DNA from: a bacterium | GTDB lineage: Bacteria > Fidelibacterota > UBA2242 | Length of the DNA stretch: 53,312 nt | Assembly: GCA_018824205.1 (NCBI GenBank) | Contig: JAHJGX010000162.1 | Span: 1 to 53,312 of the forward strand | Direction of reading: 5' to 3' | In this document: in pieces, positions 1 through 53,312 of the stretch | How the letters are laid out: every line of letters starts with the position of its first letter | Numbering within the stretch: position 1 is the first letter of the stretch | Notes under the pieces: model-generated | The model's database searches: none | What the model saw: only the letters and a program-made list of their open reading frames with translations | Told to the model about the DNA's origin: nothing | Translations under genes and position numbers: made by a program

Positions 1-137
1 AAAAGAGTTTAAAGAAGGGTGTTTTGTCACATATGCGGATGCTGCAGAAAATGCCTAAGCGTGTGATGAATTACTTTAAACATCCAAAGATTGCATACGC
101 AAGATGAATTACACAATTAATACCCGCCGGTTTAATA
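1..137 (+). mobile_element. 3' end of IS630-family insertion sequence (transposase C-terminus plus right end)
   Basis: Frame 3 (3..107) reads KSLKKGVLSHMRMLQKMPKRVMNYFKHPKIAYAR*, which resembles IS630 transposase C-termini. It is followed by ...CCCGCCGGTTTAA-TA, ending in the TA target dinucleotide typical of IS630. Not in the ORF track. Confidence 0.75.
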
Positions 138-517
138 ATATGGAGGGAAGATTTGCCGTTGCGGAGACATCTCTTCGTGCTACGACTCTTGCCCAATCCT
201 ATATTGAACTCGTCCGGTGCAACAGATTTGATGAAAATTATTCCCCGCCCTGGAGCATCTCTTTAGGACCTGAAGAAGCCGGTGAAAGTGATTATGATGA
301 TATAGATGATTACGCAGGCTATTCGAATTTCTCTATCGAAAAATTTCCCGGATATTCAGTATCTTTGCGTGTTTTTTATGTGAATCCTACCATTAGTTGG
401 GAGGACAGTGTGGGAAGCCAGACTAATTTCAAACGTATTATTGCAACCGTATCCCACAGTGAATTAGAATCGCTGTCAATTTCTACATTGATGTCCTCAA
501 GATATGATGTTCAATAG
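136..517 (+). pseudogene. Minor pilin/pseudopilin-like (MshD/PilV-like) gene, 5' part cut off by the IS
   Basis: LRATTLAQSYIE helix, YDDIDDY motif and KRIIATVS strand are typical of minor pilins. The GFxLxE prepilin motif is missing. The first ~11 codons of ORF 104..517 lie within the IS end. Confidence 0.65.
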
Positions 518-527
518 GTAATGTGAG

Positions 528-1112
528 ATGGAATCAATTAAATGGCGATATTGGATGAATTTATGCCGCTCTCTCAGATATAATCAATCCACAAAAGGGT
601 TTTCCCTTATCGAAATGGTTGTGGGAATAGGAATCTCTGCGGTTATAGTTGGAGTATTAGCTGTGACACTTGCAGGCAGCCTGAAAGCAGTATCTAATAT
701 CAGGAATAGGAAAGAAATCAGTCTTAAGGGTCAGGTAGCAGTATCCCAATTTCTAAGGGAGTTCAAAATGCTCGGCATTGGAAGCAGCATTTTGACAGCC
801 ACCGCATCGGAGTTAGAATTCACCAATAGATGGGGAAAGACGCTTGACTATACGTTAAGCGGTGGATCGTTTTACAGAAAGGAAAACAGCGGTCCTAATT
901 CGGTATTGTGCGATAGCGTAGTTACAGCTGCCAGCTGTTTTGCTTATTGGGACTCCAATCGAGTTGCGCTTACATCGTTTCCGCTTAGTCAGTCTGACAG
1001 AGATAATGTATGGTGGGTTTTGTTAACACTGGACCTGAGATATCATGGTCAAACTATCCGGTATGTTGAAAACGTTTTCCCGGAGAATCGAAAATTCTCA
1101 ATCATAGAATAG
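528..1112 (+). CDS. Prepilin-type N-terminal cleavage/methylation protein (PilW/PulJ-like)
   Basis: KG^FSLIEMVVGIGISAVIVGVL class III signal peptide. Confidence 0.85.
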   Translation: MESIKWRYWMNLCRSLRYNQSTKGFSLIEMVVGIGISAVIVGVLAVTLAGSLKAVSNIRNRKEISLKGQVAVSQFLREFKMLGIGSSILTATASELEFTNRWGKTLDYTLSGGSFYRKENSGPNSVLCDSVVTAASCFAYWDSNRVALTSFPLSQSDRDNVWWVLLTLDLRYHGQTIRYVENVFPENRKFSIIE

Positions 1113-1158
1113 ACATTTGTGAGAATTTTGAAAAAGGCGCTATTATTAAAGAGATGTT

Positions 1159-2568
1159 ATGAAGGGGATTAAGAGGAAAAACTTTATTTGTATCAGTCAG
1201 GCACCTGACCAATATGAATTGGATTGTAAAGTGATGCAGATAACGAGACTATACCATGCAGCTAAAAAAGAGGGTGGTTTTGTATTTTTATCCATTGCTA
1301 TCGGTATTACAGTAATTTTAGCATTGCTCACCGTCTTCTTAGCCAATTCTGCTTCTGTGCGTGTCACAGTTACCACGGATTTTATAGAAACGACCCAGAG
1401 CTACTATAATGCAATCTCAGGGATTGAGTATGCAATTGAAAAAATGAAAATCGATTTGCCGTCAGCTGTGGGGACATTTGAGCACGCAAATGGCACTGTA
1501 CAAGTTAATACTTCCACATTTGATTATTATGGAAATCCCTTGACCAGTGGGAAAACAAGGTTTATTTCAACAGGGCGTCATGGACAAACAGAGCGTCTTA
1601 TTGAAATCCTTGTAGAGTACAAGGTGGTTAGCAGCAATCCTCCCTGGGGCCCAATTTCTGTCGTTGATGAAGTGTCATCAGCGGAATTTAAAATCGAAAG
1701 CGAGTTTGCATTAAATGACTCAATTTTTATCGGCAAAAGTGTGGAAGTTGAAGAAACAGTAAGCTTGGGAGATCCGCCGGGAGATCCAACGTGTATCTAT
1801 GTTCCGGAAGGACACACAGTGACCGGATCTTTTGATGAATACTTTACCTGGTCGGAGCATCCGGAACCGCTTCCTGCTTTGCCCGATTTTGATCATACTT
1901 TTTATGACAGCCTTATTAGTATTGCTAATTCGATCACCTCCACCGGTGGTAACAAGTATAATGGTAATTTGACAATCGAGATGGAGTCCTTTGATCTCAG
2001 CCTGTATGAAAACAGTATGTACTTTGTGAAAGGCAAAGTTGTAATAAGTGGTGGTCGTATAACAGGCGGAGATTATTCCGGCAAACCGGGGATTTTAATT
2101 GCATCCAATCAGATTACCTGTAGTGAATATAAACCTGTTAGTCAAGAATCTATTATTGATGACAATATAATTTTTATTGCCGGTAGTGGATTAGAATTTG
2201 ACGATGCTAGTGAGTTCGGGGCGGATTGGTCGTCTATTACCCCCCCGGACCGACCGGCAACGTTTAATGAAGTTTATGCGAGAGGTGTGGTTGAAATTAT
2301 GGATGATGCAGTAGTTTGGGCATTATGCACTTCCTTGAGTGATTTGGTGTTGGGTGGAAAACTTTACGGAGTTGCCCATGCACCTACCACAAGAGTAGAT
2401 TTTATTAAAAGCACGTCTTTTCTTGAGGGCGCACTATTTGCAAAGCAGTTGAATAAAAAAGATATAGCGGAAATTGGTGTAATGAATCTGCATAATATCT
2501 ATCCGGTACAATTTTCTACACAATGTCGGGGATATAGGGTAATAGGGAATACGTGGAGGGAAATTTAG
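1159..2568 (+). CDS. PilX/GspK-like pilus assembly protein with large C-terminal domain (start probably ~1234)
   Basis: EGG^FVFLSIAIGITVILALL hydrophobic helix lacking E5; SYYNAISGIEYA PilX-type motif; follows two pilin genes. Confidence 0.7.
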   Translation: MKGIKRKNFICISQAPDQYELDCKVMQITRLYHAAKKEGGFVFLSIAIGITVILALLTVFLANSASVRVTVTTDFIETTQSYYNAISGIEYAIEKMKIDLPSAVGTFEHANGTVQVNTSTFDYYGNPLTSGKTRFISTGRHGQTERLIEILVEYKVVSSNPPWGPISVVDEVSSAEFKIESEFALNDSIFIGKSVEVEETVSLGDPPGDPTCIYVPEGHTVTGSFDEYFTWSEHPEPLPALPDFDHTFYDSLISIANSITSTGGNKYNGNLTIEMESFDLSLYENSMYFVKGKVVISGGRITGGDYSGKPGILIASNQITCSEYKPVSQESIIDDNIIFIAGSGLEFDDASEFGADWSSITPPDRPATFNEVYARGVVEIMDDAVVWALCTSLSDLVLGGKLYGVAHAPTTRVDFIKSTSFLEGALFAKQLNKKDIAEIGVMNLHNIYPVQFSTQCRGYRVIGNTWREI

Positions 2569-2569
2569 G

Positions 2570-2677
2570 AATGGTTAATGGTAAATGGTTAATGGTTTAT
2601 GGGTTGATAAGTAGTCATTCGGTGGTCATTACGCTTCGCTGTCATTGAATGACCATTGAATGACAACCGAGTGACTA
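2570..2677. repeat. Heptamer tandem repeat (AATGGTT-like x5) followed by imperfect inverted repeat
   Basis: AATGGTT AATGGTA AATGGTT AATGGTT TATGGGT at 2570-2604; TAGTCATTCGGTGGTCATT (2612-2630) pairs with AATGACAACCGAGTGACTA (2659-2677). Confidence 0.8.
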
Positions 2678-2704
2678 TCCGGTTACAAAAAAAAGGAGTT
2701 TGAA

Positions 2705-2914
2705 ATGATTGTAATTTTTCTGGTTATTGGCATAATCGCCCTTGTAGTAGGGATTCTCTTAATGGTGGCGCCAAAATTGTTATTGAGAGCAGGTGAAGTT
2801 CTTAACCGGGTTTTTTCCACGGAAGATGTTTTTTTTTCAAGACGATTGATGTGGGGAATTCTGTTATCAGCGGCTGGTATATACCTGATCTACATGTTTA
2901 TCCGGTTTTACTGA
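2705..2914 (+). CDS. Small membrane protein (two hydrophobic helices)
   Basis: AGGAG RBS; 69 aa with two TM-like segments. Confidence 0.75.
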   Translation: MIVIFLVIGIIALVVGILLMVAPKLLLRAGEVLNRVFSTEDVFFSRRLMWGILLSAAGIYLIYMFIRFY

Positions 2915-3072
2915 TAAAGAGTCGTGGTAAGGCAGAATATTTAAACCTGTCTGCTGTGGGCTCTGATAGAAAATACCATAAAGAGCTTCTATTCCCTTCA
3001 CAGGTAGCGCCTGAAGCCCTGTCACGTTCTCATAAAAACGGCATCTTTGAGGCTCGCTTTAAGAAAAAGTAA
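2915..3072 (+). pseudogene. C-terminal fragment of Hsp20/alpha-crystallin family protein
   Basis: LNLSAVGSDRKYHKELLFPSQVAPEALSRSHKNGIFEARFKKK matches the Hsp20 pattern RKYxKExxLP...YKNGILE; no credible start. Confidence 0.6.
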
Positions 3073-3160
3073 TCAAGAAATGCAAAATGAAATTCTAAAG
3101 AAAATAAAGATTTATCGGATTTTGTATTCAAAAATAGTCGGTTACACGAAACTTTGCACA

Positions 3161-3271
3161 TACCTTGAAAAGGTGAAATTAATGTATCGATGTGGCGAAT
3201 ACCTTGAAAAGGTGAGATCAATGTATCTATGTAAGTCAGAAGTGTTCTTTTTACCTTTTCAAGGTGCAATT
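3161..3271 (+). repeat. Dispersed repeat copy 1 (39-bp unit plus tail; MITE-like inverted ends)
   Basis: TACCTTGAAAAGGTGAAATTAATGTATCGATGTGGCGAA, then TACCTTGAAAAGGTGAGATC...TTACCTTTTCAAGGTGCAATT; nearly identical to 10600-10710. Confidence 0.95.
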
Positions 3272-3339
3272 AGGGAAAATCAGAAGTATGATGCAGATAA
3301 CAGTTTTTAAAAGAATTATTTGTCAACAGGAAAAAGAGT

Positions 3340-4155
3340 ATGGCTGAAAACAATTTTGATCTGCAGCGTCTCCTGGAAAAGATTTATAATGACAGGGGAT
3401 TCGATTTTCGGGAATACAGGGAAACAACCCTGGCCCGTCGTTTAAGAAGGCGCCTTTTTGCCCGGAAGGTTGACACCTACACGGACTATGCAGCAATTTT
3501 AGATTTGAACCCGGATGAGTACGAGAAACTCTTTAACGATCTAACGATCAACGTTTCCAGCTTCTTCCGGGATGCAGAGGTATTCAAAGCCCTGGAAGAA
3601 ACAGTCCTGCCCGCGCTTGTCAATGAAAATTCCAATCCGCTGAGAACGCTACGGATCTGGTGCGCGGGTTGCGCCACCGGTCAGGAACCTTACTCCATTG
3701 CCATCCTTCTGCATGAAATCCCCGGCGCTGAGATCGGGCGCCGCGACATTACGATCCTGGCGACCGATATAGATAACAAAGTGTTACAGCGCGCCCGGGA
3801 AGGCGTCTTTACAGAAAAGGAACTGCAAGATATCCGGCCGGAATATCTGGACCGCTATTTTGTGCCGGCTGATACGGGTTTTTCCGTCCGACCGGAAATC
3901 CGCAAGCCGGTCAATTTCGAGCGCCACGATCTGGTTACCGACCGGTTCCATTGCGATATGGATCTGATTGTCTGTCGCAACGTGCTCATATACTTCAGCT
4001 CTGCGCTGCAGCTGCGGGTGCTTCAGGGATTTCACCAGGCCTTGCAGCCCCGGGGGTTTCTGCTGCTGGGCAAGTCAGAGAGCCTGGCCGGCCGGCAGAA
4101 AGAGTTATTTCAAGCTTTGGACGCTAAGTTAAGATTATACCGGAAAGCGGGGTGA
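3340..4155 (+). CDS. cheR: Protein-glutamate O-methyltransferase CheR
   Basis: LTINVSSFFRD, RIWCAGCATGQEPYSIA, ATDID and CRNVLIYF motifs. Confidence 0.95.
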   Translation: MAENNFDLQRLLEKIYNDRGFDFREYRETTLARRLRRRLFARKVDTYTDYAAILDLNPDEYEKLFNDLTINVSSFFRDAEVFKALEETVLPALVNENSNPLRTLRIWCAGCATGQEPYSIAILLHEIPGAEIGRRDITILATDIDNKVLQRAREGVFTEKELQDIRPEYLDRYFVPADTGFSVRPEIRKPVNFERHDLVTDRFHCDMDLIVCRNVLIYFSSALQLRVLQGFHQALQPRGFLLLGKSESLAGRQKELFQALDAKLRLYRKAG

Positions 4156-4158
4156 GGA

Positions 4159-4290
4159 ATGTTTGGGCTTGAGTTAATAGATGAACAAAGAATCATTGAT
4201 GAAGCTTTACTTGATTCTTTAATGCAAGGGAATGGTGAAATTATAGCTATAACCGATTCATCGATCAAAACATCCCGGAAAATGAAATGA
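4159..4290 (+). CDS. Putative 43-aa small ORF between cheR and cheB
   Basis: MFGLELIDEQRIIDEALLDSLMQGNGEIIAITDSSIKTSRKMK*; fills the gap and overlaps the cheB start as ATGA. Confidence 0.4.
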   Translation: MFGLELIDEQRIIDEALLDSLMQGNGEIIAITDSSIKTSRKMK

Positions 4291-4901
4291 AATCTGAAAT
4301 CCAATCCGGCAGCCGCCGGACGCAAACAGGACATGTTATTGTCATCGGCGCCTCAGCCGGCGGAATCGACGCCCTTAAACAGGTTCTTGAACGTCTGCCG
4401 GCCGATTTGCCGGCGGCGGTAATCATTGTTCAGCACCTGAGCCCTTCCAAACCAACCCAACTGCATGAGTATCTGGATAAAATCTCCCCGCTGCGGGTTT
4501 ATCTGGCAGAGGACGGCGCGCCTATAAAAGATGGCGCCGCGTATCTCGCAGTGCCGGGACAGCATCTCAAGGTGGCGGAAAAACGCCTGGTCCTGAATAT
4601 GGATGAACCTGAGAATTACGTGCGTCCGGCCGTCGATGTCCTTTTCACGTCGGCGGCAGAATCCTTTGGATCCAAAACTGTCGGGGTCGTGCTGACCGGA
4701 ACCGGTCGTGACGGAGCGCGTGGCTGCCGGCAGATTAAAGCTAAAGGCGGCGCGACTATCGCGCAGGATGAAAAGACTTCGCGCAATTTCGGTATGCCGA
4801 AGGCGGCTATAGAAACGGGCGCTGTCGATTTTGTGCTGCCGCTGGAAAAGATCGCGGATAAAATTATTGAACTGGTATTCTATAAACGATCTGTTTCATA
4901 A
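4287..4901 (+). CDS. cheB: Protein-glutamate methylesterase CheB, catalytic domain only
   Basis: GASAGG, VQHL and LTGTGRDG supply the Ser-His-Asp triad; no receiver domain. Confidence 0.95.
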   Translation: MKSEIQSGSRRTQTGHVIVIGASAGGIDALKQVLERLPADLPAAVIIVQHLSPSKPTQLHEYLDKISPLRVYLAEDGAPIKDGAAYLAVPGQHLKVAEKRLVLNMDEPENYVRPAVDVLFTSAAESFGSKTVGVVLTGTGRDGARGCRQIKAKGGATIAQDEKTSRNFGMPKAAIETGAVDFVLPLEKIADKIIELVFYKRSVS

Positions 4902-4926
4902 ACCCAAAAATAAGAAGGAGAAGATT

Positions 4927-6762
4927 ATGAGACAAATACAAACAATTCGCTACGCACGGGGAGCCGGGGATCTGAATGCCCGCTGCACAACAAGTATCGA
5001 GGCTTTGAACAGGATGATTCAGCCCCGCACTACCCGGAACATCAAACGCGGTCATACATCCAAAGGAGTCAGGGATATCAATCGGATAGGCTGGGGAGCC
5101 TGGGAGGAGAAAGTAGCGAACACACTGCGCGTGATCGATACACAAGCCTATGATCGCGCCAACAGTTTTTACAGCGCCATGGACAAAACGCAGGAATTAT
5201 TCGGTGAAGTTCGCAAGCGGGAAGGGGAATTGCAAGTTGCCAATGAGGAAATGGAAGCCAATAATGAAGAACTGCAGGCTTCTAATGAGGAAATGGAAGC
5301 AAGCAACGAAGAGCTGCAGAATTTAACGGAAGAACTCGAACAGACCAGCGCCTACCAGAAGTCTCTCATGGATTCCAACCCGGATATTATTATGACGACC
5401 GATCCTTCCGGGATTGTTACGGATGTTAATATGGCAACGGAAAGAATCAGCGGCTACAGCAGAGAAAAGCTGATCGGGCAGCCCTTCGGGCAGTTTTTCA
5501 GCGACCCCGGCTTCGCCCAGACCGGCATTGAGCAGGTGATCCGGGAAGGCAGGGTCAGCAACTACGAACTGACCGTAGTCACCCAAAAGGGACGGCAAGT
5601 GCCGGTCTCATATAATGCCACCGCGCTGCGGGACCCCGACGGCCGCATCACCGGTGTGCTGGGCAACGCCCGGGACGTCACCAGCAGCAAACAGCTGGAG
5701 GAGGAATTGCGCAAATCTACGGCCTATACGCGCAGTCTTATCGAAGCCAATTTTGATTCCCTGGTCACCATCAGTCCCGAAGGCAAGATTACCGATGTCA
5801 ACGAGTCCACGGTCAAGTTGACCGGCGTGTCCCGCGAACAACTAATCGGCACCGATTTCTGCGACTATTTCACCGAACCGGAAAAAGCCCGGGAGGGATA
5901 CCAGCAAGTGTTGTCGAAAGACTCTATCATGAACTACCAGCTTACTATCAACAATAAAAGTAAACAAGAATTGGTCCCGGTTTTATATAACGCTTCCGTG
6001 TACCGGGACGAAGCGGGCAATGTCCAGGGTGTTTTTGCCGCCGCCCGTGATATCACCATTCTCAACGAAACGATGGCGGAACTCGGGCGGTCTAATCTGG
6101 AACTCGAGCAATTCGCCTATTTTGCTTCGCATGACCTGCAGGAGCCTCTGCGCATGGTAGTCAGTTACCTGCAGTTACTGGAACGACGCTACAAAGGTAA
6201 GATCGATTCCGACGCCGACGAGTTTATTGCCTATGCCGTTGACGGCGCAAACCGAATGGGGCAGTTGATCAATGATCTGCTGAAGTTTTCCCGGGTGGGC
6301 ACTGAATCAAAACCGTTTGAGTCAACCGATTGCACGGCTGTTATCGACAAGGTTCTTGCCAATCTGGAGGCCGCAGTCAAGGAAAGCGGCGCAGTAGTAA
6401 CTCACGATCCTCTTCCGGTTATTATGTCCGATGATGTGCAGTTGAACGAGTTATTCCAGAACTTAATCAGTAACGCCATCAAGTTCCGCGGCGAGCCGCC
6501 GCCGCACGTTCATATCTCGGCGAAGCAGGCGGAAAGTGAATGGATTTTTTCCGTCCGCGACGACGGCATCGGCATCGACCCGCTGTATAAGGATAAAATC
6601 TTTGTGATCTTTCAGCGCCTGCAGGACAAAGATTACCCCGGAACCGGCATTGGTCTGGCCGTATGCAAGAAGATTGTAGAATACCATGGCGGCCGGATAT
6701 GGGTGGAGTCGGAGCACGGAAAAGGCGCGACGTTTTACTTTACGATTCCGGTAAAGGAGTGA
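4927..6762 (+). CDS. Cytoplasmic histidine kinase: unknown N-terminus, EE-rich coiled coil, 2 PAS, Cph1-type HisKA/HATPase
   Basis: AAGGAG RBS before ATG 4927; (ELQxxNEE)n heptads; two PAS/PAC ending RDVT/RDIT; ASHDLQEPLR H-box; NLISNAIKF, DDGIGI, GTGIGL. Confidence 0.93.
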   Translation: MRQIQTIRYARGAGDLNARCTTSIEALNRMIQPRTTRNIKRGHTSKGVRDINRIGWGAWEEKVANTLRVIDTQAYDRANSFYSAMDKTQELFGEVRKREGELQVANEEMEANNEELQASNEEMEASNEELQNLTEELEQTSAYQKSLMDSNPDIIMTTDPSGIVTDVNMATERISGYSREKLIGQPFGQFFSDPGFAQTGIEQVIREGRVSNYELTVVTQKGRQVPVSYNATALRDPDGRITGVLGNARDVTSSKQLEEELRKSTAYTRSLIEANFDSLVTISPEGKITDVNESTVKLTGVSREQLIGTDFCDYFTEPEKAREGYQQVLSKDSIMNYQLTINNKSKQELVPVLYNASVYRDEAGNVQGVFAAARDITILNETMAELGRSNLELEQFAYFASHDLQEPLRMVVSYLQLLERRYKGKIDSDADEFIAYAVDGANRMGQLINDLLKFSRVGTESKPFESTDCTAVIDKVLANLEAAVKESGAVVTHDPLPVIMSDDVQLNELFQNLISNAIKFRGEPPPHVHISAKQAESEWIFSVRDDGIGIDPLYKDKIFVIFQRLQDKDYPGTGIGLAVCKKIVEYHGGRIWVESEHGKGATFYFTIPVKE

Positions 6763-6807
6763 TACGAATGCGAAATAAACAATTCAAAATTTTTAACAAA
6801 AAGGAGT

Positions 6808-7269
6808 GTGAATATGAATCAAAAACCTACGTCTGTTGATGATAATTCTATTGAGATTTTGCTGGTAGAGGACAATCCCGGCGATGTACGCCTGTTGCGG
6901 GAAGGGCTCAAGGAGGGTAAGGTACGCAACAGACTGAATGTGGTCGGGGATGGAGTAGAGGCTATGCTCTTCCTGCGCCGTGAGGGCGAGTACATTGATG
7001 CGCCTCGTCCGGACCTTATCCTGCTGGACCTGAACCCGCCGAAGAAAAACGGCCGTCAAGTTCTGGAGGAAATAAAAGCAGACAGCAACCTGAGGCGCAT
7101 CCCGGTGGTCATCCTGACCACCTCAAAAGCCGAAGCGGACATTATTAAAACCTATGACCTGCACGCAAACTGTTACATCGTCAAACCGGTTAATTTGGAA
7201 CGGTTCATCGAGATAGTACAAACCATCGAAAATTTCTGGATGACCATCGTGAAACTGCCGCCGGCGTGA
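6808..7269 (+). CDS. Rcp1-like single-domain response regulator
   Basis: [28 protein letters not shown] and C-terminal FWMTIVKLP typical of the Rcp1 group. Confidence 0.92.
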
Positions 7270-7340
7270 CCTTTGGAAAGGTATCGGGAAAATGAGCGGG
7301 CGATGGCAGTGAGCAATGTTAGTAACCCGAGGGGAAAGTT

Positions 7341-8204
7341 ATGAGAGACTTAACAAAGTCCGACAAGATCAGGGTTTTGTTGATCGAGGACAATCCCGGG
7401 GACGCCCGGCTGATCAAGGAGGCGCTGTCCGAAGCAGGCGACATGCAGTTTGAGCTGGAGTGGATCGATCGGTTGACGCCCGGGCTGGAACGCCTGGCAA
7501 CCGGAGAGTTCGATGTGATTCTGCTGGATCTGAATCTGCCGGACAGACCCTTTCACGGACTTGAGACCCTGCGAGAGGTTCGCGGCAAAGCGCCGGACAT
7601 GCCGATCGTGGTGCTAACCGGTTTAAATGATGAAAAAACCGGGCTCGGCGCAATTAAAGCAGGCGCCCAGGATTACCTGGTCAAGGATCAGTTGAATTCC
7701 GAACTACTGTTACGCACTCTTCGCTATGCGATTGAGCGTTATCACCTACACTTAGAACGCATCAAGTATGAAAGACAGCAAGAACAGGAACTGAACGACT
7801 TCAGGAAAATGACGCAGACTTCCACTACCATTACATCCAGGAGTTTTGGACTGGGGCCGCTGAAAGAATCACAGCCGACTATTTTTCATGAATTCGTATC
7901 CTCATTTGAAACATTTCTGGATAAAGCGATCGAAAAACGCGTTTATCAGGCGGACCATGATCTTTCAACGGAACTGCGGACAATGTCTGAAAAATTAGGT
8001 TTTATCAAAGCCGGTCCCCGGGACGTGATTGATATTTTTGTCACTGCCCTTGATAATAAATCAAAGGATGCAAATACGGAAAAAATCAAAGCATTCATGG
8101 AAGAGGGACGTATTTTAGTGATTCAGCTGATGGGTCATCTGATTTCATTTTACCGAAACTACTACGTTCAATATCAAAATATTTCAAAGTCGAACACAAC
8201 ATAA
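7341..8204 (+). CDS. kaiA3: KaiA3-like protein (receiver domain plus KaiA-like C-terminal helical domain)
   Basis: Intact REC ([19 protein letters not shown]). C-terminal [15 protein letters not shown]...[18 protein letters not shown] resembles the KaiA C-terminal motif. Directly upstream of kaiB-kaiC. Confidence 0.8.
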
Positions 8205-8218
8205 GATGGGAGAGAAAA

Positions 8219-8506
8219 ATGGGCAAGCACACACTCAAATTGTATGTCACCGGTCAAACTCCACGGTCGCAACGGGCGATTGCCAATATCAGGGAAATCT
8301 GCGAAAAGGAGACTGATGGTGAATACGAATTAATCGTCATTGATGTATTAGAGAATCCGCAACTCGCGGAAGATGAAAAGATTATCGCCACACCGACACT
8401 GGTCAAGTTTCTACCGCCGCCTCTGCGCCGGATTATCGGTGATCTGTCCAATCAGGAAAAAGTATTGCTTGGGTTGGATTTATTCCCAAATAAAAAAAAT
8501 AGATAA
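8219..8506 (+). CDS. kaiB: Circadian clock protein KaiB (KaiB3-like)
   Basis: [47 protein letters not shown]. Confidence 0.97.
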
Positions 8507-8523
8507 CCGGAAGGATAATTGTT

Positions 8524-10035
8524 ATGGAACCGAAAGAACAAATAAATACGATGATTAAACTGGAAACAGGGATTCCAGGCTTTGATTTTATTTCTCATGG
8601 CGGACTTCCGATGGGTCGAACAACCCTGGTTGCCGGTACTTCCGGCAGCGCAAAAACCGTTTTTGCAACACAATATTTAGCGGAAGGCATTATCCAATTT
8701 GATGATTCGGTCGTTTTCGTCACTTTTGAAGAATCACCGAAAGACATTCGTAGAAATATGATCGGATTTGGCTGGGATATTCAGAAATGGGAAGACGAAG
8801 GGAAATGGACCTTTGTGGATGTGTCGCCGGAACCGGGAATGGAAGTTCTGGAAAGCGGGTCCTATGACCTGGGCGCTTTATTAGCCCGGATCGAGCACGC
8901 CATCAATAAAGTCAATGCCAAACGATTATCCATGGATTCGATTGGCGCCATTTTCAGCCAGATAACCGACAGCAGTATCGTCCGTTCGGAACTGTTCCGG
9001 ATCGTTTATGCCCTGAAAGAATTGGGAGTAACTGCTATCCTGACCGCGGAAAGGACCCAGGAGTACGGTGATATAGCCCGGTATGGCGTTGAAGAATTTG
9101 TCACTGATAATGTCATTGTTGTACGAAATGTACTGGAGCAGGAAAAACGGCGCCGGACTATCGAAATTCTGAAATTCCGGGGAACAATGCATCAGAAAGG
9201 CGAATACCCGTTTACGATTATTCCTGGTGAAGGAATTATCATTATTCCCTTATCCGCTATCGAATTGAAACAGAAATCTTCCACCCTCCGAATTTCATCC
9301 GGGAATGCTGAAATGGATAAAATGTGTGGCGGCGGTTTTTTTCGGGATTCGATTATTCTGATATCCGGCGCGACCGGCAACGGCAAGACCCTGATGGTGA
9401 CTGAATTCATCAATGGCGGCGCTAAAAATAAGGAACGCTGCCTGTTATTTGCCTTTGAAGAAGGCCGTGAACAATTACTCCGTAATGCCAGCGGCTGGGG
9501 AGTCGATTATGAAAAATTGGAAGAAGAAAATAGATTGAAAATAGTCGCTGTCTATCCGGAAGTTGCCGGGCTCGAGGATCACCTGATTACCATGAAAAAG
9601 GAAATTGATAAATTTAAACCCACCCGGGTGGCGATCGATAGCCTCTCGGCGCTGGAACGGATATCTTCTATCAGAGGGTTCCGGGAATTCGTGATTGGTT
9701 TGACCTCCTTTATTAAACACAAAGAAGTTGTGGGCTTATTTACGGCCACTACGCCCACCCTGTTGGGTGGAACATCTGTGACAGAGGCTCATATTTCGAC
9801 AATCACAGATTCGATTATATTACTGCGTTATGTGGAGATGTTTGGTGAAATGCACCGGGGCATCACGGTTCTGAAAATGCGCGGTTCGATGCACGACAAG
9901 GATATCCGTGAATACACCATTGACGGCACCGGGATGCATATTGGCAAACCGTTCCGCAATATCAGTGGTATTCTGTCCGGTAATCCGATGATCAGTACAG
10001 CTTCTGAAGTAGATCGAATCAAGGATCTTTTTTAA
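8524..10035 (+). CDS. kaiC: Circadian clock protein KaiC (KaiC3-like, double-domain)
   Basis: Walker A GTSGSAKT and GATGNGKT; EE pairs (TFEES, AFEEG); phosphosite segment HISTITD; KFRG/KMRG; short tail GILSGNP...SEVDRIKDLF. Confidence 0.97.
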   Translation: MEPKEQINTMIKLETGIPGFDFISHGGLPMGRTTLVAGTSGSAKTVFATQYLAEGIIQFDDSVVFVTFEESPKDIRRNMIGFGWDIQKWEDEGKWTFVDVSPEPGMEVLESGSYDLGALLARIEHAINKVNAKRLSMDSIGAIFSQITDSSIVRSELFRIVYALKELGVTAILTAERTQEYGDIARYGVEEFVTDNVIVVRNVLEQEKRRRTIEILKFRGTMHQKGEYPFTIIPGEGIIIIPLSAIELKQKSSTLRISSGNAEMDKMCGGGFFRDSIILISGATGNGKTLMVTEFINGGAKNKERCLLFAFEEGREQLLRNASGWGVDYEKLEEENRLKIVAVYPEVAGLEDHLITMKKEIDKFKPTRVAIDSLSALERISSIRGFREFVIGLTSFIKHKEVVGLFTATTPTLLGGTSVTEAHISTITDSIILLRYVEMFGEMHRGITVLKMRGSMHDKDIREYTIDGTGMHIGKPFRNISGILSGNPMISTASEVDRIKDLF

Positions 10036-10100
10036 TCTGATTTTAATCCATAAAAAAGATGGTTTTCAGATCATTAAATCATCCCTTATTCGGAGGATAA

Positions 10101-10568
10101 ATGACTAAAGAAATAAAATCAGAGCGGCAAAATATAAAAATTGTACTGATCGAAGACAGCACCAGTGACGCCCGGATTATCTATGAATTACTGGAAGATA
10201 ACAAAAGCGTTGATTATACGATCAAATGGCATACGACCCTGGCAGCGGGTCTGGATCACTTAAAAACTTCAGAATGTGATATTATTTTCTCGGATATGCA
10301 TCTTCCCGATGCCGCCGGACTGCATATTGTTGAGATGATTTATCACTCGCATCCGAACATTCCGATCATTGCATTGTCCAGAATCTATGATAAAGATACT
10401 GAATGGCAATCGAAAAACCTGGGAGCACAGGATTTTTTGCTGAAAGACGGACTTGACGGTATTTTATTAACCAAAGTGATCAAATATGCTATTGACCGGT
10501 GCCGGAGGGAATATGAACTCCGAAAATCCCGGGAATCTCTTCAAAAGATTGTGTGGCGAATACCTTGA
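10101..10568 (+). CDS. Response regulator receiver protein, probably 3'-truncated by the repeat element
   Basis: REC (IEDS, FSDMHLPD, FLLK), then linker ELRKSRESLQKIV running into the 39-bp repeat. Confidence 0.8.
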   Translation: MTKEIKSERQNIKIVLIEDSTSDARIIYELLEDNKSVDYTIKWHTTLAAGLDHLKTSECDIIFSDMHLPDAAGLHIVEMIYHSHPNIPIIALSRIYDKDTEWQSKNLGAQDFLLKDGLDGILLTKVIKYAIDRCRREYELRKSRESLQKIVWRIP

Positions 10569-10711
10569 AAAGGTGAAATTAATGTATCGATGTGGCGAAT
10601 ACCTTGAAAAGGTGAAATTAATGTATCGATGTGGCGAATACCTTGAAAAGGTGAGATCAATGTATCTATGTAAGTCAGAAGTGTTCTTTTCACCTTTTCA
10701 AGGTGCAATTA
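10552..10711 (+). repeat. Dispersed repeat copy 2 (two tandem 39-bp units plus tail)
   Basis: Units start at 10561 and 10600; the tail from 10639 ends TTTCACCTTTTCAAGGTGCAATT; same orientation as copy 1. Confidence 0.95.
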
Positions 10712-10753
10712 ATTCAAGGTGCGTAACTTGAAAAAAATGAAACGTGAGGTTCT

Positions 10754-12958
10754 GTGATGATAACAAAATTTGATATACAAAGAGAAAAAAACAAAATTCT
10801 GATAATGGCGACACTTTTAGTTATCTGTTGTTTTTTAACCTATTATTTTCACGTGGTATTAAAAAGCGGCACGGTTTTTACTCACTTCTTTTATATTCCG
10901 ATTATCCTGGCGTCGGTCTGGTGGCAAAGAAAAGGCCTGGCTGTGGCTGTGTTTTTAGCGGTATGGCTGCTTCTAAGTCACTTCTTATTTCGAGTCGGCT
11001 TGGAGACAATCAATGATTTAATTCGTGCGCCCATGTTTATCGCTGTTTCCCTGGTGGCTGCTCTTTTAAGTGAGAAACTTGGGAAGGCGGAAGGAGGCCT
11101 GCGGGAGACCCGCGATTATTTAGATAAATTGATCACCTATGCAAACGCCCCCATTATCGTCTGGAACCCTGATTTCAGGATTACACGGTTCAACAAAGCC
11201 TTCGAGCGACTTACCGGCTATGCATCCGGCGAGGTTATCGGCAAAGAACTGCGCCTGCTTTTCCCTGAAATAAGCCGGAATGAGTCCCTGGGCAGGATCG
11301 AGCAAACAGCGGGCGGTGAATTTTTGAAATCGGTGGAAATACCAATTCTTCGAAAAGATGGGGACGCCCGGCTGGCGCTATGGAACTCGGCAAATATTTA
11401 CGCGGAGGACGGCAAGACTCTTGTGTCTACTATCGCGCAAGGCATCGATATCACCGAGCGTAAACTATCTGAAAAAGCTATTGCGGCGTCGAAAGCTTAT
11501 GCTGAATCCATCATACGGAACTTCTTAGACACACTCATCGTGGTTGATCCCGAAGCAAAAATAGAGACCGTGAACCCGGCGACCTGTGATTTATTGGGCT
11601 ATACCGAAGAAGAGCTCCTCGGTCAGCCCGTAAGTATTATTTTTGCAGCAGCAGCAGCAGAAGAAGTTCTTCGCTTTTTCCAATTTTTCCTAGAACCCAA
11701 TAAAGCAGAAGCATTCGACCCACAAAATACCGTTCGCAATCGTGAACTCAATTACAAAACCAAAGATGGGCGACTCATTCAAATGTCATTTAACGCCAGT
11801 GTGCTGACCGATGAAGCGGGCAATATCACGGGTGTAGTTGCGGGAGCCAAAGATATTACAGATATAAAGCGTGCAGAAGCAACAATAAAAAAAGAGAGGA
11901 ATTTCTCAAAAAACATAATAACTACCGTCCCGGAGTCCTTACTCGTTGTTGATAAGGATTTAAGGATAAAGAGTGCCAATCGTTCATTTTATGAAACATT
12001 TAAAATTGAACCGGAAAATACGATCGGCGCTTCCATAACCGATATATTAGGGAATGACAAAGGAAAACTCAGCGCTGAACTTAAAAGGCTATTTGGAACT
12101 GAAGATATGCTGGAGAATTACGAGTTACACTATAAGTCAGAAAAAATAGATTCACCCCGTGAAGCACGAGAACTTACTTCACAGTGTGAACGGATATTCA
12201 ATGTAACCGCGCGAAGAATAATAATTGTAGAAGAAGAAGAAGAAGAAGAAGAAGAAGAAGAAGAACTGGTTGTACTGAGAGACATCACTGAGCGCAAGCG
12301 GGCGCAGGAGCAAATCGAGGCATCGCTCAGCGAGAATGATGTGCTTTTGAGGGAAATTCACCATAGGGTTAAAAACAACCTCCAGGTTATTTCCAGCATA
12401 CTTGATATGTGCAGGATGCGAACCCATGACCAGCAGGCTATAGATTTGTTCACAGATGTCCGGGACAAAATCCATACCATGGCTCTTATCCATTCGCAAC
12501 TCTATCGAAGCAATAGAGTTGCTCAAGTAAACATAGGAAACCATGTCCGGGAGATGGTTGACTATCTGTCGAAAGTTTATGTAACAAATGCAAAATTGAT
12601 TACCCCTGTTATTGAATACTCTGACATTTACCTTTCTGTAATCCAGGCTATCCCCTGTATTCTTGCCTTACACGAGATTATTTCCAACGCCTTCAAACAT
12701 GCCTTCAAGGAGGACAAAGGGACCATTAAAATATTCATAAAGAGGTTGGATGATGACACAGTTTTTATAAGAATTAAAGATGACGGTATTGGTATCCCAG
12801 AAGAAATTGACATTTATAAAACCAACAGCCTGGGTCTAAAGTTACTCAGAAGTCTGGTTCAGAAACAGCTAAAGGGGAAAATACAGATTAATCGAAATAA
12901 GGGTACAGAGTTTATTGTAGAATTTAAAATCTTAGAATGTAAAGAAAAATATGTGTAG
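10754..12958 (+). CDS. Membrane sensor histidine kinase, 3 PAS plus HisKA_2-type kinase
   Basis: About four N-terminal TM helices; three PAS ending DITERK/DITDIK; EIHHRVKNNLQ; EIISNAFKHAF, DDGIGI, SLGLKL. Confidence 0.93.
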   Translation: MMITKFDIQREKNKILIMATLLVICCFLTYYFHVVLKSGTVFTHFFYIPIILASVWWQRKGLAVAVFLAVWLLLSHFLFRVGLETINDLIRAPMFIAVSLVAALLSEKLGKAEGGLRETRDYLDKLITYANAPIIVWNPDFRITRFNKAFERLTGYASGEVIGKELRLLFPEISRNESLGRIEQTAGGEFLKSVEIPILRKDGDARLALWNSANIYAEDGKTLVSTIAQGIDITERKLSEKAIAASKAYAESIIRNFLDTLIVVDPEAKIETVNPATCDLLGYTEEELLGQPVSIIFAAAAAEEVLRFFQFFLEPNKAEAFDPQNTVRNRELNYKTKDGRLIQMSFNASVLTDEAGNITGVVAGAKDITDIKRAEATIKKERNFSKNIITTVPESLLVVDKDLRIKSANRSFYETFKIEPENTIGASITDILGNDKGKLSAELKRLFGTEDMLENYELHYKSEKIDSPREARELTSQCERIFNVTARRIIIVEEEEEEEEEEEELVVLRDITERKRAQEQIEASLSENDVLLREIHHRVKNNLQVISSILDMCRMRTHDQQAIDLFTDVRDKIHTMALIHSQLYRSNRVAQVNIGNHVREMVDYLSKVYVTNAKLITPVIEYSDIYLSVIQAIPCILALHEIISNAFKHAFKEDKGTIKIFIKRLDDDTVFIRIKDDGIGIPEEIDIYKTNSLGLKLLRSLVQKQLKGKIQINRNKGTEFIVEFKILECKEKYV
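11645..11659 (+). repeat. In-frame (GCA)5 microsatellite
   Basis: Encodes AAAAA within the second PAS domain. Confidence 0.9.
12151..12190. repeat. REP-like palindrome within coding sequence
   Basis: TTCACCCCGTGAAG-N12-CTTCACAGTGTGAA; arms match at 12 of 14 positions. Confidence 0.7.
12230..12265 (+). repeat. In-frame (GAA)12 microsatellite
   Basis: 12 perfect GAA codons giving poly-Glu12. Confidence 0.98.
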
Positions 12959-14540
12959 AATAATTATTGTTGACGATGAGGTGATCATAATAACGCAATT
13001 GGAGGAACACCTTGTATCTATGGGATATGAAGTCCTCGGGAGTGCCACTTCCGGAGAAGAAGCCATAGACTTAGCCAGGCGCCTCAGGCCCGATATAATC
13101 CTGATGGATATAGTTATGCCGGGAAAATTAGACGGTATTGATGCTTCCGAAAGGATTAAAGCTGAACTGAATATTCCGGTTATATTCCTGACCGCTTATG
13201 CGGATGATAAATTCGTAAATAGAGCAAAGAATACTGAACCTTTCGGATATATACTAAAACCGTTTCAAGAAAAAGAAATAAAAGCGGCTATTGAAATCGC
13301 CATTTACAAAAAAAGTATAGAGCAACAGTTGCGTGAGTCGGAAGAGAAATATCGGTCCCTGGTAAATACAGCTAACGATGCCATCATCTCTGTTGACAGC
13401 CGCGGAAACATCGTTTTCTGGAACTCTGCGGCAGAGAAATTTTTTGGCTATCCAGCTGATGAAACAATTGGCAAGCCGGTTACCGTCATCATACCCGAAC
13501 GGTTCCGTGAAGTTCATCAAAAGGAAATGATGAGGGTAGTTTCAACGGAAAAATCAAACATTATCGGAAAAACGGTTGAGATAACTGGGCTCAGAAAAGA
13601 TGCCAGCGAATTTCCTCTAGAGATTTCATTTGCATCCTGGAAGACAAGGGAGGGTGTTTTCTTTACAAGTATCGTACGCGACATTACCGAGCGCAAGCAG
13701 GCAGAGGAAGCCTTAAAGGTCAGCCAGGAAAGTTTCCACAATATAGTGGAAAAAAACACAGCCGGAATTATCGTTACAGACAGGAAAGGGATAATACGTT
13801 TTGTAAATCCTGCCGTAGAAGACATTTTTAACCGCAAGTCTGAAGAACTTGTGGGTGATTTGTTTGGTTTTACAGTGATAGAGGGTGAAGTAACTAATAT
13901 TGATATTATCCGCAAGGGTAACGATATGGGCATCGGGGAAATACGTAATACGGTGACAGAATGGGATGGTGAATTTGCCTATCTTATTATGATTAACGAT
14001 ATTACCAAGCGCCAGCAGGCCGAAGAGGCTCTACGGCAGAGTAAAGATTACATTAACAATATAATAAGTTCAATGATCGAAAGCCTTATTGTCACTAACC
14101 GGGATGGCATTATTAAAAAAGTCAACAGAGCCACCTGGGAGCTTTTTGGCTATGAAGAAAAAGAATTCATTGGTAAACCTATAAGTATGCTTTTTGCAGC
14201 AGAAGAATTCAAAACTTTAGGAATTGATGAGATTCTTAAGAAAGGCTTTATCCGAAATGTAGAGAGGGTCTATCTTTCAAAAGATGGTAGAATTATTCCT
14301 ATACTTTTTTCGGGTTCGGTAATGCGTGATATTGATAAGAATATTCAGGGGATAGTCTGTTTAGCTGAAGATATCACCGAGCGTAAGAAGGCAGAGGATG
14401 AATTGAAAAAACATATGCATGAGCTGGAGCGGTTTGAACATGTTACTATTGGAAGGGAATTGAAAATGATTGAATTGAAAAATAAAATAAAAGAATTAGA
14501 GGAGCAGAGGAAGATGGAAAAAGTTAATGATGAAACGTGA
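12951..14540 (+). CDS. REC-PAS-PAS-PAS protein with C-terminal coiled coil, no catalytic output
   Basis: IVDDE, LMDIVM, GYILKPF; three PAS; ends GRELKMIELKNKIKELEE. Confidence 0.9.
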   Translation: MCRIIIVDDEVIIITQLEEHLVSMGYEVLGSATSGEEAIDLARRLRPDIILMDIVMPGKLDGIDASERIKAELNIPVIFLTAYADDKFVNRAKNTEPFGYILKPFQEKEIKAAIEIAIYKKSIEQQLRESEEKYRSLVNTANDAIISVDSRGNIVFWNSAAEKFFGYPADETIGKPVTVIIPERFREVHQKEMMRVVSTEKSNIIGKTVEITGLRKDASEFPLEISFASWKTREGVFFTSIVRDITERKQAEEALKVSQESFHNIVEKNTAGIIVTDRKGIIRFVNPAVEDIFNRKSEELVGDLFGFTVIEGEVTNIDIIRKGNDMGIGEIRNTVTEWDGEFAYLIMINDITKRQQAEEALRQSKDYINNIISSMIESLIVTNRDGIIKKVNRATWELFGYEEKEFIGKPISMLFAAEEFKTLGIDEILKKGFIRNVERVYLSKDGRIIPILFSGSVMRDIDKNIQGIVCLAEDITERKKAEDELKKHMHELERFEHVTIGRELKMIELKNKIKELEEQRKMEKVNDET

Positions 14541-14623
14541 GACGTGAGAAGTGAACTATTAATTTTGGTACTCCCGGCAAAGTCAGGATCGGGGAAATTT
14601 AGGCAATTAAATATGGTTGATGG

Positions 14624-16249
14624 TTGATGGTAAAAGAAAAAATTATGGTTGTTGAAGATAACCGCCCCGTAGCAGAGTTCATCCAGGATACATTAAGAAG
14701 TTCGGGATATGATGTTTCGGATATTGTCTCTTCCGGTGAAGAAGCCGTAAAAAAAGCGGAACAGCTGTCCCCGGATCTCGTGTTAATGGATATCATTTTA
14801 GAAGGGAAGATGGATGGTATAGAAGCATCAAAACAAATACGTGACCGTTTCAATATCCCTGTCATTTACCTTACCGGACATGCAGAAGAAAATTTATTAC
14901 AAAGGGCTAAGATAACAGAGCCATTTGGGTATATATTAAAGCCATTTGAAGGAAAAGAATTACATACAACCATTAAAATGGCTATTTACAAGCATAAGAA
15001 AGATAATGAATTGAAAAAGCGCATGCTTGAGTTGCAGGACTCTCGTACAGCTATGCTAAATGTTCTTGAAGATGTGACTGAAGCCCGTGAAGCCCTTGAG
15101 AAATCCGACCGGTTAAAGAATGTTTTCATAGGCATGATGTCTCATGAGTTAAGAACACCCCTGAATGTAATATTGGGATATGTCGATATATTATCTACGG
15201 ATTTGAGAAGCTTAGTTAATGAAGAGAGGCGAGAAATGTTTGACGCAATCGTCCGGGGTGGTGAACGGCTAAAAAAATTAGTTGACGATATTATGGATAT
15301 ATCTCAGATTGAAGCCGACCAGATGAAATTATATATGCAACCCATTGAGGCGGATGATCTGGTTAAAAATTGTGTCAATGAAATTGTAATTCCTGCGAGA
15401 AATAAGAGCTTAGATATCATTGAAAAATATCATGGGGACAAGACGCACATCAAAGTTGACAGGCTTCGCTTTCCCCAGGCTCTTGGAAATATTTTACAGA
15501 ATGCTGTGAAATATACCAATAAAGGCAGTATCAATATAACTACAGAAGTAGAGAATAATATTTATACTATTACTGTAAAAGATACCGGAAAAGGTATTAA
15601 AAAGGATTTTCTGCCATTTATTTTTGCGCTCTTCCGTCAAGAAGATGAAGGTTATAAACGTAAATATGAAGGCGCTGGATTAGGTTTATATGTAAGTCAA
15701 CGATTGTTTACATCAATGGGAGGGAAAATAGATGTGGATAGCGATGAAGGCCGAGGAACTGAATTTGTACTTTCCTTTCCCGCTTCTACGGAAAAAGTTC
15801 TTATAGTAGAAGAGGAAAAACCGGAATTGCCAGATGTTAAGAGACATGAAGAAGTAAAAAAAGAGGTAGAGAGAAAACAAACCGTGCTGGTATTAGAAGA
15901 CAATCCGGCTAATGTTGATTACATACAATTTTTATTAAGGAAATTGCAAGTGGACTATGTTACGGCAGCTTCCGGAAAGGATGCGCTTGAATGTTTAGAA
16001 GAAAATTCCGTTGATGGGATGCTAATTGATATTAGTCTTGCTACCGGGATGTCGGGAGTTGAATTTTTAGAGAGGGTGAAAACGCAAGATCGTTTCAAGA
16101 ATATACCCAAGATTGCAGTCACAGCTCATGCAATGAAAGGTCAGCGTGAGGAGTTTATTAAGACCGGTTTTGATGATTATTTACCAAAACCGTTTAAATT
16201 GAAGGACCTTCGGGAATTACTTGCCCGCACTTTAAAGGGTTATTCATAA
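14624..16249 (+). CDS. Hybrid histidine kinase REC-HisKA-HATPase-REC
   Basis: MSHELRTPLN, NILQNAVKYT, DTGKGI, GAGLGL; receiver domains at both ends. Confidence 0.93.
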   Translation: MMVKEKIMVVEDNRPVAEFIQDTLRSSGYDVSDIVSSGEEAVKKAEQLSPDLVLMDIILEGKMDGIEASKQIRDRFNIPVIYLTGHAEENLLQRAKITEPFGYILKPFEGKELHTTIKMAIYKHKKDNELKKRMLELQDSRTAMLNVLEDVTEAREALEKSDRLKNVFIGMMSHELRTPLNVILGYVDILSTDLRSLVNEERREMFDAIVRGGERLKKLVDDIMDISQIEADQMKLYMQPIEADDLVKNCVNEIVIPARNKSLDIIEKYHGDKTHIKVDRLRFPQALGNILQNAVKYTNKGSINITTEVENNIYTITVKDTGKGIKKDFLPFIFALFRQEDEGYKRKYEGAGLGLYVSQRLFTSMGGKIDVDSDEGRGTEFVLSFPASTEKVLIVEEEKPELPDVKRHEEVKKEVERKQTVLVLEDNPANVDYIQFLLRKLQVDYVTAASGKDALECLEENSVDGMLIDISLATGMSGVEFLERVKTQDRFKNIPKIAVTAHAMKGQREEFIKTGFDDYLPKPFKLKDLRELLARTLKGYS

Positions 16250-16319
16250 AGTGGTTATACCGCAAAGACACTGAGGCGCAAAGATACTAAAACACAGAGG
16301 GCGTTTCCCAAAATGTAAT

Positions 16320-16453
16320 AGTTCACCCCCGACCTGTCGGGGCAGAGACACAAAGAAAATTTGATATTTGATATTTGAAATTTGGTAAATACCATGACCT
16401 GTCGGGGTTGTAATAAATAATAAAAATTCTCTGCGGCGTCTTAGCGGTGAACT
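16320..16453. repeat. Imperfect inverted-repeat element with nested palindrome and heptamer repeats
   Basis: AGTTCACC...GGTGAACT ends; CCCCGACCTGTCGGGG inside the left arm; TTTGATA TTTGATA TTTGAAA TTTGGTA heptamers. Confidence 0.65.
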
Positions 16454-16548
16454 GTAACGTATCAACAAACATTTTATCTCAGAACTCAGTAAAACACGGC
16501 TATGGAAAAAAACCCGATATTAATCGGGACAAATAAAAAACTCGAAAC

Positions 16549-16682
16549 TGTCATTCCCCCAAAGGGGTCTCTTTGAGATGAACGAGGTACGAGTGCCCCG
16601 ACGAGTCGGGGTCCCCGGTGGGAAAGAATCTTTTTCAATTTATTGAGGGAGATTCTTCTTCGCTTCACTCATCAGAATGACA
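16549..16682. repeat. REP-like hairpin element with nested palindromes
   Basis: TGTCATTC...GAATGACA ends; AAGAATCT/AGATTCTT inner stem; inserts CCCCAAAGGGG-TCTCTTTGAGA and CCCCGACGAGTCGGGG-TCCCCGGTGGGA. Confidence 0.75.
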
Positions 16683-16793
16683 CAAATTGTTTTTTTTATT
16701 TGTGATTGTAAGCAGGAAATATTTACCGATTTTGTGAGTTCTGTTATCTGTAAAAACAGCAACTTAGTAACTGCGAAACTTGAGTTGCTAATA

Positions 16794-17105
16794 CTATAAC
16801 TTCTTTTCAGACCGTTGGTATTCTTTTTTAAGAGCAGCTTCAAAGTCACTAATCAGATTTTTCAGGTAATCAATATTTTCGCTTAAAGATGCGGTCTCGA
16901 TTTTGCTTCCCATTTTGCTGAAATCGTCAAAACCGTAACCACCAGCCGCTCCTTTTAGGCCATGTCCAAATAGGCGAAGTTTTTCAAAATCTCGATTGTC
17001 TAGATTTGATTTTACTTCCCGAAGGGATTCCAATAAATATTTCAAATACTTCCGGATTAATAATTGAAATTCAGGATCATCTAAATATTCGTTATCTACA
17101 TCCAT
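16794..17105 (-). CDS. Stand-alone Hpt phosphotransfer protein
   Basis: GHGLKGAAGGYGF matches the HxLKGxxG motif; GGAG RBS. Confidence 0.9.
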   Translation of the reverse strand: MDVDNEYLDDPEFQLLIRKYLKYLLESLREVKSNLDNRDFEKLRLFGHGLKGAAGGYGFDDFSKMGSKIETASLSENIDYLKNLISDFEAALKKEYQRSEKKL

Positions 17106-17147
17106 ATTAGTTTCTCCATTAATATTCTTTGATGCTAAACTTTTTTT

Positions 17148-17272
17148 TGCTAATTCCGGTCAAACCGGACACCTGTTTCGGAATTATTCGGACAGTTTGA
17201 GATTGTGTCATCGGACATCATTTGCAGGGTTCTGTTTTCACTTTTTAAAATTACTCCAAAGTGTCCGAATTG
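17148..17272 (+). mobile_element. Orphan IS21-like terminal repeat remnant
   Basis: TGCTAATTCCGGTCAAACCGGACACCTGTTTCGGAATTATTCGGACA: 5'-TG start with reiterated CGGACA sub-repeats and an inverted TGTCCGAAT near 17262; no istA/istB. Confidence 0.5.
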
Positions 17273-17690
17273 GAAAGTGAAATTTTTACTTTTCTCCTGG
17301 AATCTCCTTTTAAGCGCCCAAGCTAATCATTTTCCACCTTAATCCCAATCTATCGGGATCCAGTTTTTGGAGGAAAGTTCACTTCCTCTAGCTTAAACAT
17401 CGTTTGTTTGTTCTGCGATATTGCAAATGAACCATATAATATTACCAATAAAAGAATCCCTAAAAAACTTGAATAAAATTTTAAACGTATTTCTTTCTCC
17501 TTTATTATTGGCATTTGTAAATTTTTTTCGATGCTCTGAATCTTCTATTTCAGGATAGATCTCTTTTAGTTTTTCTCAATCAATACTTATATTAACAGTG
17601 ACAAATAGCAGATCATTACATGCCCCCCGATACGAGATTCTCTACGAACAAAGACAACCAACGTTTTTCGAGATATTTTAGATAAGTTAA

Positions 17691-18179
17691 TTAGATTTTT
17701 TTGACGTAAATGTACTTGGCGTCACCTGGCGCATAAAAATCGGTGAGAACGGCTGCTTCCGTGCATGCACAACGCAAATAGAAGGCGCGGGTGGATTCAT
17801 ACTGATCGCGTCCCGAAGTCTCGATATATACACGAGTCCCCCCTAACCGGCGAATCGTTGTTTCGCTTTTCGTCAGTAGCAGTTTGCCTATTCCGGCCCC
17901 GCGATAATCATTATGAACGGCAATCCAATACAGATCATAGCTTTCCTGAGTTGCAGGAATGGAACCAAAACAGGCATAGCCGACTGTTTTTCCAGCAGCT
18001 TCAGCAAATATGAAATGATACCCGCTTTCTATACCTTTTTCCAGACACTCGGTAACCAGCTCGACGGCGATATCTATTTCATCCTGGGAGAAAAAACCGG
18101 TTGAACTGACGATTTCCCGAACATGTTCCGGATCTTCCGGAAGGACTGTATCGCGCCATTCAAGATGAAGAGCTTGCAT
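17691..18179 (-). CDS. GNAT family N-acetyltransferase
   Basis: AGGAG RBS before ATG 18179; YDLYWIAVHNDYRGAGIGKLLL acetyl-CoA motif; ETSG; TRAFY. Confidence 0.9.
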   Translation of the reverse strand: MQALHLEWRDTVLPEDPEHVREIVSSTGFFSQDEIDIAVELVTECLEKGIESGYHFIFAEAAGKTVGYACFGSIPATQESYDLYWIAVHNDYRGAGIGKLLLTKSETTIRRLGGTRVYIETSGRDQYESTRAFYLRCACTEAAVLTDFYAPGDAKYIYVKKI

Positions 18180-19947
18180 TTTTTGTTGCTCCTGTTTTGT
18201 GATTGTCATAATGATCATTAAAACCATGCCATAAACCTGTAAAAAAATGACGGGCATTGATACCGAGCGAGCGGACGGCGTACCCGCCTTCCTGGACGAC
18301 GAGAAAGGGCAAACCCAGCATTCCAATCATATAACCATTCTGCTCGAAATCTTTTGTGTTCAAACTCCATGAACCGGTCGGATCTCCTTTGGCGGTATCG
18401 AGTCCCAGCGCAATAATAACAAAGCGAGGCCAGAAGCGCTGGATACGCTTAAGCGCCTTGTCTAAAATTTTCCGGTATTGCTCGCCATTCAGACTTTCCG
18501 GCTGCGGCAGGTTGAGATTAAAACCGGCTCCGGCGCCTTCGCCAATTTCATCAGCAAATCCGCTGAAGTATGGGTAAGCGTGGCGGGGATGTCCGTGAAT
18601 GGAAACCGTCAGGACGTCTGCACGGTCATAAAAAATACTCTGGTGTCCGTTTCCATGATGGTAATCAATATCCAGTATCGCCACTTTTCCATGTTGGCTT
18701 AAATAATGGGCTGCTACCGATGCGGAGTTAAAATAGCAGAATCCTCCAAACACTTGCCGCTCAGCGTGGTGACCGGGAGGGCGAACCAATGCATAAGTAA
18801 TGTAATATCCTTTTAATAATTGATCCGCTGCCGTCAGGGCGCAATCAACAGCACGCTGGGCAGCCTGGAATGCATTCTGATTTAGTGGTGTAAAGGTATC
18901 AATACAGTAATACCCTGCCCGAATCGGTAATTCTTTCGGCGGACGGGCAGCATTACGGATCGGGAATACATAGGGATAGACGGATTTATGATCAGGTACA
19001 TTTTTACAGACGTTTTTCAGGTATTTAACGAAACCCGGATCGTGGATCGCGGTGATATGTTTTTCCGGATAATGGTGCGGCTGAAATTGCTTGAACAGTC
19101 CGGTTGGGATAATTTCCTTCAAAATAGATTTAATCCGTACGGGAGATTCAATATAACCTCTTTCATGGATATGATGAATTGCGTGTTTGTCGTTAACGAC
19201 CAATGCAATCGGCAGATCGGTGACTGTGGATGTTTTAATGAATGGAATATTGTCCGGTTTAATATATTTAAACGGACGCAGACGGACCGGGTTATCCTGA
19301 AAGGATTCAACGACCATTGTAACATATTCCGGCGGGCAAAGCTGAGCGTATTTTCGTTCCAGGATTGCCCGGGTGATTTCCCGGGCGTGTTTACGTTTTA
19401 ACGGTTTGCCCTGGCCGATATCGTCAAACACCAGATAGGGCGCGCAAGAGTCTTTTGGATCGACGGGAGTTTCATAGGCGGTATTGCAGATTGGTCGGGC
19501 GCCATAACGCTCATAAAAACGCAAGCGGGCAGCATTTTGTTTCAGAAATTCGGATTTGCAGATTGCCGGATCATCGGGCAAACATTCAAAAAAGATTCCG
19601 ACAACGCCAAAGTGGAGTGCCGTGTCGCGTACTTTTTCATAAAGCGCCCCACCTATTCCACCACTGGTTTTTTGCAGAGCCGCGGCAATATAATCCAGGT
19701 AAGCAAAGTTAAAGTCGGCAGCATAGTGCAGCAGAGCAAAACCGCGAATATGTCCGTTCTCGTCGTCAGCCACGAACAAAGTTGATTGAAATTTATGTTT
19801 TACCGGATCCCTGAGATGCTCGGGAAGCTTATCAATGTCCCGTTTATTCAGGTCCCGGAATTGCATTTTCAAAATTTCCTGGACCTGGGAAATAGCCTGG
19901 CGATTGATTGGCAAACTATCGTCGTAAATACGTCGGATACGAAACAA
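18160..19947 (-). CDS. GNAT-like domain fused to histone deacetylase/acetylpolyamine amidohydrolase domain
   Basis: TTG start at 19947 (MFRIRRIYDD) with AAGGA RBS; N-terminal YLDYIAA..GGIGGALY..RFYERYG; C-terminal RPPGHHA, GFCYFN, DIDYHHGNG, QEGGY. Confidence 0.9.
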   Translation of the reverse strand: MFRIRRIYDDSLPINRQAISQVQEILKMQFRDLNKRDIDKLPEHLRDPVKHKFQSTLFVADDENGHIRGFALLHYAADFNFAYLDYIAAALQKTSGGIGGALYEKVRDTALHFGVVGIFFECLPDDPAICKSEFLKQNAARLRFYERYGARPICNTAYETPVDPKDSCAPYLVFDDIGQGKPLKRKHAREITRAILERKYAQLCPPEYVTMVVESFQDNPVRLRPFKYIKPDNIPFIKTSTVTDLPIALVVNDKHAIHHIHERGYIESPVRIKSILKEIIPTGLFKQFQPHHYPEKHITAIHDPGFVKYLKNVCKNVPDHKSVYPYVFPIRNAARPPKELPIRAGYYCIDTFTPLNQNAFQAAQRAVDCALTAADQLLKGYYITYALVRPPGHHAERQVFGGFCYFNSASVAAHYLSQHGKVAILDIDYHHGNGHQSIFYDRADVLTVSIHGHPRHAYPYFSGFADEIGEGAGAGFNLNLPQPESLNGEQYRKILDKALKRIQRFWPRFVIIALGLDTAKGDPTGSWSLNTKDFEQNGYMIGMLGLPFLVVQEGGYAVRSLGINARHFFTGLWHGFNDHYDNHKTGATKNASSSS

Positions 19948-19958
19948 GGTTTTATCCT

Positions 19959-20945
19959 TTAATTGGATTGAATGTTGTTTGGGTCTGCAAGAATACGAAC
20001 GACTACCTGTTCGAAAGTCAGGGCAGCCTGACGGGTGGCTGCAATGAATCCGCTGTCTGGTGAGATACAGGGATTTGAATTGATTTCCAGAATCCAGATA
20101 TTGTTTTGGGCGTCTACTCTGAAATCCACCCGGGCATAGCCGTGCAGTTTGAAAACTTCCCAGCATCGTAATGCCATTTCGGTTAACTGTTTCAACAATG
20201 GCTGATCATTTGAATCAAATTGAAAGCTGCGGATAGTATTTTTATATTCAAAGGAATTCTCGTCCCATTTGGCTTGATAGCCAACAATTTTTGGCTTGGA
20301 TTCGGGAAAATCCACAAAGCGAATTTCCGCTGCGGGCAGCACCTCCGGTGCGCCTGAATTTGCCAGGATTGACAGATTAAATTCCCGACCGGGAATATAG
20401 GCTTCCGCAAAACATTCACCGAATCGTGCCGAACGGTTTTTCAGGTTTTTTTCCAGTTGTTGAATATTATTTACAATGGAATTTTCGTCTATTCCGATAG
20501 AGGCATCATCACAAACCGGCTTGATAATGCAGGGTGGCTTCAAATTGAATTGACCGGATGTGATATTGTCCTGTGTCAACCAGGGAGGAGTTGGCAGATT
20601 TGTCGAGCGCATCAATTCTTTTGTGAGCAGTTTATTTGTGGTAAGATACAAAGTATGGGCACTGCCGCCGGTGTAGGGAATGTTTAGATGTTCCAGTAAT
20701 GTTGGGGCAAAGTGGATGAATTTTTCCACGCCACTAATAGATTCAACCAGGTTGAATACACTATCCGGATTGATCTGTTTGATTGAATCGGCGGCTGTCT
20801 GAAGATCCAACGTTATGGGTATTGAGCTGACGTTGTGTCCCAGTTTTTGAAGAGCTTCCGAAACAAAATTGACCTGGGCTAGTACATCCAGATCATCCTG
20901 GCTTGTTGCGGTGCTGACGTCATTATAGAGTATACTGATTTTCAT
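19959..20945 (-). CDS. ATP-grasp ligase, D-Ala-D-Ala ligase-like (2)
   Basis: VFNLVE, IPYTG, IIKPVCDDASIGI, YIPGREF, YARVDFR, LEINSNP. Confidence 0.9.
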   Translation of the reverse strand: MKISILYNDVSTATSQDDLDVLAQVNFVSEALQKLGHNVSSIPITLDLQTAADSIKQINPDSVFNLVESISGVEKFIHFAPTLLEHLNIPYTGGSAHTLYLTTNKLLTKELMRSTNLPTPPWLTQDNITSGQFNLKPPCIIKPVCDDASIGIDENSIVNNIQQLEKNLKNRSARFGECFAEAYIPGREFNLSILANSGAPEVLPAAEIRFVDFPESKPKIVGYQAKWDENSFEYKNTIRSFQFDSNDQPLLKQLTEMALRCWEVFKLHGYARVDFRVDAQNNIWILEINSNPCISPDSGFIAATRQAALTFEQVVVRILADPNNIQSN

Positions 20946-20952
20946 GACTGCG

Positions 20953-21933
20953 TCAATGTAAATTCAATCGTTCGGAAGCACTGTCCAGAATCATCTGAAA
21001 TAATTGTTTATAACTGATCCCATATTTTTTACAGATAATCACCAAATCCGAGCGAACGGGGTTGATACCGGCCAATGGATTGATCTCCATCAGGTTCGGG
21101 ACTCCGTCGTCATCGGCACGGAGGTCAATTCGTCCGGCATCCCGGCAGCCGATTCCACGCCAGGCTTCCAGGGCAATTTCTTCAGCCTGCTGAGCAGTTT
21201 TATCGTCAACGCGCAGGTATTTGACTTTTGTCTCGTAATTTTCCTTGTTCTCATAGGAATAGGCGCCCGGTTCGGCATTACTGTTCAGGATAACTTCAAC
21301 AACTCCCACCGATCTCGCTCTGGATCCGGTACCGACAATGCCAACCGTAAATTCTCTGCCCGGCAGATAGGATTCAACCAAAACAGCTTGCCGGAATTCC
21401 GAAAGCAGGCGCTGACAGGTTTCATGCAGTTCAGTTTGGGTCTGAATGATCGAGTGTTCCGAGATACCTTTTCCGGTTCCTTCGGCAATGGGCTTTGCGA
21501 ACAGTGGAAAGGGTAGATCAACCGTTTCAATGTCGGCCTCTGAATGAATTTCCGCAAATGCAGGAGTTGGGATACCGAGATCGCGCAAGACTCGCTTTGT
21601 CATTCCTTTATGGAGTGTCAGTGCCAGCACCAAAGGATCAGAAAAAGTATAAGGGATATTATAAGCATCCAGCAGACCCGGTACCTGGGCTTCACGAGCA
21701 ATGCCATGCAAACCTTCCGCAATATTAAAAACCAGGTCCCAGCGATCGCCATTATTCAGACGCCTGGTGAGATTCCAGATATTACCAATCCGTTCAGTTT
21801 GATGGTTTAATTGTTGGAGAGTGGTTTCAATAGCTTCGATTGTGTCAATCCGGTCGAATTCAGCGGTATCTTCTTCGCTGTACCCGAGCTCAAGATAATC
21901 CTCCCGCAGATCGTAGGTAATCCCGATATTCAT
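20953..21933 (-). CDS. ATP-grasp ligase, D-Ala-D-Ala ligase-like (1)
   Basis: VFNIAEG, IPYTFSD, KPIAEGTGKGI, YLPGREF, GRIDLR, MEINPLAG. Confidence 0.9.
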   Translation of the reverse strand: MNIGITYDLREDYLELGYSEEDTAEFDRIDTIEAIETTLQQLNHQTERIGNIWNLTRRLNNGDRWDLVFNIAEGLHGIAREAQVPGLLDAYNIPYTFSDPLVLALTLHKGMTKRVLRDLGIPTPAFAEIHSEADIETVDLPFPLFAKPIAEGTGKGISEHSIIQTQTELHETCQRLLSEFRQAVLVESYLPGREFTVGIVGTGSRARSVGVVEVILNSNAEPGAYSYENKENYETKVKYLRVDDKTAQQAEEIALEAWRGIGCRDAGRIDLRADDDGVPNLMEINPLAGINPVRSDLVIICKKYGISYKQLFQMILDSASERLNLH

Positions 21934-21944
21934 GTAAATCCTGT

Positions 21945-23351
21945 TTATTTTTTGGAACTATTCTGAATGTTTTTGCCGACTGTACCCCCTGAATCGGGAT
22001 ATCTGAAAATCTTGCCTTCGTAATTCCTCAGTAACAAATCATCTCCATCCCGTCCGATAACGTACTCCGGTAAGAGTGGGATTTTACCGCCACCGCCGGG
22101 AGAATCAATCACAAATGAGGGTACCGCATAACCTGATGTGAAACCCCGCAGACCGGCAATGATTTCCAGCCCTTTATCAACAGCAGTCCTGAAGTGGGCT
22201 GAACCTTTAACCGGATCGCATTGATAGAGATAATAGGGTTTGACCCGAATTTTCATTAATCCCTGTGTCAGACGCTTCATGGTCTCTACATTATCGTTGA
22301 TACCTTTCAGCAGAACAGTCTGGCTCCCTAAAGGTAAACCGGCGTCAGCGAGGCGGTTACAGGCCTGGATCGTTTCCGGTGTCAATTCATCGGGATGCGT
22401 AAAGTGAATACTCATCCATAATGGATGATATTGTTTAAGCATGTTGACAAAAGAATTTGTAATCCGCTGCGGCAGTACGACCGGCACTTTCGTACCTAGC
22501 CGGATAACTTCCAGATGCGGTATCTGACGTAAACGTCTTAGCAGCCATTCCAATTTATTGTTACCCAGAGTCAGGGGATCGCCGCCGGATAGAATCACAT
22601 CCCGCACCTCTTTGTGGGCTTCGAGATATGCAATCGATTTTTCCCAGTTCTGGGTATTAAAACGGTGTTCGGTGCGGAGATTTCCGACGAGACGTGAACG
22701 GGTACAGTATCGGCAATAAACAGCACAGAATCCGGTCGTAAGAAACAGGGCCCGATCAGGATAGCGGTGAATAAGTCCCGGTACCGGCGAATCTTTATCT
22801 TCAGCCAGCGGATCGATCGATTCTTCAGGTGATACCTGATATTCGCCACTGACCATGATGACCGATTTACGGATTGGCTGTTGCGGATCATCCGGATCGA
22901 CAAGACTGGCATAATAGGGTGTAATCGCTACCGGTAATGATCCGCTATGGCGCAGGATAGCATCTCGCTCATCTGATGAGAGATGAACGATACTTTCTAA
23001 ACCGGCGAGGTCAATGATCCTGTGCCGGATCTGCCAGCGCCAGTCATTCCATTGGGTATCCGATGCTTCCGGAAAAAACCGCTGCCGGAATTGTTGTGCT
23101 CTGTAACTTATTGTAAGATTTGCCTTACTGACATCCTCGGATCGAGGTTTCCCTACTTTCCATTCACCCGTTATAATAATATCCCCGGCCTGAGAAACCT
23201 GCAGGTCAGAGTAAAATGATTTTGAAAGGGATTTTACTGGTTTATGTGTTACATTGGGCGGGGCGGGGCTAGATAGTTCTGATTGATCAATCGATCCCCT
23301 GCGCGAATCGGGGGGTTCTTCTTTTTCTTCGTTATAAATTTTTTCGCTCAT
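21945..23351 (-). CDS. kamA: KamA-family radical SAM/PLP enzyme (lysine 2,3-aminomutase-like)
   Basis: WNDWRWQ, HRYPDR, CAVYCRYCTR, SGGDPL, PYYLYQCD, DSPGGGGKIP. Confidence 0.92.
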   Translation of the reverse strand: MSEKIYNEEKEEPPDSRRGSIDQSELSSPAPPNVTHKPVKSLSKSFYSDLQVSQAGDIIITGEWKVGKPRSEDVSKANLTISYRAQQFRQRFFPEASDTQWNDWRWQIRHRIIDLAGLESIVHLSSDERDAILRHSGSLPVAITPYYASLVDPDDPQQPIRKSVIMVSGEYQVSPEESIDPLAEDKDSPVPGLIHRYPDRALFLTTGFCAVYCRYCTRSRLVGNLRTEHRFNTQNWEKSIAYLEAHKEVRDVILSGGDPLTLGNNKLEWLLRRLRQIPHLEVIRLGTKVPVVLPQRITNSFVNMLKQYHPLWMSIHFTHPDELTPETIQACNRLADAGLPLGSQTVLLKGINDNVETMKRLTQGLMKIRVKPYYLYQCDPVKGSAHFRTAVDKGLEIIAGLRGFTSGYAVPSFVIDSPGGGGKIPLLPEYVIGRDGDDLLLRNYEGKIFRYPDSGGTVGKNIQNSSKK

Positions 23352-23681
23352 GTGGTTTTTAAAATTCCTTAAATATTCAATAACTTTTCAGACATTTACA
23401 TCCTCGAGAAAAAGAGAAAAAACATAACGCCAAGTAATGTATACAGGTTTAACACTTTTCCAAGAATATTTTTAATAATTTTCACAAGAAATATGAATAT
23501 TTTTTCATGTGTGTGATCTGTGCCGGGTGTAAATAAAGAAAAACGATTAAAACCGATTTTTTATAATCGGAATTTATGAAACCTTTAGTGTAACTTTCCC
23601 TTGTTTCCAAATCTGATCTGACTATTTTACCAGATACATACATGGTAAATCAATGTTTCAAATGTAGTATTCGGGTCTTTA

Positions 23682-24536
23682 ATGGCATTTAACAGGAAAA
23701 AATCCGGTTTTTATCTGCATCTGGCGGTAGTTCTGTTTGGACTGGCGGGTTTACTGGGAAAACTGATCACCGAATCCCCGCTGACAATTGTATTTTTCAG
23801 GACTTCGATAGCAGCAATCATTCTCCTGGGGATGATGCGATATACCGGTGAAGAAATTAAAATTAAGTTCCGTCGGGAATGGCATCTGTTTTTGTTGATG
23901 GGCATTCTGCTGGCATTGCACTGGCTCAGTTTTTTCCAGGCAATCAAGGTTTCCACGGTGGCGATTGCTTTGCTGACATATGCCAGTTTCCCGGTGTTTG
24001 TCACTTTGATCGAGCCGGTTGTTTTAAAAACGAGGCTGGAGGCAAAGGATATTCTCTTTGCGCTTGTCGTTATGGCCGGTTTATTGATTATCGTACCTGA
24101 ATTTGACTTCCATAATCAGTATACTGTTGGTGTATTTTGGGGAATCCTGTCCGGGTTCAGTTTTGCATTGCTGACGGTTCTCAACAAACTCATGACGGTC
24201 ACACATTCTTCCCGGAAAATTGCCTTTTACCAAAATGGTATTGCTACTTTAATAGTATTGCCGTTTTTCCTGATTACACCCAAATGCCTGTCACTTGCGG
24301 ATATCGGATATTTAGTTATTCTGGGCGTCTTTTGTACGGCTCTGGCACATACACTGTTTATCGCCGGCATGCGGTATGTCCGGGCATTCACCGCCGGAAT
24401 AGCGGCAGCTTTGGAACCGGTTTACGGAATGATACTGACGCTGATAATTTTACAGGAAGTGCCGTTATTGCGGACAGTGATCGGGGGATTGATTATTTTA
24501 GGGACCATTGGAATAGTTACATTTCGTGCGGATTAA
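23682..24536 (+). CDS. EamA/DMT family transporter
   Basis: ~10 TM helices in two EamA repeats; HWLSFFQAI, LEPVYG. Confidence 0.88.
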   Translation: MAFNRKKSGFYLHLAVVLFGLAGLLGKLITESPLTIVFFRTSIAAIILLGMMRYTGEEIKIKFRREWHLFLLMGILLALHWLSFFQAIKVSTVAIALLTYASFPVFVTLIEPVVLKTRLEAKDILFALVVMAGLLIIVPEFDFHNQYTVGVFWGILSGFSFALLTVLNKLMTVTHSSRKIAFYQNGIATLIVLPFFLITPKCLSLADIGYLVILGVFCTALAHTLFIAGMRYVRAFTAGIAAALEPVYGMILTLIILQEVPLLRTVIGGLIILGTIGIVTFRAD

Positions 24537-25549
24537 AACCGAATCCGGTTCCGGCCGGACTGCTTGGCTTCGTACAATTTTTTATCAGCCTGCTGAAAGA
24601 AATCATCTTTGGTTTTGACGGTTTTTGAATTGACCGCAGCGATCCCGCCACTGATGGTTGTATGGATTTTATTACCGGAAAGACTGCTGAATTGATAGTC
24701 TTCACAGCGTTTCCGGATACGTTCGCCAAGTACAATAGCGCCTTCCAGATCGGTCCCCGGCAGAATTAGCACCAGCTCTTCACCGCCGTAGCGGCAGGGT
24801 ATATCGATATCCTTCCGCACGGCCGCTTTAAGAATTTCGGCGAGTTCTTTGAGAATAATGTCGCCCTGCTGATGCCCGTAAGTGTCATTGATATTTTTGA
24901 AATGATCGATGTCATATACGATTATGGCGAGTTCAGAGTCGACACGTTTCAGACGGGTGATCTCTTCCTGCAGACGGATATCAAAAAAGCGTCGTACATA
25001 CAGGCCGGTCAAACCGTCGATGGTGGCCATCTGAAAAAGACGGGCATTCTCTATCGCTGCTGCGATCAGAGTCGTAATAACAGTAAAAATTTCTTCGTGA
25101 TTTCTGGTTATCTCAATATTCGGGTGATGTTCATAATTAATAAAACCGATGACTTTATTGCCGGTCCCAACAAGGGGCAGGCAGGTACATTTCCGGTTTT
25201 TCGAAAATATATTAAACGTCGGAATCGGAAAATTACTTTTTCGAAGGCAATGATATTCAGCGGGCTGCTTGGTATCCAGGACATCGGCCAGTGGTGTGTT
25301 TTTGATTGGTATTTGGCTTGTGTCTGTTTTGTAATTGCCATCGATCATGGCGCCAATGACACTCACAGTTTTTCCGTCATCATTCAACAGTAACAGCGAC
25401 AGGTTCCGACTGGAACTGAAGTCCGCAATGGTGCTTATTCCATGAAAAACAACCCGTTCCAAATCCAGTTCGGCGACTAACTGACGGGTTGCGTATTTCA
25501 AGGTTTGCAAGGTTATCTCGATGTCATAAGTGTCTGATGTTTTAGTCAT
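24533..25549 (-). CDS. GAF-GGDEF diguanylate cyclase
   Basis: AIENARLF, DGLTGLY, DIDHFKNINDTYGH, RYGGEEL, KQSGRNR. Confidence 0.93.
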   Translation of the reverse strand: MTKTSDTYDIEITLQTLKYATRQLVAELDLERVVFHGISTIADFSSSRNLSLLLLNDDGKTVSVIGAMIDGNYKTDTSQIPIKNTPLADVLDTKQPAEYHCLRKSNFPIPTFNIFSKNRKCTCLPLVGTGNKVIGFINYEHHPNIEITRNHEEIFTVITTLIAAAIENARLFQMATIDGLTGLYVRRFFDIRLQEEITRLKRVDSELAIIVYDIDHFKNINDTYGHQQGDIILKELAEILKAAVRKDIDIPCRYGGEELVLILPGTDLEGAIVLGERIRKRCEDYQFSSLSGNKIHTTISGGIAAVNSKTVKTKDDFFQQADKKLYEAKQSGRNRIRF

Positions 25550-25764
25550 AATTAATACTCTATATTTCAGTTAATATAAATATAATTTTCCTGTATGGTT
25601 TTTTCAAGTAATTACTCTGAAAATGAATTTCTGTACAAGGTTTTTATCAGAAAATTGTTAAATGGCGATTGAGGTAGGTAAAGTTGACAACCTTTTTTCT
25701 TTAAATAATTCTAACGTAGTGCTATTTTTGGGACATACGTCGAAAAAATTATAGAAAGGGAAGC

Positions 25765-27018
25765 ATGGACCGGAAAATTGAAAAGAAAAAATGGACTTTG
25801 AAAAAAATAGCCGGTATTGTAATTGCAGTTGGAATTGTGGGTTTTATCGTTTACAGCATATTTTTTGGCGATCACAGTTCAAAACTGAATGTCCAGGAAG
25901 AGCGTATTACAATCAGCACGGTTTCAAACGGACCATTTCAGGAATTTATTCCGGTTACGGGCACGGTCATTCCAATTAAAACCATCTATCTGGACGCCAT
26001 GGAAGGCGGTCGGGTTGATAAAAAGTTTTTAGACGCCGGTACTTATGTTGAAAAAGGTGATAAAATAATACTGCTGGGTAACACCAACCTGCTGATGGAC
26101 ATCATGTACCGTGAAGCGGAACTTTTTCAACAGAGCAATAACCTTCGCAATACCCGGTTGGCGATGCAGCAAAACAGCCTGGCACTGCAGGCTCAGCTGC
26201 TGGAAGTAAATTACCAGATTCAGCAGCAGAAACGGGTTTACGATAAACAGGCCGAACTTTACAATAAAAATCTGGTTTCCGAACAGGATTGGGAGGAAGC
26301 ACGCGACCGGTACAACTACCTGATACGGAATCGTGAACTGACCCTGCTCAGTCATAAACAGGATTCTGTTTTCCAGGAGACGCAGATTCTTCAGCTGGAA
26401 ATGTCGCTGCGGAGAATGGAGGACAATCTGGGAATTGTTAAACAGAACCTGGATAATTTGACAGTCCGGGCGCCGGTTACGGGACAACTGACATCCCTGA
26501 ATGCAGAAATCGGGGAATCCAAAACCCGCGGACAACGCCTGGGTCAGATCGATGTTCTCGATGGTTTCAAAATTCGGGTTCGGGTTGATGAATATTACCT
26601 GGCGCGAATTGATATCGGGCAGCGCGGTGAATTTACCTTCGCCGGTGTAACCCACCAGATGCGCATTGATAAAATTTATCCCGAGGTATTGAATGGACGT
26701 TTTGAAGTCGATATGCTGTTTGAAGATACCGAACCGGAAGGGATTCGGCGTGGCCAGACCGTTCATATCCGTCTAGAATTGGGTGATTTGTCTGAGGCAA
26801 TATTGCTGGCCAAAGGCGGTTTTTATCAGAAAACCGGCGGACAGTGGATTTATGTTGTCGATCCATCCGGTGAATTTGCCATTAAAAGGGATATTCGCAT
26901 TGGTCGCATGAACCCGGAGGTCTTTGAAGTTCTTGAGGGGCTGGAATCCGGTGAACGGGTGATAACCTCATCTTATGACAGTTATGGCGATATTGATAAA
27001 TTAATTTTGAAGAAATAA
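25765..27018 (+). CDS. Efflux periplasmic adaptor (HlyD/MacA-like)
   Basis: N-terminal TM, lipoyl-like halves (EGGRV, RAPVTG), coiled coil; precedes ABC genes. Confidence 0.9.
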   Translation: MDRKIEKKKWTLKKIAGIVIAVGIVGFIVYSIFFGDHSSKLNVQEERITISTVSNGPFQEFIPVTGTVIPIKTIYLDAMEGGRVDKKFLDAGTYVEKGDKIILLGNTNLLMDIMYREAELFQQSNNLRNTRLAMQQNSLALQAQLLEVNYQIQQQKRVYDKQAELYNKNLVSEQDWEEARDRYNYLIRNRELTLLSHKQDSVFQETQILQLEMSLRRMEDNLGIVKQNLDNLTVRAPVTGQLTSLNAEIGESKTRGQRLGQIDVLDGFKIRVRVDEYYLARIDIGQRGEFTFAGVTHQMRIDKIYPEVLNGRFEVDMLFEDTEPEGIRRGQTVHIRLELGDLSEAILLAKGGFYQKTGGQWIYVVDPSGEFAIKRDIRIGRMNPEVFEVLEGLESGERVITSSYDSYGDIDKLILKK

Positions 27019-27066
27019 CCTGCTAATGTTATGCCTCGGCACCGTTAGTAAAAAAGATGGAGTAAT

Positions 27067-27759
27067 ATGATGATTAAAACAGTTAATCTGACCAAAGTTT
27101 TCACCACGGAAGAGGTAGAAACGACGGCATTGAACAAGGTGACCTTTGAAGTAAAAGAGGGTGAATTTGTGGCGATTATGGGCCCGTCTGGATGCGGCAA
27201 ATCGACCCTGTTGAACATTTTAGGTCTCCTGGATAATCCGTCATCCGGGGAGTACCATTTTGTTGGTCATGAGGTGTCAAAATATTCCGAAAGACAGCGG
27301 GCGAATTTGCGGAAAGAAAATATCGGCTTTGTGTTTCAGAGTTTTAACTTGATTGACGAACTGACCGTTTTTGAAAATGTTGAATTGCCATTGTTGTATC
27401 TCGGCGTTCCATCGGCTGACCGGAAAAAACGGGTTGATGAAAAACTCGAGCAGATGAACATCCTTAATCGCCGGAACCACTTTCCGCAGCAGCTCTCCGG
27501 AGGCCAGCAGCAACGTGTCGCTGTTGCGCGTTCCGTGATTGCCAATCCGAAAATTATCCTCGCCGATGAACCGACGGGAAACCTGGATTCCGCCCATGGC
27601 GACGAAGTCATGAAGATTCTGACCGATCTGAATGATGCTGGCACAACCATCCTGATGGTGACTCACTCACCGGCCAATGCCGAACTGGCGCACCGGATTG
27701 TGCACCTGTTTGATGGTCAGGTAGTGACCGAAAAGAACGGCGTGGAATTTCACGTTTAA
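27067..27759 (+). CDS. ABC transporter ATP-binding protein (MacB/LolD-like)
   Basis: GPSGCGKS, LSGGQQQR, LADEPTGNLD, VTH. Confidence 0.95.
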   Translation: MMIKTVNLTKVFTTEEVETTALNKVTFEVKEGEFVAIMGPSGCGKSTLLNILGLLDNPSSGEYHFVGHEVSKYSERQRANLRKENIGFVFQSFNLIDELTVFENVELPLLYLGVPSADRKKRVDEKLEQMNILNRRNHFPQQLSGGQQQRVAVARSVIANPKIILADEPTGNLDSAHGDEVMKILTDLNDAGTTILMVTHSPANAELAHRIVHLFDGQVVTEKNGVEFHV

Positions 27760-27832
27760 TAGATAAGTTCAAAATACAGACTTCGGTGAAGAAGTCACAA
27801 AAACGACGGAAATGATTGGAAGATCAAACTAT

Positions 27833-27858
27833 AAATGCCGGATTTTTATCCGGCATTT
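27833..27858. terminator. Perfect 11-bp hairpin (terminator or mRNA-stabilising stem)
   Basis: AAATGCCGGAT-TTTT-ATCCGGCATTT; only a short T run follows. Confidence 0.5.
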
Positions 27859-27879
27859 TACCATTTTAAGGAGGCTTGA

Positions 27880-28134
27880 ATGCGCGAGATAGTATTATCT
27901 ATTCCAACAGTTGAACCGGAACAGAATATTGAAATTGAAGTAACGATCAACGGCAAAAAGCGGAAATTGAATTACCGGGTTGAGTTGGTTGCCTGGGAGG
28001 GGGATTCCAATAATTCCGATGACCGCATCAAAACATTACGCCATGTGATCAATGAGCATGATAAGGATTGGGATCTGGTTCAAATCGGTGTGCCTGAAAG
28101 AGATTCAATACCGATTATGTTCCGGAAAAAGTAA
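27880..28134 (+). CDS. Hypothetical protein (84 aa)
   Basis: AAGGAGG RBS; fills the gap within the exporter cluster. Confidence 0.75.
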   Translation: MREIVLSIPTVEPEQNIEIEVTINGKKRKLNYRVELVAWEGDSNNSDDRIKTLRHVINEHDKDWDLVQIGVPERDSIPIMFRKK

Positions 28135-28187
28135 ATCTTCATTTAGTTTAGCTACTCGTTGATATAAAAAAAGGAGAGGGGCTTTTC

Positions 28188-30613
28188 ATGTTGTTCAATT
28201 ATCTGAAAATTGCTGTTCGTAATCTTTTTCGAAATAAGTTTTATACACTGATTAATATTCTGGGCCTGTCTATCGGGATTGTGTGTACGCTTTTGATAAT
28301 ACTCTATGTCCGGTATGAATTTTCCTATGACAAATACCATGAAAAATATGAACGGATATATCGCCTGGATTCCGATTTCTTTATCGGCGGGAAGAAGGAT
28401 CAGTTCGCCGTAACGGCCTTACCGCTGGGGCCAACGTTGAAGGCGGAGTATCCGGAAATTGCGGAATTTTGCCGCTTCTTAAAATGGATGATCAGATATT
28501 ATTGAAATACGGGGATAAAGAATTTTTTGAAACCGGGTTATATTTGGCTGATTCCACGATATTTCGAATCTTTACTCATCCGTTTATTTATGGAGACCCA
28601 AATAAGGCTTTTACCGAACCCAATGCCATCATTATGACCGAAAATTTGGCGCGGAAATATTTTGGGGATACAAATCCGATCAATGAAATTGTCAATAATG
28701 CCGATGGTGAAGCCTATAAAGTTACCGGAGTAATCCGGGATCTTCCCGGGAATTCTCATCTGACATTTGACGGCTTGATTTCTATGGCTACGGTGGTAAA
28801 ACAATTCGGTGCGGAACGTTTTAATGATAACAGCGCCGGGCGGTTCTGGAATATTCAGGCCTATACCTATGTGTTACTGAATGAGAATACACGGATGGAA
28901 GACATTATTGAGAAATTCCCGGCGTTTTACGATAAGTACATGCGGGAAATTGGTGATAAACTGAACGGCAGCTTTAAGCTGATGGCCTCAAATATTACGG
29001 ACATTCACCTGACCTCAAAACTTCAGTATGAACTGCCGACCGGCAACATCGCCTACGTCTATATTTTCATTGCTGTTGCAATATTTATTTTACTGATTGC
29101 CTGTATTAATTATATGAACATGGCCACTGCCCGCTCGTCATCCCGGGCAAAGGAAGTCGGTATCCGTAAAACCGCCGGCGCCGATCGGTTGGCCCTGGTT
29201 CGTCAGTTTCTGGCTGAATCGGTTATTCTGGCCTTTATCGCCCTGATTATATCGGTAATCATTACACCGCTGGTGCTACCAACCTTCAATTACCTGTCCG
29301 GGCGGGATTTTTCCCTGACAGTTTTCCAGGACCCCGGATTAATTCTGTCGGTAATTGGCATTACAATTCTGACCGGAATTGTTGCGGGGAGTTATCCGGC
29401 GTTCTATTTATCTTCCTTCGAAGCGGCTGGTATATTGAAAGGGGAACTCACCCGTGGAAAAAAGAGCGGTACATTCCGAAAATTACTGGTAATTATTCAA
29501 TTTACAATTTCCGTATTTATGATCGTCGGGACATTCACGGTCTCCCGGCAGCTGCATTTCGTCAGGAATACGGATCTCGGATTTGACAAGGAAAATGTAC
29601 TGGTTGTTCAACTCCGTGATACGACATTCATTAGACATAAGCTTGAATCCTTTATGGAAGAAATCAAGCGCTATCCCGGTGTCATTGGCGCGGCCCGTTC
29701 CAACAGTATTCCCGGCGGCAATTTCGGAAAGGTTGTATTCAGGGTAGAGAATGAAGGGCAAATGGAAGAGCAGGCCCTGAATTTTATGCTTGTTGATTAT
29801 GACTATGTTGATATGATGGGATTAGAAGTTACGGAAGGCAGACAATACGACCGGGAGATGGGTACCGATATGACCGAAGCGTTCATTGTAAATGAAACCG
29901 CGGCCATGCGACTGAACTGGGGGGATTCGGCACTGGGAAAGAGGATGCAGTTTGGTATTGATATCGACGGCAGTGCTCAGCGGGACGGAAAAGTGGTCGG
30001 CCTGGTCAAAGATTTCAATTTCTGGTCCTTGCATAATCCCATTGAGCCAATGGCGCTCATCATTGCCGATCGGTTTCTAGGGCAATTGAGTATTCGTCTG
30101 ACCGCTGATAAAAAGGATGAAACGATCGATTTCATTAAAACGGAATGGGGAAAATTCGGCAATAACCGTCCATTCAACTATATCTATCTCGAGAACAAGC
30201 TGGATGAATATTATGCCGATGAGAAAAAGTTGGCCGCTATCTTCAGCTATTTTTCAATTATCACCATTTTCATTGCCTGCCTGGGTTTGCTGGGTTTATC
30301 GGCATTTATAGCTGAACGCCGTACCAAAGAGATCGGTATCCGCAAGGTCCTCGGAGCGACCGAGCGAAATGTCGTCTGGCATCTGGCCAGGGAATTCATT
30401 CTTCTGGTGGTTATTTCCAATATCATTGCGCAACCCCTGGCAATGTTTGCACTGAAGAAATGGCTGCAAAATTTCGCCTATCAGACGACTCTTAGTGTTT
30501 GGACATTTATTGCTTCATTCCTGATTTCACTGGCGATTGCCTTGCTGACGGTTAGTTTTCAGTCCGTTAAAGCGGTGCTGACGAACCCGGTCAAGGCCTT
30601 GCGATATGAATGA
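28188..30613 (+). pseudogene. MacB/FtsX-like ABC permease, split by a single-base frameshift near 28481
   Basis: NYLKIAVRNL start in ORF 28188 continues in ORF 28469 (ACINYMN, KEVGIRK, RRTKEIGIRKVLGA, NPVKALRYE). One extra A in TTAAAATGG would restore CRFLKMDDQ. Confidence 0.85.
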
Positions 30614-30644
30614 AGCCCCGACATAATTTTTTATTGATTAATGG

Positions 30645-31361
30645 ATGGTAAAGCGATTGGGTGGAACAATGGTTTATTACACTTTTGAAGAATTCAACGG
30701 ATTTTCGCGGGAGACCTTTGAGTTTCTGAAGAACTTAGGTAAAAATAACTCCAAGCCCTGGTTTGAAAAACATCGGGATGTATATGATACTTCTGTTCTA
30801 AAACCTCTGCGTCAACTGGTGATGGAACTGGGTGATTTTATGTTGACTATTGACGCTGGCTTTGAAACTCAACCCGCTGTCAACAAGACGATTTCACGAA
30901 TCTACAGGGATACCCGGTTCAGCAAGGATAAATCGCTGTTTCGGACCAACATGTGGATCGTTTTTAAAAATCCCGATCGCAACTGGAAATCCAAGCCGGG
31001 CTATTTCTTTGAAATTTACCCTGACTCGTACCGCTATGGTATGGGATTTTATTCACCATCTTCTGGTACAATGGCGAAGCTGAGAGCAAAGATCGATGCT
31101 GAATCTCCGGACGTAATGCAAGTCATCCAACTAGTCAAAGATCAGAATATTTTCGAATTAGCCGGCGACAAATATAAACGTATTTTCGATCCCGGAAAAC
31201 CGCCTGAAATTCAGGAATGGTATCAGCGGAAAGATCTCTACCTGGTCTGTAATCGGCCGGTGGATGATCTGCTCTTTTCGAACGACCTGGTGAATGTATT
31301 GATAAAGGATTTTCAATTAATCGCGCCGGTGTATCAGCTGTTAAGGAATATCTCGAAATAG
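30645..31361 (+). CDS. DUF2461-like protein
   Basis: FEFLKNLGKNNSKPWF and RIYRDTRFSKDKS motifs. Confidence 0.85.
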   Translation: MVKRLGGTMVYYTFEEFNGFSRETFEFLKNLGKNNSKPWFEKHRDVYDTSVLKPLRQLVMELGDFMLTIDAGFETQPAVNKTISRIYRDTRFSKDKSLFRTNMWIVFKNPDRNWKSKPGYFFEIYPDSYRYGMGFYSPSSGTMAKLRAKIDAESPDVMQVIQLVKDQNIFELAGDKYKRIFDPGKPPEIQEWYQRKDLYLVCNRPVDDLLFSNDLVNVLIKDFQLIAPVYQLLRNISK

Positions 31362-31370
31362 TAAAAAAAA

Positions 31371-31655
31371 ATGAAGATTCCAATAATAACCGACAGACTG
31401 GTATTACGTCATTTTAACAAAAGTGATGCAACCGCGCTGTTTGCTTTGGAAGCAGTAAAGATGTTAATCGATTATTTAAACCGAAAGTATAATATCACTC
31501 AATTCAATGCGGTCACTGATTCGGAAAACCTGCCAGCTCACCGCTTATTGAAACGATTAAGATTTCATCAGAAAGAATATGTCCGGGAAAGTATCTTTGT
31601 TAAAGGCTGCTGGAACAATGAAATTCACTGGGCAATCAAAAAAAATAGTCTCTAA
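31371..31655 (+). pseudogene. RimJ/RimL-type GNAT with in-frame internal deletion
   Basis: TDRLVLRHF N-terminus joined directly to EAV...ENLPAHRLLKRLRF C-terminus; only 94 aa. Confidence 0.65.
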
Positions 31656-31735
31656 TTTCTGAAATGTCTTTTTTAGGAAGATAGAAATTGTTCCGACGCG
31701 GAGCATTGAAAAGAGAGTATGAAAGCCAAAATATT

Positions 31736-32602
31736 TTATTCTGTGATCTTCGTGTCTGCACCGTGTGTCTCCGTGTTGAAATTAAACTGAATCACACCGA
31801 TCAAATCCACATCCAGCAGACCGACGAAACTGACCTTTAGAATACCGGCAACAGGAATGAGATGAGTGTCCGTTTCCAGCCCCACAAGATGGACTCCGTG
31901 CAGGCGCACTCGTTCCTCGCCTTCGTGGACATCCCATTTTAGATTGTAAATACTGTATAGATTTGATTGAACCGGGGACTTTTCCAGACGAATCGGATAG
32001 GTTTCCGCCAGAAAGAGAACTTCGCGGATTTCTGAAAATTGTCGCCGATAGAGCAAACGGGTAAATTCGATCAGGTTCAGTGCATTGGTTTTTAAACCCT
32101 TTTGGAAAATTGCCTGTTTCAACTCACGGGGTGCTTCGGCATTATAAGCAAGAAATGTCCAGACATTATCACTATTTACATAAATGTATTTTTCCGGTTT
32201 CTGACTGACGACCTCATCCACAAAGACCGAGTCGTTTAACCAGTAGCTCAGGTATCGAGTATCCCATTTCTCAAATGGCGGATCGTAGGTAATAGAAAAG
32301 GAATCCCGGTCGCTGATGATGACTTCACCCAGTTCCAGCCGTCCGATTCGCAGATTAAAGAATCGGATATCCGCTGTTAGTGTATAACGCTTGTTGAATT
32401 CCCGATTGTTGTCTGAATACTGTTTAATCAATGTTTGACGCACTTTAGGATTAAGCTTATCGAGCTTCCCAAGTAAGCTAGAATCAGGATTATCTAGCGC
32501 AAAAACCGTAACTATTGAAATGATTAAAAACAGTATAAACTTAGCCGGAAACTCTTTAAATGTGATGATTTGATTGATTTCAGTTTTCACAATAAATATC
32601 AT
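31736..32602 (-). CDS. Hypothetical exported protein
   Basis: 288-aa ORF with hydrophobic signal-like segment; no recognised family. Confidence 0.65.
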   Translation of the reverse strand: MIFIVKTEINQIITFKEFPAKFILFLIISIVTVFALDNPDSSLLGKLDKLNPKVRQTLIKQYSDNNREFNKRYTLTADIRFFNLRIGRLELGEVIISDRDSFSITYDPPFEKWDTRYLSYWLNDSVFVDEVVSQKPEKYIYVNSDNVWTFLAYNAEAPRELKQAIFQKGLKTNALNLIEFTRLLYRRQFSEIREVLFLAETYPIRLEKSPVQSNLYSIYNLKWDVHEGEERVRLHGVHLVGLETDTHLIPVAGILKVSFVGLLDVDLIGVIQFNFNTETHGADTKITE

Positions 32603-32670
32603 TAGTCAGTGTTTATCTGTGTCAATCTGTAGCAATAAAATCTCTGTGTGCTCTGTGTCTCTGTGGCATA

Positions 32671-33381
32671 TTAAAGCAGAAAACTCAGATCATCACCGGG
32701 CAGATATTCCACTGCCTCTTTACCGGCTTCCATCAGGCGCGCTCCCGTTGTTCCTTTCAGAATCATCCGATTGTCAGTCACATGCAGTATGGCGCCTTCC
32801 CTCAGACCGATTACAGGAACGTCATTGAATGCATGAAATTCCTTAATGCGGGTTTCCCGGGTTTCACCCATGTGCTTGGAATCTGGATCGGGATCGAGGT
32901 AGTGGGGATTAAGATTGAAAGGTACCAGCTTCAGCGCTTCAAACGAGGGCGGATACATGATCGGCATATCGTTGGTGGTCATGATACTATGGGTGGCGGC
33001 ATTAGACCCGGCGCTGGTTCCGATATAGGGTTTGCCCTTGGCAACCTCATCACGGATAGTTTCAATCAGATCACTCTGATATAAACCGGTCAGCAGGACA
33101 AAGGTATTCCCACCGCCAATAAATATCGCGTCGGCATTGTGAATGGCGGCTTTCATATTGCCGGTTTCATGGACACCGGATAAATCATAACCCATTATTG
33201 CAAAACGATCCCAGGCAATTTTTGTATAGTCATCATGACTGCGTCCACCGGGCCGGGCGAAGGGCACAAATGCCACTGTTTTCCGGTCACCCAGAAATTC
33301 TTTGATGTTATCGGCGCAGTGATCGAGATAAGCGCTACCGTGCAGGGTGGAATTGCTGATGAGCAGAAGATTGCGGATCAT
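32671..33381 (-). CDS. pepE: Dipeptidase E (peptidase S51)
   Basis: LLLISNST, IFIGGGNTF, GTSAG, TTNDMPI, NPHY, HMGETRETRIKEF; ATG 33381 with GAGG RBS. Confidence 0.93.
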   Translation of the reverse strand: MIRNLLLISNSTLHGSAYLDHCADNIKEFLGDRKTVAFVPFARPGGRSHDDYTKIAWDRFAIMGYDLSGVHETGNMKAAIHNADAIFIGGGNTFVLLTGLYQSDLIETIRDEVAKGKPYIGTSAGSNAATHSIMTTNDMPIMYPPSFEALKLVPFNLNPHYLDPDPDSKHMGETRETRIKEFHAFNDVPVIGLREGAILHVTDNRMILKGTTGARLMEAGKEAVEYLPGDDLSFLL

Positions 33382-33574
33382 AATATAGTCCTCTCGGTTA
33401 AAAAACTGTCGCTTCAAATATAATTCTATCGATTGGGAATGCAAACAGGAGAATGTCTAAATGAAAAACATGCAATAAACATAATATATGAGAATATTTC
33501 GTAAATATACTTGATAACACTTGGTGTATGTTGTATATTACAATCGTGAACGAGAAATAAACGAAGGAATAAAG

Positions 33575-34849
33575 ATGTTAATTCAATTTAGTGTTGAGAA
33601 TTTTAAATCCTTTAAGGAAGAAGCCGTTCTGAGCATGGTTGCATCATCAATCAGTGAGAACAAAGAACATGTTATCAACGATGCAAATCCAAAATTACTC
33701 AGAAGTGCGGTCGTATTTGGAGCTAATGCTTCAGGGAAAAGTAATCTGATTCACGCTTTTCAATTTATGCGGAATTTTATTCTATCTTCTTCGAAGGAAA
33801 CGCAGGTAAATGATCAGATTCCTTATAACCCTTTCCGGCTGAATACGGAAACTGAAAATCAACCCTCTATGTTTGAAATTATTTTCCTGCATCAAGGCAT
33901 TCGATATCGTTACGGGTTCTCTATTGATGACAGGCAGGTTCACGCCGAGTGGCTGTATTATGTCAAAAATGTCCGGGAGCTGGAAGTCTTTACACGGGAT
34001 CACCAGACATTTCACCTGACGTCTCATTTTAATAGCGAAGAACAGTTGGTCAAAGCCAAACGGATTCGTCCTAATGCCCTTTTCCTGTCAGTATCGGCCC
34101 AGTTCAACGGAAAAATGGCTACTAATATTTTTAAATGGATAAAATATTTTAATATTATTTCTGGCATTCAGATGGGGAGTTTTAAACCTTTTACGGTTCA
34201 TTATTCAAAGGATGATATCTGTAGAAAATCCATTCTAAAATTTTTAAAAAATGCCGATATGAACATTCAGGATATAAAAATCAATGAGGTAGAAGTAGAT
34301 AAGGTAGCACTGCCTCCTGGGAAAAGTATCCTTTTTAAAACGACTGGAGAAAAGACTGTGGAAATTGATGTTGGCACATTTCATAAGAAATATGATAAAA
34401 CCGGTTATACCGTTGGATTAGAAACATTTTCTATGGACGATGATGAATCAGCCGGAACGCAAAAATTCTTTGCTTTAAGTGGTCCGATTCTGGATACGCT
34501 TGAAAATGGAAAGGTCCTTGTTATTGATGAACTGGATTCCCGACTGCATCCGCGAATGTTACTGGCCATCTGCGCTATGTTTAATTCAAAGAAGCGAAAT
34601 CCACATAATGCTCAGCTGATTTTTGCTTCTCACAATACCAGGATACTTGACAATAAACTGTTTCGCCGGGATCAAATCTGGTTTTTGGAAAAGAATAAAC
34701 AGGAAGAGAGTCAATTGTACTCATTGGTGGAATTTGAAGTGGACGGTAAGAAAATCCGTAAAGATGCTTCGTATGAAAAAGATTATCTCCGGGGGCTGTA
34801 CGGGGCGGTTCCCATGGTCCGGGAACTGGATGGCGGTTATGGGGAGTGA
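33575..34849 (+). CDS. RloA-like AAA_21 ATPase (abortive infection / type IV TA associated)
   Basis: MLIQFSVENFKSF, GANASGKSN, ESAGT, DELDSRLHP, QLIFASH, RRDQIWF, YLRGLYGAVP. Confidence 0.88.
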   Translation: MLIQFSVENFKSFKEEAVLSMVASSISENKEHVINDANPKLLRSAVVFGANASGKSNLIHAFQFMRNFILSSSKETQVNDQIPYNPFRLNTETENQPSMFEIIFLHQGIRYRYGFSIDDRQVHAEWLYYVKNVRELEVFTRDHQTFHLTSHFNSEEQLVKAKRIRPNALFLSVSAQFNGKMATNIFKWIKYFNIISGIQMGSFKPFTVHYSKDDICRKSILKFLKNADMNIQDIKINEVEVDKVALPPGKSILFKTTGEKTVEIDVGTFHKKYDKTGYTVGLETFSMDDDESAGTQKFFALSGPILDTLENGKVLVIDELDSRLHPRMLLAICAMFNSKKRNPHNAQLIFASHNTRILDNKLFRRDQIWFLEKNKQEESQLYSLVEFEVDGKKIRKDASYEKDYLRGLYGAVPMVRELDGGYGE

Positions 34850-35471
34850 CGATCTTTTTAAAAAGCGAAAACTTAGGGCGTTGCAATCAAGGCAACGTCG
34901 GGAATTAACTCGATCGGGAAAGGAAAATATCCTGATTGTGTGTGAGGGTAAAACCGAGAGATTATACTTTGATTCATTTCCTCTAAAAACTGCGAATGTA
35001 ACACCAATTGGAACCGGTCGCAGCACAAAATCCCTTATTACGAAGGCAAGGGCGGAACAGAATGCTGCACATAGAAAAGAGGAAGATTTCGACCAGGTTT
35101 GGTGTGTCTTCGATCAGGATTGTTTTGGGAAAGAGAAATTTAATACAGCCATTCAGATGGCGGAATCCAGTCATTTTAAAACAGTCTGGTCAAATGAGTG
35201 TTTTGAGCTCTGGTTCGTTCTTCATTTTCAACCGATGACAGCCGGATTAACAAGAGATCAATATTGTGACCTTTTAGATTGGTTACTTGGAGAAACATAC
35301 GAAAAAACCGATTCCACCATGTATAGAAAGTTATCGAATCGGCAAAATGTAGCAATAAGAAATGCCCAAAGACTGTATTCATCTTATACGCCAGACATCA
35401 ATCCCGCCGATCGGAATCCCTGTTCGACAGTATACCGTTTAGTAGAAGAGCTGAAAAAGTTTTGTCAATAG
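34839..35471 (+). CDS. RloB-like protein
   Basis: LIVCEGKTERLYF, VWCVFDQD, SNECFELWFVLHF, NPCSTVYRLV; overlaps the ATPase stop. Confidence 0.88.
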   Translation: MGSDDLFKKRKLRALQSRQRRELTRSGKENILIVCEGKTERLYFDSFPLKTANVTPIGTGRSTKSLITKARAEQNAAHRKEEDFDQVWCVFDQDCFGKEKFNTAIQMAESSHFKTVWSNECFELWFVLHFQPMTAGLTRDQYCDLLDWLLGETYEKTDSTMYRKLSNRQNVAIRNAQRLYSSYTPDINPADRNPCSTVYRLVEELKKFCQ

Positions 35472-35572
35472 TATCTTCTTAATAAGTGAACAGTGAAATA
35501 CTGATAAATAGCGTTACGAATATGATTCAAAAATGATTACCGGTTCATTTTTTTGCAATAATAGCCGCTATA

Positions 35573-36511
35573 TTATTGATCGAGACCAACCTTCAGAATC
35601 TTTACGTCATTTAATTGATCTATCGGAAACAGATTTCCGTCCCGGTCAATCTTAGCCAGCTGCGCATTGGCAATATAGTAAAATTCATTACCGGCAATGG
35701 CGCCGGTTGTAGGCGTTTCAAATTCAGGATTATAGGATTCCAGAACCTCGATACTTACAACTTCATTCATGTTTTCATTCAGATGGAAACGCACAACCCT
35801 GGAAAGAAATCCCAGGATACCTGTTAAGCTGTTCTTGAAAAAATATAAACCGTCGCATCCGCCTGTGAAAATATCTTCCGAATGCTTCAGATATTTTGTT
35901 GATCTATCATGAATGTTAACGATAATTATTCCGTCTCTGACAGCAACATAAAGGAAGTTTTCATTTTCACTCAATGCAATCCCATTAGGGTATGAACCGT
36001 CGGGTAACGTCACATACTTTTTAATTACATTTTCAACATGATCGATCCGATAAACTGCCGGGACATGGCTATCCGTGATAAACGCATCTTTGTCACTGTT
36101 TAAAACAACATCGTTGAAAAAATGGTTTTCTTCCTTCGCCACGGAATAACGGTCAACCAGTTCTCCGGTTTGAAGATTGTACTTTACCATCTCACAAGTG
36201 CCAAGTTCTTCAGAGGGAATATTATCTTTTTTATACCCGTAACTGCTGCTGGCCCACAAGAATCTTCCATCGGTGTCAACTTTCATTCCCACAACCGAGA
36301 CTGTACTATCCTGGCGGGAGGATGTAAAGTCAGTAACCTCACCGTCGCGGGTTATCTTTACAATTTTTGATTTGTACAGAATACCGATATAGAAACAATC
36401 TTCCCCGGCGTCATAGGCCGGTCCTTCGGGTATCAAATCTTTTTCAGGGGTCACAAAGGCCAAGCTGATCTGTTTTGCCGGTTGCCTGGCGGCATTTAGT
36501 TTGTCAACCAA
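35573..36511 (-). CDS. SMP-30/gluconolactonase-like beta-propeller protein, probably 5'-truncated
   Basis: PEG, FFNDV, YPNGIAL, CDGLY, PTTGA blade motifs; no signal peptide or good start. Confidence 0.7.
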   Translation of the reverse strand: MVDKLNAARQPAKQISLAFVTPEKDLIPEGPAYDAGEDCFYIGILYKSKIVKITRDGEVTDFTSSRQDSTVSVVGMKVDTDGRFLWASSSYGYKKDNIPSEELGTCEMVKYNLQTGELVDRYSVAKEENHFFNDVVLNSDKDAFITDSHVPAVYRIDHVENVIKKYVTLPDGSYPNGIALSENENFLYVAVRDGIIIVNIHDRSTKYLKHSEDIFTGGCDGLYFFKNSLTGILGFLSRVVRFHLNENMNEVVSIEVLESYNPEFETPTTGAIAGNEFYYIANAQLAKIDRDGNLFPIDQLNDVKILKVGLDQ

Positions 36512-36724
36512 TTCAGCGTAGCGCTTATCCTTTCGGATCCGGAAAACAATAAATACAAAACTGGCTACATTGCCAGATATTGATTTAAATGGAAAATTGG
36601 AAAGTTGGGAGCAATTCTAAAACTTTAATCGATCCCCCACAGTGCTTTTGATGGTAAAACTCCCTAAGAGGTTTTGAAATGGATTTTAAATAACCGTTAT
36701 TCCGTCTCGCATAGTCTGAAGTGC

Positions 36725-37615
36725 CTACAATTTTGTTAGCATTTCAACGAATTTTATTACGCCTCTATCATTCAAATGGTCTTGATCGAAAAAATAGTCA
36801 TCATGATCGATAAAGACCTGTTTCAAATCAAACAGCGAAACATTTTGTTCCAATAACAGGTTGTCTGCGCCGTAATTCATGTCTCCAATGCAATTGATAT
36901 AATCTTTTGATAAGGGGAATTTAATCCCGATTACAACGGTGCCATTTTGTCGGCATAAATCGACAATTTCGATTAAACAATCGGATAATTGCCCCGAAAC
37001 TTTATTGGAAGAAAATTGATCCGTTTTACGTTGCCGGCAGGCCATTTCTTTATCAGGATAATCAGCCCAGCTCTGGTAGTTATTTTCTGAAGTGTACTTA
37101 GACGGAATCAAGCGACTGGCCAGGTACCGGACAAAGATCTGGGAATTGCTTATCTCAAACAACGGGAGATACCGTCGTATATATTTATCGGGATAGTACA
37201 GCAGCTTATTTCTGCGATAATACCGTCGATAGGTATTTTTATCAGCATAAATAACGGAGCGGTGTTTATTGTTCAGTGTTTCCCGGTAAAGTGACAGAGT
37301 ATGGTCATCGGCCGTAATAAAAACGGTGTCGATATGAACTCCTTGATTATACAGGCAGTTTAATTTTGAAAAAATGTCGATGTAGGAGTCACTCCCATAG
37401 GAAAAATTGTGAATTCCATAGTTATTCAGATAGTTTTGATGAATTACCCAAACGTGGGAATCTCCGAACAGAAATTTCGAGTAGTGTGCCAAAGTATTTA
37501 AAGGGACTTTATAGTATTTGTAAAACACAGGATAGGTAAAAACCAGAAACATCACTGTATTTATGAAAATCAGGCCGATGAGAAAGAGGATGAGTTTATT
37601 AATAAGTGGTTTCAT
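36725..37615 (-). CDS. Membrane-anchored SGNH-hydrolase-like protein
   Basis: N-terminal TM, FGDSH, C-terminal FFDQDHLN (DxxH). Confidence 0.65.
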   Translation of the reverse strand: MKPLINKLILFLIGLIFINTVMFLVFTYPVFYKYYKVPLNTLAHYSKFLFGDSHVWVIHQNYLNNYGIHNFSYGSDSYIDIFSKLNCLYNQGVHIDTVFITADDHTLSLYRETLNNKHRSVIYADKNTYRRYYRRNKLLYYPDKYIRRYLPLFEISNSQIFVRYLASRLIPSKYTSENNYQSWADYPDKEMACRQRKTDQFSSNKVSGQLSDCLIEIVDLCRQNGTVVIGIKFPLSKDYINCIGDMNYGADNLLLEQNVSLFDLKQVFIDHDDYFFDQDHLNDRGVIKFVEMLTKL

Positions 37616-37790
37616 TGATTCCGAAATTCACGCATTTAATGGTTAAAAATATCAAATTAATGCCATATCCCGACTATAAAGTTGAAATTAGTGTAAATAA
37701 ATCTCAGGTCATAAGCAACTATTTTTAAAGTTTGTCAGTCTAAATAAATGTTCTCTGAATAAATCGAAACTAATAAATAAGAGGTCCGCC

Positions 37791-38006
37791 ATGTCACTCC
37801 AGGAAATACTTCAAAAAATCGTTGAAAACAATTATCCGATCCTGCTTGCCGACAGTGAAAATGAATGGGAAGCAAATGCGCTTCTGACGACACTGTCAGT
37901 ACCGGCTTTAAAACGGAACGCTCATATGCAATCCGGCCTTTACATCGCCGAAGTCAATGAGGGCGGTTTCCTGGGCCGGGTTCTTTATAAAATAAAAAGA
38001 AAATAG
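37791..38006 (+). CDS. Hypothetical protein (71 aa)
   Basis: GAGG RBS; isolated ORF. Confidence 0.65.
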   Translation: MSLQEILQKIVENNYPILLADSENEWEANALLTTLSVPALKRNAHMQSGLYIAEVNEGGFLGRVLYKIKRK

Positions 38007-38180
38007 CGTACCGCTTCTCTTACTGCATTTTTGGATATAACCCCCTAAATCATTTATTATTTCCAATATTTCCGCTCATTTTGTTTTCAGTTGAGATTTG
38101 CCGATTAATACTCTATATTTACGCTTCAATTAGGGGCAAGTTAGGAAATACCATGCAGATTGGGGAAATAGTTAAGATTT

Positions 38181-38933
38181 ATGGATGAACTCTGGAAATT
38201 TCTACTGCTTTTTGCAGTTGGCTCTGTTGCTGGATTTGTGAATGTTAACGCCGGTGGCGGTTCGACGATAACCTTGCCGACGATGATTTTTCTGGGATTG
38301 GACGGTGCACTGGCTAACGGCACCAACCGGGTAGCGATTCTGATTCAAAACATTTTTGCGGTCTCGTCATTCCGAAAACAGAACGTCCATCAGTTCAGCG
38401 AAAGCCTGAAATTGTCCTACATCACTCTGCCCGGAGCAATTATCGGCGCACTGGTCTCAATCAGAATATCCGATGAATGGTTTCAGCGTCTGCTGGCAGT
38501 TATCATGATCGGTATTGTTATTACGATGTTTATTCCCCGCACAAAAAAAACATATCAGGACGAGATTTCTGAATCTGAACCCAAATGGCTGATTTATATT
38601 GTGTTGTTCTTTATCGGATTTTATGGTGGTTTTATCCAGGTTGGCGTCGGGTTTTTATTTATGGCAGCGCTGTATCATATTCTTAGAATCAGCCTTGTAT
38701 ATGTAAACATGCACAAAGTATTTATCATTCTGATTTACACCATTCCCTCGCTGGCGGTTTTTGCACTGTCAGGGAACGTGAACTGGGGTTTTGGACTTTG
38801 CCTGGCAGCGGGTAATGCAGTTGGAGCGTGGTTTGGAGTAAGAGCTTCGGTAAAAGGCGGCGAAAAACTTATTCGCTATATACTGGCGATTGCAATTGTA
38901 CTCATGGCTGTTAAGTTACTTATAGCGATTTAG
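38181..38933 (+). CDS. TauE/SafE sulfite exporter family protein
   Basis: AGGGSTITLP, ANGTNR, GFYGGFIQVGVG; multiple TM. Confidence 0.9.
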   Translation: MDELWKFLLLFAVGSVAGFVNVNAGGGSTITLPTMIFLGLDGALANGTNRVAILIQNIFAVSSFRKQNVHQFSESLKLSYITLPGAIIGALVSIRISDEWFQRLLAVIMIGIVITMFIPRTKKTYQDEISESEPKWLIYIVLFFIGFYGGFIQVGVGFLFMAALYHILRISLVYVNMHKVFIILIYTIPSLAVFALSGNVNWGFGLCLAAGNAVGAWFGVRASVKGGEKLIRYILAIAIVLMAVKLLIAI

Positions 38934-38937
38934 GATA

Positions 38938-39831
38938 ATGAACATAATTAAATCGGAAATATTCACCAATACTCAAAAAAATTCGTCTTTCCAGGATTTG
39001 ACGGCAAATATCGTTGCGGAATTTCAGCAGATTCAGGCAGTAGAAGCAATTGGGTTGGGAGGGTCTCTTGCAGCCGGTGCCAGGGATCATCTGTCTGATA
39101 TTGATCTTTATATCTTATCGGATCAAATCATTCCGCTTGAACGGCGGTACAATATTATTCAAAAATTCAATCCATCGAGATCGAACTTGAACCTTTCATT
39201 CTGGGATCCGGGTGATGAGTGGATTGATGGCATGTCCGGGATTGAAGTTGATATGATCTATTGGCGAAAATCCTGGATTGAAGATCAAATAAATAAAATC
39301 CTGACGCTTTACCGGGCAAACATTGGTTATTCCACTTCTTTCTGGTTTACTATGAAGAATATGAAAGTGCTGTTTGATCGAAATGGTTGGTTGAAAAACT
39401 TGCAGGATAAGTGTCACCGGCCTTATCCAGCGGAATTGAAAAAAGCGATTATCGCAAAAAACCATCCATTGTTGAGAGATGTTATTCCTTCTTATTACGC
39501 GCAGATAAAAAAAGCTATGGAACGGAACGACCAAATTAGCGTCAACCACAGAATCACTGCATTTCTCATGAGTTACTTTGATGTACTGTTCGCTTTGAAT
39601 GAATTACCAAATCCGGGTGAAAAAAGAGTATTAGATTATGCGTTGGAAAATTGTAACAAATTGCCGACTGGTTTTAAGGAAAATATTGAGTCTATTTTGC
39701 GTTTAAATTGCGTGGATGTTATTAATTTTTTTGATAGTATAGATAAATTAATTGATGGTATTGACCATTTGATAAACCTGGAAGGAATTGATCCTGCAAA
39801 AACATTGGCATTGAAAAAAAATCATGAGTAA
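38938..39831 (+). CDS. Nucleotidyltransferase domain protein (DUF4037-like)
   Basis: LGGS...SDIDLY Pol-beta NTase motif; SYFDVLFALN..PGEKR. Confidence 0.8.
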   Translation: MNIIKSEIFTNTQKNSSFQDLTANIVAEFQQIQAVEAIGLGGSLAAGARDHLSDIDLYILSDQIIPLERRYNIIQKFNPSRSNLNLSFWDPGDEWIDGMSGIEVDMIYWRKSWIEDQINKILTLYRANIGYSTSFWFTMKNMKVLFDRNGWLKNLQDKCHRPYPAELKKAIIAKNHPLLRDVIPSYYAQIKKAMERNDQISVNHRITAFLMSYFDVLFALNELPNPGEKRVLDYALENCNKLPTGFKENIESILRLNCVDVINFFDSIDKLIDGIDHLINLEGIDPAKTLALKKNHE

Positions 39832-39833
39832 TA

Positions 39834-40184
39834 ATGGCATTTAATGAAATTCTTGCGGGACGTGTCCGATCAAAATTAAATCTAGATACCGCTGTTGTCG
39901 AAAAGAAGATGTTTGGCGGCATTGGCTTTTTAATTCAGGGAAATATGGCTTGTAGTGTTAATCAGGACAATCTCATTGTCAGAAATGGTCCGGAAATGTA
40001 TCACTCGTCCCTGGTTCAGGAGTATGTTTCGGAATTTGAAATAAAAGGATGACCAATGAAAGGCTGGATAATGGTTGGGAAAAATGGGTATACCGGGGAT
40101 AAAGACCTGAAATTCCGGGTTGAATCAGGAATCCGGTTTACCGCATCGCTTCCGCCAAAAAAACCAGAAAATTTTAAATTATGA
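39834..40184 (+). pseudogene. TfoX/Sxy N-terminal domain protein with internal nonsense codon
   Basis: EKKMFGGIGF...IKG*PMKGWIMV...FTASLPPK; in-frame TGA at 40050-40052 where the family has Arg (GRPMKGW). Confidence 0.85.
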
Positions 40185-40981
40185 TGTACGATATAATAGA
40201 ATCGGTATTGATGTCTCTCGATGGAAAAAATGTGGAATTGTATCCATACATTCCGTATATACTGAAAGATTTGTGGGAAATTGGCTCCTCCGCGGACCAG
40301 ATGATCCGGCTGCTGGATCGACAGAGCAGGGATTTTTGCAATCCGCATCTGAAAGTTCTTGATCTGGGCTGCGGAAAGGGTGCGGTCGCGATACCGTTGG
40401 CTAAAAAGTTTGGCTTTATTGTCAGAGGGATTGATGCAGTTCCCGAATTTATCGAGTTTGCCCGGGAAAAAGCCATTGAATGGAATGTTGCTGACCACTG
40501 TCAATTTGAAGAAGGCGATATCCGGGAATATGTCGAAAAATGCGAACCCTATGATATTATCATTCTGGGGTCAATTGGCCCGGTTCTGGGAAATGTTCAA
40601 CAGACATTGAAAATACTTTTGAAGTGTCTGCGACCCAATGGAATTATCCTGCTGGATGATGCTTATATACCCGATGGCAGTGATTTTTATCATAACAATT
40701 GTCTCCCGGAAGCACAATTCATGACACAGATACGCCGAAGCGGCTTTAAAATTACAGATTCGATTGTATACGGCGCTTCCCTTATGCTGGATATAAATGA
40801 AGATGTCTATAAGAAAATCAGCAAACGGGCGAAAGAATTAATGAATATTTATCCCGGCTTACGATATATTTTTGAAGATTATTTAAAATCACAACGTATT
40901 GAAAATAATATTCTCGAGAATAATGTAACCTGTGCTTTAATGTTGATTGAATTAAGCCAAATCCACAATGAAAATCATTAG
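40181..40981 (+). CDS. Class I SAM-dependent methyltransferase
   Basis: VLDLGCGKG, GIDAVPEFI, LRPNGIILL. Confidence 0.9.
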   Translation: MMYDIIESVLMSLDGKNVELYPYIPYILKDLWEIGSSADQMIRLLDRQSRDFCNPHLKVLDLGCGKGAVAIPLAKKFGFIVRGIDAVPEFIEFAREKAIEWNVADHCQFEEGDIREYVEKCEPYDIIILGSIGPVLGNVQQTLKILLKCLRPNGIILLDDAYIPDGSDFYHNNCLPEAQFMTQIRRSGFKITDSIVYGASLMLDINEDVYKKISKRAKELMNIYPGLRYIFEDYLKSQRIENNILENNVTCALMLIELSQIHNENH

Positions 40982-40989
40982 TTTGAGAG

Positions 40990-42120
40990 GTGCTCATGAG
41001 TGTTCAAATTAAAGAAGTTCAAACCCGTCGTGACTTGAAGAAGTTTGTTAAATTTCCCCTGTCTATATATCATAACCACCCCTACTGGGTTCCGACTTTA
41101 ATCCAGGACGATCTCAATACTCTTTCGGCCGCTAAAAATCCGGCCTATGCGTTCTGCGAGGTAAAAAACTGGCTCGCTTACAAAGACGGAAAAATTGCCG
41201 GACGGATTACCGCAATTTTAAACAATAAACATGAAGAAAAGTGGGGCAAACGGCAGGTCCGGTTTGGCTGGATTGATTTCATTGAAGACGAAGAAGTATC
41301 TTCAGCATTAATGGAGACTGTGGAAAACTGGGCGAAGCAAAAAGGGGCTGAGTCGGTGCATGGGCCGTTGGGTTTTTCCGATTTTGATCATGAAGGCATG
41401 CTCATTGAAGGCTTTGAGGAAATGGGCACCATGGCAAGTATTTACAATTACGCCTATTATCCTCAACACCTGGAAAAGTTGGGATATACAAAGGATGCAG
41501 ACTGGGTGGAGTACCAGATTTCGATCCCTGGAAAGTTTCCGGAACAGATTGAACACTATTCAAAAATGGTTCAGGAAAAATATGGGTTTAAAGTCCTGCA
41601 AGCGAAGTCGACAAAAAGGGATATTCTTCCCTATGCGCATCAGTTGTTTGATGTTTTGCAGGTAGCTTATAAGGATTTATACGGCGTCGTACATCTGACG
41701 AAAGAGCAGATCGATGCGTATATTAAGCAATATCTTGGATATATTACACCGGACTATATCGGAATTGTCCTGAATAACGAGAACAAAGTGATTGGGTTCG
41801 GAATTACCATGCCATCATTGTCCAGAGCGCTTCAAAAAACGAAAGGTCGTTTGTTTCCGTTTGGGATATTTCACCTGTTGCGGGCTATGAAGCAGAATGA
41901 TGTCGTCGATTTGTACCTGATTGGTGTGCTTCCCGATTACCAGGGGAAAGGCGTTGCCGGTATTTTATTGAACAAAATGGGGCAGGGCTTTGTGAAAAAC
42001 GGTATCAAATACGCTGAGTCGAATCCGGAGCTGGAGCTGAATAACAAGGTTCAGCAGCAGTGGAAGCATTTTGAAAAACGGCTGCATCGCCGTCGACGCT
42101 GTTATATCAAGGAATTATAG
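40990..42120 (+). CDS. GNAT family protein (YghO-like)
   Basis: FVKFP..IY..HPYWVP, GRITAI, GPLGFS, YNYAYY, GVLPDYQGKG. Confidence 0.8.
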   Translation: MLMSVQIKEVQTRRDLKKFVKFPLSIYHNHPYWVPTLIQDDLNTLSAAKNPAYAFCEVKNWLAYKDGKIAGRITAILNNKHEEKWGKRQVRFGWIDFIEDEEVSSALMETVENWAKQKGAESVHGPLGFSDFDHEGMLIEGFEEMGTMASIYNYAYYPQHLEKLGYTKDADWVEYQISIPGKFPEQIEHYSKMVQEKYGFKVLQAKSTKRDILPYAHQLFDVLQVAYKDLYGVVHLTKEQIDAYIKQYLGYITPDYIGIVLNNENKVIGFGITMPSLSRALQKTKGRLFPFGIFHLLRAMKQNDVVDLYLIGVLPDYQGKGVAGILLNKMGQGFVKNGIKYAESNPELELNNKVQQQWKHFEKRLHRRRRCYIKEL

Positions 42121-42167
42121 TTAATGCATGCCCTTGCGAAAGTTAGAGACTTGCGCAGATCAATAAT

Positions 42168-43472
42168 TTACTCTTCTAATTCTGTAAACTCACCCAATGT
42201 TTTTGTAAAAATATAGATCACTGCGATCCCAATGATCAGATGTACAGTCAGCGCATACCAGATATGTTCCGGATGTCCGTTATTGGTGAAATATCCATAA
42301 AGTGACGTATAGCTTATACCACTCAGAGCGCCGCCAAGTCCGGTTGCCAGGAAGTTGGTACCCATATATAAACCGGCTTTTTCCTTGGGTGCAATCCAGG
42401 TAATATATTCCTGAATCCGCGGCGATGACACCATCTCGCCAATGGCAAATAGAAAAATCCCCAGAAAGACCAGTGCCGGAGCGCTGATTTTAGCCAGGCC
42501 TAAGACAATGAATCCGATTGCTGACATGAATAATCCGAACAGAAACGTTGGCATTGCCTTGAATTTCTCCGCCCAGCGCGAAACAAAGATCTGGCAGATC
42601 ATGATGATGTAGCCGGTATGGGAAATTGTCTCGCCCAGAATGCGCCAGACACCTTTATCGTCAGTATGGGAAAAGATGCCGGTGAATCCGGCGCCAAATA
42701 TGCTTTTGATATTCAAATAGAGCAGGGCAGTATCAATATTACGATCGATATAGATCGGAACCAGGTTGAAAAAGGCCCAGAAGGGCAGCCAGAAAAAGAT
42801 GCCCAGAATTATAATAAAACTCGTGAATTTCAGATCGGAGAAAACAACGCCAATGTCGACAAATTTCTGCTTCAGGGTTGTGCCTTCGATTTCCCGTTCC
42901 GGTTCCTTATAAAAGAGAATTGTGATGATCAGCATAAGTCCGATCCCAATAGCCGCTGCTATAAAAGCATAGTTCCAGGAAATTACCCGCAGTTTGCCGG
43001 CAACGATGGGACCGAAGGACGCACCGACATTGACCATTGCATAGAAAATCCCAAACCCCAGGGTTTTATTGGTTTTATCGGTCGTTACCCGTACCGTACC
43101 GGAAATGAGCGGTTTGAAAATTCCGGCTGCTAAAGCTATACTAAGCATCGTCAAAGCAATCCCGGAGAATGATTTGGTCAGTATCAGGAGCAGAATCGAT
43201 GGCAGATAAGCCAGGTAGGAAATGATCAGGATTTTCTTGAAACCGAAGCGGTCGGCAAAGGTGCCGGAGATCAGCGGAACCGTATATGAAAAGAGTAAAA
43301 AGAGGCTTTGAACGATGCCCAGTTGGGCCTTTGTGTAGCCCAGGTATTCCATATAAATCCCGAACCCCATATAGATACCGTAATAGGCAAAGCGCTCCAG
43401 AACTTCAATGGAATTTGCGACCCAGAAAACCGGCGGGAATGAAGAGCGTTTTTCCATATATATTCCTTTCAA
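42168..43472 (-). CDS. MFS/POT-type peptide transporter
   Basis: EVLERFAYYG (ExxER), ADRFG, GIFKP, FYAMVNVG, GEMVSSP. Confidence 0.88.
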   Translation of the reverse strand: MKGIYMEKRSSFPPVFWVANSIEVLERFAYYGIYMGFGIYMEYLGYTKAQLGIVQSLFLLFSYTVPLISGTFADRFGFKKILIISYLAYLPSILLLILTKSFSGIALTMLSIALAAGIFKPLISGTVRVTTDKTNKTLGFGIFYAMVNVGASFGPIVAGKLRVISWNYAFIAAAIGIGLMLIITILFYKEPEREIEGTTLKQKFVDIGVVFSDLKFTSFIIILGIFFWLPFWAFFNLVPIYIDRNIDTALLYLNIKSIFGAGFTGIFSHTDDKGVWRILGETISHTGYIIMICQIFVSRWAEKFKAMPTFLFGLFMSAIGFIVLGLAKISAPALVFLGIFLFAIGEMVSSPRIQEYITWIAPKEKAGLYMGTNFLATGLGGALSGISYTSLYGYFTNNGHPEHIWYALTVHLIIGIAVIYIFTKTLGEFTELEE

Positions 43473-43530
43473 TTATTTCCTAATTGTACTTATCCAAGTG
43501 TAGGGAAGTAGATTTAAAATGGCAAGGGTT

Positions 43531-43688
43531 AGATTAACGCTGATATTTTGGGGTTTATCAGGAATTGCCAGGTGAATATCGTACCCTGTACGTCTAAAAC
43601 GCAGACCAGCTGACGGTGAAAACCTGAAATAAATCTTATCCTATTACCGTTTCAGTAAAAACAGAAGCACTGAGTTTGAAATTTTATT
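43531..43688 (+). repeat. ~155-bp imperfect direct repeat, copy A
   Basis: AGATTAACGCTGATATT...AATTGCCAGGTGAATATCGTACCCTGTACGTCTAAAACGCAGACCAGCTGAC...ACAGAAGCACT; matches 48816-48976. Confidence 0.92.
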
Positions 43689-43819
43689 CTTTAACGTTTT
43701 GGTATATGAAAAGTTGGGCATTTCGGAGCGATTATCTGTCAAACAGCACAAAGTTAAATGCGAGCTACGCACTTGAATATTAGTATTATCTGCCCAATTT
43801 TTTATATACCGTGCTATGC
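43689..43819 (-). mobile_element. Integron attC-like site downstream of the R-M cassette
   Basis: Minus strand GCATAGC (degenerate R'')...GTTAAAG (R'); 20-bp stem 43701-43720 / 43791-43810 with 2 mismatches. Confidence 0.7.
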
Positions 43820-43837
43820 CTTCGTGCTTTTTTATCA

Positions 43838-45604
43838 TCATCCAAATATTGTCAACTGTTTTTCTTTTACAGGTGTCATTTCACTAATAAAATTGTCCCA
43901 CTGTGAAAGGTTTATACTTAAATCATATTTGTTATTTAAGAAAATTATTTGTTTGTCAATTTCTTGTTGTGGAATTATCGAAGCAAGTTTTAGTAAATCT
44001 AAACGCATTAATAGGTCTTTCGTAAAAACTCTCTTGGCATCAGAAAATGTAATTGATTTTAAAAATTCTTCAGTTGTTTTAGAGTTTAATAGGATAATAG
44101 CATAAACAGCGTATTCTATTCGGTCAAAACCAATAAAATAACAAGTATCATCTAACATTACAGGTTTATCGTTTTGCGGTAAAACCAAAGTAAAATGGTA
44201 TGTTTTATACAAGCCTGAAATTGCAACTTTGTATGGTTTAAATGAATAATCACCGATACCAAATATTGAAAATTGTGGTTTCCCTTTGTAAATACTTGAT
44301 TTCCTTGACTGAAAACTTGAGATATTCTTTTTCAAATAAGTATATGTTTCGGGATATAAATGCTGAATGTAGGATGTTTCTTGCCCAACTTTTGTTTGTG
44401 TAACAATAGTATGTTTTCGTGTTTTTTTTATTACTGTGTTTTTTAAATCGGAACTTTTTAAGAAACCATATACTAAATCTTCTTCAAATGTAATTTCTTC
44501 TGAAAGATTATTTACAAAATGACCGCTTACTCTTTCTAATTCCATGATAGAGGAACAATCGTGCTTTATTCCTTGTCTCCACTCAAAAGGACAAACACCA
44601 TCAATTTCTCTCGTTTCTATATAATCGGTAATATTTGAAACAAATTTTGAATTTAACCAGCCAAAATTCAGTTTATTTTCAACACTATAAAAATCAAACT
44701 CTTTGCATTTCAAACTTGGCGTTGAATTTAATTGGCAATATAGCAATGATGCTTCTACCGAAACATTAAATTCCTTTTTACTATCAATGCAATATTTTTC
44801 AATTTCACCAATGCGATACTGTTTTTCTTTTTGGTCAAAAACAATATTTTTTATAACAGAGTTTTTTACTAAAAGCGATAAGTATCCTTTATGGGTTTGA
44901 AAAGCATCTAAGAGCATTAAAGTAATATATTCGGCAATATCAAAATTACCTTTACCTGTCATTGCGTCCAAACCGTTTTGATTCTTGAAATTTGATTTTT
45001 TGGGAAGATTGGACGAATTAAGACTGCCTAATTTTGAGTTTGTTACCCAAGGAGGGTTGCCAATTACTAATAATTTTTCGGTTGGAAACTGTTTAGAAAT
45101 ATTTTTAAAATCAAAATCGAAAATGCTACAATGCGTGATTGTAATCTCAGGTTTGTGGCTATCAGGATTAGAAAGAAAAAAATCGAGAATACTAAATTTA
45201 GTTTCCCAAACATAAGGCTTGTAAATTTCGATTCCAAATACCTTCTTAATTGCTTTAAAATTTGATAATGAAGCAATAATAAAATTACCTTTTCCGCAAG
45301 TCGGCTCAATAACAATTTCTGGCGAAACATTTCTTATTGACAAATGCTTAGCAACTTTATTTGCCAAATCTTTATTTGTCTGAAAATCTCCATATTCTGC
45401 GCGGTCAGGCTCTTCTACTAAATTAACATTTGATAATGAAAGAGATTTGATAAGAGATTGAAAATCATCATCGTCAAAAAAATGATTTATGCCGAAGGCA
45501 TCAAACATTTTTTGATTTGCAATTTCAAAAGATGTTATGTTTTTTAGAAATTCGTTTAAGAATACTAAAACTTGATAAGAAATATTTGCTTCAAATATTT
45601 TCAT
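43838..45604 (-). CDS. Amino (N6-A/N4-C) DNA methyltransferase, gamma-type
   Basis: YGDFQT, EPTCGKGNF (motif I), VIGNPPW (motif IV). Confidence 0.9.
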   Translation of the reverse strand: MKIFEANISYQVLVFLNEFLKNITSFEIANQKMFDAFGINHFFDDDDFQSLIKSLSLSNVNLVEEPDRAEYGDFQTNKDLANKVAKHLSIRNVSPEIVIEPTCGKGNFIIASLSNFKAIKKVFGIEIYKPYVWETKFSILDFFLSNPDSHKPEITITHCSIFDFDFKNISKQFPTEKLLVIGNPPWVTNSKLGSLNSSNLPKKSNFKNQNGLDAMTGKGNFDIAEYITLMLLDAFQTHKGYLSLLVKNSVIKNIVFDQKEKQYRIGEIEKYCIDSKKEFNVSVEASLLYCQLNSTPSLKCKEFDFYSVENKLNFGWLNSKFVSNITDYIETREIDGVCPFEWRQGIKHDCSSIMELERVSGHFVNNLSEEITFEEDLVYGFLKSSDLKNTVIKKTRKHTIVTQTKVGQETSYIQHLYPETYTYLKKNISSFQSRKSSIYKGKPQFSIFGIGDYSFKPYKVAISGLYKTYHFTLVLPQNDKPVMLDDTCYFIGFDRIEYAVYAIILLNSKTTEEFLKSITFSDAKRVFTKDLLMRLDLLKLASIIPQQEIDKQIIFLNNKYDLSINLSQWDNFISEMTPVKEKQLTIFG

Positions 45605-46278
45605 TTCTTCGTCACCTTATCAATAACTTTACTAATTCCTTGAACTGGTTTATCAAGGGTAACAATACGTTGGTATTGTAATCGCCATTGTAATGCGTTT
45701 GAAATAGTCAAATAGCCTTGAACTGGTGGAGTTTTTAGAATTTGTTTTGCCAATTGAGTTAAAGTGATTTCATCGGCTGGAATATTTTTATCATTCAGAT
45801 AAGCGACAATATCTTCAACATTTGCTTTGTCCTTAACCATTTCACGCAAACGGTATGTAGTTGTATAATCGCCAGTTCGCTCATTTGAAATAAAAGAACA
45901 ACTAACAAAATTAAGTGTTGCTGTTTTGGTTTTTGGGTCATCAATTTTATCATAAACAAAAACGAGTAAATTATATCCAAGTCCAAAAATTTTCTGTTTA
46001 GCGTCTTTGAACGGACAAGATGATTGAGGCTGCTTAATTGATGTAACTTTTATATCTGTCAAAATATCTTCGGAAGGCAGGTCTATGCCATTAGCAGAAG
46101 AACCAATTATTGTTTTGTATTTTGAGTTTAATTGTTCTTGAAACTTATGTTCGATATGTGTCCCTACGGCTTTTCCGTCTGTAACTCCAAAAAGCGACTT
46201 ATTTTTAATTTTTGATTCTGCGATGCAAAAGGCTTTGGCTTCTGCTTTTAGTTTATCTATTGTCAGTTTTTCTTTCAT
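45601..46278 (-). CDS. PD-(D/E)xK restriction endonuclease
   Basis: GKAVGTHIE...GIDLP...DIKVTS; 4-bp overlap with the methyltransferase. Confidence 0.82.
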   Translation of the reverse strand: MKEKLTIDKLKAEAKAFCIAESKIKNKSLFGVTDGKAVGTHIEHKFQEQLNSKYKTIIGSSANGIDLPSEDILTDIKVTSIKQPQSSCPFKDAKQKIFGLGYNLLVFVYDKIDDPKTKTATLNFVSCSFISNERTGDYTTTYRLREMVKDKANVEDIVAYLNDKNIPADEITLTQLAKQILKTPPVQGYLTISNALQWRLQYQRIVTLDKPVQGISKVIDKVTKK

Positions 46279-46357
46279 CCTAATTCCTTGTATTTTAGTT
46301 TACAAATTTAATCATTTTTCCTGGTATTTGGAACGCTGTCGGTTTTCTTAGCATGAG

Positions 46358-46439
46358 GCATAACGGTTTCGGGCTATACGAAGTTCCGCCTTTGGCGGAA
46401 TTTGGGCGAGTGAAACGAGCCGTATAGCCCGTGTTATAT
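46358..46439 (-). mobile_element. Integron attC-like site between the two cassettes
   Basis: Minus strand ATATAAC...GTTATGC; perfect 11-bp stem CGGGCTATACG/CGTATAGCCCG; inner TTCCGCC/GGCGGAA hairpin. Confidence 0.8.
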
Positions 46440-46473
46440 GACCCGAATGAAGCGTTCCGCCCCGAAGCCGCTA

Positions 46474-47370
46474 TTAAATGATCCCGTTTTTGATTCCATA
46501 TTTCTCACACAACCTTTTTAATTTTTCTTCAAGTTCTTTTTGATATTCTTTTGACGGTGCAAAAAATATTCTATACAAACTTTTGTATTTTGGCACAAGT
46601 TCAGGATAATATTTCTCCAAGAATCTATAGTAGAATGTCTTACAATCCGCAGGACCTTTACCAAACAAAGTTAATCCACCGATAAAAATAAAGTCTGCTC
46701 CATAATTTTTTATGGTTTTTATCGTCCTATCAAGTTCTTCTTCTGCGTCTGATAAAAAAGGCAATACTGGAATGTGGCATACTCCAGCAAAAAATCCCTC
46801 CTCTTTACATTTTTGCATTGTTTCTAATCTTTCTTTCGCCGTAGGCGCTCCTGGCTCAAGAATCTTTGCTAGCTTTTCATCAAAAGTTGAGATTGAAAAA
46901 GAAATAATTACTCCTCGCTTTAGTTTGGGTTTCAGATCGCTTGGCAAAATTGCATTTTTATCAATCTCTTTCAATAAATCCAAATCTCTTAAAACAAGAC
47001 TTGATTTTGTTGCTATCTCAACAGGAAATCTATATTTTAAAATTATCTCAAGTAATCTTCTTGTTAGTTTCAATTTTTCTTCAATTGGCATGTAAGGTTC
47101 TGTTGAGGAAGACAAAGCAATAATTCCATATTCTCCTTTCTTTGCCCTTCCGAAAAGTTGTTTCTCTAATAGTTCTGGGGCATTTATTTTTACTGATAAT
47201 GTATTTGCCCTGTTTTCCCCATATTTACTTCCTCTGACATAGCAATAAATACAATTGAATGAGCAACCCGAATAAGGGTTTACTGAGTAATCGTCCAAAA
47301 ACCAATTGTCTCTCTTTTTGTGCTTGTTCAAGATTGATTTTACTTGGATTTCATTGAGCATTTTATTCAC
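46474..47370 (-). CDS. Radical SAM protein, SplB/Rv2578c-like DNA-repair family
   Basis: NPYSGCSFNCIYCY, TEPYMPIE, TKS..VLRDLDLL, EPGAP..ERL. Confidence 0.85.
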   Translation of the reverse strand: MNKMLNEIQVKSILNKHKKRDNWFLDDYSVNPYSGCSFNCIYCYVRGSKYGENRANTLSVKINAPELLEKQLFGRAKKGEYGIIALSSSTEPYMPIEEKLKLTRRLLEIILKYRFPVEIATKSSLVLRDLDLLKEIDKNAILPSDLKPKLKRGVIISFSISTFDEKLAKILEPGAPTAKERLETMQKCKEEGFFAGVCHIPVLPFLSDAEEELDRTIKTIKNYGADFIFIGGLTLFGKGPADCKTFYYRFLEKYYPELVPKYKSLYRIFFAPSKEYQKELEEKLKRLCEKYGIKNGII

Positions 47371-47848
47371 TTAATAAAGATTTTAATTCTTCCTGTTGTC
47401 CCAAAGATAGTTTCTTCATACCATCTTTAATAATCCATTGTATATTTTTGTTCTTTGACTTTGTCCATTTTTTGCATAAATCCAAGACGAATTCCGCATT
47501 TCTCTTGCTTATTGCCCTAAAAAGAGCAGCAATAGATTCCTTAACATAGATGCTATCATCAGCCTTTAATTTATCAATTACAGGTAAAATCTTTTCTGGA
47601 TTTCTTCGTGCAACACCTCTCAAGCCCTCGCTGGCAACCCTCCTGATATTAGGATCAACGTCCCCGGCCCAGATTATCATTTCCTGAATAACCTCATCCT
47701 CTCTCTTTTTACTAATTTCCACCAAAGCAGTAGCTGCATCTTCACGCTTTTTCCAATCCTCATCCATAGCCAGTTTCCTGATTTCAGGGAGAGCATCACT
47801 TAAGGAATGAATGCCTTTTTCAATTATTCCTCTCACATCATCTATCAT
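47363..47848 (-). CDS. HEAT-repeat protein, DNA alkylation repair (AlkC/AlkD-like)
   Basis: IRRVASEGLR, LKADDSIYVKESIA..RAISK, WIIKDGMKKL. Confidence 0.7.
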   Translation of the reverse strand: MIDDVRGIIEKGIHSLSDALPEIRKLAMDEDWKKREDAATALVEISKKREDEVIQEMIIWAGDVDPNIRRVASEGLRGVARRNPEKILPVIDKLKADDSIYVKESIAALFRAISKRNAEFVLDLCKKWTKSKNKNIQWIIKDGMKKLSLGQQEELKSLLSE

Positions 47849-48360
47849 TGTTCAACTTCCTCCAGATATTTTAAGTAAATGTTCTTTACACCTTTGTTAG
47901 ACTCTATTTTCATTATTTCATTAAACTTAGTAGTAAGTTCTTTCTTAAGTTCAGGATTATTTCTTGCGATTTCAGTTAAAGCAAAGGCCGCACTCCATTT
48001 CACAACTGTGCCTTTATCATTGGTGTTTACTAAAAGCTTAGGGACAGCTTCTTCAACTTTATCTAGAAATCTTTGGGCAACATTACCGATTATCCTTGCA
48101 GTTTCCCATTTTACTCTCGGAGCTTTGTCATTGATATGTTCAATAACAAAGTCAAGGCAGTTTTTTGCAAATTCCGGATCTTCCTTGGTGACATATTCTA
48201 TTGCTTCCATACAATTTCCTTTTTCAGTATCAGATCCCCTATCAAAGCATTTGATAAGTTCTGCTACTGATTTTTTATCACTCTTTAACTTTTCAGCCAA
48301 AAGAGTAATAATTTCTTTTGGTTTCTTTTTTGAATGGAGTATTTCTTCTATTGTTGTCAT
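47845..48360 (-). CDS. HEAT-repeat protein
   Basis: DKAPRVKWETARIIGN and DKGTVVKWSAAFALTEI repeats. Confidence 0.8.
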   Translation of the reverse strand: MTTIEEILHSKKKPKEIITLLAEKLKSDKKSVAELIKCFDRGSDTEKGNCMEAIEYVTKEDPEFAKNCLDFVIEHINDKAPRVKWETARIIGNVAQRFLDKVEEAVPKLLVNTNDKGTVVKWSAAFALTEIARNNPELKKELTTKFNEIMKIESNKGVKNIYLKYLEEVEQ

Positions 48361-48430
48361 TTTTTACCTCAGTATTCCATACTTATTTTAACAACTTTTT
48401 ATATATTTCCCTGTGGTGAAGGGGCGGAAT

Positions 48431-48456
48431 GTCATATAACGTGCGAATATACGCAC
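48431..48456 (-). mobile_element. Cassette start core site / attI-like junction
   Basis: Minus strand GTGCGTATATTCGCAC-GTTATATGAC; GTTATATGAC is the exact complement of the GTCATATAAC ending the same cassette (46433-46442). Confidence 0.6.
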
Positions 48457-48815
48457 TGCGTGATTTGTCCTGTTTGGGTATGTTTTACGCATTACGTTTA
48501 TTTCTCCTATATCACCACACCGTCATAAAAAAGTCAGCAGATACAACTTTACTTTTAGAACAGAATCTTTTCACGTTGGCGGTAAACTGATTCATTTGTT
48601 TGAATAATACGAAAGGAAAAGAGTAATGGCAATCAAAAATTATAGGGATTCAGCATCTTCGGATTGATGTGCTTCTGTCTCTCGTCGCAACTCAGTGTGT
48701 TGTGACAAAAGTAACTGGTTCAGAGCGGCCATCTGTGAAATCAACGCTGATATTTCGGGGTAGGAAATCCTATCAAAAAGAGTCGCGCGCCTATCTCCGG
48801 GACAGGCGATCCATG

Positions 48816-48976
48816 AGATCAACGCTGATATTATGGGATTTATTAAAAATTGCCAGGTGAATATCGTGCCCTGTACGTCTAAACCGCAGACCAGCTGACA
48901 GCGGAAACCTGGAAAATAAATTTATCCTGATACCGTTTAAGTAAAAAAACAGAAGCACTATTTTAAAATTTCATTT
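48816..48976 (+). repeat. ~155-bp imperfect direct repeat, copy B
   Basis: AGATCAACGCTGATATT...AATTGCCAGGTGAATATCGTGCCCTGTACGTCTAAACCGCAGACCAGCTGAC...ACAGAAGCACT; short third copy TCAACGCTGATATT at 48741. Confidence 0.92.
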
Positions 48977-49101
48977 CACGGTTAAGTATAAAAACAACAA
49001 CGGAATTTTAGATGGTGAGGAAAATGTGTTTTATTTGGATTAAATATTTCACTTAACACCTTAATGAATTAATTTTACGTTAATAAACCAGCAGGGTAAC
49101 T

Positions 49102-52100
49102 ATGAAAAACATCATCAAACAATTATGGCTGGTTATCAGTCTTATTCTGGTAGCATCTTTTATTCTTTTAGTGTCAGACCGGGAGCAGCGGTTAGGCCAT
49201 GGGAAACAAAGCGCACAGTCATTCCCTTCTATCGCTATTATGCAGATATCATCGACGACTCTTTTGGATTCCCATGTCGCCGGCGTGCTGGACCGACTGG
49301 AGGAAAAGGGATACCGGGCAGCGGATGGAAAAAATATCCATCTTTTTAATCCCCAGGGAGATTATGCTACCGCTAATGCAATAGCCCGGGAAATTGTCAA
49401 CAGCCCCTATGATATTGTTATTACGTCCAGCACTACAGCCCTGCAGGTTTTTTCCAAAGTCAATATTTCGGTTCAAAAAACGCATGTCTTCGGCGCTGTA
49501 ACGGATCCCTACGGCGCAGGAGTGGGCATCAGTGGTCCTGAACCGGATCAGCATCCTCCCTATATTGCCGGAGTTGGCACTTTCCAACCGGTTAAAACTG
49601 CTATCAGTCTTGCTTATGAAATGAATCCCGGTCTCAAACGTCTAGGTGTTGTCTGGAATCCCGGAGAACAATGTTCGGAAGCCTGTCTGAATGAGGCCCG
49701 GGGAATCTGTAAGGAGCTTGGAATTGAACTTGTTGAAGCTGTTGCTGTCAATACATCGGAGGTTTCCGACGCAGCAAGGTCATTAATTGCTAAAAACGTG
49801 GATGCTATCTGGATCGGGGGAGATACCGTTGCCATGGCGTCTATCGGACTTATTATTAATCTGGCTAAACAGGCGGGCATTCCCGTGATTACCAATGATC
49901 CCATGGATGCGGAAAAGGGCGCCCTGTTCGGACTGGGTGCCGATTATCATACTGTAGGACAATATACTGCAGACATTGCCGTTGCTATTATGGAAGGGCA
50001 AAAAGCGTCGGCTTTCCGTATTGAAAATGTGATCCCGGAGCAACTGAACTTGAATCGAGAGGTCCTTACAAGCTTGAAAAACAGATGGAAGATGACTCCA
50101 TCCGTTCGGAAATTGTTAGCCAGGCAGGCAATCCAGCCGGCTGAAAAACAACTTGCACCTGAGCCGGGCAAAACGTACCGGGTTGGACTGAGTTATATCG
50201 TTCCTGCTCCTGTTTTTGAAATTGCCATCCGTGGATTTGAAGACGGACTGGAAGATCTGGGCTTTATTAATGGTGAAAATCTGGAGCTCATCACTCAGCA
50301 CGCCAATGGTGATATGTCCTTTTTGTCTCAATCTACCACAAATCTGATACAGCGGAATCCGGATATTCTCGTGGCTATGTCCACTCCCAGTCTGAGCAGC
50401 GCCATTGCCCATTCGGATGGTCTGAACATTGCTTTTGGAATTGTTTCCGCTCCTCTTGAAGCCGGTGCGGGGAAAAGCTTTGACGACCATCTGCCGCATG
50501 TGACAGGTATCGTCCAACTTATTCCCACAGAGGAACTCTTTGAATGGACCTTAAAATTCTTTCCAGAGGCAAAACGAATAGGTGCTCTATATAATCCTTC
50601 GGAAGCAAATTCTGCAAAAGAGATCGTCGATCTGAAAAAGATTCTGGACCGGATGGACTTAAAACTGGTGAAGGTGGCTGTTTATAATACCAGTGAAATA
50701 CCGGAAAATATCCGGGGACTTCTGGCAAAGAATGTAGATTTGGTTTTTTCCATGGCGGATAATACGGTTGCCAACGGGATGCCGGCCATGGTCAAAGCGT
50801 GTGAACAACAGCGGGTTCCCATCATTGCCGAGGATATTGCCCTTATGGGAACGGGGGCGATCATCTCCTGCGCTCCTGGTCCCTACAGTGATGGACGAGA
50901 CCTTGCCGAGCTGACGGCCCGTATTCTTCTCGGAGAATCTCCCGGAGATATTCCCATTGTTCCCGGAAAAAAGAATGAGTTGACTCTTGATCTTTTGGCT
51001 CTGAAAAAAGCCGGAATTATCGCACCGGTCGATCTATTAAAGCGAGCCGATGTCTTTTTTAATATCAGGTCGGAAACAAAAACTCCGGCTAAAATCGTAC
51101 TGGTCAATCTGATTGAAAATGCCTCGCTTCTTCAGGCGATAGACGGTGTGGAAACAGCGTTATTTGAAATGGGATTACGGGCAGGCAAAGATTTTACACT
51201 TAAGAAATACTGTGCTCAGGGGGATATGTCTCAGCTTTCCCAGATACTGGACAGAGTTCAAATGGATAAACCTGATGCACTCATTACGGTCACTACACCG
51301 GTTTTTATCGCAGCTGTAAAAAAGAATTTCGATTTTCCTCTGATCTTTACCGTTGCAAGCGACCCGGAAAAATTGGGACTTTTTAAAATAGGGCGTCCGA
51401 ATAATGTGTGCGGAATTCATGATGATCCGCCGGTGGACCAGGTTCTGGCAATGGCCAAAAAATATGATCCGGCCCTGGGTGCAGTGGGAATTATTTATGA
51501 TGCTTCCCAAATGAACGCTCTTATATCTGTAGAAAAACTCCGAAAAGCGGGCGTGAATCAGCATATAAATATTTTGGAAGCCACAGTGACTACCGTTTCT
51601 GACCTTCCCATGGCAACTCAATCCGTCATTCAGCGTGGTGCCCGGGCACTTATTATCTCTGCTGATAATCTTGCTACTACCGGTTTTCCCACCATTCACA
51701 AAGTTGCGCAGGGAGCCGGAATTCCCATCTATGTTACAAATATTGATTTGATCGAAAAAGGGGCCGCCGGCGGAGTTGGGGATAACTACTTTGACTGGGG
51801 ACGGCAATCCGGACAACTGGCCGTGAGAGTCCTGGCGGGAGTATCTCCTTCGGAACTGCCGATTATGTCTACACAGGAAAATATCCGGGTTGAACCTAAG
51901 ACCCGCTTAGCCTCCGTTACCAGGTCCGAACCTTTTAAATTGCGTATCGTTCTCTACAGTGAAACAGAATTTGCGGAACGATGTCGGGATGGTCTCATTG
52001 ATGGTATCAAACAAGCTGGTTACACAGAAGGGCGGGATTATCAGCTGACGACATACAACGCTCAGGGGGATATGTCCACACTGTCAAGCATCATGACCAC

Positions 52101-52830
52101 AGTCAAATCTGACCATGTGGATCTGCTTATGGTAGTGTCGACTCCAACGCTTCAGGCGGCTCTCCGTCAGGCCGGTGAACAGACAAAGATAGTCTTTACC
52201 GGAGTGGGAGACGGAGTGAAGGCAGGCGCCGGGAAAAGCGAAGCGGATCATTTGCCGAATGTTACGGGCATTAGCACGCGGTCCGCCTTTGACGGTATGG
52301 CGAGGATTATTAAAAAAACTCTCCCCGATGCTCGTCGAATAGGAACCCTTTTTACCCCGGGTGAAATTAATAGTGTCCTTTATAAAGACTGGTTCAAAGA
52401 AGCTCTGGAAAAAGAGGGTTTGGTACTTGTTGCCGTACCCGTCAGTTCTAGCGCCGATGTGGCGCAGTCTGCGATTGAACTTTGCAGTAAAAAAATCCAT
52501 GTTTTGGGTCAGGTAGTGGATAATCTGACCCGTCCGGGATTTGCTCTTATTGCCCGAAAGGCCGCGGAAAATAATTTGCCCGTCTATGTTTTCGACAGTG
52601 ATCAGATGAAATACGGCGGTGTTATCTGCCTGGCCAGAGATTATTACGATGCCGGACTGGAGGCGGCCGAAAAAGCCGTCCGGATCCTTAAAGGTGAAAA
52701 TCCAAAAGATATTCCTTTTAACAATACCCAATCCGAAAAACTTATTCTTAATCCGGAACTGGCAGAGAAGTACAAACTCCGGCTATCAAAAGAATTAATG
52801 GAAAAAGCGACGATATATACACCCAAATAG
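49102..52830 (+). CDS. Membrane-anchored protein with four tandem ABC substrate-binding (ABC_sub_bind-like) domains
   Basis: Four ~300-aa repeats, each with N(A/P)xGD, (A/S/V)xxTP-like and G(V/A/I/T)x(W/Y/F)xxxExxS segments; N-terminal TM. Confidence 0.88.
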   Translation: MKNIIKQLWLVISLILVASFILLVSDREQRLGHGKQSAQSFPSIAIMQISSTTLLDSHVAGVLDRLEEKGYRAADGKNIHLFNPQGDYATANAIAREIVNSPYDIVITSSTTALQVFSKVNISVQKTHVFGAVTDPYGAGVGISGPEPDQHPPYIAGVGTFQPVKTAISLAYEMNPGLKRLGVVWNPGEQCSEACLNEARGICKELGIELVEAVAVNTSEVSDAARSLIAKNVDAIWIGGDTVAMASIGLIINLAKQAGIPVITNDPMDAEKGALFGLGADYHTVGQYTADIAVAIMEGQKASAFRIENVIPEQLNLNREVLTSLKNRWKMTPSVRKLLARQAIQPAEKQLAPEPGKTYRVGLSYIVPAPVFEIAIRGFEDGLEDLGFINGENLELITQHANGDMSFLSQSTTNLIQRNPDILVAMSTPSLSSAIAHSDGLNIAFGIVSAPLEAGAGKSFDDHLPHVTGIVQLIPTEELFEWTLKFFPEAKRIGALYNPSEANSAKEIVDLKKILDRMDLKLVKVAVYNTSEIPENIRGLLAKNVDLVFSMADNTVANGMPAMVKACEQQRVPIIAEDIALMGTGAIISCAPGPYSDGRDLAELTARILLGESPGDIPIVPGKKNELTLDLLALKKAGIIAPVDLLKRADVFFNIRSETKTPAKIVLVNLIENASLLQAIDGVETALFEMGLRAGKDFTLKKYCAQGDMSQLSQILDRVQMDKPDALITVTTPVFIAAVKKNFDFPLIFTVASDPEKLGLFKIGRPNNVCGIHDDPPVDQVLAMAKKYDPALGAVGIIYDASQMNALISVEKLRKAGVNQHINILEATVTTVSDLPMATQSVIQRGARALIISADNLATTGFPTIHKVAQGAGIPIYVTNIDLIEKGAAGGVGDNYFDWGRQSGQLAVRVLAGVSPSELPIMSTQENIRVEPKTRLASVTRSEPFKLRIVLYSETEFAERCRDGLIDGIKQAGYTEGRDYQLTTYNAQGDMSTLSSIMTTVKSDHVDLLMVVSTPTLQAALRQAGEQTKIVFTGVGDGVKAGAGKSEADHLPNVTGISTRSAFDGMARIIKKTLPDARRIGTLFTPGEINSVLYKDWFKEALEKEGLVLVAVPVSSSADVAQSAIELCSKKIHVLGQVVDNLTRPGFALIARKAAENNLPVYVFDSDQMKYGGVICLARDYYDAGLEAAEKAVRILKGENPKDIPFNNTQSEKLILNPELAEKYKLRLSKELMEKATIYTPK

Positions 52831-52844
52831 TAACAGGATACACC

Positions 52845-53312
52845 ATGAAAATTGAACATGAACAACGAGGAAAATATCTGCTTATACGGGCAATAGGACG
52901 GCTGGATGCTGCCTGGGCGGATTACTTTACCGATGAACTTTTTCTACATATCCGGAGGGGTCAGCATCATGTAATCATTGATGCTTCCGGGATGGTTTTT
53001 CTGAGTTCCGCTGGGATTCGGGCACTGCTGCGCGTGTTCAAGGAACTCAATACCGTTCACGGCAGTTTTCTGATTGTCAATGCCACGGATTTTGTGGAGC
53101 AGACCCTGATAACCACCCGATTTGAGATGTGGTTGGGTGAAGAATTCCCGGCGGATATGCCGGCCGTTTCTTCCGGAAATGAAATGGAAAATAGCGGAAT
53201 AGAACGTTTTACTCTGAACGAAAAAGCCATATTAACGTTTTCTGAAAAGGCGAGCTGGCAACCCTGGCAGACGGTCGATCAAAGCCTGGTGAAAACTGTT
53301 AGCTTTCCGAAG
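52845..53312 (+). CDS. STAS (anti-sigma antagonist) domain protein, runs off the window end
   Basis: My translation: MKIEHEQRGKYLLIRAIGRLDAAWAD...IIDASGMVFLSSAGIRALL; open to the end; AGGA RBS. Confidence 0.88.
   Translation, partial: MKIEHEQRGKYLLIRAIGRLDAAWADYFTDELFLHIRRGQHHVIIDASGMVFLSSAGIRALLRVFKELNTVHGSFLIVNATDFVEQTLITTRFEMWLGEEFPADMPAVSSGNEMENSGIERFTLNEKAILTFSEKASWQPWQTVDQSLVKTVSFPK

Follow-up and report, generated by a model that had tools for sequence, protein, structure and literature searches.

We analysed a 53,312-nucleotide stretch of bacterial DNA (hereafter the window) and found that its positions 7341-10035 probably encode a protein phosphorylation timer of the KaiA3-KaiB3-KaiC3 type in a non-phototrophic, T9SS-bearing host, in which a histidine kinase and a receiver encoded upstream would set the activator. 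This interval contains three packed open reading frames, all on the forward strand: a gene for a receiver fused to a helical domain (kaiA3-like; 7341-8204), kaiB (8219-8506), and a gene for a double-domain KaiC (8524-10035), separated by gaps of 14 and 17 nt. A sequence-only reading of this DNA had described a complete kaiA3-kaiB-kaiC3-like cluster with all three parts of an oscillator; the three frames were recovered as described, and the KaiA3 type of the first one was backed by synteny, fold, sequence, and the clade of the adjacent KaiC. Scores of the KaiB, KaiC, and receiver families in the window were far beyond chance. To our knowledge, KaiA3B3C3 is the only Kai system besides the canonical one for which oscillation in vitro has been observed, and the published non-cyanobacterial hosts that we know of are a handful of genera, mostly phototrophic.

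The kaiA3-like gene codes for a protein of 287 amino acids. Residues 12-123 matched the Pfam Response_reg family (E 7.9e-20), and beyond this domain no Pfam match was obtained at E ≤ 0.01. The residues of a true receiver were read from the sequence (E16-D17, D63, T93, and K115), including the phospho-acceptor aspartate that characterizes the N-terminal receiver of KaiA3, unlike the pseudo-receiver of the canonical S. elongatus KaiA. The AF2 model of the full-length protein (pLDDT 93.3) showed a five-strand receiver fold, a long linker helix (residues 120-159), and a four-helix bundle (residues 179-285, approximately), and the bundle was again predicted with confidence when the C-terminal domain was modelled alone (pLDDT 91.5). 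The 18-residue string by which the sequence-only reading had recognized the helical domain fused to the receiver was located at residues 255-272.

Comparison of the predicted bundle with solved structures, proposed in that reading as a check, returned the C-terminal domains of KaiA as best matches. In Foldseek searches these occupied nine of the ten top rows (probability 0.96-1.0), with E-values all 0.07 or worse, and by VIA the domain aligned to KaiA chain 1r5q_A over 90 of 91 residues (Z 10.7, rmsd 2.4) and to further KaiA chains 5c5e_A (Z 10.3) and 5jwr_E (Z 10.1). The first VIA row was the stressosome N-terminal domain 3zta_A (Z 10.8) and the next unrelated row had a Z of 8.5; values below about 13 are commonplace among helical bundles. 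At the sequence level, hhalign comparison with five canonical KaiA C-terminal domains gave an alignment of 91 columns (E 8.1e-4, probability 24%), reproducing the register of the KaiA consensus given in the sequence-only reading. The match to Pfam KaiA (PF07688) was 14.2 bits (E 0.05), under the gathering cut-off of 22.2, as was the case for cyanobacterial KaiA3 genes (17.2 and 19.5 bits). A genome of the same genus, G010, encodes a REC-KaiA protein that does pass this cut-off (29 bits vs. 22.2), and the window protein matched it with E 9e-45 as a whole and 6e-10 for the C-terminal domains alone. Searches of PDB sequences with the full protein retrieved receiver domains only, the full-length family profile likewise found receiver domains and no KaiA, and the sole rows found with the C-terminal domain profile were two radial-spoke proteins (E 0.07-0.12), with no KaiA. 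An Atlas search found KaiA-bearing clusters only at 0.80-0.83, and was taken as a lead only.

Relatives of the C-terminal domain were collected by an exhaustive search, used instead of a word-index search that returned five proteins only. The family comprised 1454 representatives at E ≤ 1e-3, and of 72 members scanned, 59 carried REC on the N-terminal side. Species-representative genomes contained 430 pattern matches, of which 387 were relatives of the domain. Among the best 80 of these 387, kaiB was directly downstream in 78 loci and kaiC was present in 55, and the kaiB-adjacent loci spanned at least five phyla; the 12 Microcystis loci within these 80 were all devoid of kaiC, and such an absence beside KaiA3 has been reported for M. 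aeruginosa (PMC11372060). Proteins from Crocosphaera, Microcystis, Cyanothece, and Roseiflexus were among the relatives, at identities of 38-50% and E-values ranging from 1e-33 to 1e-44; the same paper names or implies these taxa as KaiA3 carriers. The window gene shares the arrangement expected for KaiA3, directly upstream of kaiB and followed by kaiC. These four independent lines (family and synteny, fold, sequence, and KaiC clade) support the assignment of its C-terminal domain to the KaiA3 type.

The kaiC product (503 amino acids) scored 727.1 bits against NF006799 (cut-off 408) and 665.4 bits against TIGR02655 (cut-off 546.25). It retains the features of circadian-type KaiC proteins: two RecA-like ATPase domains with Walker A motifs (P-loops GTSGSAKT in CI and GATGNGKT in CII), catalytic EE pairs at 69-70 and 312-313, and adjacent Ser/Thr phosphosites within HISTITD. 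These phosphosites, S425 and T426, aligned with residues 431 and 432 of the solved Synechococcus and Thermosynechococcus chains (offset +6), and T420 is present as well. The protein stops at residue 503 without a long C-terminal extension, and its short A-loop tail, also pointed out from the sequence alone, ends in LF and is conserved within the clade, E495 and F503 being invariant in 22 sequences. Identity was 66-77% to KaiA3-linked KaiCs (the nearest, apart from the G010 copy at 94%, being those of Anaerolineae at 75-77%) and 55-58% to KaiC1. In a quick IQ-TREE phylogeny of 60 rows, the window KaiC was placed inside a clade of 53 KaiA3-linked rows (SH-aLRT 97), separate from KaiC1 (100); since Synechocystis Sll0485 and KaiC3 were not among the sequences compared, these clades are defined by KaiA3 linkage. 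The proposal that GSAKT marks KaiC3 held as a tendency (29 of the 53 KaiA3-linked rows, window included), the other rows having GSSKT or GSGKT, with one gapped at the site; all five KaiC1 rows had GTGKT. The score against the solved S. elongatus chain was 617.8 bits. Against a chain of the PDB 8dba family, which we take to be the Rhodobacter KaiBC hourglass of KaiC2 type, it was just 313.5 bits. The window system resembles that KaiA-independent hourglass in being a KaiB and KaiC timer outside cyanobacteria, and differs from it in the length of KaiC (503 vs. 568 amino acids) and in the KaiA-type gene alongside.

The kaiB product (95 amino acids) matched Pfam KaiB (E 2e-30) and NCBIfam NF006798 (124.9 bits, cut-off 110), and scored 118 bits against TIGR02654, under its cut-off of 145.3. 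It is a full-length domain that keeps the GLDL segment noted earlier, at residues 85-88 (G85, D87), and from its sequence it would be a KaiB of the fold-switching type, as in the canonical S. elongatus system; the acidic tail of KaiB1 is missing. Its identity was 85% to the copy in G010, 59-72% to ten KaiA3-linked KaiBs of other phyla, and 58% to five KaiB1 proteins, so that it is barely nearer to cyanobacterial KaiB3 (59-62%) than to KaiB1.

The host was found in groundwater metagenomes, a habitat in which a daily cue is not obvious. Its genome contains 96 T9SS sorting domains, and neither canonical KaiA, a second canonical KaiABC system, the reaction-centre genes looked for, nor dsrA was found in it; the sole KaiB-domain match was kaiB, with no SasA-like KaiB-domain kinase. 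The host RpoB was 64% identical to that of a genome of the same phylum and 49-59% identical, in partly aligned pieces, to those of named Thermodesulfobacteriota, Planctomycetota, Elusimicrobiota, Chloroflexota, and two cyanobacteria-like MAGs. The host is therefore non-cyanobacterial, as had been suspected, and is probably a non-phototrophic, T9SS-bearing groundwater bacterium of the FCB group. The gene was carried by one of 40 relatives, and this patchy presence in the host lineage suggests that the Kai block was probably acquired horizontally. The full three-gene set was found in lineages without known phototrophy (Anaerolineae, Dehalococcoidales, Thermodesulfobacteriota, Planctomycetota, Elusimicrobiota, and this host), and such carriers bear on the question of time-keeping in non-photosynthetic bacteria. 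The novelty implied for a cluster outside cyanobacteria is weakened, since KaiA3B3C3 clusters beyond cyanobacteria had already been published (Koebler et al., 2024; PMC11372060). As described there, the Synechocystis sp. PCC 6803 system shares with the window the gene order kaiA3-kaiB-kaiC, an activator composed of a receiver with a phospho-acceptor Asp and a KaiA-like four-helix domain, and a KaiC with adjacent Ser/Thr phosphosites and no long extension. Unlike it, the window cluster belongs to a groundwater host with a T9SS secretome, stands alone, has an activator domain just 38-50% identical to those of the named relatives, and is preceded by a conserved PAS kinase and receiver.

This upstream pair consists of a PAS-PAS-HisKA-HATPase histidine kinase (4831-6762, forward strand; the listed start is TTG and the true start may be further downstream) and REC1, a stand-alone receiver of 153 amino acids (6808-7269, forward strand) that adjoins the kaiA3-like gene. 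The kinase core was 62% identical to that at locus L057, 51% to L016, and 64-65% to L008 and L009, and a similar core was present at 12 of 24 named non-cyanobacterial loci vs. none of 52 cyanobacterial ones. REC1 showed 72% identity to the receiver encoded before kaiA3 at L057, with lower values at L062 (67%), L016 (65%), L014 (56%), and L084 (49%), and a REC1-like neighbour occurred at nine of the same 24 loci vs. none of the 52. Roughly half of the non-cyanobacterial loci lacked the pair, and contig ends truncate some of these. That such a kinase and receiver are retained next to the cluster in different non-cyanobacterial phyla, with up to 72% identity, is a new observation. According to Koebler et al. 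(PMC11372060), the kinase acting on KaiA3 had yet to be identified, and the kinase at 4831-6762 is a candidate for this role, a concrete one that is testable with purified proteins. A broader proposal, which we regard as tentative and rather doubtful, is that KaiA3 systems have their missing two-component partners in the kinase and REC1, which form with the kai genes a five-gene cassette that moves between phyla. By phosphorylating the KaiA3 receiver, these partners would gate or entrain the KaiABC-type oscillator; if so, the cue in aphotic groundwater would be other than light. Downstream of kaiC lies REC2 (10101-10568, forward strand), a second stand-alone receiver of 155 amino acids, 66% identical to the N-terminus of a REC-PAS gene that sits downstream of kaiC in G010.

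In the proposed mechanism, KaiC would be a double-ring ATPase that autophosphorylates at S425/T426. The dimeric four-helix domain of the activator would bind the short KaiC tail and the A-loop, promoting phosphorylation; KaiB would then bind phosphorylated KaiC and withdraw the activator, allowing KaiC to dephosphorylate. The PAS kinase and REC1 would most likely tune the activator by phosphotransfer to D63 of its receiver, tying the timer to a sensed cue. A predicted complex of two C-terminal domains (residues 28-153 of the domain profile A2) with KaiC residues 460-503 gave weak support, scoring 0.54 (runs 0.62, 0.54, and 0.35), vs. 0.03 for the best of three controls; contacts agreed between runs to at least 55%, with a partner pLDDT of at least 44. 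In the calibration of this procedure, 58 of 80 solved complexes and two of 110 mismatched pairs passed the mark, scores of 0.60 or less accounting for only seven of the 80 solved complexes and for both passing mismatches. Since a similar complex has been solved (5c5e), the pass may reflect memorization by the predictor, and we give this result no weight as evidence.

The same parts could also work without a self-sustained clock, serving as an hourglass or a switch driven by signals (such as a regulator of stress or metabolic state), with KaiC phosphorylation simply tracking whatever state the two-component pair upstream is in. We lean against this reading while giving it real weight: the host has no detected reaction-centre genes and comes from groundwater, the activator receiver is phosphorylatable, the cluster is set among kinases and receivers, and PMC11372060 cites roles in stress for the KaiBC homologs of Legionella and Pseudomonas. 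The oscillation in vitro reported for the Synechocystis and Cyanothece KaiA3B3C3 systems (PMC11372060; PMC12081879) argues against it, as do the retention in the window KaiC of all the catalytic and phosphosite residues checked and its lack of the C-terminal extension found in KaiA-independent, KaiC2-type hourglass proteins.

The remaining two alternatives concern the identity of the activator and the origin of the contig, and both appear very improbable. The C-terminal domain might be a partner-switching helical domain of the RsbU_N/RsbR type, acting on a target other than KaiC and lying near kaiBC incidentally. Besides the stressosome match heading the VIA rows, this would fit the RsbR N-terminal domain 2bnl_A (Z 8.4), weak Pfam RsbU_N matches in two of 21 and two of 72 family members, and the third atlas cluster, which is RsbU_N. 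However, weak KaiA matches were commoner (five of 21 members), hhalign matched the last helix to that of KaiA, the bundle is common to KaiA and RsbU_N according to PMC11372060, and incidental proximity is difficult to reconcile with kaiB being next in nearly all of the best 80 loci, across phyla. As for the contig, mis-binning of a cluster from Chloroflexota or another genome of the same sample could explain the Anaerolineae affinity of KaiC, the presence of the gene in a single relative, and the GC content of 50-54% in the segment from cheR to REC1. This segment starts with cheR (3340-4155, NCBIfam CheR) and a cheB methylesterase-domain gene (4287-4901, Pfam CheB_methylest, E 6.5e-65), both on the forward strand and with 52-54% GC. 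Against this, the GC content of the whole window equals the genome average (42.3%), the orthologous block of G010, corresponding to window positions 7654-10540, is 82% identical at the DNA level with 94% identity in KaiC, and contigs of three other studies match 3607-10507 with zero differences. In addition, the 39-nt REP-like repeat on either side of the block has its only other occurrence in the genome on contig C212, which bears a gene with a T9SS tail. Four other genomes of the genus shared with window positions 1-20000 one short piece of DNA and nothing else.

Promoter and terminator scans of the window gave no more than the level of shuffled sequences. Contigs from RNA libraries matched 8026-8207 and 8399-8638 at full identity, and RNA libraries can contain DNA. 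The flanking repeats comprise the left copy of a 113-nt direct repeat made of 39-nt units (3160-3272) and a right array with 3.1 tandem units (10552-10711), of which 10599-10711 is 99% identical to the left copy. A read joint from 3231 to 10557 that skips 7325 nt (X6 and X8) was considered as a deletion of the cassette and rejected: position 3231 shares its repeat register with 10670, and the joint has the same CAA insert as the 10670-to-10557 joint in X5, indicating variation in the copy number of the 39-nt array and not a cassette-less variant. The copy number of the right array differs between public runs.

Three genes transcribed from the same strand were found at 7341–10035, coding for proteins of 287, 95 and 503 amino acids and separated by gaps of 14 and 17 nt. 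The third (8524–10035) encodes a full double-domain KaiC (NF006799, 727.1 bits, cut-off 408; TIGR02655, 665.4 bits, cut-off 546.25), and the second (8219–8506) a KaiB (Pfam, E 2e-30; NCBIfam NF006798, 124.9 bits, cut-off 110; TIGR02654, 118 bits, under the cut-off of 145.3). The first (7341–8204) encodes a protein with a receiver domain at residues 12–123 (Pfam, E 7.9e-20), whose otherwise unassigned C-terminal half, scanned alone, matched only Pfam KaiA, at 14.2 bits (E 0.05), below the 22.2 cut-off. All motifs quoted in an earlier sequence-only reading were present in these proteins, and S425/T426 of KaiC corresponded to positions 431/432 in solved chains of this protein (offset +6).

An exhaustive phmmer search of 1.84 billion representatives, using the C-terminal 153 residues of the first protein as query, retrieved 1454 proteins at E<=1e-3, of which 1054 reached E<=1e-10, the match being always C-terminal among the 150 matches listed. 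A full-length alignment of this protein and 71 of 153 relatives, chosen for a length of about 270–330 residues (72 members), contained a receiver domain in 59 members and PAS domains in some. A second alignment joined its C-domain to 20 short, mostly C-domain-only proteins; 5 of these 21 members gave weak Pfam KaiA matches (best E 0.0038) and two matched RsbU_N. Scanning the latter alignment against one genome per species gave 430 pattern matches, from which 387 relatives were confirmed and the best 80 analysed. According to record titles, these 80 included 52 Cyanobacteriota (Crocosphaera watsonii WH 8501, Microcystis, Cyanothece, Aphanothece and others), 21 Chloroflexota (Chloroflexaceae, Roseiflexus, Anaerolineae, Dehalococcoidales) and one each of Thermodesulfobacteriota, Planctomycetota and Elusimicrobiota. 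In 78 of the best 80 loci kaiB lay directly 3' of the C-domain gene, the exceptions being L080, where the contig end interrupts, and L087; kaiC was also present in 55. Adjacent kaiC was absent from all 12 Microcystis loci, which agrees with the exception of the same kind reported for M. aeruginosa by Koebler et al. (PMC11372060). In two of five cyanobacterial genomes searched (those of loci L018 and L025), the KaiA3-linked genes also scored below the Pfam KaiA cut-off (17.2 and 19.5 bits), canonical KaiA scoring about 215 bits in all five, so the low score of the window protein is the norm for KaiA3.

The AF2 model of the C-domain reached a pLDDT of 91.5, and the full-length model (pLDDT 93.3, pTM 0.80) comprised a five-strand receiver, a long helix (120–159) and a four-helix bundle (179–285). 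KaiA C-domain chains occupied nine of the ten top Foldseek rows against the PDB (5jwr, 1q6a, 1v2z, 5n8y, 1r8j; probability 0.96–1.0, TM by target up to 0.64), with E-values all of 0.068–0.30 and none <=0.001. In VIA-align (48,161 chains), where helical bundles commonly give Z below about 13, the stressosome N-domain 3zta_A (Z 10.8) stood slightly above KaiA 1r5q_A (Z 10.7, rmsd 2.4, 90 of 91 residues aligned); 5c5e_A (Z 10.3) and 5jwr_E (Z 10.1), also KaiA, preceded a row at Z 8.5. The KaiA-type helical bundle expected by the sequence-only reading was confidently modelled, with KaiA prominent among its structural neighbours. Comparison by hhalign with five canonical KaiA C-domains, from cyanobacterial genomes also carrying KaiA3, gave E 8.1e-4 at 24% probability over 91 columns, and paired a 21-residue segment with LDYRLVLIDILAHLAEMYRRS, in the register of the KaiA consensus given by the sequence-only reading. 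A second REC-KaiA protein in a same-genus genome (G010) exceeded the Pfam KaiA cut-off (29 bits) and shared 34% identity with the window protein (E 9e-45; C-domains only, E 6e-10). By synteny, modelled fold and sequence combined, the first gene is assigned to the KaiA3 family and, together with KaiB and double-domain KaiC, bears out the claim that all three oscillator parts are present.

The window KaiC was 66–77% identical to KaiA3-linked KaiCs and 55–58% to KaiC1 of the same cyanobacteria, encoded beside canonical kaiA-kaiB. A quick IQ-TREE phylogeny was built from 60 rows: the window KaiC, 52 of 55 KaiA3-linked KaiCs (the truncated L017, L052 and L068 sequences were excluded), the upstream KaiC of L052, five KaiC1 and one distant outgroup. 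The window KaiC fell within the 53-row KaiA3-linked clade (SH-aLRT 97), as sister to an Anaerolineales sequence (93); cyanobacterial KaiC3 formed a nested clade (100) and KaiC1 a separate one (100), in accordance with the KaiC3-type assignment proposed earlier. Its best solved match was 8zn5 (743.9 bits), described in PMC12081879 as reconstructed ancestor KaiC-beta. The CI Walker A is GTSGSAKT; within the clade, 29 of 53 rows shared GSAKT, and all five KaiC1 had GTGKT. The short KaiC tail is clade-conserved: across 22 sequences E495 and F503 do not vary, and R498 and L502 hardly do. KaiB retains GLDL and is without the acidic tail of KaiB1. Its identity was 59–72% with KaiA3-linked KaiBs of other phyla, 85% with the G010 copy and 58% with KaiB1, and the two types are therefore not distinguishable by KaiB alone.

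The G010 genome contains two tandem Kai clusters (contig C42, 8178–13583, minus strand): one for a 281-aa REC-KaiA (Pfam KaiA, 29 bits), a divergent 98-aa KaiB (43% identical to the window KaiB) and a 509-aa KaiC, and then the ortholog of kaiA3-kaiB-kaiC, the only one in the window genome. At L052 (1610–3476, Anaerolineae), an extra kaiB (45% identity) and kaiC (56–57%) lie directly 5' of the kaiA3 cluster, this KaiC branching outside both the KaiC1 and KaiA3-linked clades.

The host genome (3.89 Mb, 275 contigs, 94% complete, 42.3% GC) carries single copies of kaiB and kaiC; searches of it for canonical KaiA, Photo_RC, PsaA/PsaB and dsrA found none. The T9SS C-terminal sorting domain gave 96 matches above cut-off in it and none in 14 control genomes. 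As T9SS is not known outside the Fibrobacteres-Chlorobi-Bacteroidetes (FCB) group, we infer an FCB-group host. Host RpoB was 64% identical to that of a same-phylum genome and 49–59% to those of named carriers in five other phyla; these data together upheld the suggestion of a non-cyanobacterial host. Many of the 96 domains end ORFs of >1000 aa; for a groundwater organism with a genome of 3.9 Mb, this secreted or surface proteome is very large. A KaiA3-type domain was found in one of 40 relatives (genus 1/6, family 0/18, order 0/12, phylum 0/4) and in two of a further 400 genomes from a phylum sample; GC was 50–54% from cheR to the upstream receiver gene and 44–47% in the kai genes. Patchy occurrence, the KaiC position beside Chloroflexota and raised GC, taken together, point to horizontal acquisition of the cluster.

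An assembly artefact was ruled out as the origin of this arrangement, since contigs of public run X5 were identical to 3607–6403, 6415–9192 and 9196–10507 (zero differences) and runs X6 and X8 agreed; near-identical DNA occurred in groundwater metagenomes from several studies. Groundwater metatranscriptome contigs were identical to 8026–8207 (kaiA3 end) and 8399–8638 (across the kaiB-kaiC junction), a mere hint of transcription, because DNA can occur in RNA libraries.

Upstream of kaiA3, on the same strand, lie cheR (3340–4155), a cheB-domain gene (4287–4901), a PAS-PAS histidine kinase gene (4831–6762) and a stand-alone receiver gene (REC1, 6808–7269); downstream of kaiC are a second receiver gene (10101–10568) and then further PAS kinases. 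Of 84 flanking ORFs from 25 loci, 50 were scanned: kaiA3 was preceded by a gene for a kinase, receiver or Hpt protein in 11 of 14 non-cyanobacterial loci having upstream sequence and in none of six cyanobacterial loci. REC1 was 72, 67 and 65% identical to receivers upstream of kaiA3 in Dehalococcoidales, Anaerolineaceae and Thermodesulfobacteriota MAGs, and 56 and 49% to those of Chloroflexaceae and another Anaerolineae locus; the kinase core was 51–65% identical to relatives at other kaiA3 loci. At fixed thresholds, 9 of 24 taxon-assigned non-cyanobacterial loci (several of which lose upstream sequence) had a REC1-like gene and 12 a kinase-core relative, each being found in 0 of 52 cyanobacterial loci. 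REC1, a stand-alone receiver as well conserved between phyla as KaiB and KaiC are, is best explained as a working partner of the Kai system, and the kinase is a candidate KaiA3 kinase.

With the gene set, its fold, family and linkage shown, and the catalytic and phospho-acceptor residues seen to be conserved, a mechanism may be sketched by analogy with the KaiABC/KaiA3B3C3 literature. The C-domain dimer of the KaiA3-like protein would bind the KaiC tail and promote KaiC autophosphorylation, and KaiB would antagonise this promotion. Judging from linkage, the kinase might phosphorylate REC1, the activator (at D63) or both, which would make the timer responsive to a cue sensed through PAS domains.

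Loci of this type have been described before: syntenic KaiA3B3C3 sets are published from five genera outside cyanobacteria (PMC11372060). Titles and abstract openings of the KaiA3 literature did not treat non-phototrophs, groundwater or flanking kinases; likewise, nothing relevant appeared in the record excerpts retrieved for kaiA/kaiC with groundwater, Anaerolineae, Ignavibacteria or non-photosynthetic hosts. The leads added here are a wider, largely non-phototrophic distribution of KaiA3 clusters and the conserved kinase-receiver pair.

Several other features were observed. The cheB-domain ORF overlaps the kinase ORF, as listed with a TTG start, by 71 nt in a different frame; translation of the kinase probably begins further downstream, or both ORFs derive from a former single CheB-PAS-kinase gene. 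In a membrane PAS-PAS-PAS HisKA_2 kinase (10754–12958), 13 consecutive glutamates (EEEEEEEEEEEEE) follow the last PAS domain and precede the kinase core. Two copies, 99% identical, of a 113-nt direct repeat made of 39-nt units with a small hairpin (ACCTT..AAGGT) flank the block from cheR to the second receiver gene (3160–3272 and 10552–10711), unit copy number at 10552–10671 differing among public runs. Elsewhere in the genome the unit occurs only on contig C212 (near 1300–1450, 4180–4310, 7320–7530, 10920–11080 and 11660–11740), in the gaps between genes for PAS/GAF signalling proteins and to either side of an IS200-like Y1 transposase, and it looks like a REP/RAYT system. In a 1242-aa ORF (49102–52830), four stretches match TrpX, a substrate-binding protein of tryptophan ABC transport (574 bits), and the ORF looks like a tandem fusion of four copies. 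Finally, at 19959–23351 (minus strand), two adjoining D-alanine--D-alanine ligase-family genes, both below equivalog cut-offs, adjoin a lysine/glutamate 2,3-aminomutase-family radical SAM gene, with which they may form a beta-amino-acid peptide pathway.

Follow-up and report, generated by a model that had tools for sequence, protein, structure and literature searches.

In methanogens and some bacteria, N-epsilon-acetyl-beta-lysine is made by AblA and AblB, a lysine 2,3-aminomutase-type radical SAM enzyme and a GNAT acetyltransferase encoded together in an operon. The acetylated dipeptide osmolyte N-acetylglutaminylglutamine amide (NAGGN) is built in other bacteria by a GNAT and an ATP-grasp enzyme, and the substrates of ATP-grasp ligases extend to proteins, cell-wall precursors and sugars. 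The window analyzed here, a 53,312-nucleotide stretch of a Marinimicrobia genome, contains an operon that shares the aminomutase and GNAT of the AblA/AblB system, making beta-lysine a likely intermediate, and that also encodes two ATP-grasp ligases and a GNAT-deacetylase fusion. An earlier note on this DNA had proposed an uncharacterised route through beta-lysine, two ATP-grasp ligations and reversible acetylation. The core of that proposal held up, with all three of the note's own refutation checks (the ligases, the joint conservation of the genes, and earlier characterisation) falling in its favor, and a full-text literature search returned no paper describing the pathway, as the note had anticipated; its suggestion of an EamA-family exporter found no support, and the option of an osmolyte product was weakened. 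We consider it slightly better than an even chance that the operon is one biosynthetic unit for an undescribed, beta-lysine-derived amide metabolite whose acetylation can be switched.

The five genes lie co-directionally on the minus strand (17691-23351), in the order kamA, AG1, AG2, GNAT-deacetylase fusion and small GNAT, and are as closely packed as the note had described, with successive gaps of 11, 7 and 11 bp and then an overlap of 20 nt between the end of the fusion gene and the start of the small GNAT gene. Using the fusion protein as a query, we collected 80 loci, 46 of which contain all five genes together; this arrangement is thus not due to chance. Submitters labeled the loci as Desulfobacterota, Planctomycetota, Bacteroidota, Ignavibacteriales, Dehalococcoidales and Gammaproteobacteria, spanning at least six phyla. 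Of the 36 loci flanked by 5 kb or more on each side, 25 have all five genes, nine have the fusion alone and two are partial. Five of the nine well-flanked, fusion-alone genomes were examined, and all five encode KamA-AG1-AG2(-GNAT) elsewhere. We conclude that KamA, AG1, AG2 and the small GNAT form a conserved four-gene core, which some genomes supplement with the fusion. The fusion may also have a role of its own, as two of the eight genomes with a full-length fusion among 201 sampled from the phylum (G062, 93% complete, and G134, 91% complete) lack a detected AG1 at E <= 1e-50.

Natural gene fusions likewise indicate that the parts of the pathway belong together. Among the best 120 longer relatives of AG1, 25 are KamA-AG1 fusions and two also carry a GNAT; the remaining 93 contain only ATP-grasp families and are 575-840 aa long. 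Four of these 93 were inspected by eye, revealing three single-chain AG1-AG2 proteins (P0001, P0018, P0106) and one CxxCxxCC-AG1-AG2 protein. A GNAT is fused behind AG1-AG2 in P0062 and P0080, and one of the 80 loci, L055, has an 827-aa KamA-AG1 reading frame.

KamA (21945-23351, minus strand, 468 aa) is a member of the KamA family of radical SAM/PLP aminomutases, with Pfam matches to LAM_C (5.2e-21) and Radical_SAM (1.6e-11). It aligns to the lysine 2,3-aminomutase structure 2A5H over residues 89-453 (E 3.6e-134), having an N-terminal extension of ~90 aa relative to the Clostridium enzyme and lacking its last ~50 residues. The motifs YQCD and VIDSPGGGGK, on which the note had relied, are indeed present and correspond to the key positions of 2A5H: Asp293 is residue 379, Asp330 is residue 416 and the PLP lysine, Lys337, is residue 423. 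With Arg134 and the CxxxCxxC cysteines retained as well, every lysine 2,3-aminomutase residue checked is kept (C209, C213, C216, R218, D379, D416 and K423 in KamA numbering). In operon-linked KamA sequences, D293 and D330 are found in 45 of 45 rows, K337 in 44 and the cysteines and arginine in 43, with the exceptions being rows that end at contig ends. Against NCBIfam models, KamA passes the KamA subfamily cut-off (TIGR00238, 351.6 bits versus 199.2); its best equivalog is lys_2_3_AblA, for which it falls below the cut-off (478.4 versus 525.4), as it does for glutamate aminomutase (429.6 versus 650) and arginine aminomutase (395.8 versus 600). We therefore predict that KamA is a lysine 2,3-aminomutase supplying beta-lysine; given the score below the equivalog cut-off, its substrate may instead be ornithine or another basic amino acid.

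AG1 (20953-21933, minus strand, 326 aa) and AG2 (19959-20945, minus strand, 328 aa) are Ddl-like ATP-grasp ligases that share 25% identity (BLASTP, E 7e-28). The Pfam family Dala_Dala_lig_C matches both (1.4e-25 and 3.5e-25, respectively), NCBIfam also places them nearest Ddl, and one source names relatives "D-alanine-D-alanine ligase", all of which could mean that they are D-Ala-D-Ala (or D-Ala-D-X) ligases of the cell wall, ordinary or variant, which happen to lie beside a lysine-fermentation aminomutase. We regard this explanation as very improbable. AG1 scores 147.4 and 121.7 bits against Ddl models with cut-offs of 243 and 245.65, and AG2 scores 137.8 against 243. As the note had supposed, the ligases are distinct from the cell's own Ddl: a genuine Ddl is encoded on another contig (296.8 bits, cut-off 245.65, versus 120.5 for AG1 and 118.2 for AG2). 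Using E. coli DdlB numbering, the catalytic residues K97, K144, E180, E187, K215, R255, D257, E270 and N272 are kept in 47-48 of 48 AG1 rows, and the catalytic residues of AG2 in 46-47 of 47. The D-Ala-binding positions, in contrast, are replaced in nearly all family members: in AG1, E15 by A (47/48), H63 by E (48/48), Y216 by E (34/48) and L282 by D (41/48); in AG2, E15 by D (36/47), H63 by E (46/47), Y216 by W (47/47), G276 by C (36/47) and L282 by G (46/47), with the alignment less certain N-terminally, at E15 and H63, where both ligases have insertions. Judged by these residues, AG1 and AG2 retain the ATP/Mg catalytic machinery and are very probably not D-Ala-D-Ala ligases. The many relatives in which a ligase is fused to KamA and to a GNAT also argue against a cell-wall role. 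A genome search for lysine 5,6-aminomutase found no match, nor did its control match anywhere.

Structure prediction of an AG1+AG2 heterodimer gave a score of 0.60, compared to 0.00 for the best control, which the tool rates as weak support. Three runs shared at least 93% of contacts, with a partner pLDDT of at least 85. On the tool's calibration set, 116 of 157 solved complexes passed its mark, as did 2 of 215 mismatched pairs; a score of 0.60 or below was given to just 18 of the 157 solved complexes and to both of the passing mismatches. The prediction may owe its pass to solved Ddl homodimers.

The fusion gene (18160-19947, minus strand) likely starts at TTG 19947, with AGGA 8-11 nt upstream, giving a protein of 595 aa; a longer ATG reading frame from 20166 runs into AG2. 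Its C-terminal part matches Hist_deacetyl (9e-76, residues 265-569), and its best solved relatives are acetylpolyamine amidohydrolases (APAHs; 9gkz 1.8e-72, 6phr 6.4e-67, 3q9b 5.1e-63). The zinc and catalytic residues H393, H394, D426, D428, H430, D517 and E553-G-G-Y556 are invariant in all 51 rows, as is D-P-T-G at residues 522-525. The N-terminal part has only a weak Pfam match (Acetyltransf_1, 1.7e-4, residues 39-126), and its 245 residues have no PDB sequence match at E <= 1. They are nevertheless modeled as a confident GNAT fold (pLDDT 92.1, pTM 0.89) resembling GCN5 and other GNATs (Foldseek E ~1e-7, TM ~0.7 by target), and the CoA-loop region has two invariant glycines, G97 and G99. The small GNAT (17691-18179, minus strand, 162 aa) most likely starts at ATG 18179, which is preceded by AGGAG. 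It matches Acetyltransf_1 (5.2e-12), contains an R-G-A-G-I-G motif and aligns over 153 residues (E 2.2e-38) to 2R7H, a structure titled putative acetyltransferase DDE_3044 from Desulfovibrio desulfuricans.

The combination of KamA with a GNAT follows the logic of AblA/AblB, the best equivalog for KamA is AblA, NAGGN provides a precedent for an acetylated dipeptide osmolyte, and many carrier genomes are labeled as marine sediment lineages. The operon could thus be an extended version of AblA/AblB whose product, either N-epsilon-acetyl-beta-lysine or a beta-lysine dipeptide carrying an acetyl group, accumulates under salt stress, with the deacetylase serving post-stress breakdown. We find this unlikely. 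The AblB model TIGR03827 matches neither the small GNAT nor anything else in the 94%-complete genome, in a search whose control was positive in 6 of 14 genomes. The known solute requires neither two ligases nor a polyamine-type deacetylase, and the distribution is patchy even within the genus (two of six other genomes). In addition, near-identical DNA occurs in sequencing runs labeled groundwater, lake water and biofilm, which makes an osmolyte against salt less likely, and other carriers are labeled as coming from a freshwater lake and groundwater. Contigs matching the operon at 95-100% likeness were also found in four metatranscriptome runs, with the kamA/AG1 junction bridged by a contig in three of them; as DNA can occur in such libraries, these contigs prove neither transcription nor a single transcript.

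Clustering of ORFs across the 80 loci showed that only the five operon genes and a CxxCxxCC protein recur. This bears on the possibility that AG1 and AG2 act on macromolecules, ligating beta-lysine or an acetyl-beta-lysyl group to a protein, peptidoglycan precursor, lipid or polysaccharide carboxylate whose charge is then tuned by acetylation. RimK and D-aspartate ligase are ATP-grasp ligases that modify proteins and cell-wall side chains, and beta-lysine is known to be attached to a protein in the case of EF-P. The deacetylase family includes protein lysine deacetylases as well (Graf et al. 2024, PMC11532494). However, the 80 loci have no target gene, glycosyltransferase or mur gene in common, and the closest kin of both ligases is Ddl, which acts on small molecules, and not the RimK-type protein ligases. 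Moreover, KamA is not EpmB (260.3 bits, cut-off 369.3), and the genome's EpmA score of 246 stays below the cut-off of 286.9. The acceptor of the ligation may be a macromolecule, but we rate this explanation as low as the osmolyte.

The ligases could also extend a beta-lysine-containing chain alternately or repeatedly, yielding cationic oligo-beta-lysine or storing nitrogen as cyanophycin does, with the acetyl as a protecting or self-resistance group. RimK and cyanophycin synthetase are ATP-grasp ligases that oligomerise their substrates, the beta-lysine part of streptothricins is known to be acetylated by GNATs, and the Foldseek matches of the fusion's N-terminal domain include nourseothricin acetyltransferase (5c82). 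We nonetheless consider a polymer distinctly improbable: AG1 and AG2 have no primer-binding or Mur-ligase-type domain, no Ddl-type enzyme is known to polymerise, and no conserved depolymerase is encoded nearby. A PepE-like S51 peptidase gene lies 10 kb from the operon and is not among the ORF families that recur around the operon elsewhere.

The operon promoter presumably lies in the 330-bp intergenic region upstream of kamA (23352..23681), which is shared with a divergent EamA gene. This region contains a sigma-70-like site on the minus strand (23653-23624; TTGATT, 18 nt, TAAAAT, with TG), identified by consensus match only. It has no TGGC-N8-TGC site and no Rfam match at E <= 1, and the kamA leader folds no better than shuffled sequences (z +0.85). 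The EamA protein, which the note had offered as a possible exporter of the product, has no relatives near the operon in any of the 80 loci (tblastn, E <= 1e-10). The region also contains a 53-aa ORF (23482-23643) that might be taken for the precursor of a graspetide, a microviridin-like ribosomal peptide, as two ATP-grasp enzymes with a GNAT are the microviridin gene pattern; the two ligases would then be macrocyclases. We give this idea hardly any credence. The ligases are Ddl-type, KamA retains the free-lysine-binding residues, the genes are packed too closely (11 bp apart at most) to fit a precursor gene within the operon, and no conserved small ORF family was found among ORFs of at least 70 aa compared between loci.

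Returning to the beta-lysine-derived metabolite, we propose the following pathway. Given its fully conserved active-site residues, KamA would convert free L-lysine to beta-lysine. AG1 and AG2, with their remodelled, more acidic substrate pockets and probably acting as a pair, would each form one ATP-dependent amide bond, as expected for their family, joining beta-lysine to one or two partners. The small GNAT would N-acetylate a single amine on beta-lysine or on the conjugate, either for protection during ligation or to neutralise the product. Finally, the fusion would serve as an accessory switch of acetylation, in which the polyamine-type deacetylase domain could N-deacetylate an aminoalkyl chain, for example an epsilon-acetyl-beta-lysyl moiety, and the GNAT domain could restore the acetyl group, thereby setting the charge of the compound. 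The steps might occur in another order, and the product could be a dipeptide, a tripeptide, a polymer or a modification of a macromolecule.

How does this operon compare to described systems? As with AblA/AblB, an aminomutase is paired with a GNAT; here, however, KamA falls below the AblA cut-off, the GNAT is not AblB, the habitat labels are groundwater and lake water, and no AblA/AblB counterpart is known for the two ligases and the fusion. In EpmA/EpmB, which act on EF-P, a KamA-family enzyme likewise makes beta-lysine for ligation to an amine, but the ligase there is a lysyl-tRNA synthetase paralogue instead of an ATP-grasp enzyme. PylB/PylC share the logic of a radical SAM lysine rearrangement followed by a Ddl-like ATP-grasp amide bond. 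KamA is an aminomutase and not a PylB-type methylornithine synthase; no PylC chain is among the PDB matches of AG1 and AG2 (in a profile search with AG2, Ddl ranks first and LysX is also absent), and there is no PylD, with two ligases and acetylation enzymes present instead. In Ngg/AsnO, too, a GNAT teams up with an ATP-grasp ligase, and the product, NAGGN, is an N-acetylated small peptide; the substrates there are glutamine-based, the ATP-grasp subfamily is a different one, and neither an aminomutase nor a deacetylase takes part. The Ddl/VanA family has the same fold and is nearest in sequence, with ATP, Mg and acyl-phosphate machinery conserved in AG1 and AG2 and a Ddl-like dimer weakly predicted; E15, H63, Y216 and L282 are replaced by family-specific residues, however, scores are half or less of the curated subfamily cut-off, and the housekeeping Ddl is a separate gene, whereas AG1 and AG2 occur fused to KamA and GNAT. 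Lastly, the bacterial polyamine deacetylases, placed in cluster 4 by Graf et al. 2024 (PMC11532494), share all zinc and catalytic residues with the fusion, but their solved chains of 341-362 residues leave no room for its N-terminal GNAT of ~245 residues, the PIS gatekeeper motif given there reads P-T-G in all 51 fusion rows, and the association of the fusion is with a beta-lysine operon, not with polyamine catabolism.

The operon consists of five consecutive genes in the same orientation, on the minus strand, spanning window positions 17691 to 23351. The tight spacing claimed for them in an earlier note was borne out: successive genes are separated by 11, 7, and 11 bp, and the last two overlap by 20 nt. 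Pfam also confirmed each of the domains that the note had named. Based on open reading frames and Pfam matches, the aminomutase KamA occupies 21945-23351, and the two ATP-grasp ligases, AG1 and AG2, occupy 20953-21933 and 19959-20945, all on the minus strand. For the fusion protein, which joins an N-terminal GNAT domain to a deacetylase domain, a long frame opening with ATG at 20166 runs ~200 nt into AG2, and the likely start codon is instead TTG 19947, which has AGGA 8-11 nt before it. For the small GNAT, the most likely start is ATG 18179, preceded by AGGAG. The genome is a 3.89-Mb assembly of 275 contigs, 94% complete, and KamA finds its nearest named relatives, at 91% and 90% identity, in entries that bear the label Candidatus Marinimicrobia.

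The genes flanking the operon encode signalling proteins, none of which was kept with it in 80 related loci. On either side of the operon are genes for an Hpt protein (16794-17105) and a GAF-GGDEF cyclase (24533-25549), and a plus-strand run of signalling genes at 3340-16249 encodes CheR, CheB, PAS histidine kinases, a KaiC-like ATPase, and several response regulators. The EamA-family transporter gene (23682-24536, plus strand), divergent from kamA, had been proposed to export the product, an idea that the comparison did not support: a relative of it was near the operon in none of the 80 loci, and neither the GGDEF nor the Hpt neighbor was conserved in any of them. Some 10 kb from the operon, at 32671-33444 on the minus strand, is a PepE-type S51 dipeptidase (NF003642, 289.5 bits against a cut-off of 156), for which we saw no sign of linkage to the operon. 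At 33521-35471 (plus strand), an AbiEii-like AAA_21 ATPase followed by an RloB-like protein resembles a defence module; PADLOC defence families gave no match to any of the five operon proteins. A radical SAM protein followed by two small HEAT-repeat proteins is found at 46474-48360 (minus strand), and an unusually long tandem binding protein of 1242 aa at 49102-52830 (plus strand), with four stretches of the ABC transporter substrate-binding family PF04392 (E 5.5e-181).

To follow conservation, relatives of the fusion protein were collected at one genome per species, giving at least 589 species-representative genomes with relatives, and 80 loci were kept. All five genes were present in 46 of these loci, across phyla, so the joint conservation that had been posited was upheld; a further 22 loci had the fusion alone and 12 were partial, 10 of the 12 being short-flanked. 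When only loci flanked by at least 5 kb on each side are counted, 36 in all, the corresponding numbers become 25, 9, and 2. Carriers are labelled Desulfobacterota, Planctomycetota, Bacteroidota, Ignavibacteriales, Dehalococcoidales, and Gammaproteobacteria, and include a named strain, Desulfatitalea alkaliphila M08but, with all five genes (locus L047). In each of the five well-flanked fusion-alone genomes tested, from the nine available, KamA-AG1-AG2 was present on another contig, with the GNAT also visible in the short loci of three of the five. A second cassette type, in the order AG1-AG2-GNAT-KamA, occurs in seven loci (L007, L010, L017, L021, L025, L026, and L056); compared with the window, its ligases are only 28-39% identical, its KamA 45-54%, and its fusion 58-64%. 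Either the fusion evolves more slowly than the ligases or it is mobile between cassette types. Finally, AG1 was found in 20 of 201 genomes sampled from the window's own phylum and the full-length fusion in eight, six of them with AG1. From the fusion-alone genomes with the other genes elsewhere, the second cassette type, and the phylum sample, we conclude that KamA, AG1, AG2, and the small GNAT form a conserved four-gene core to which the GNAT/deacetylase fusion is an accessory module, and that the distribution is patchy.

Some of these genes are also fused to one another. At E <= 1e-30, 755 representatives of 50%-identity clusters belong to the AG1 family, and the best 120 longer relatives of AG1 comprise 25 KamA-AG1 proteins, such as that of Syntrophobacteraceae bacterium DRH4 (P0047), two AG1-AG2-GNAT proteins, and 93 with ATP-grasp families only. 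Four of these 93 were viewed; three were AG1-AG2 and one (P0019) was CxxCxxCC-AG1-AG2. In several loci of Planctomycetota and Desulfobacterales (for example, 5213-5761 of locus L023 and 5333-5917 of locus L044), a gene of the CxxCxxCC family (PF03692), for a putative metal-binding protein of 160-200 aa, also separates KamA from AG1. The window lacks this gene, whose product could serve the radical SAM enzyme as a redox partner. When open reading frames of at least 70 aa near the loci were compared, the only recurring families were the five genes and this CxxCxxCC protein. A check for graspetide precursors did turn up a 53-aa open reading frame upstream of the operon in the window, and we regard a graspetide (microviridin-type) RiPP cluster as extremely improbable.

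KamA aligns with the Clostridium lysine 2,3-aminomutase 2A5H (E 3.6e-134) and belongs by score to the KamA family of radical SAM proteins (TIGR00238, 351.6 bits, above the cut-off of 199.2). In the alignment, C209, C213, C216, and K423 match C125, C129, C132, and K337 of 2A5H, so the CxxxCxxC motif and the PLP lysine are present, and these residues are kept in 43-44 of 45 operon-linked orthologs, the misses being rows cut by contig ends. D379, D416, and R218 match Asp293, Asp330, and Arg134; both aspartates are kept in all 45 rows and the arginine in 43, again with misses only in rows cut by contig ends. In 2A5H, Asp293 and Asp330 bind the side-chain amine of lysine, Arg134 serves its carboxylate, and Lys337 is the PLP lysine. 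The YQCD and VIDSPGGGGK motifs singled out earlier do hold the equivalents of Asp293 and of Asp330 with Lys337, respectively. Of three aminomutase equivalogs, that for lysine 2,3-aminomutase (TIGR03820) scored best, at 478.4 bits against a cut-off of 525.4, compared with 429.6 against 650 for glutamate and 395.8 against 600 for arginine. Because the 2A5H residues are conserved and the lysine equivalog is the closest, though below its cut-off, lysine is the best-supported, but not proven, substrate. Matches to PF09043 (lysine 5,6-aminomutase) numbered zero in the genome, as did those of the control everywhere. An excerpt of PMC8674449 only lists lysine fermentation. Two other contigs of the same genome encode KamA-family proteins of 629 aa (L002:871-2760, plus strand) and 735 aa (L003:532-2739, plus strand), which score 341.2 and 351.5 bits against the subfamily cut-off of 199.2, lie far below every equivalog cut-off, and carry N-terminal extensions of ~210-320 residues each without a Pfam family.

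For AG1 and AG2, which are 25% identical to each other, Pfam, NCBIfam, and PDB searches all gave D-Ala-D-Ala ligases as the nearest family. Their scores against the curated NCBIfam Ddl models, 147.4 and 121.7 bits for AG1 and 137.8 and 118.8 for AG2, are about half or less of the cut-offs of 243 and 245.65. A Ddl encoded separately in this genome scored 296.8 bits against the cut-off of 245.65, in a search in which AG1 and AG2 reached 120.5 and 118.2. We aligned E. coli DdlB and this Ddl with 48 AG1 rows and 47 AG2 rows. The catalytic and Mg-binding residues of the ATP-grasp fold are retained almost universally, with K97, K144, E180, E187, K215, R255, D257, E270, and N272 (DdlB numbering) kept in 46-48 rows of each family. 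The two D-alanines are bound by Glu15, His63, Tyr216, and Leu282 of DdlB, and the genome's own Ddl retains E, H, Y, and L there. By contrast, AG1 has E15 replaced by A, H63 by E, Y216 by E, and L282 by D, consistently over its 48 rows, and AG2 has E15 replaced by D, H63 by E, Y216 by W, G276 by C, and L282 by G, consistently over its 47 rows, in an alignment whose N-terminal part is less certain. The extra acidic residues would fit a cationic substrate. With the D-alanine positions replaced, the scores below cut-off, and a separate Ddl elsewhere in the genome, the view that these ligases are not the Ddl of the cell was sustained, and it is highly improbable that they are ordinary Ddl enzymes despite that being their nearest family.

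We also modelled AG1 and AG2 together. The predicted heterodimer scored 0.60; the best control scored 0.00, contact agreement was at least 93%, and partner pLDDT at least 85. In the calibration of the tool, the pass mark was cleared by 116 of the 157 solved complexes and by 2 of the 215 mismatched pairs, with scores at or below 0.60 in only 18 of those 157 solved complexes and in both passing mismatches. The model thus weakly supports a heterodimer, and the dimers formed by solved Ddl enzymes may explain why the pair passed.

The C-terminal domain of the fusion has acetylpolyamine amidohydrolases as its closest solved relatives (9gkz, 1.8e-72) and matches Hist_deacetyl in Pfam at 9e-76. The zinc ligands, tandem histidines, and catalytic tyrosine of the HDAC fold (H393, H394, D428, H430, D517, and Y556) show no variation across all 51 rows. 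The N-terminal 245 residues had no sequence match in the PDB and were modelled confidently as a GNAT fold (pLDDT 92.1, compared with 81.7 for the whole protein), with invariant glycines in the CoA-loop region. In a BLASTP comparison, this domain and the small GNAT were not significantly similar (best E 0.99). The small GNAT aligns (E 2.2e-38) with the solved structure of a close relative, 2R7H, a structural-genomics entry titled putative acetyltransferase (DDE_3044, Desulfovibrio desulfuricans); in an excerpt of PMC8836040, the only item of interest here is Dde_3047, mentioned as a phosphatase.

Expression of the operon is compatible with the contigs of four RNA libraries, which jointly cover parts of all five genes and, in three libraries, include one that bridges the kamA/AG1 junction; they are no proof of it, and stretches without coverage are no evidence of silence. 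In two lake-water RNA libraries, the contigs carry one extra G at window position 21942, in the 11-bp kamA/AG1 spacer, along with many synonymous-looking differences elsewhere, which suggests that those samples contained closely related strains. Rfam gave no gathering-score match in the window. Upstream of kamA it gave none even at E <= 1, and we found no sigma-54-type TGGC-N8-TGC site there either; the kamA leader is not unusually structured.

On balance, we favor by a modest degree the reading that the product of the cassette is a small amide metabolite derived from beta-lysine, with switchable acetylation. A bolder proposal, which we hold only tentatively, is that the product represents a new class of cellular cation: a pseudo-polyamine or short peptide based on beta-lysine, with the fusion setting its charge as a dedicated writer and eraser that acts on a small molecule, not on proteins. 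Bacteria of many phyla, mostly anoxic-habitat lineages, would use this cation as a substitute for, or a complement to, classical polyamines or compatible solutes. If so, the KamA-AG1-AG2-GNAT fusions would mark a channelled assembly line. That the product is instead a polymer seems improbable to us. Identifying the product would enlarge bacterial physiology by a new beta-amino-acid metabolite, assign a function to two large subfamilies that currently carry the annotation "D-alanine--D-alanine ligase", and explain why an acetyltransferase and a polyamine-type deacetylase share one polypeptide. An older amidoligase survey, with its supplements, reportedly might list such neighborhoods and could bear on novelty. 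A full-text literature search, with that survey (Iyer et al. 2009) outside its coverage, found no description of the pathway and no assigned product.

Known systems offer points of comparison. An osmolyte of the AblAB kind would be made by an aminomutase and an AblB-type GNAT (TIGR03827). The small GNAT had no match to this family at E <= 1e-3, and neither did the whole 94%-complete genome, in a search whose control matched in 6 of 14 genomes, ruling out the small GNAT as AblB. Sequencing runs with near-identical DNA carry the labels groundwater, lake water, and biofilm; in twelve runs at least half of the sampled words were present, and four rows may be where the DNA itself came from. With no such partner in operon or genome, and with these habitat labels, we consider an osmolyte of this kind unlikely. 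Modification of a macromolecule, as in the beta-lysylation of EF-P by EpmB and EpmA, would also use an aminomutase of this family, and we rate it as similarly doubtful: KamA scored 260.3 bits against the EpmB equivalog cut-off of 369.3, and the best GenX (EpmA) match in the genome, a 501-aa frame, scored 246 against 286.9, so that the operon differs from that system in both its aminomutase and its partner. The fusion in turn differs from the bacterial polyamine deacetylases, which Graf et al. 2024 (PMC11532494) place in cluster 4, with a PIS gatekeeper motif. Where 9gkz has D-P-I-S, the fusion has D-P-T-G, and its P-T-G is invariant across the family (51 of 51 rows).
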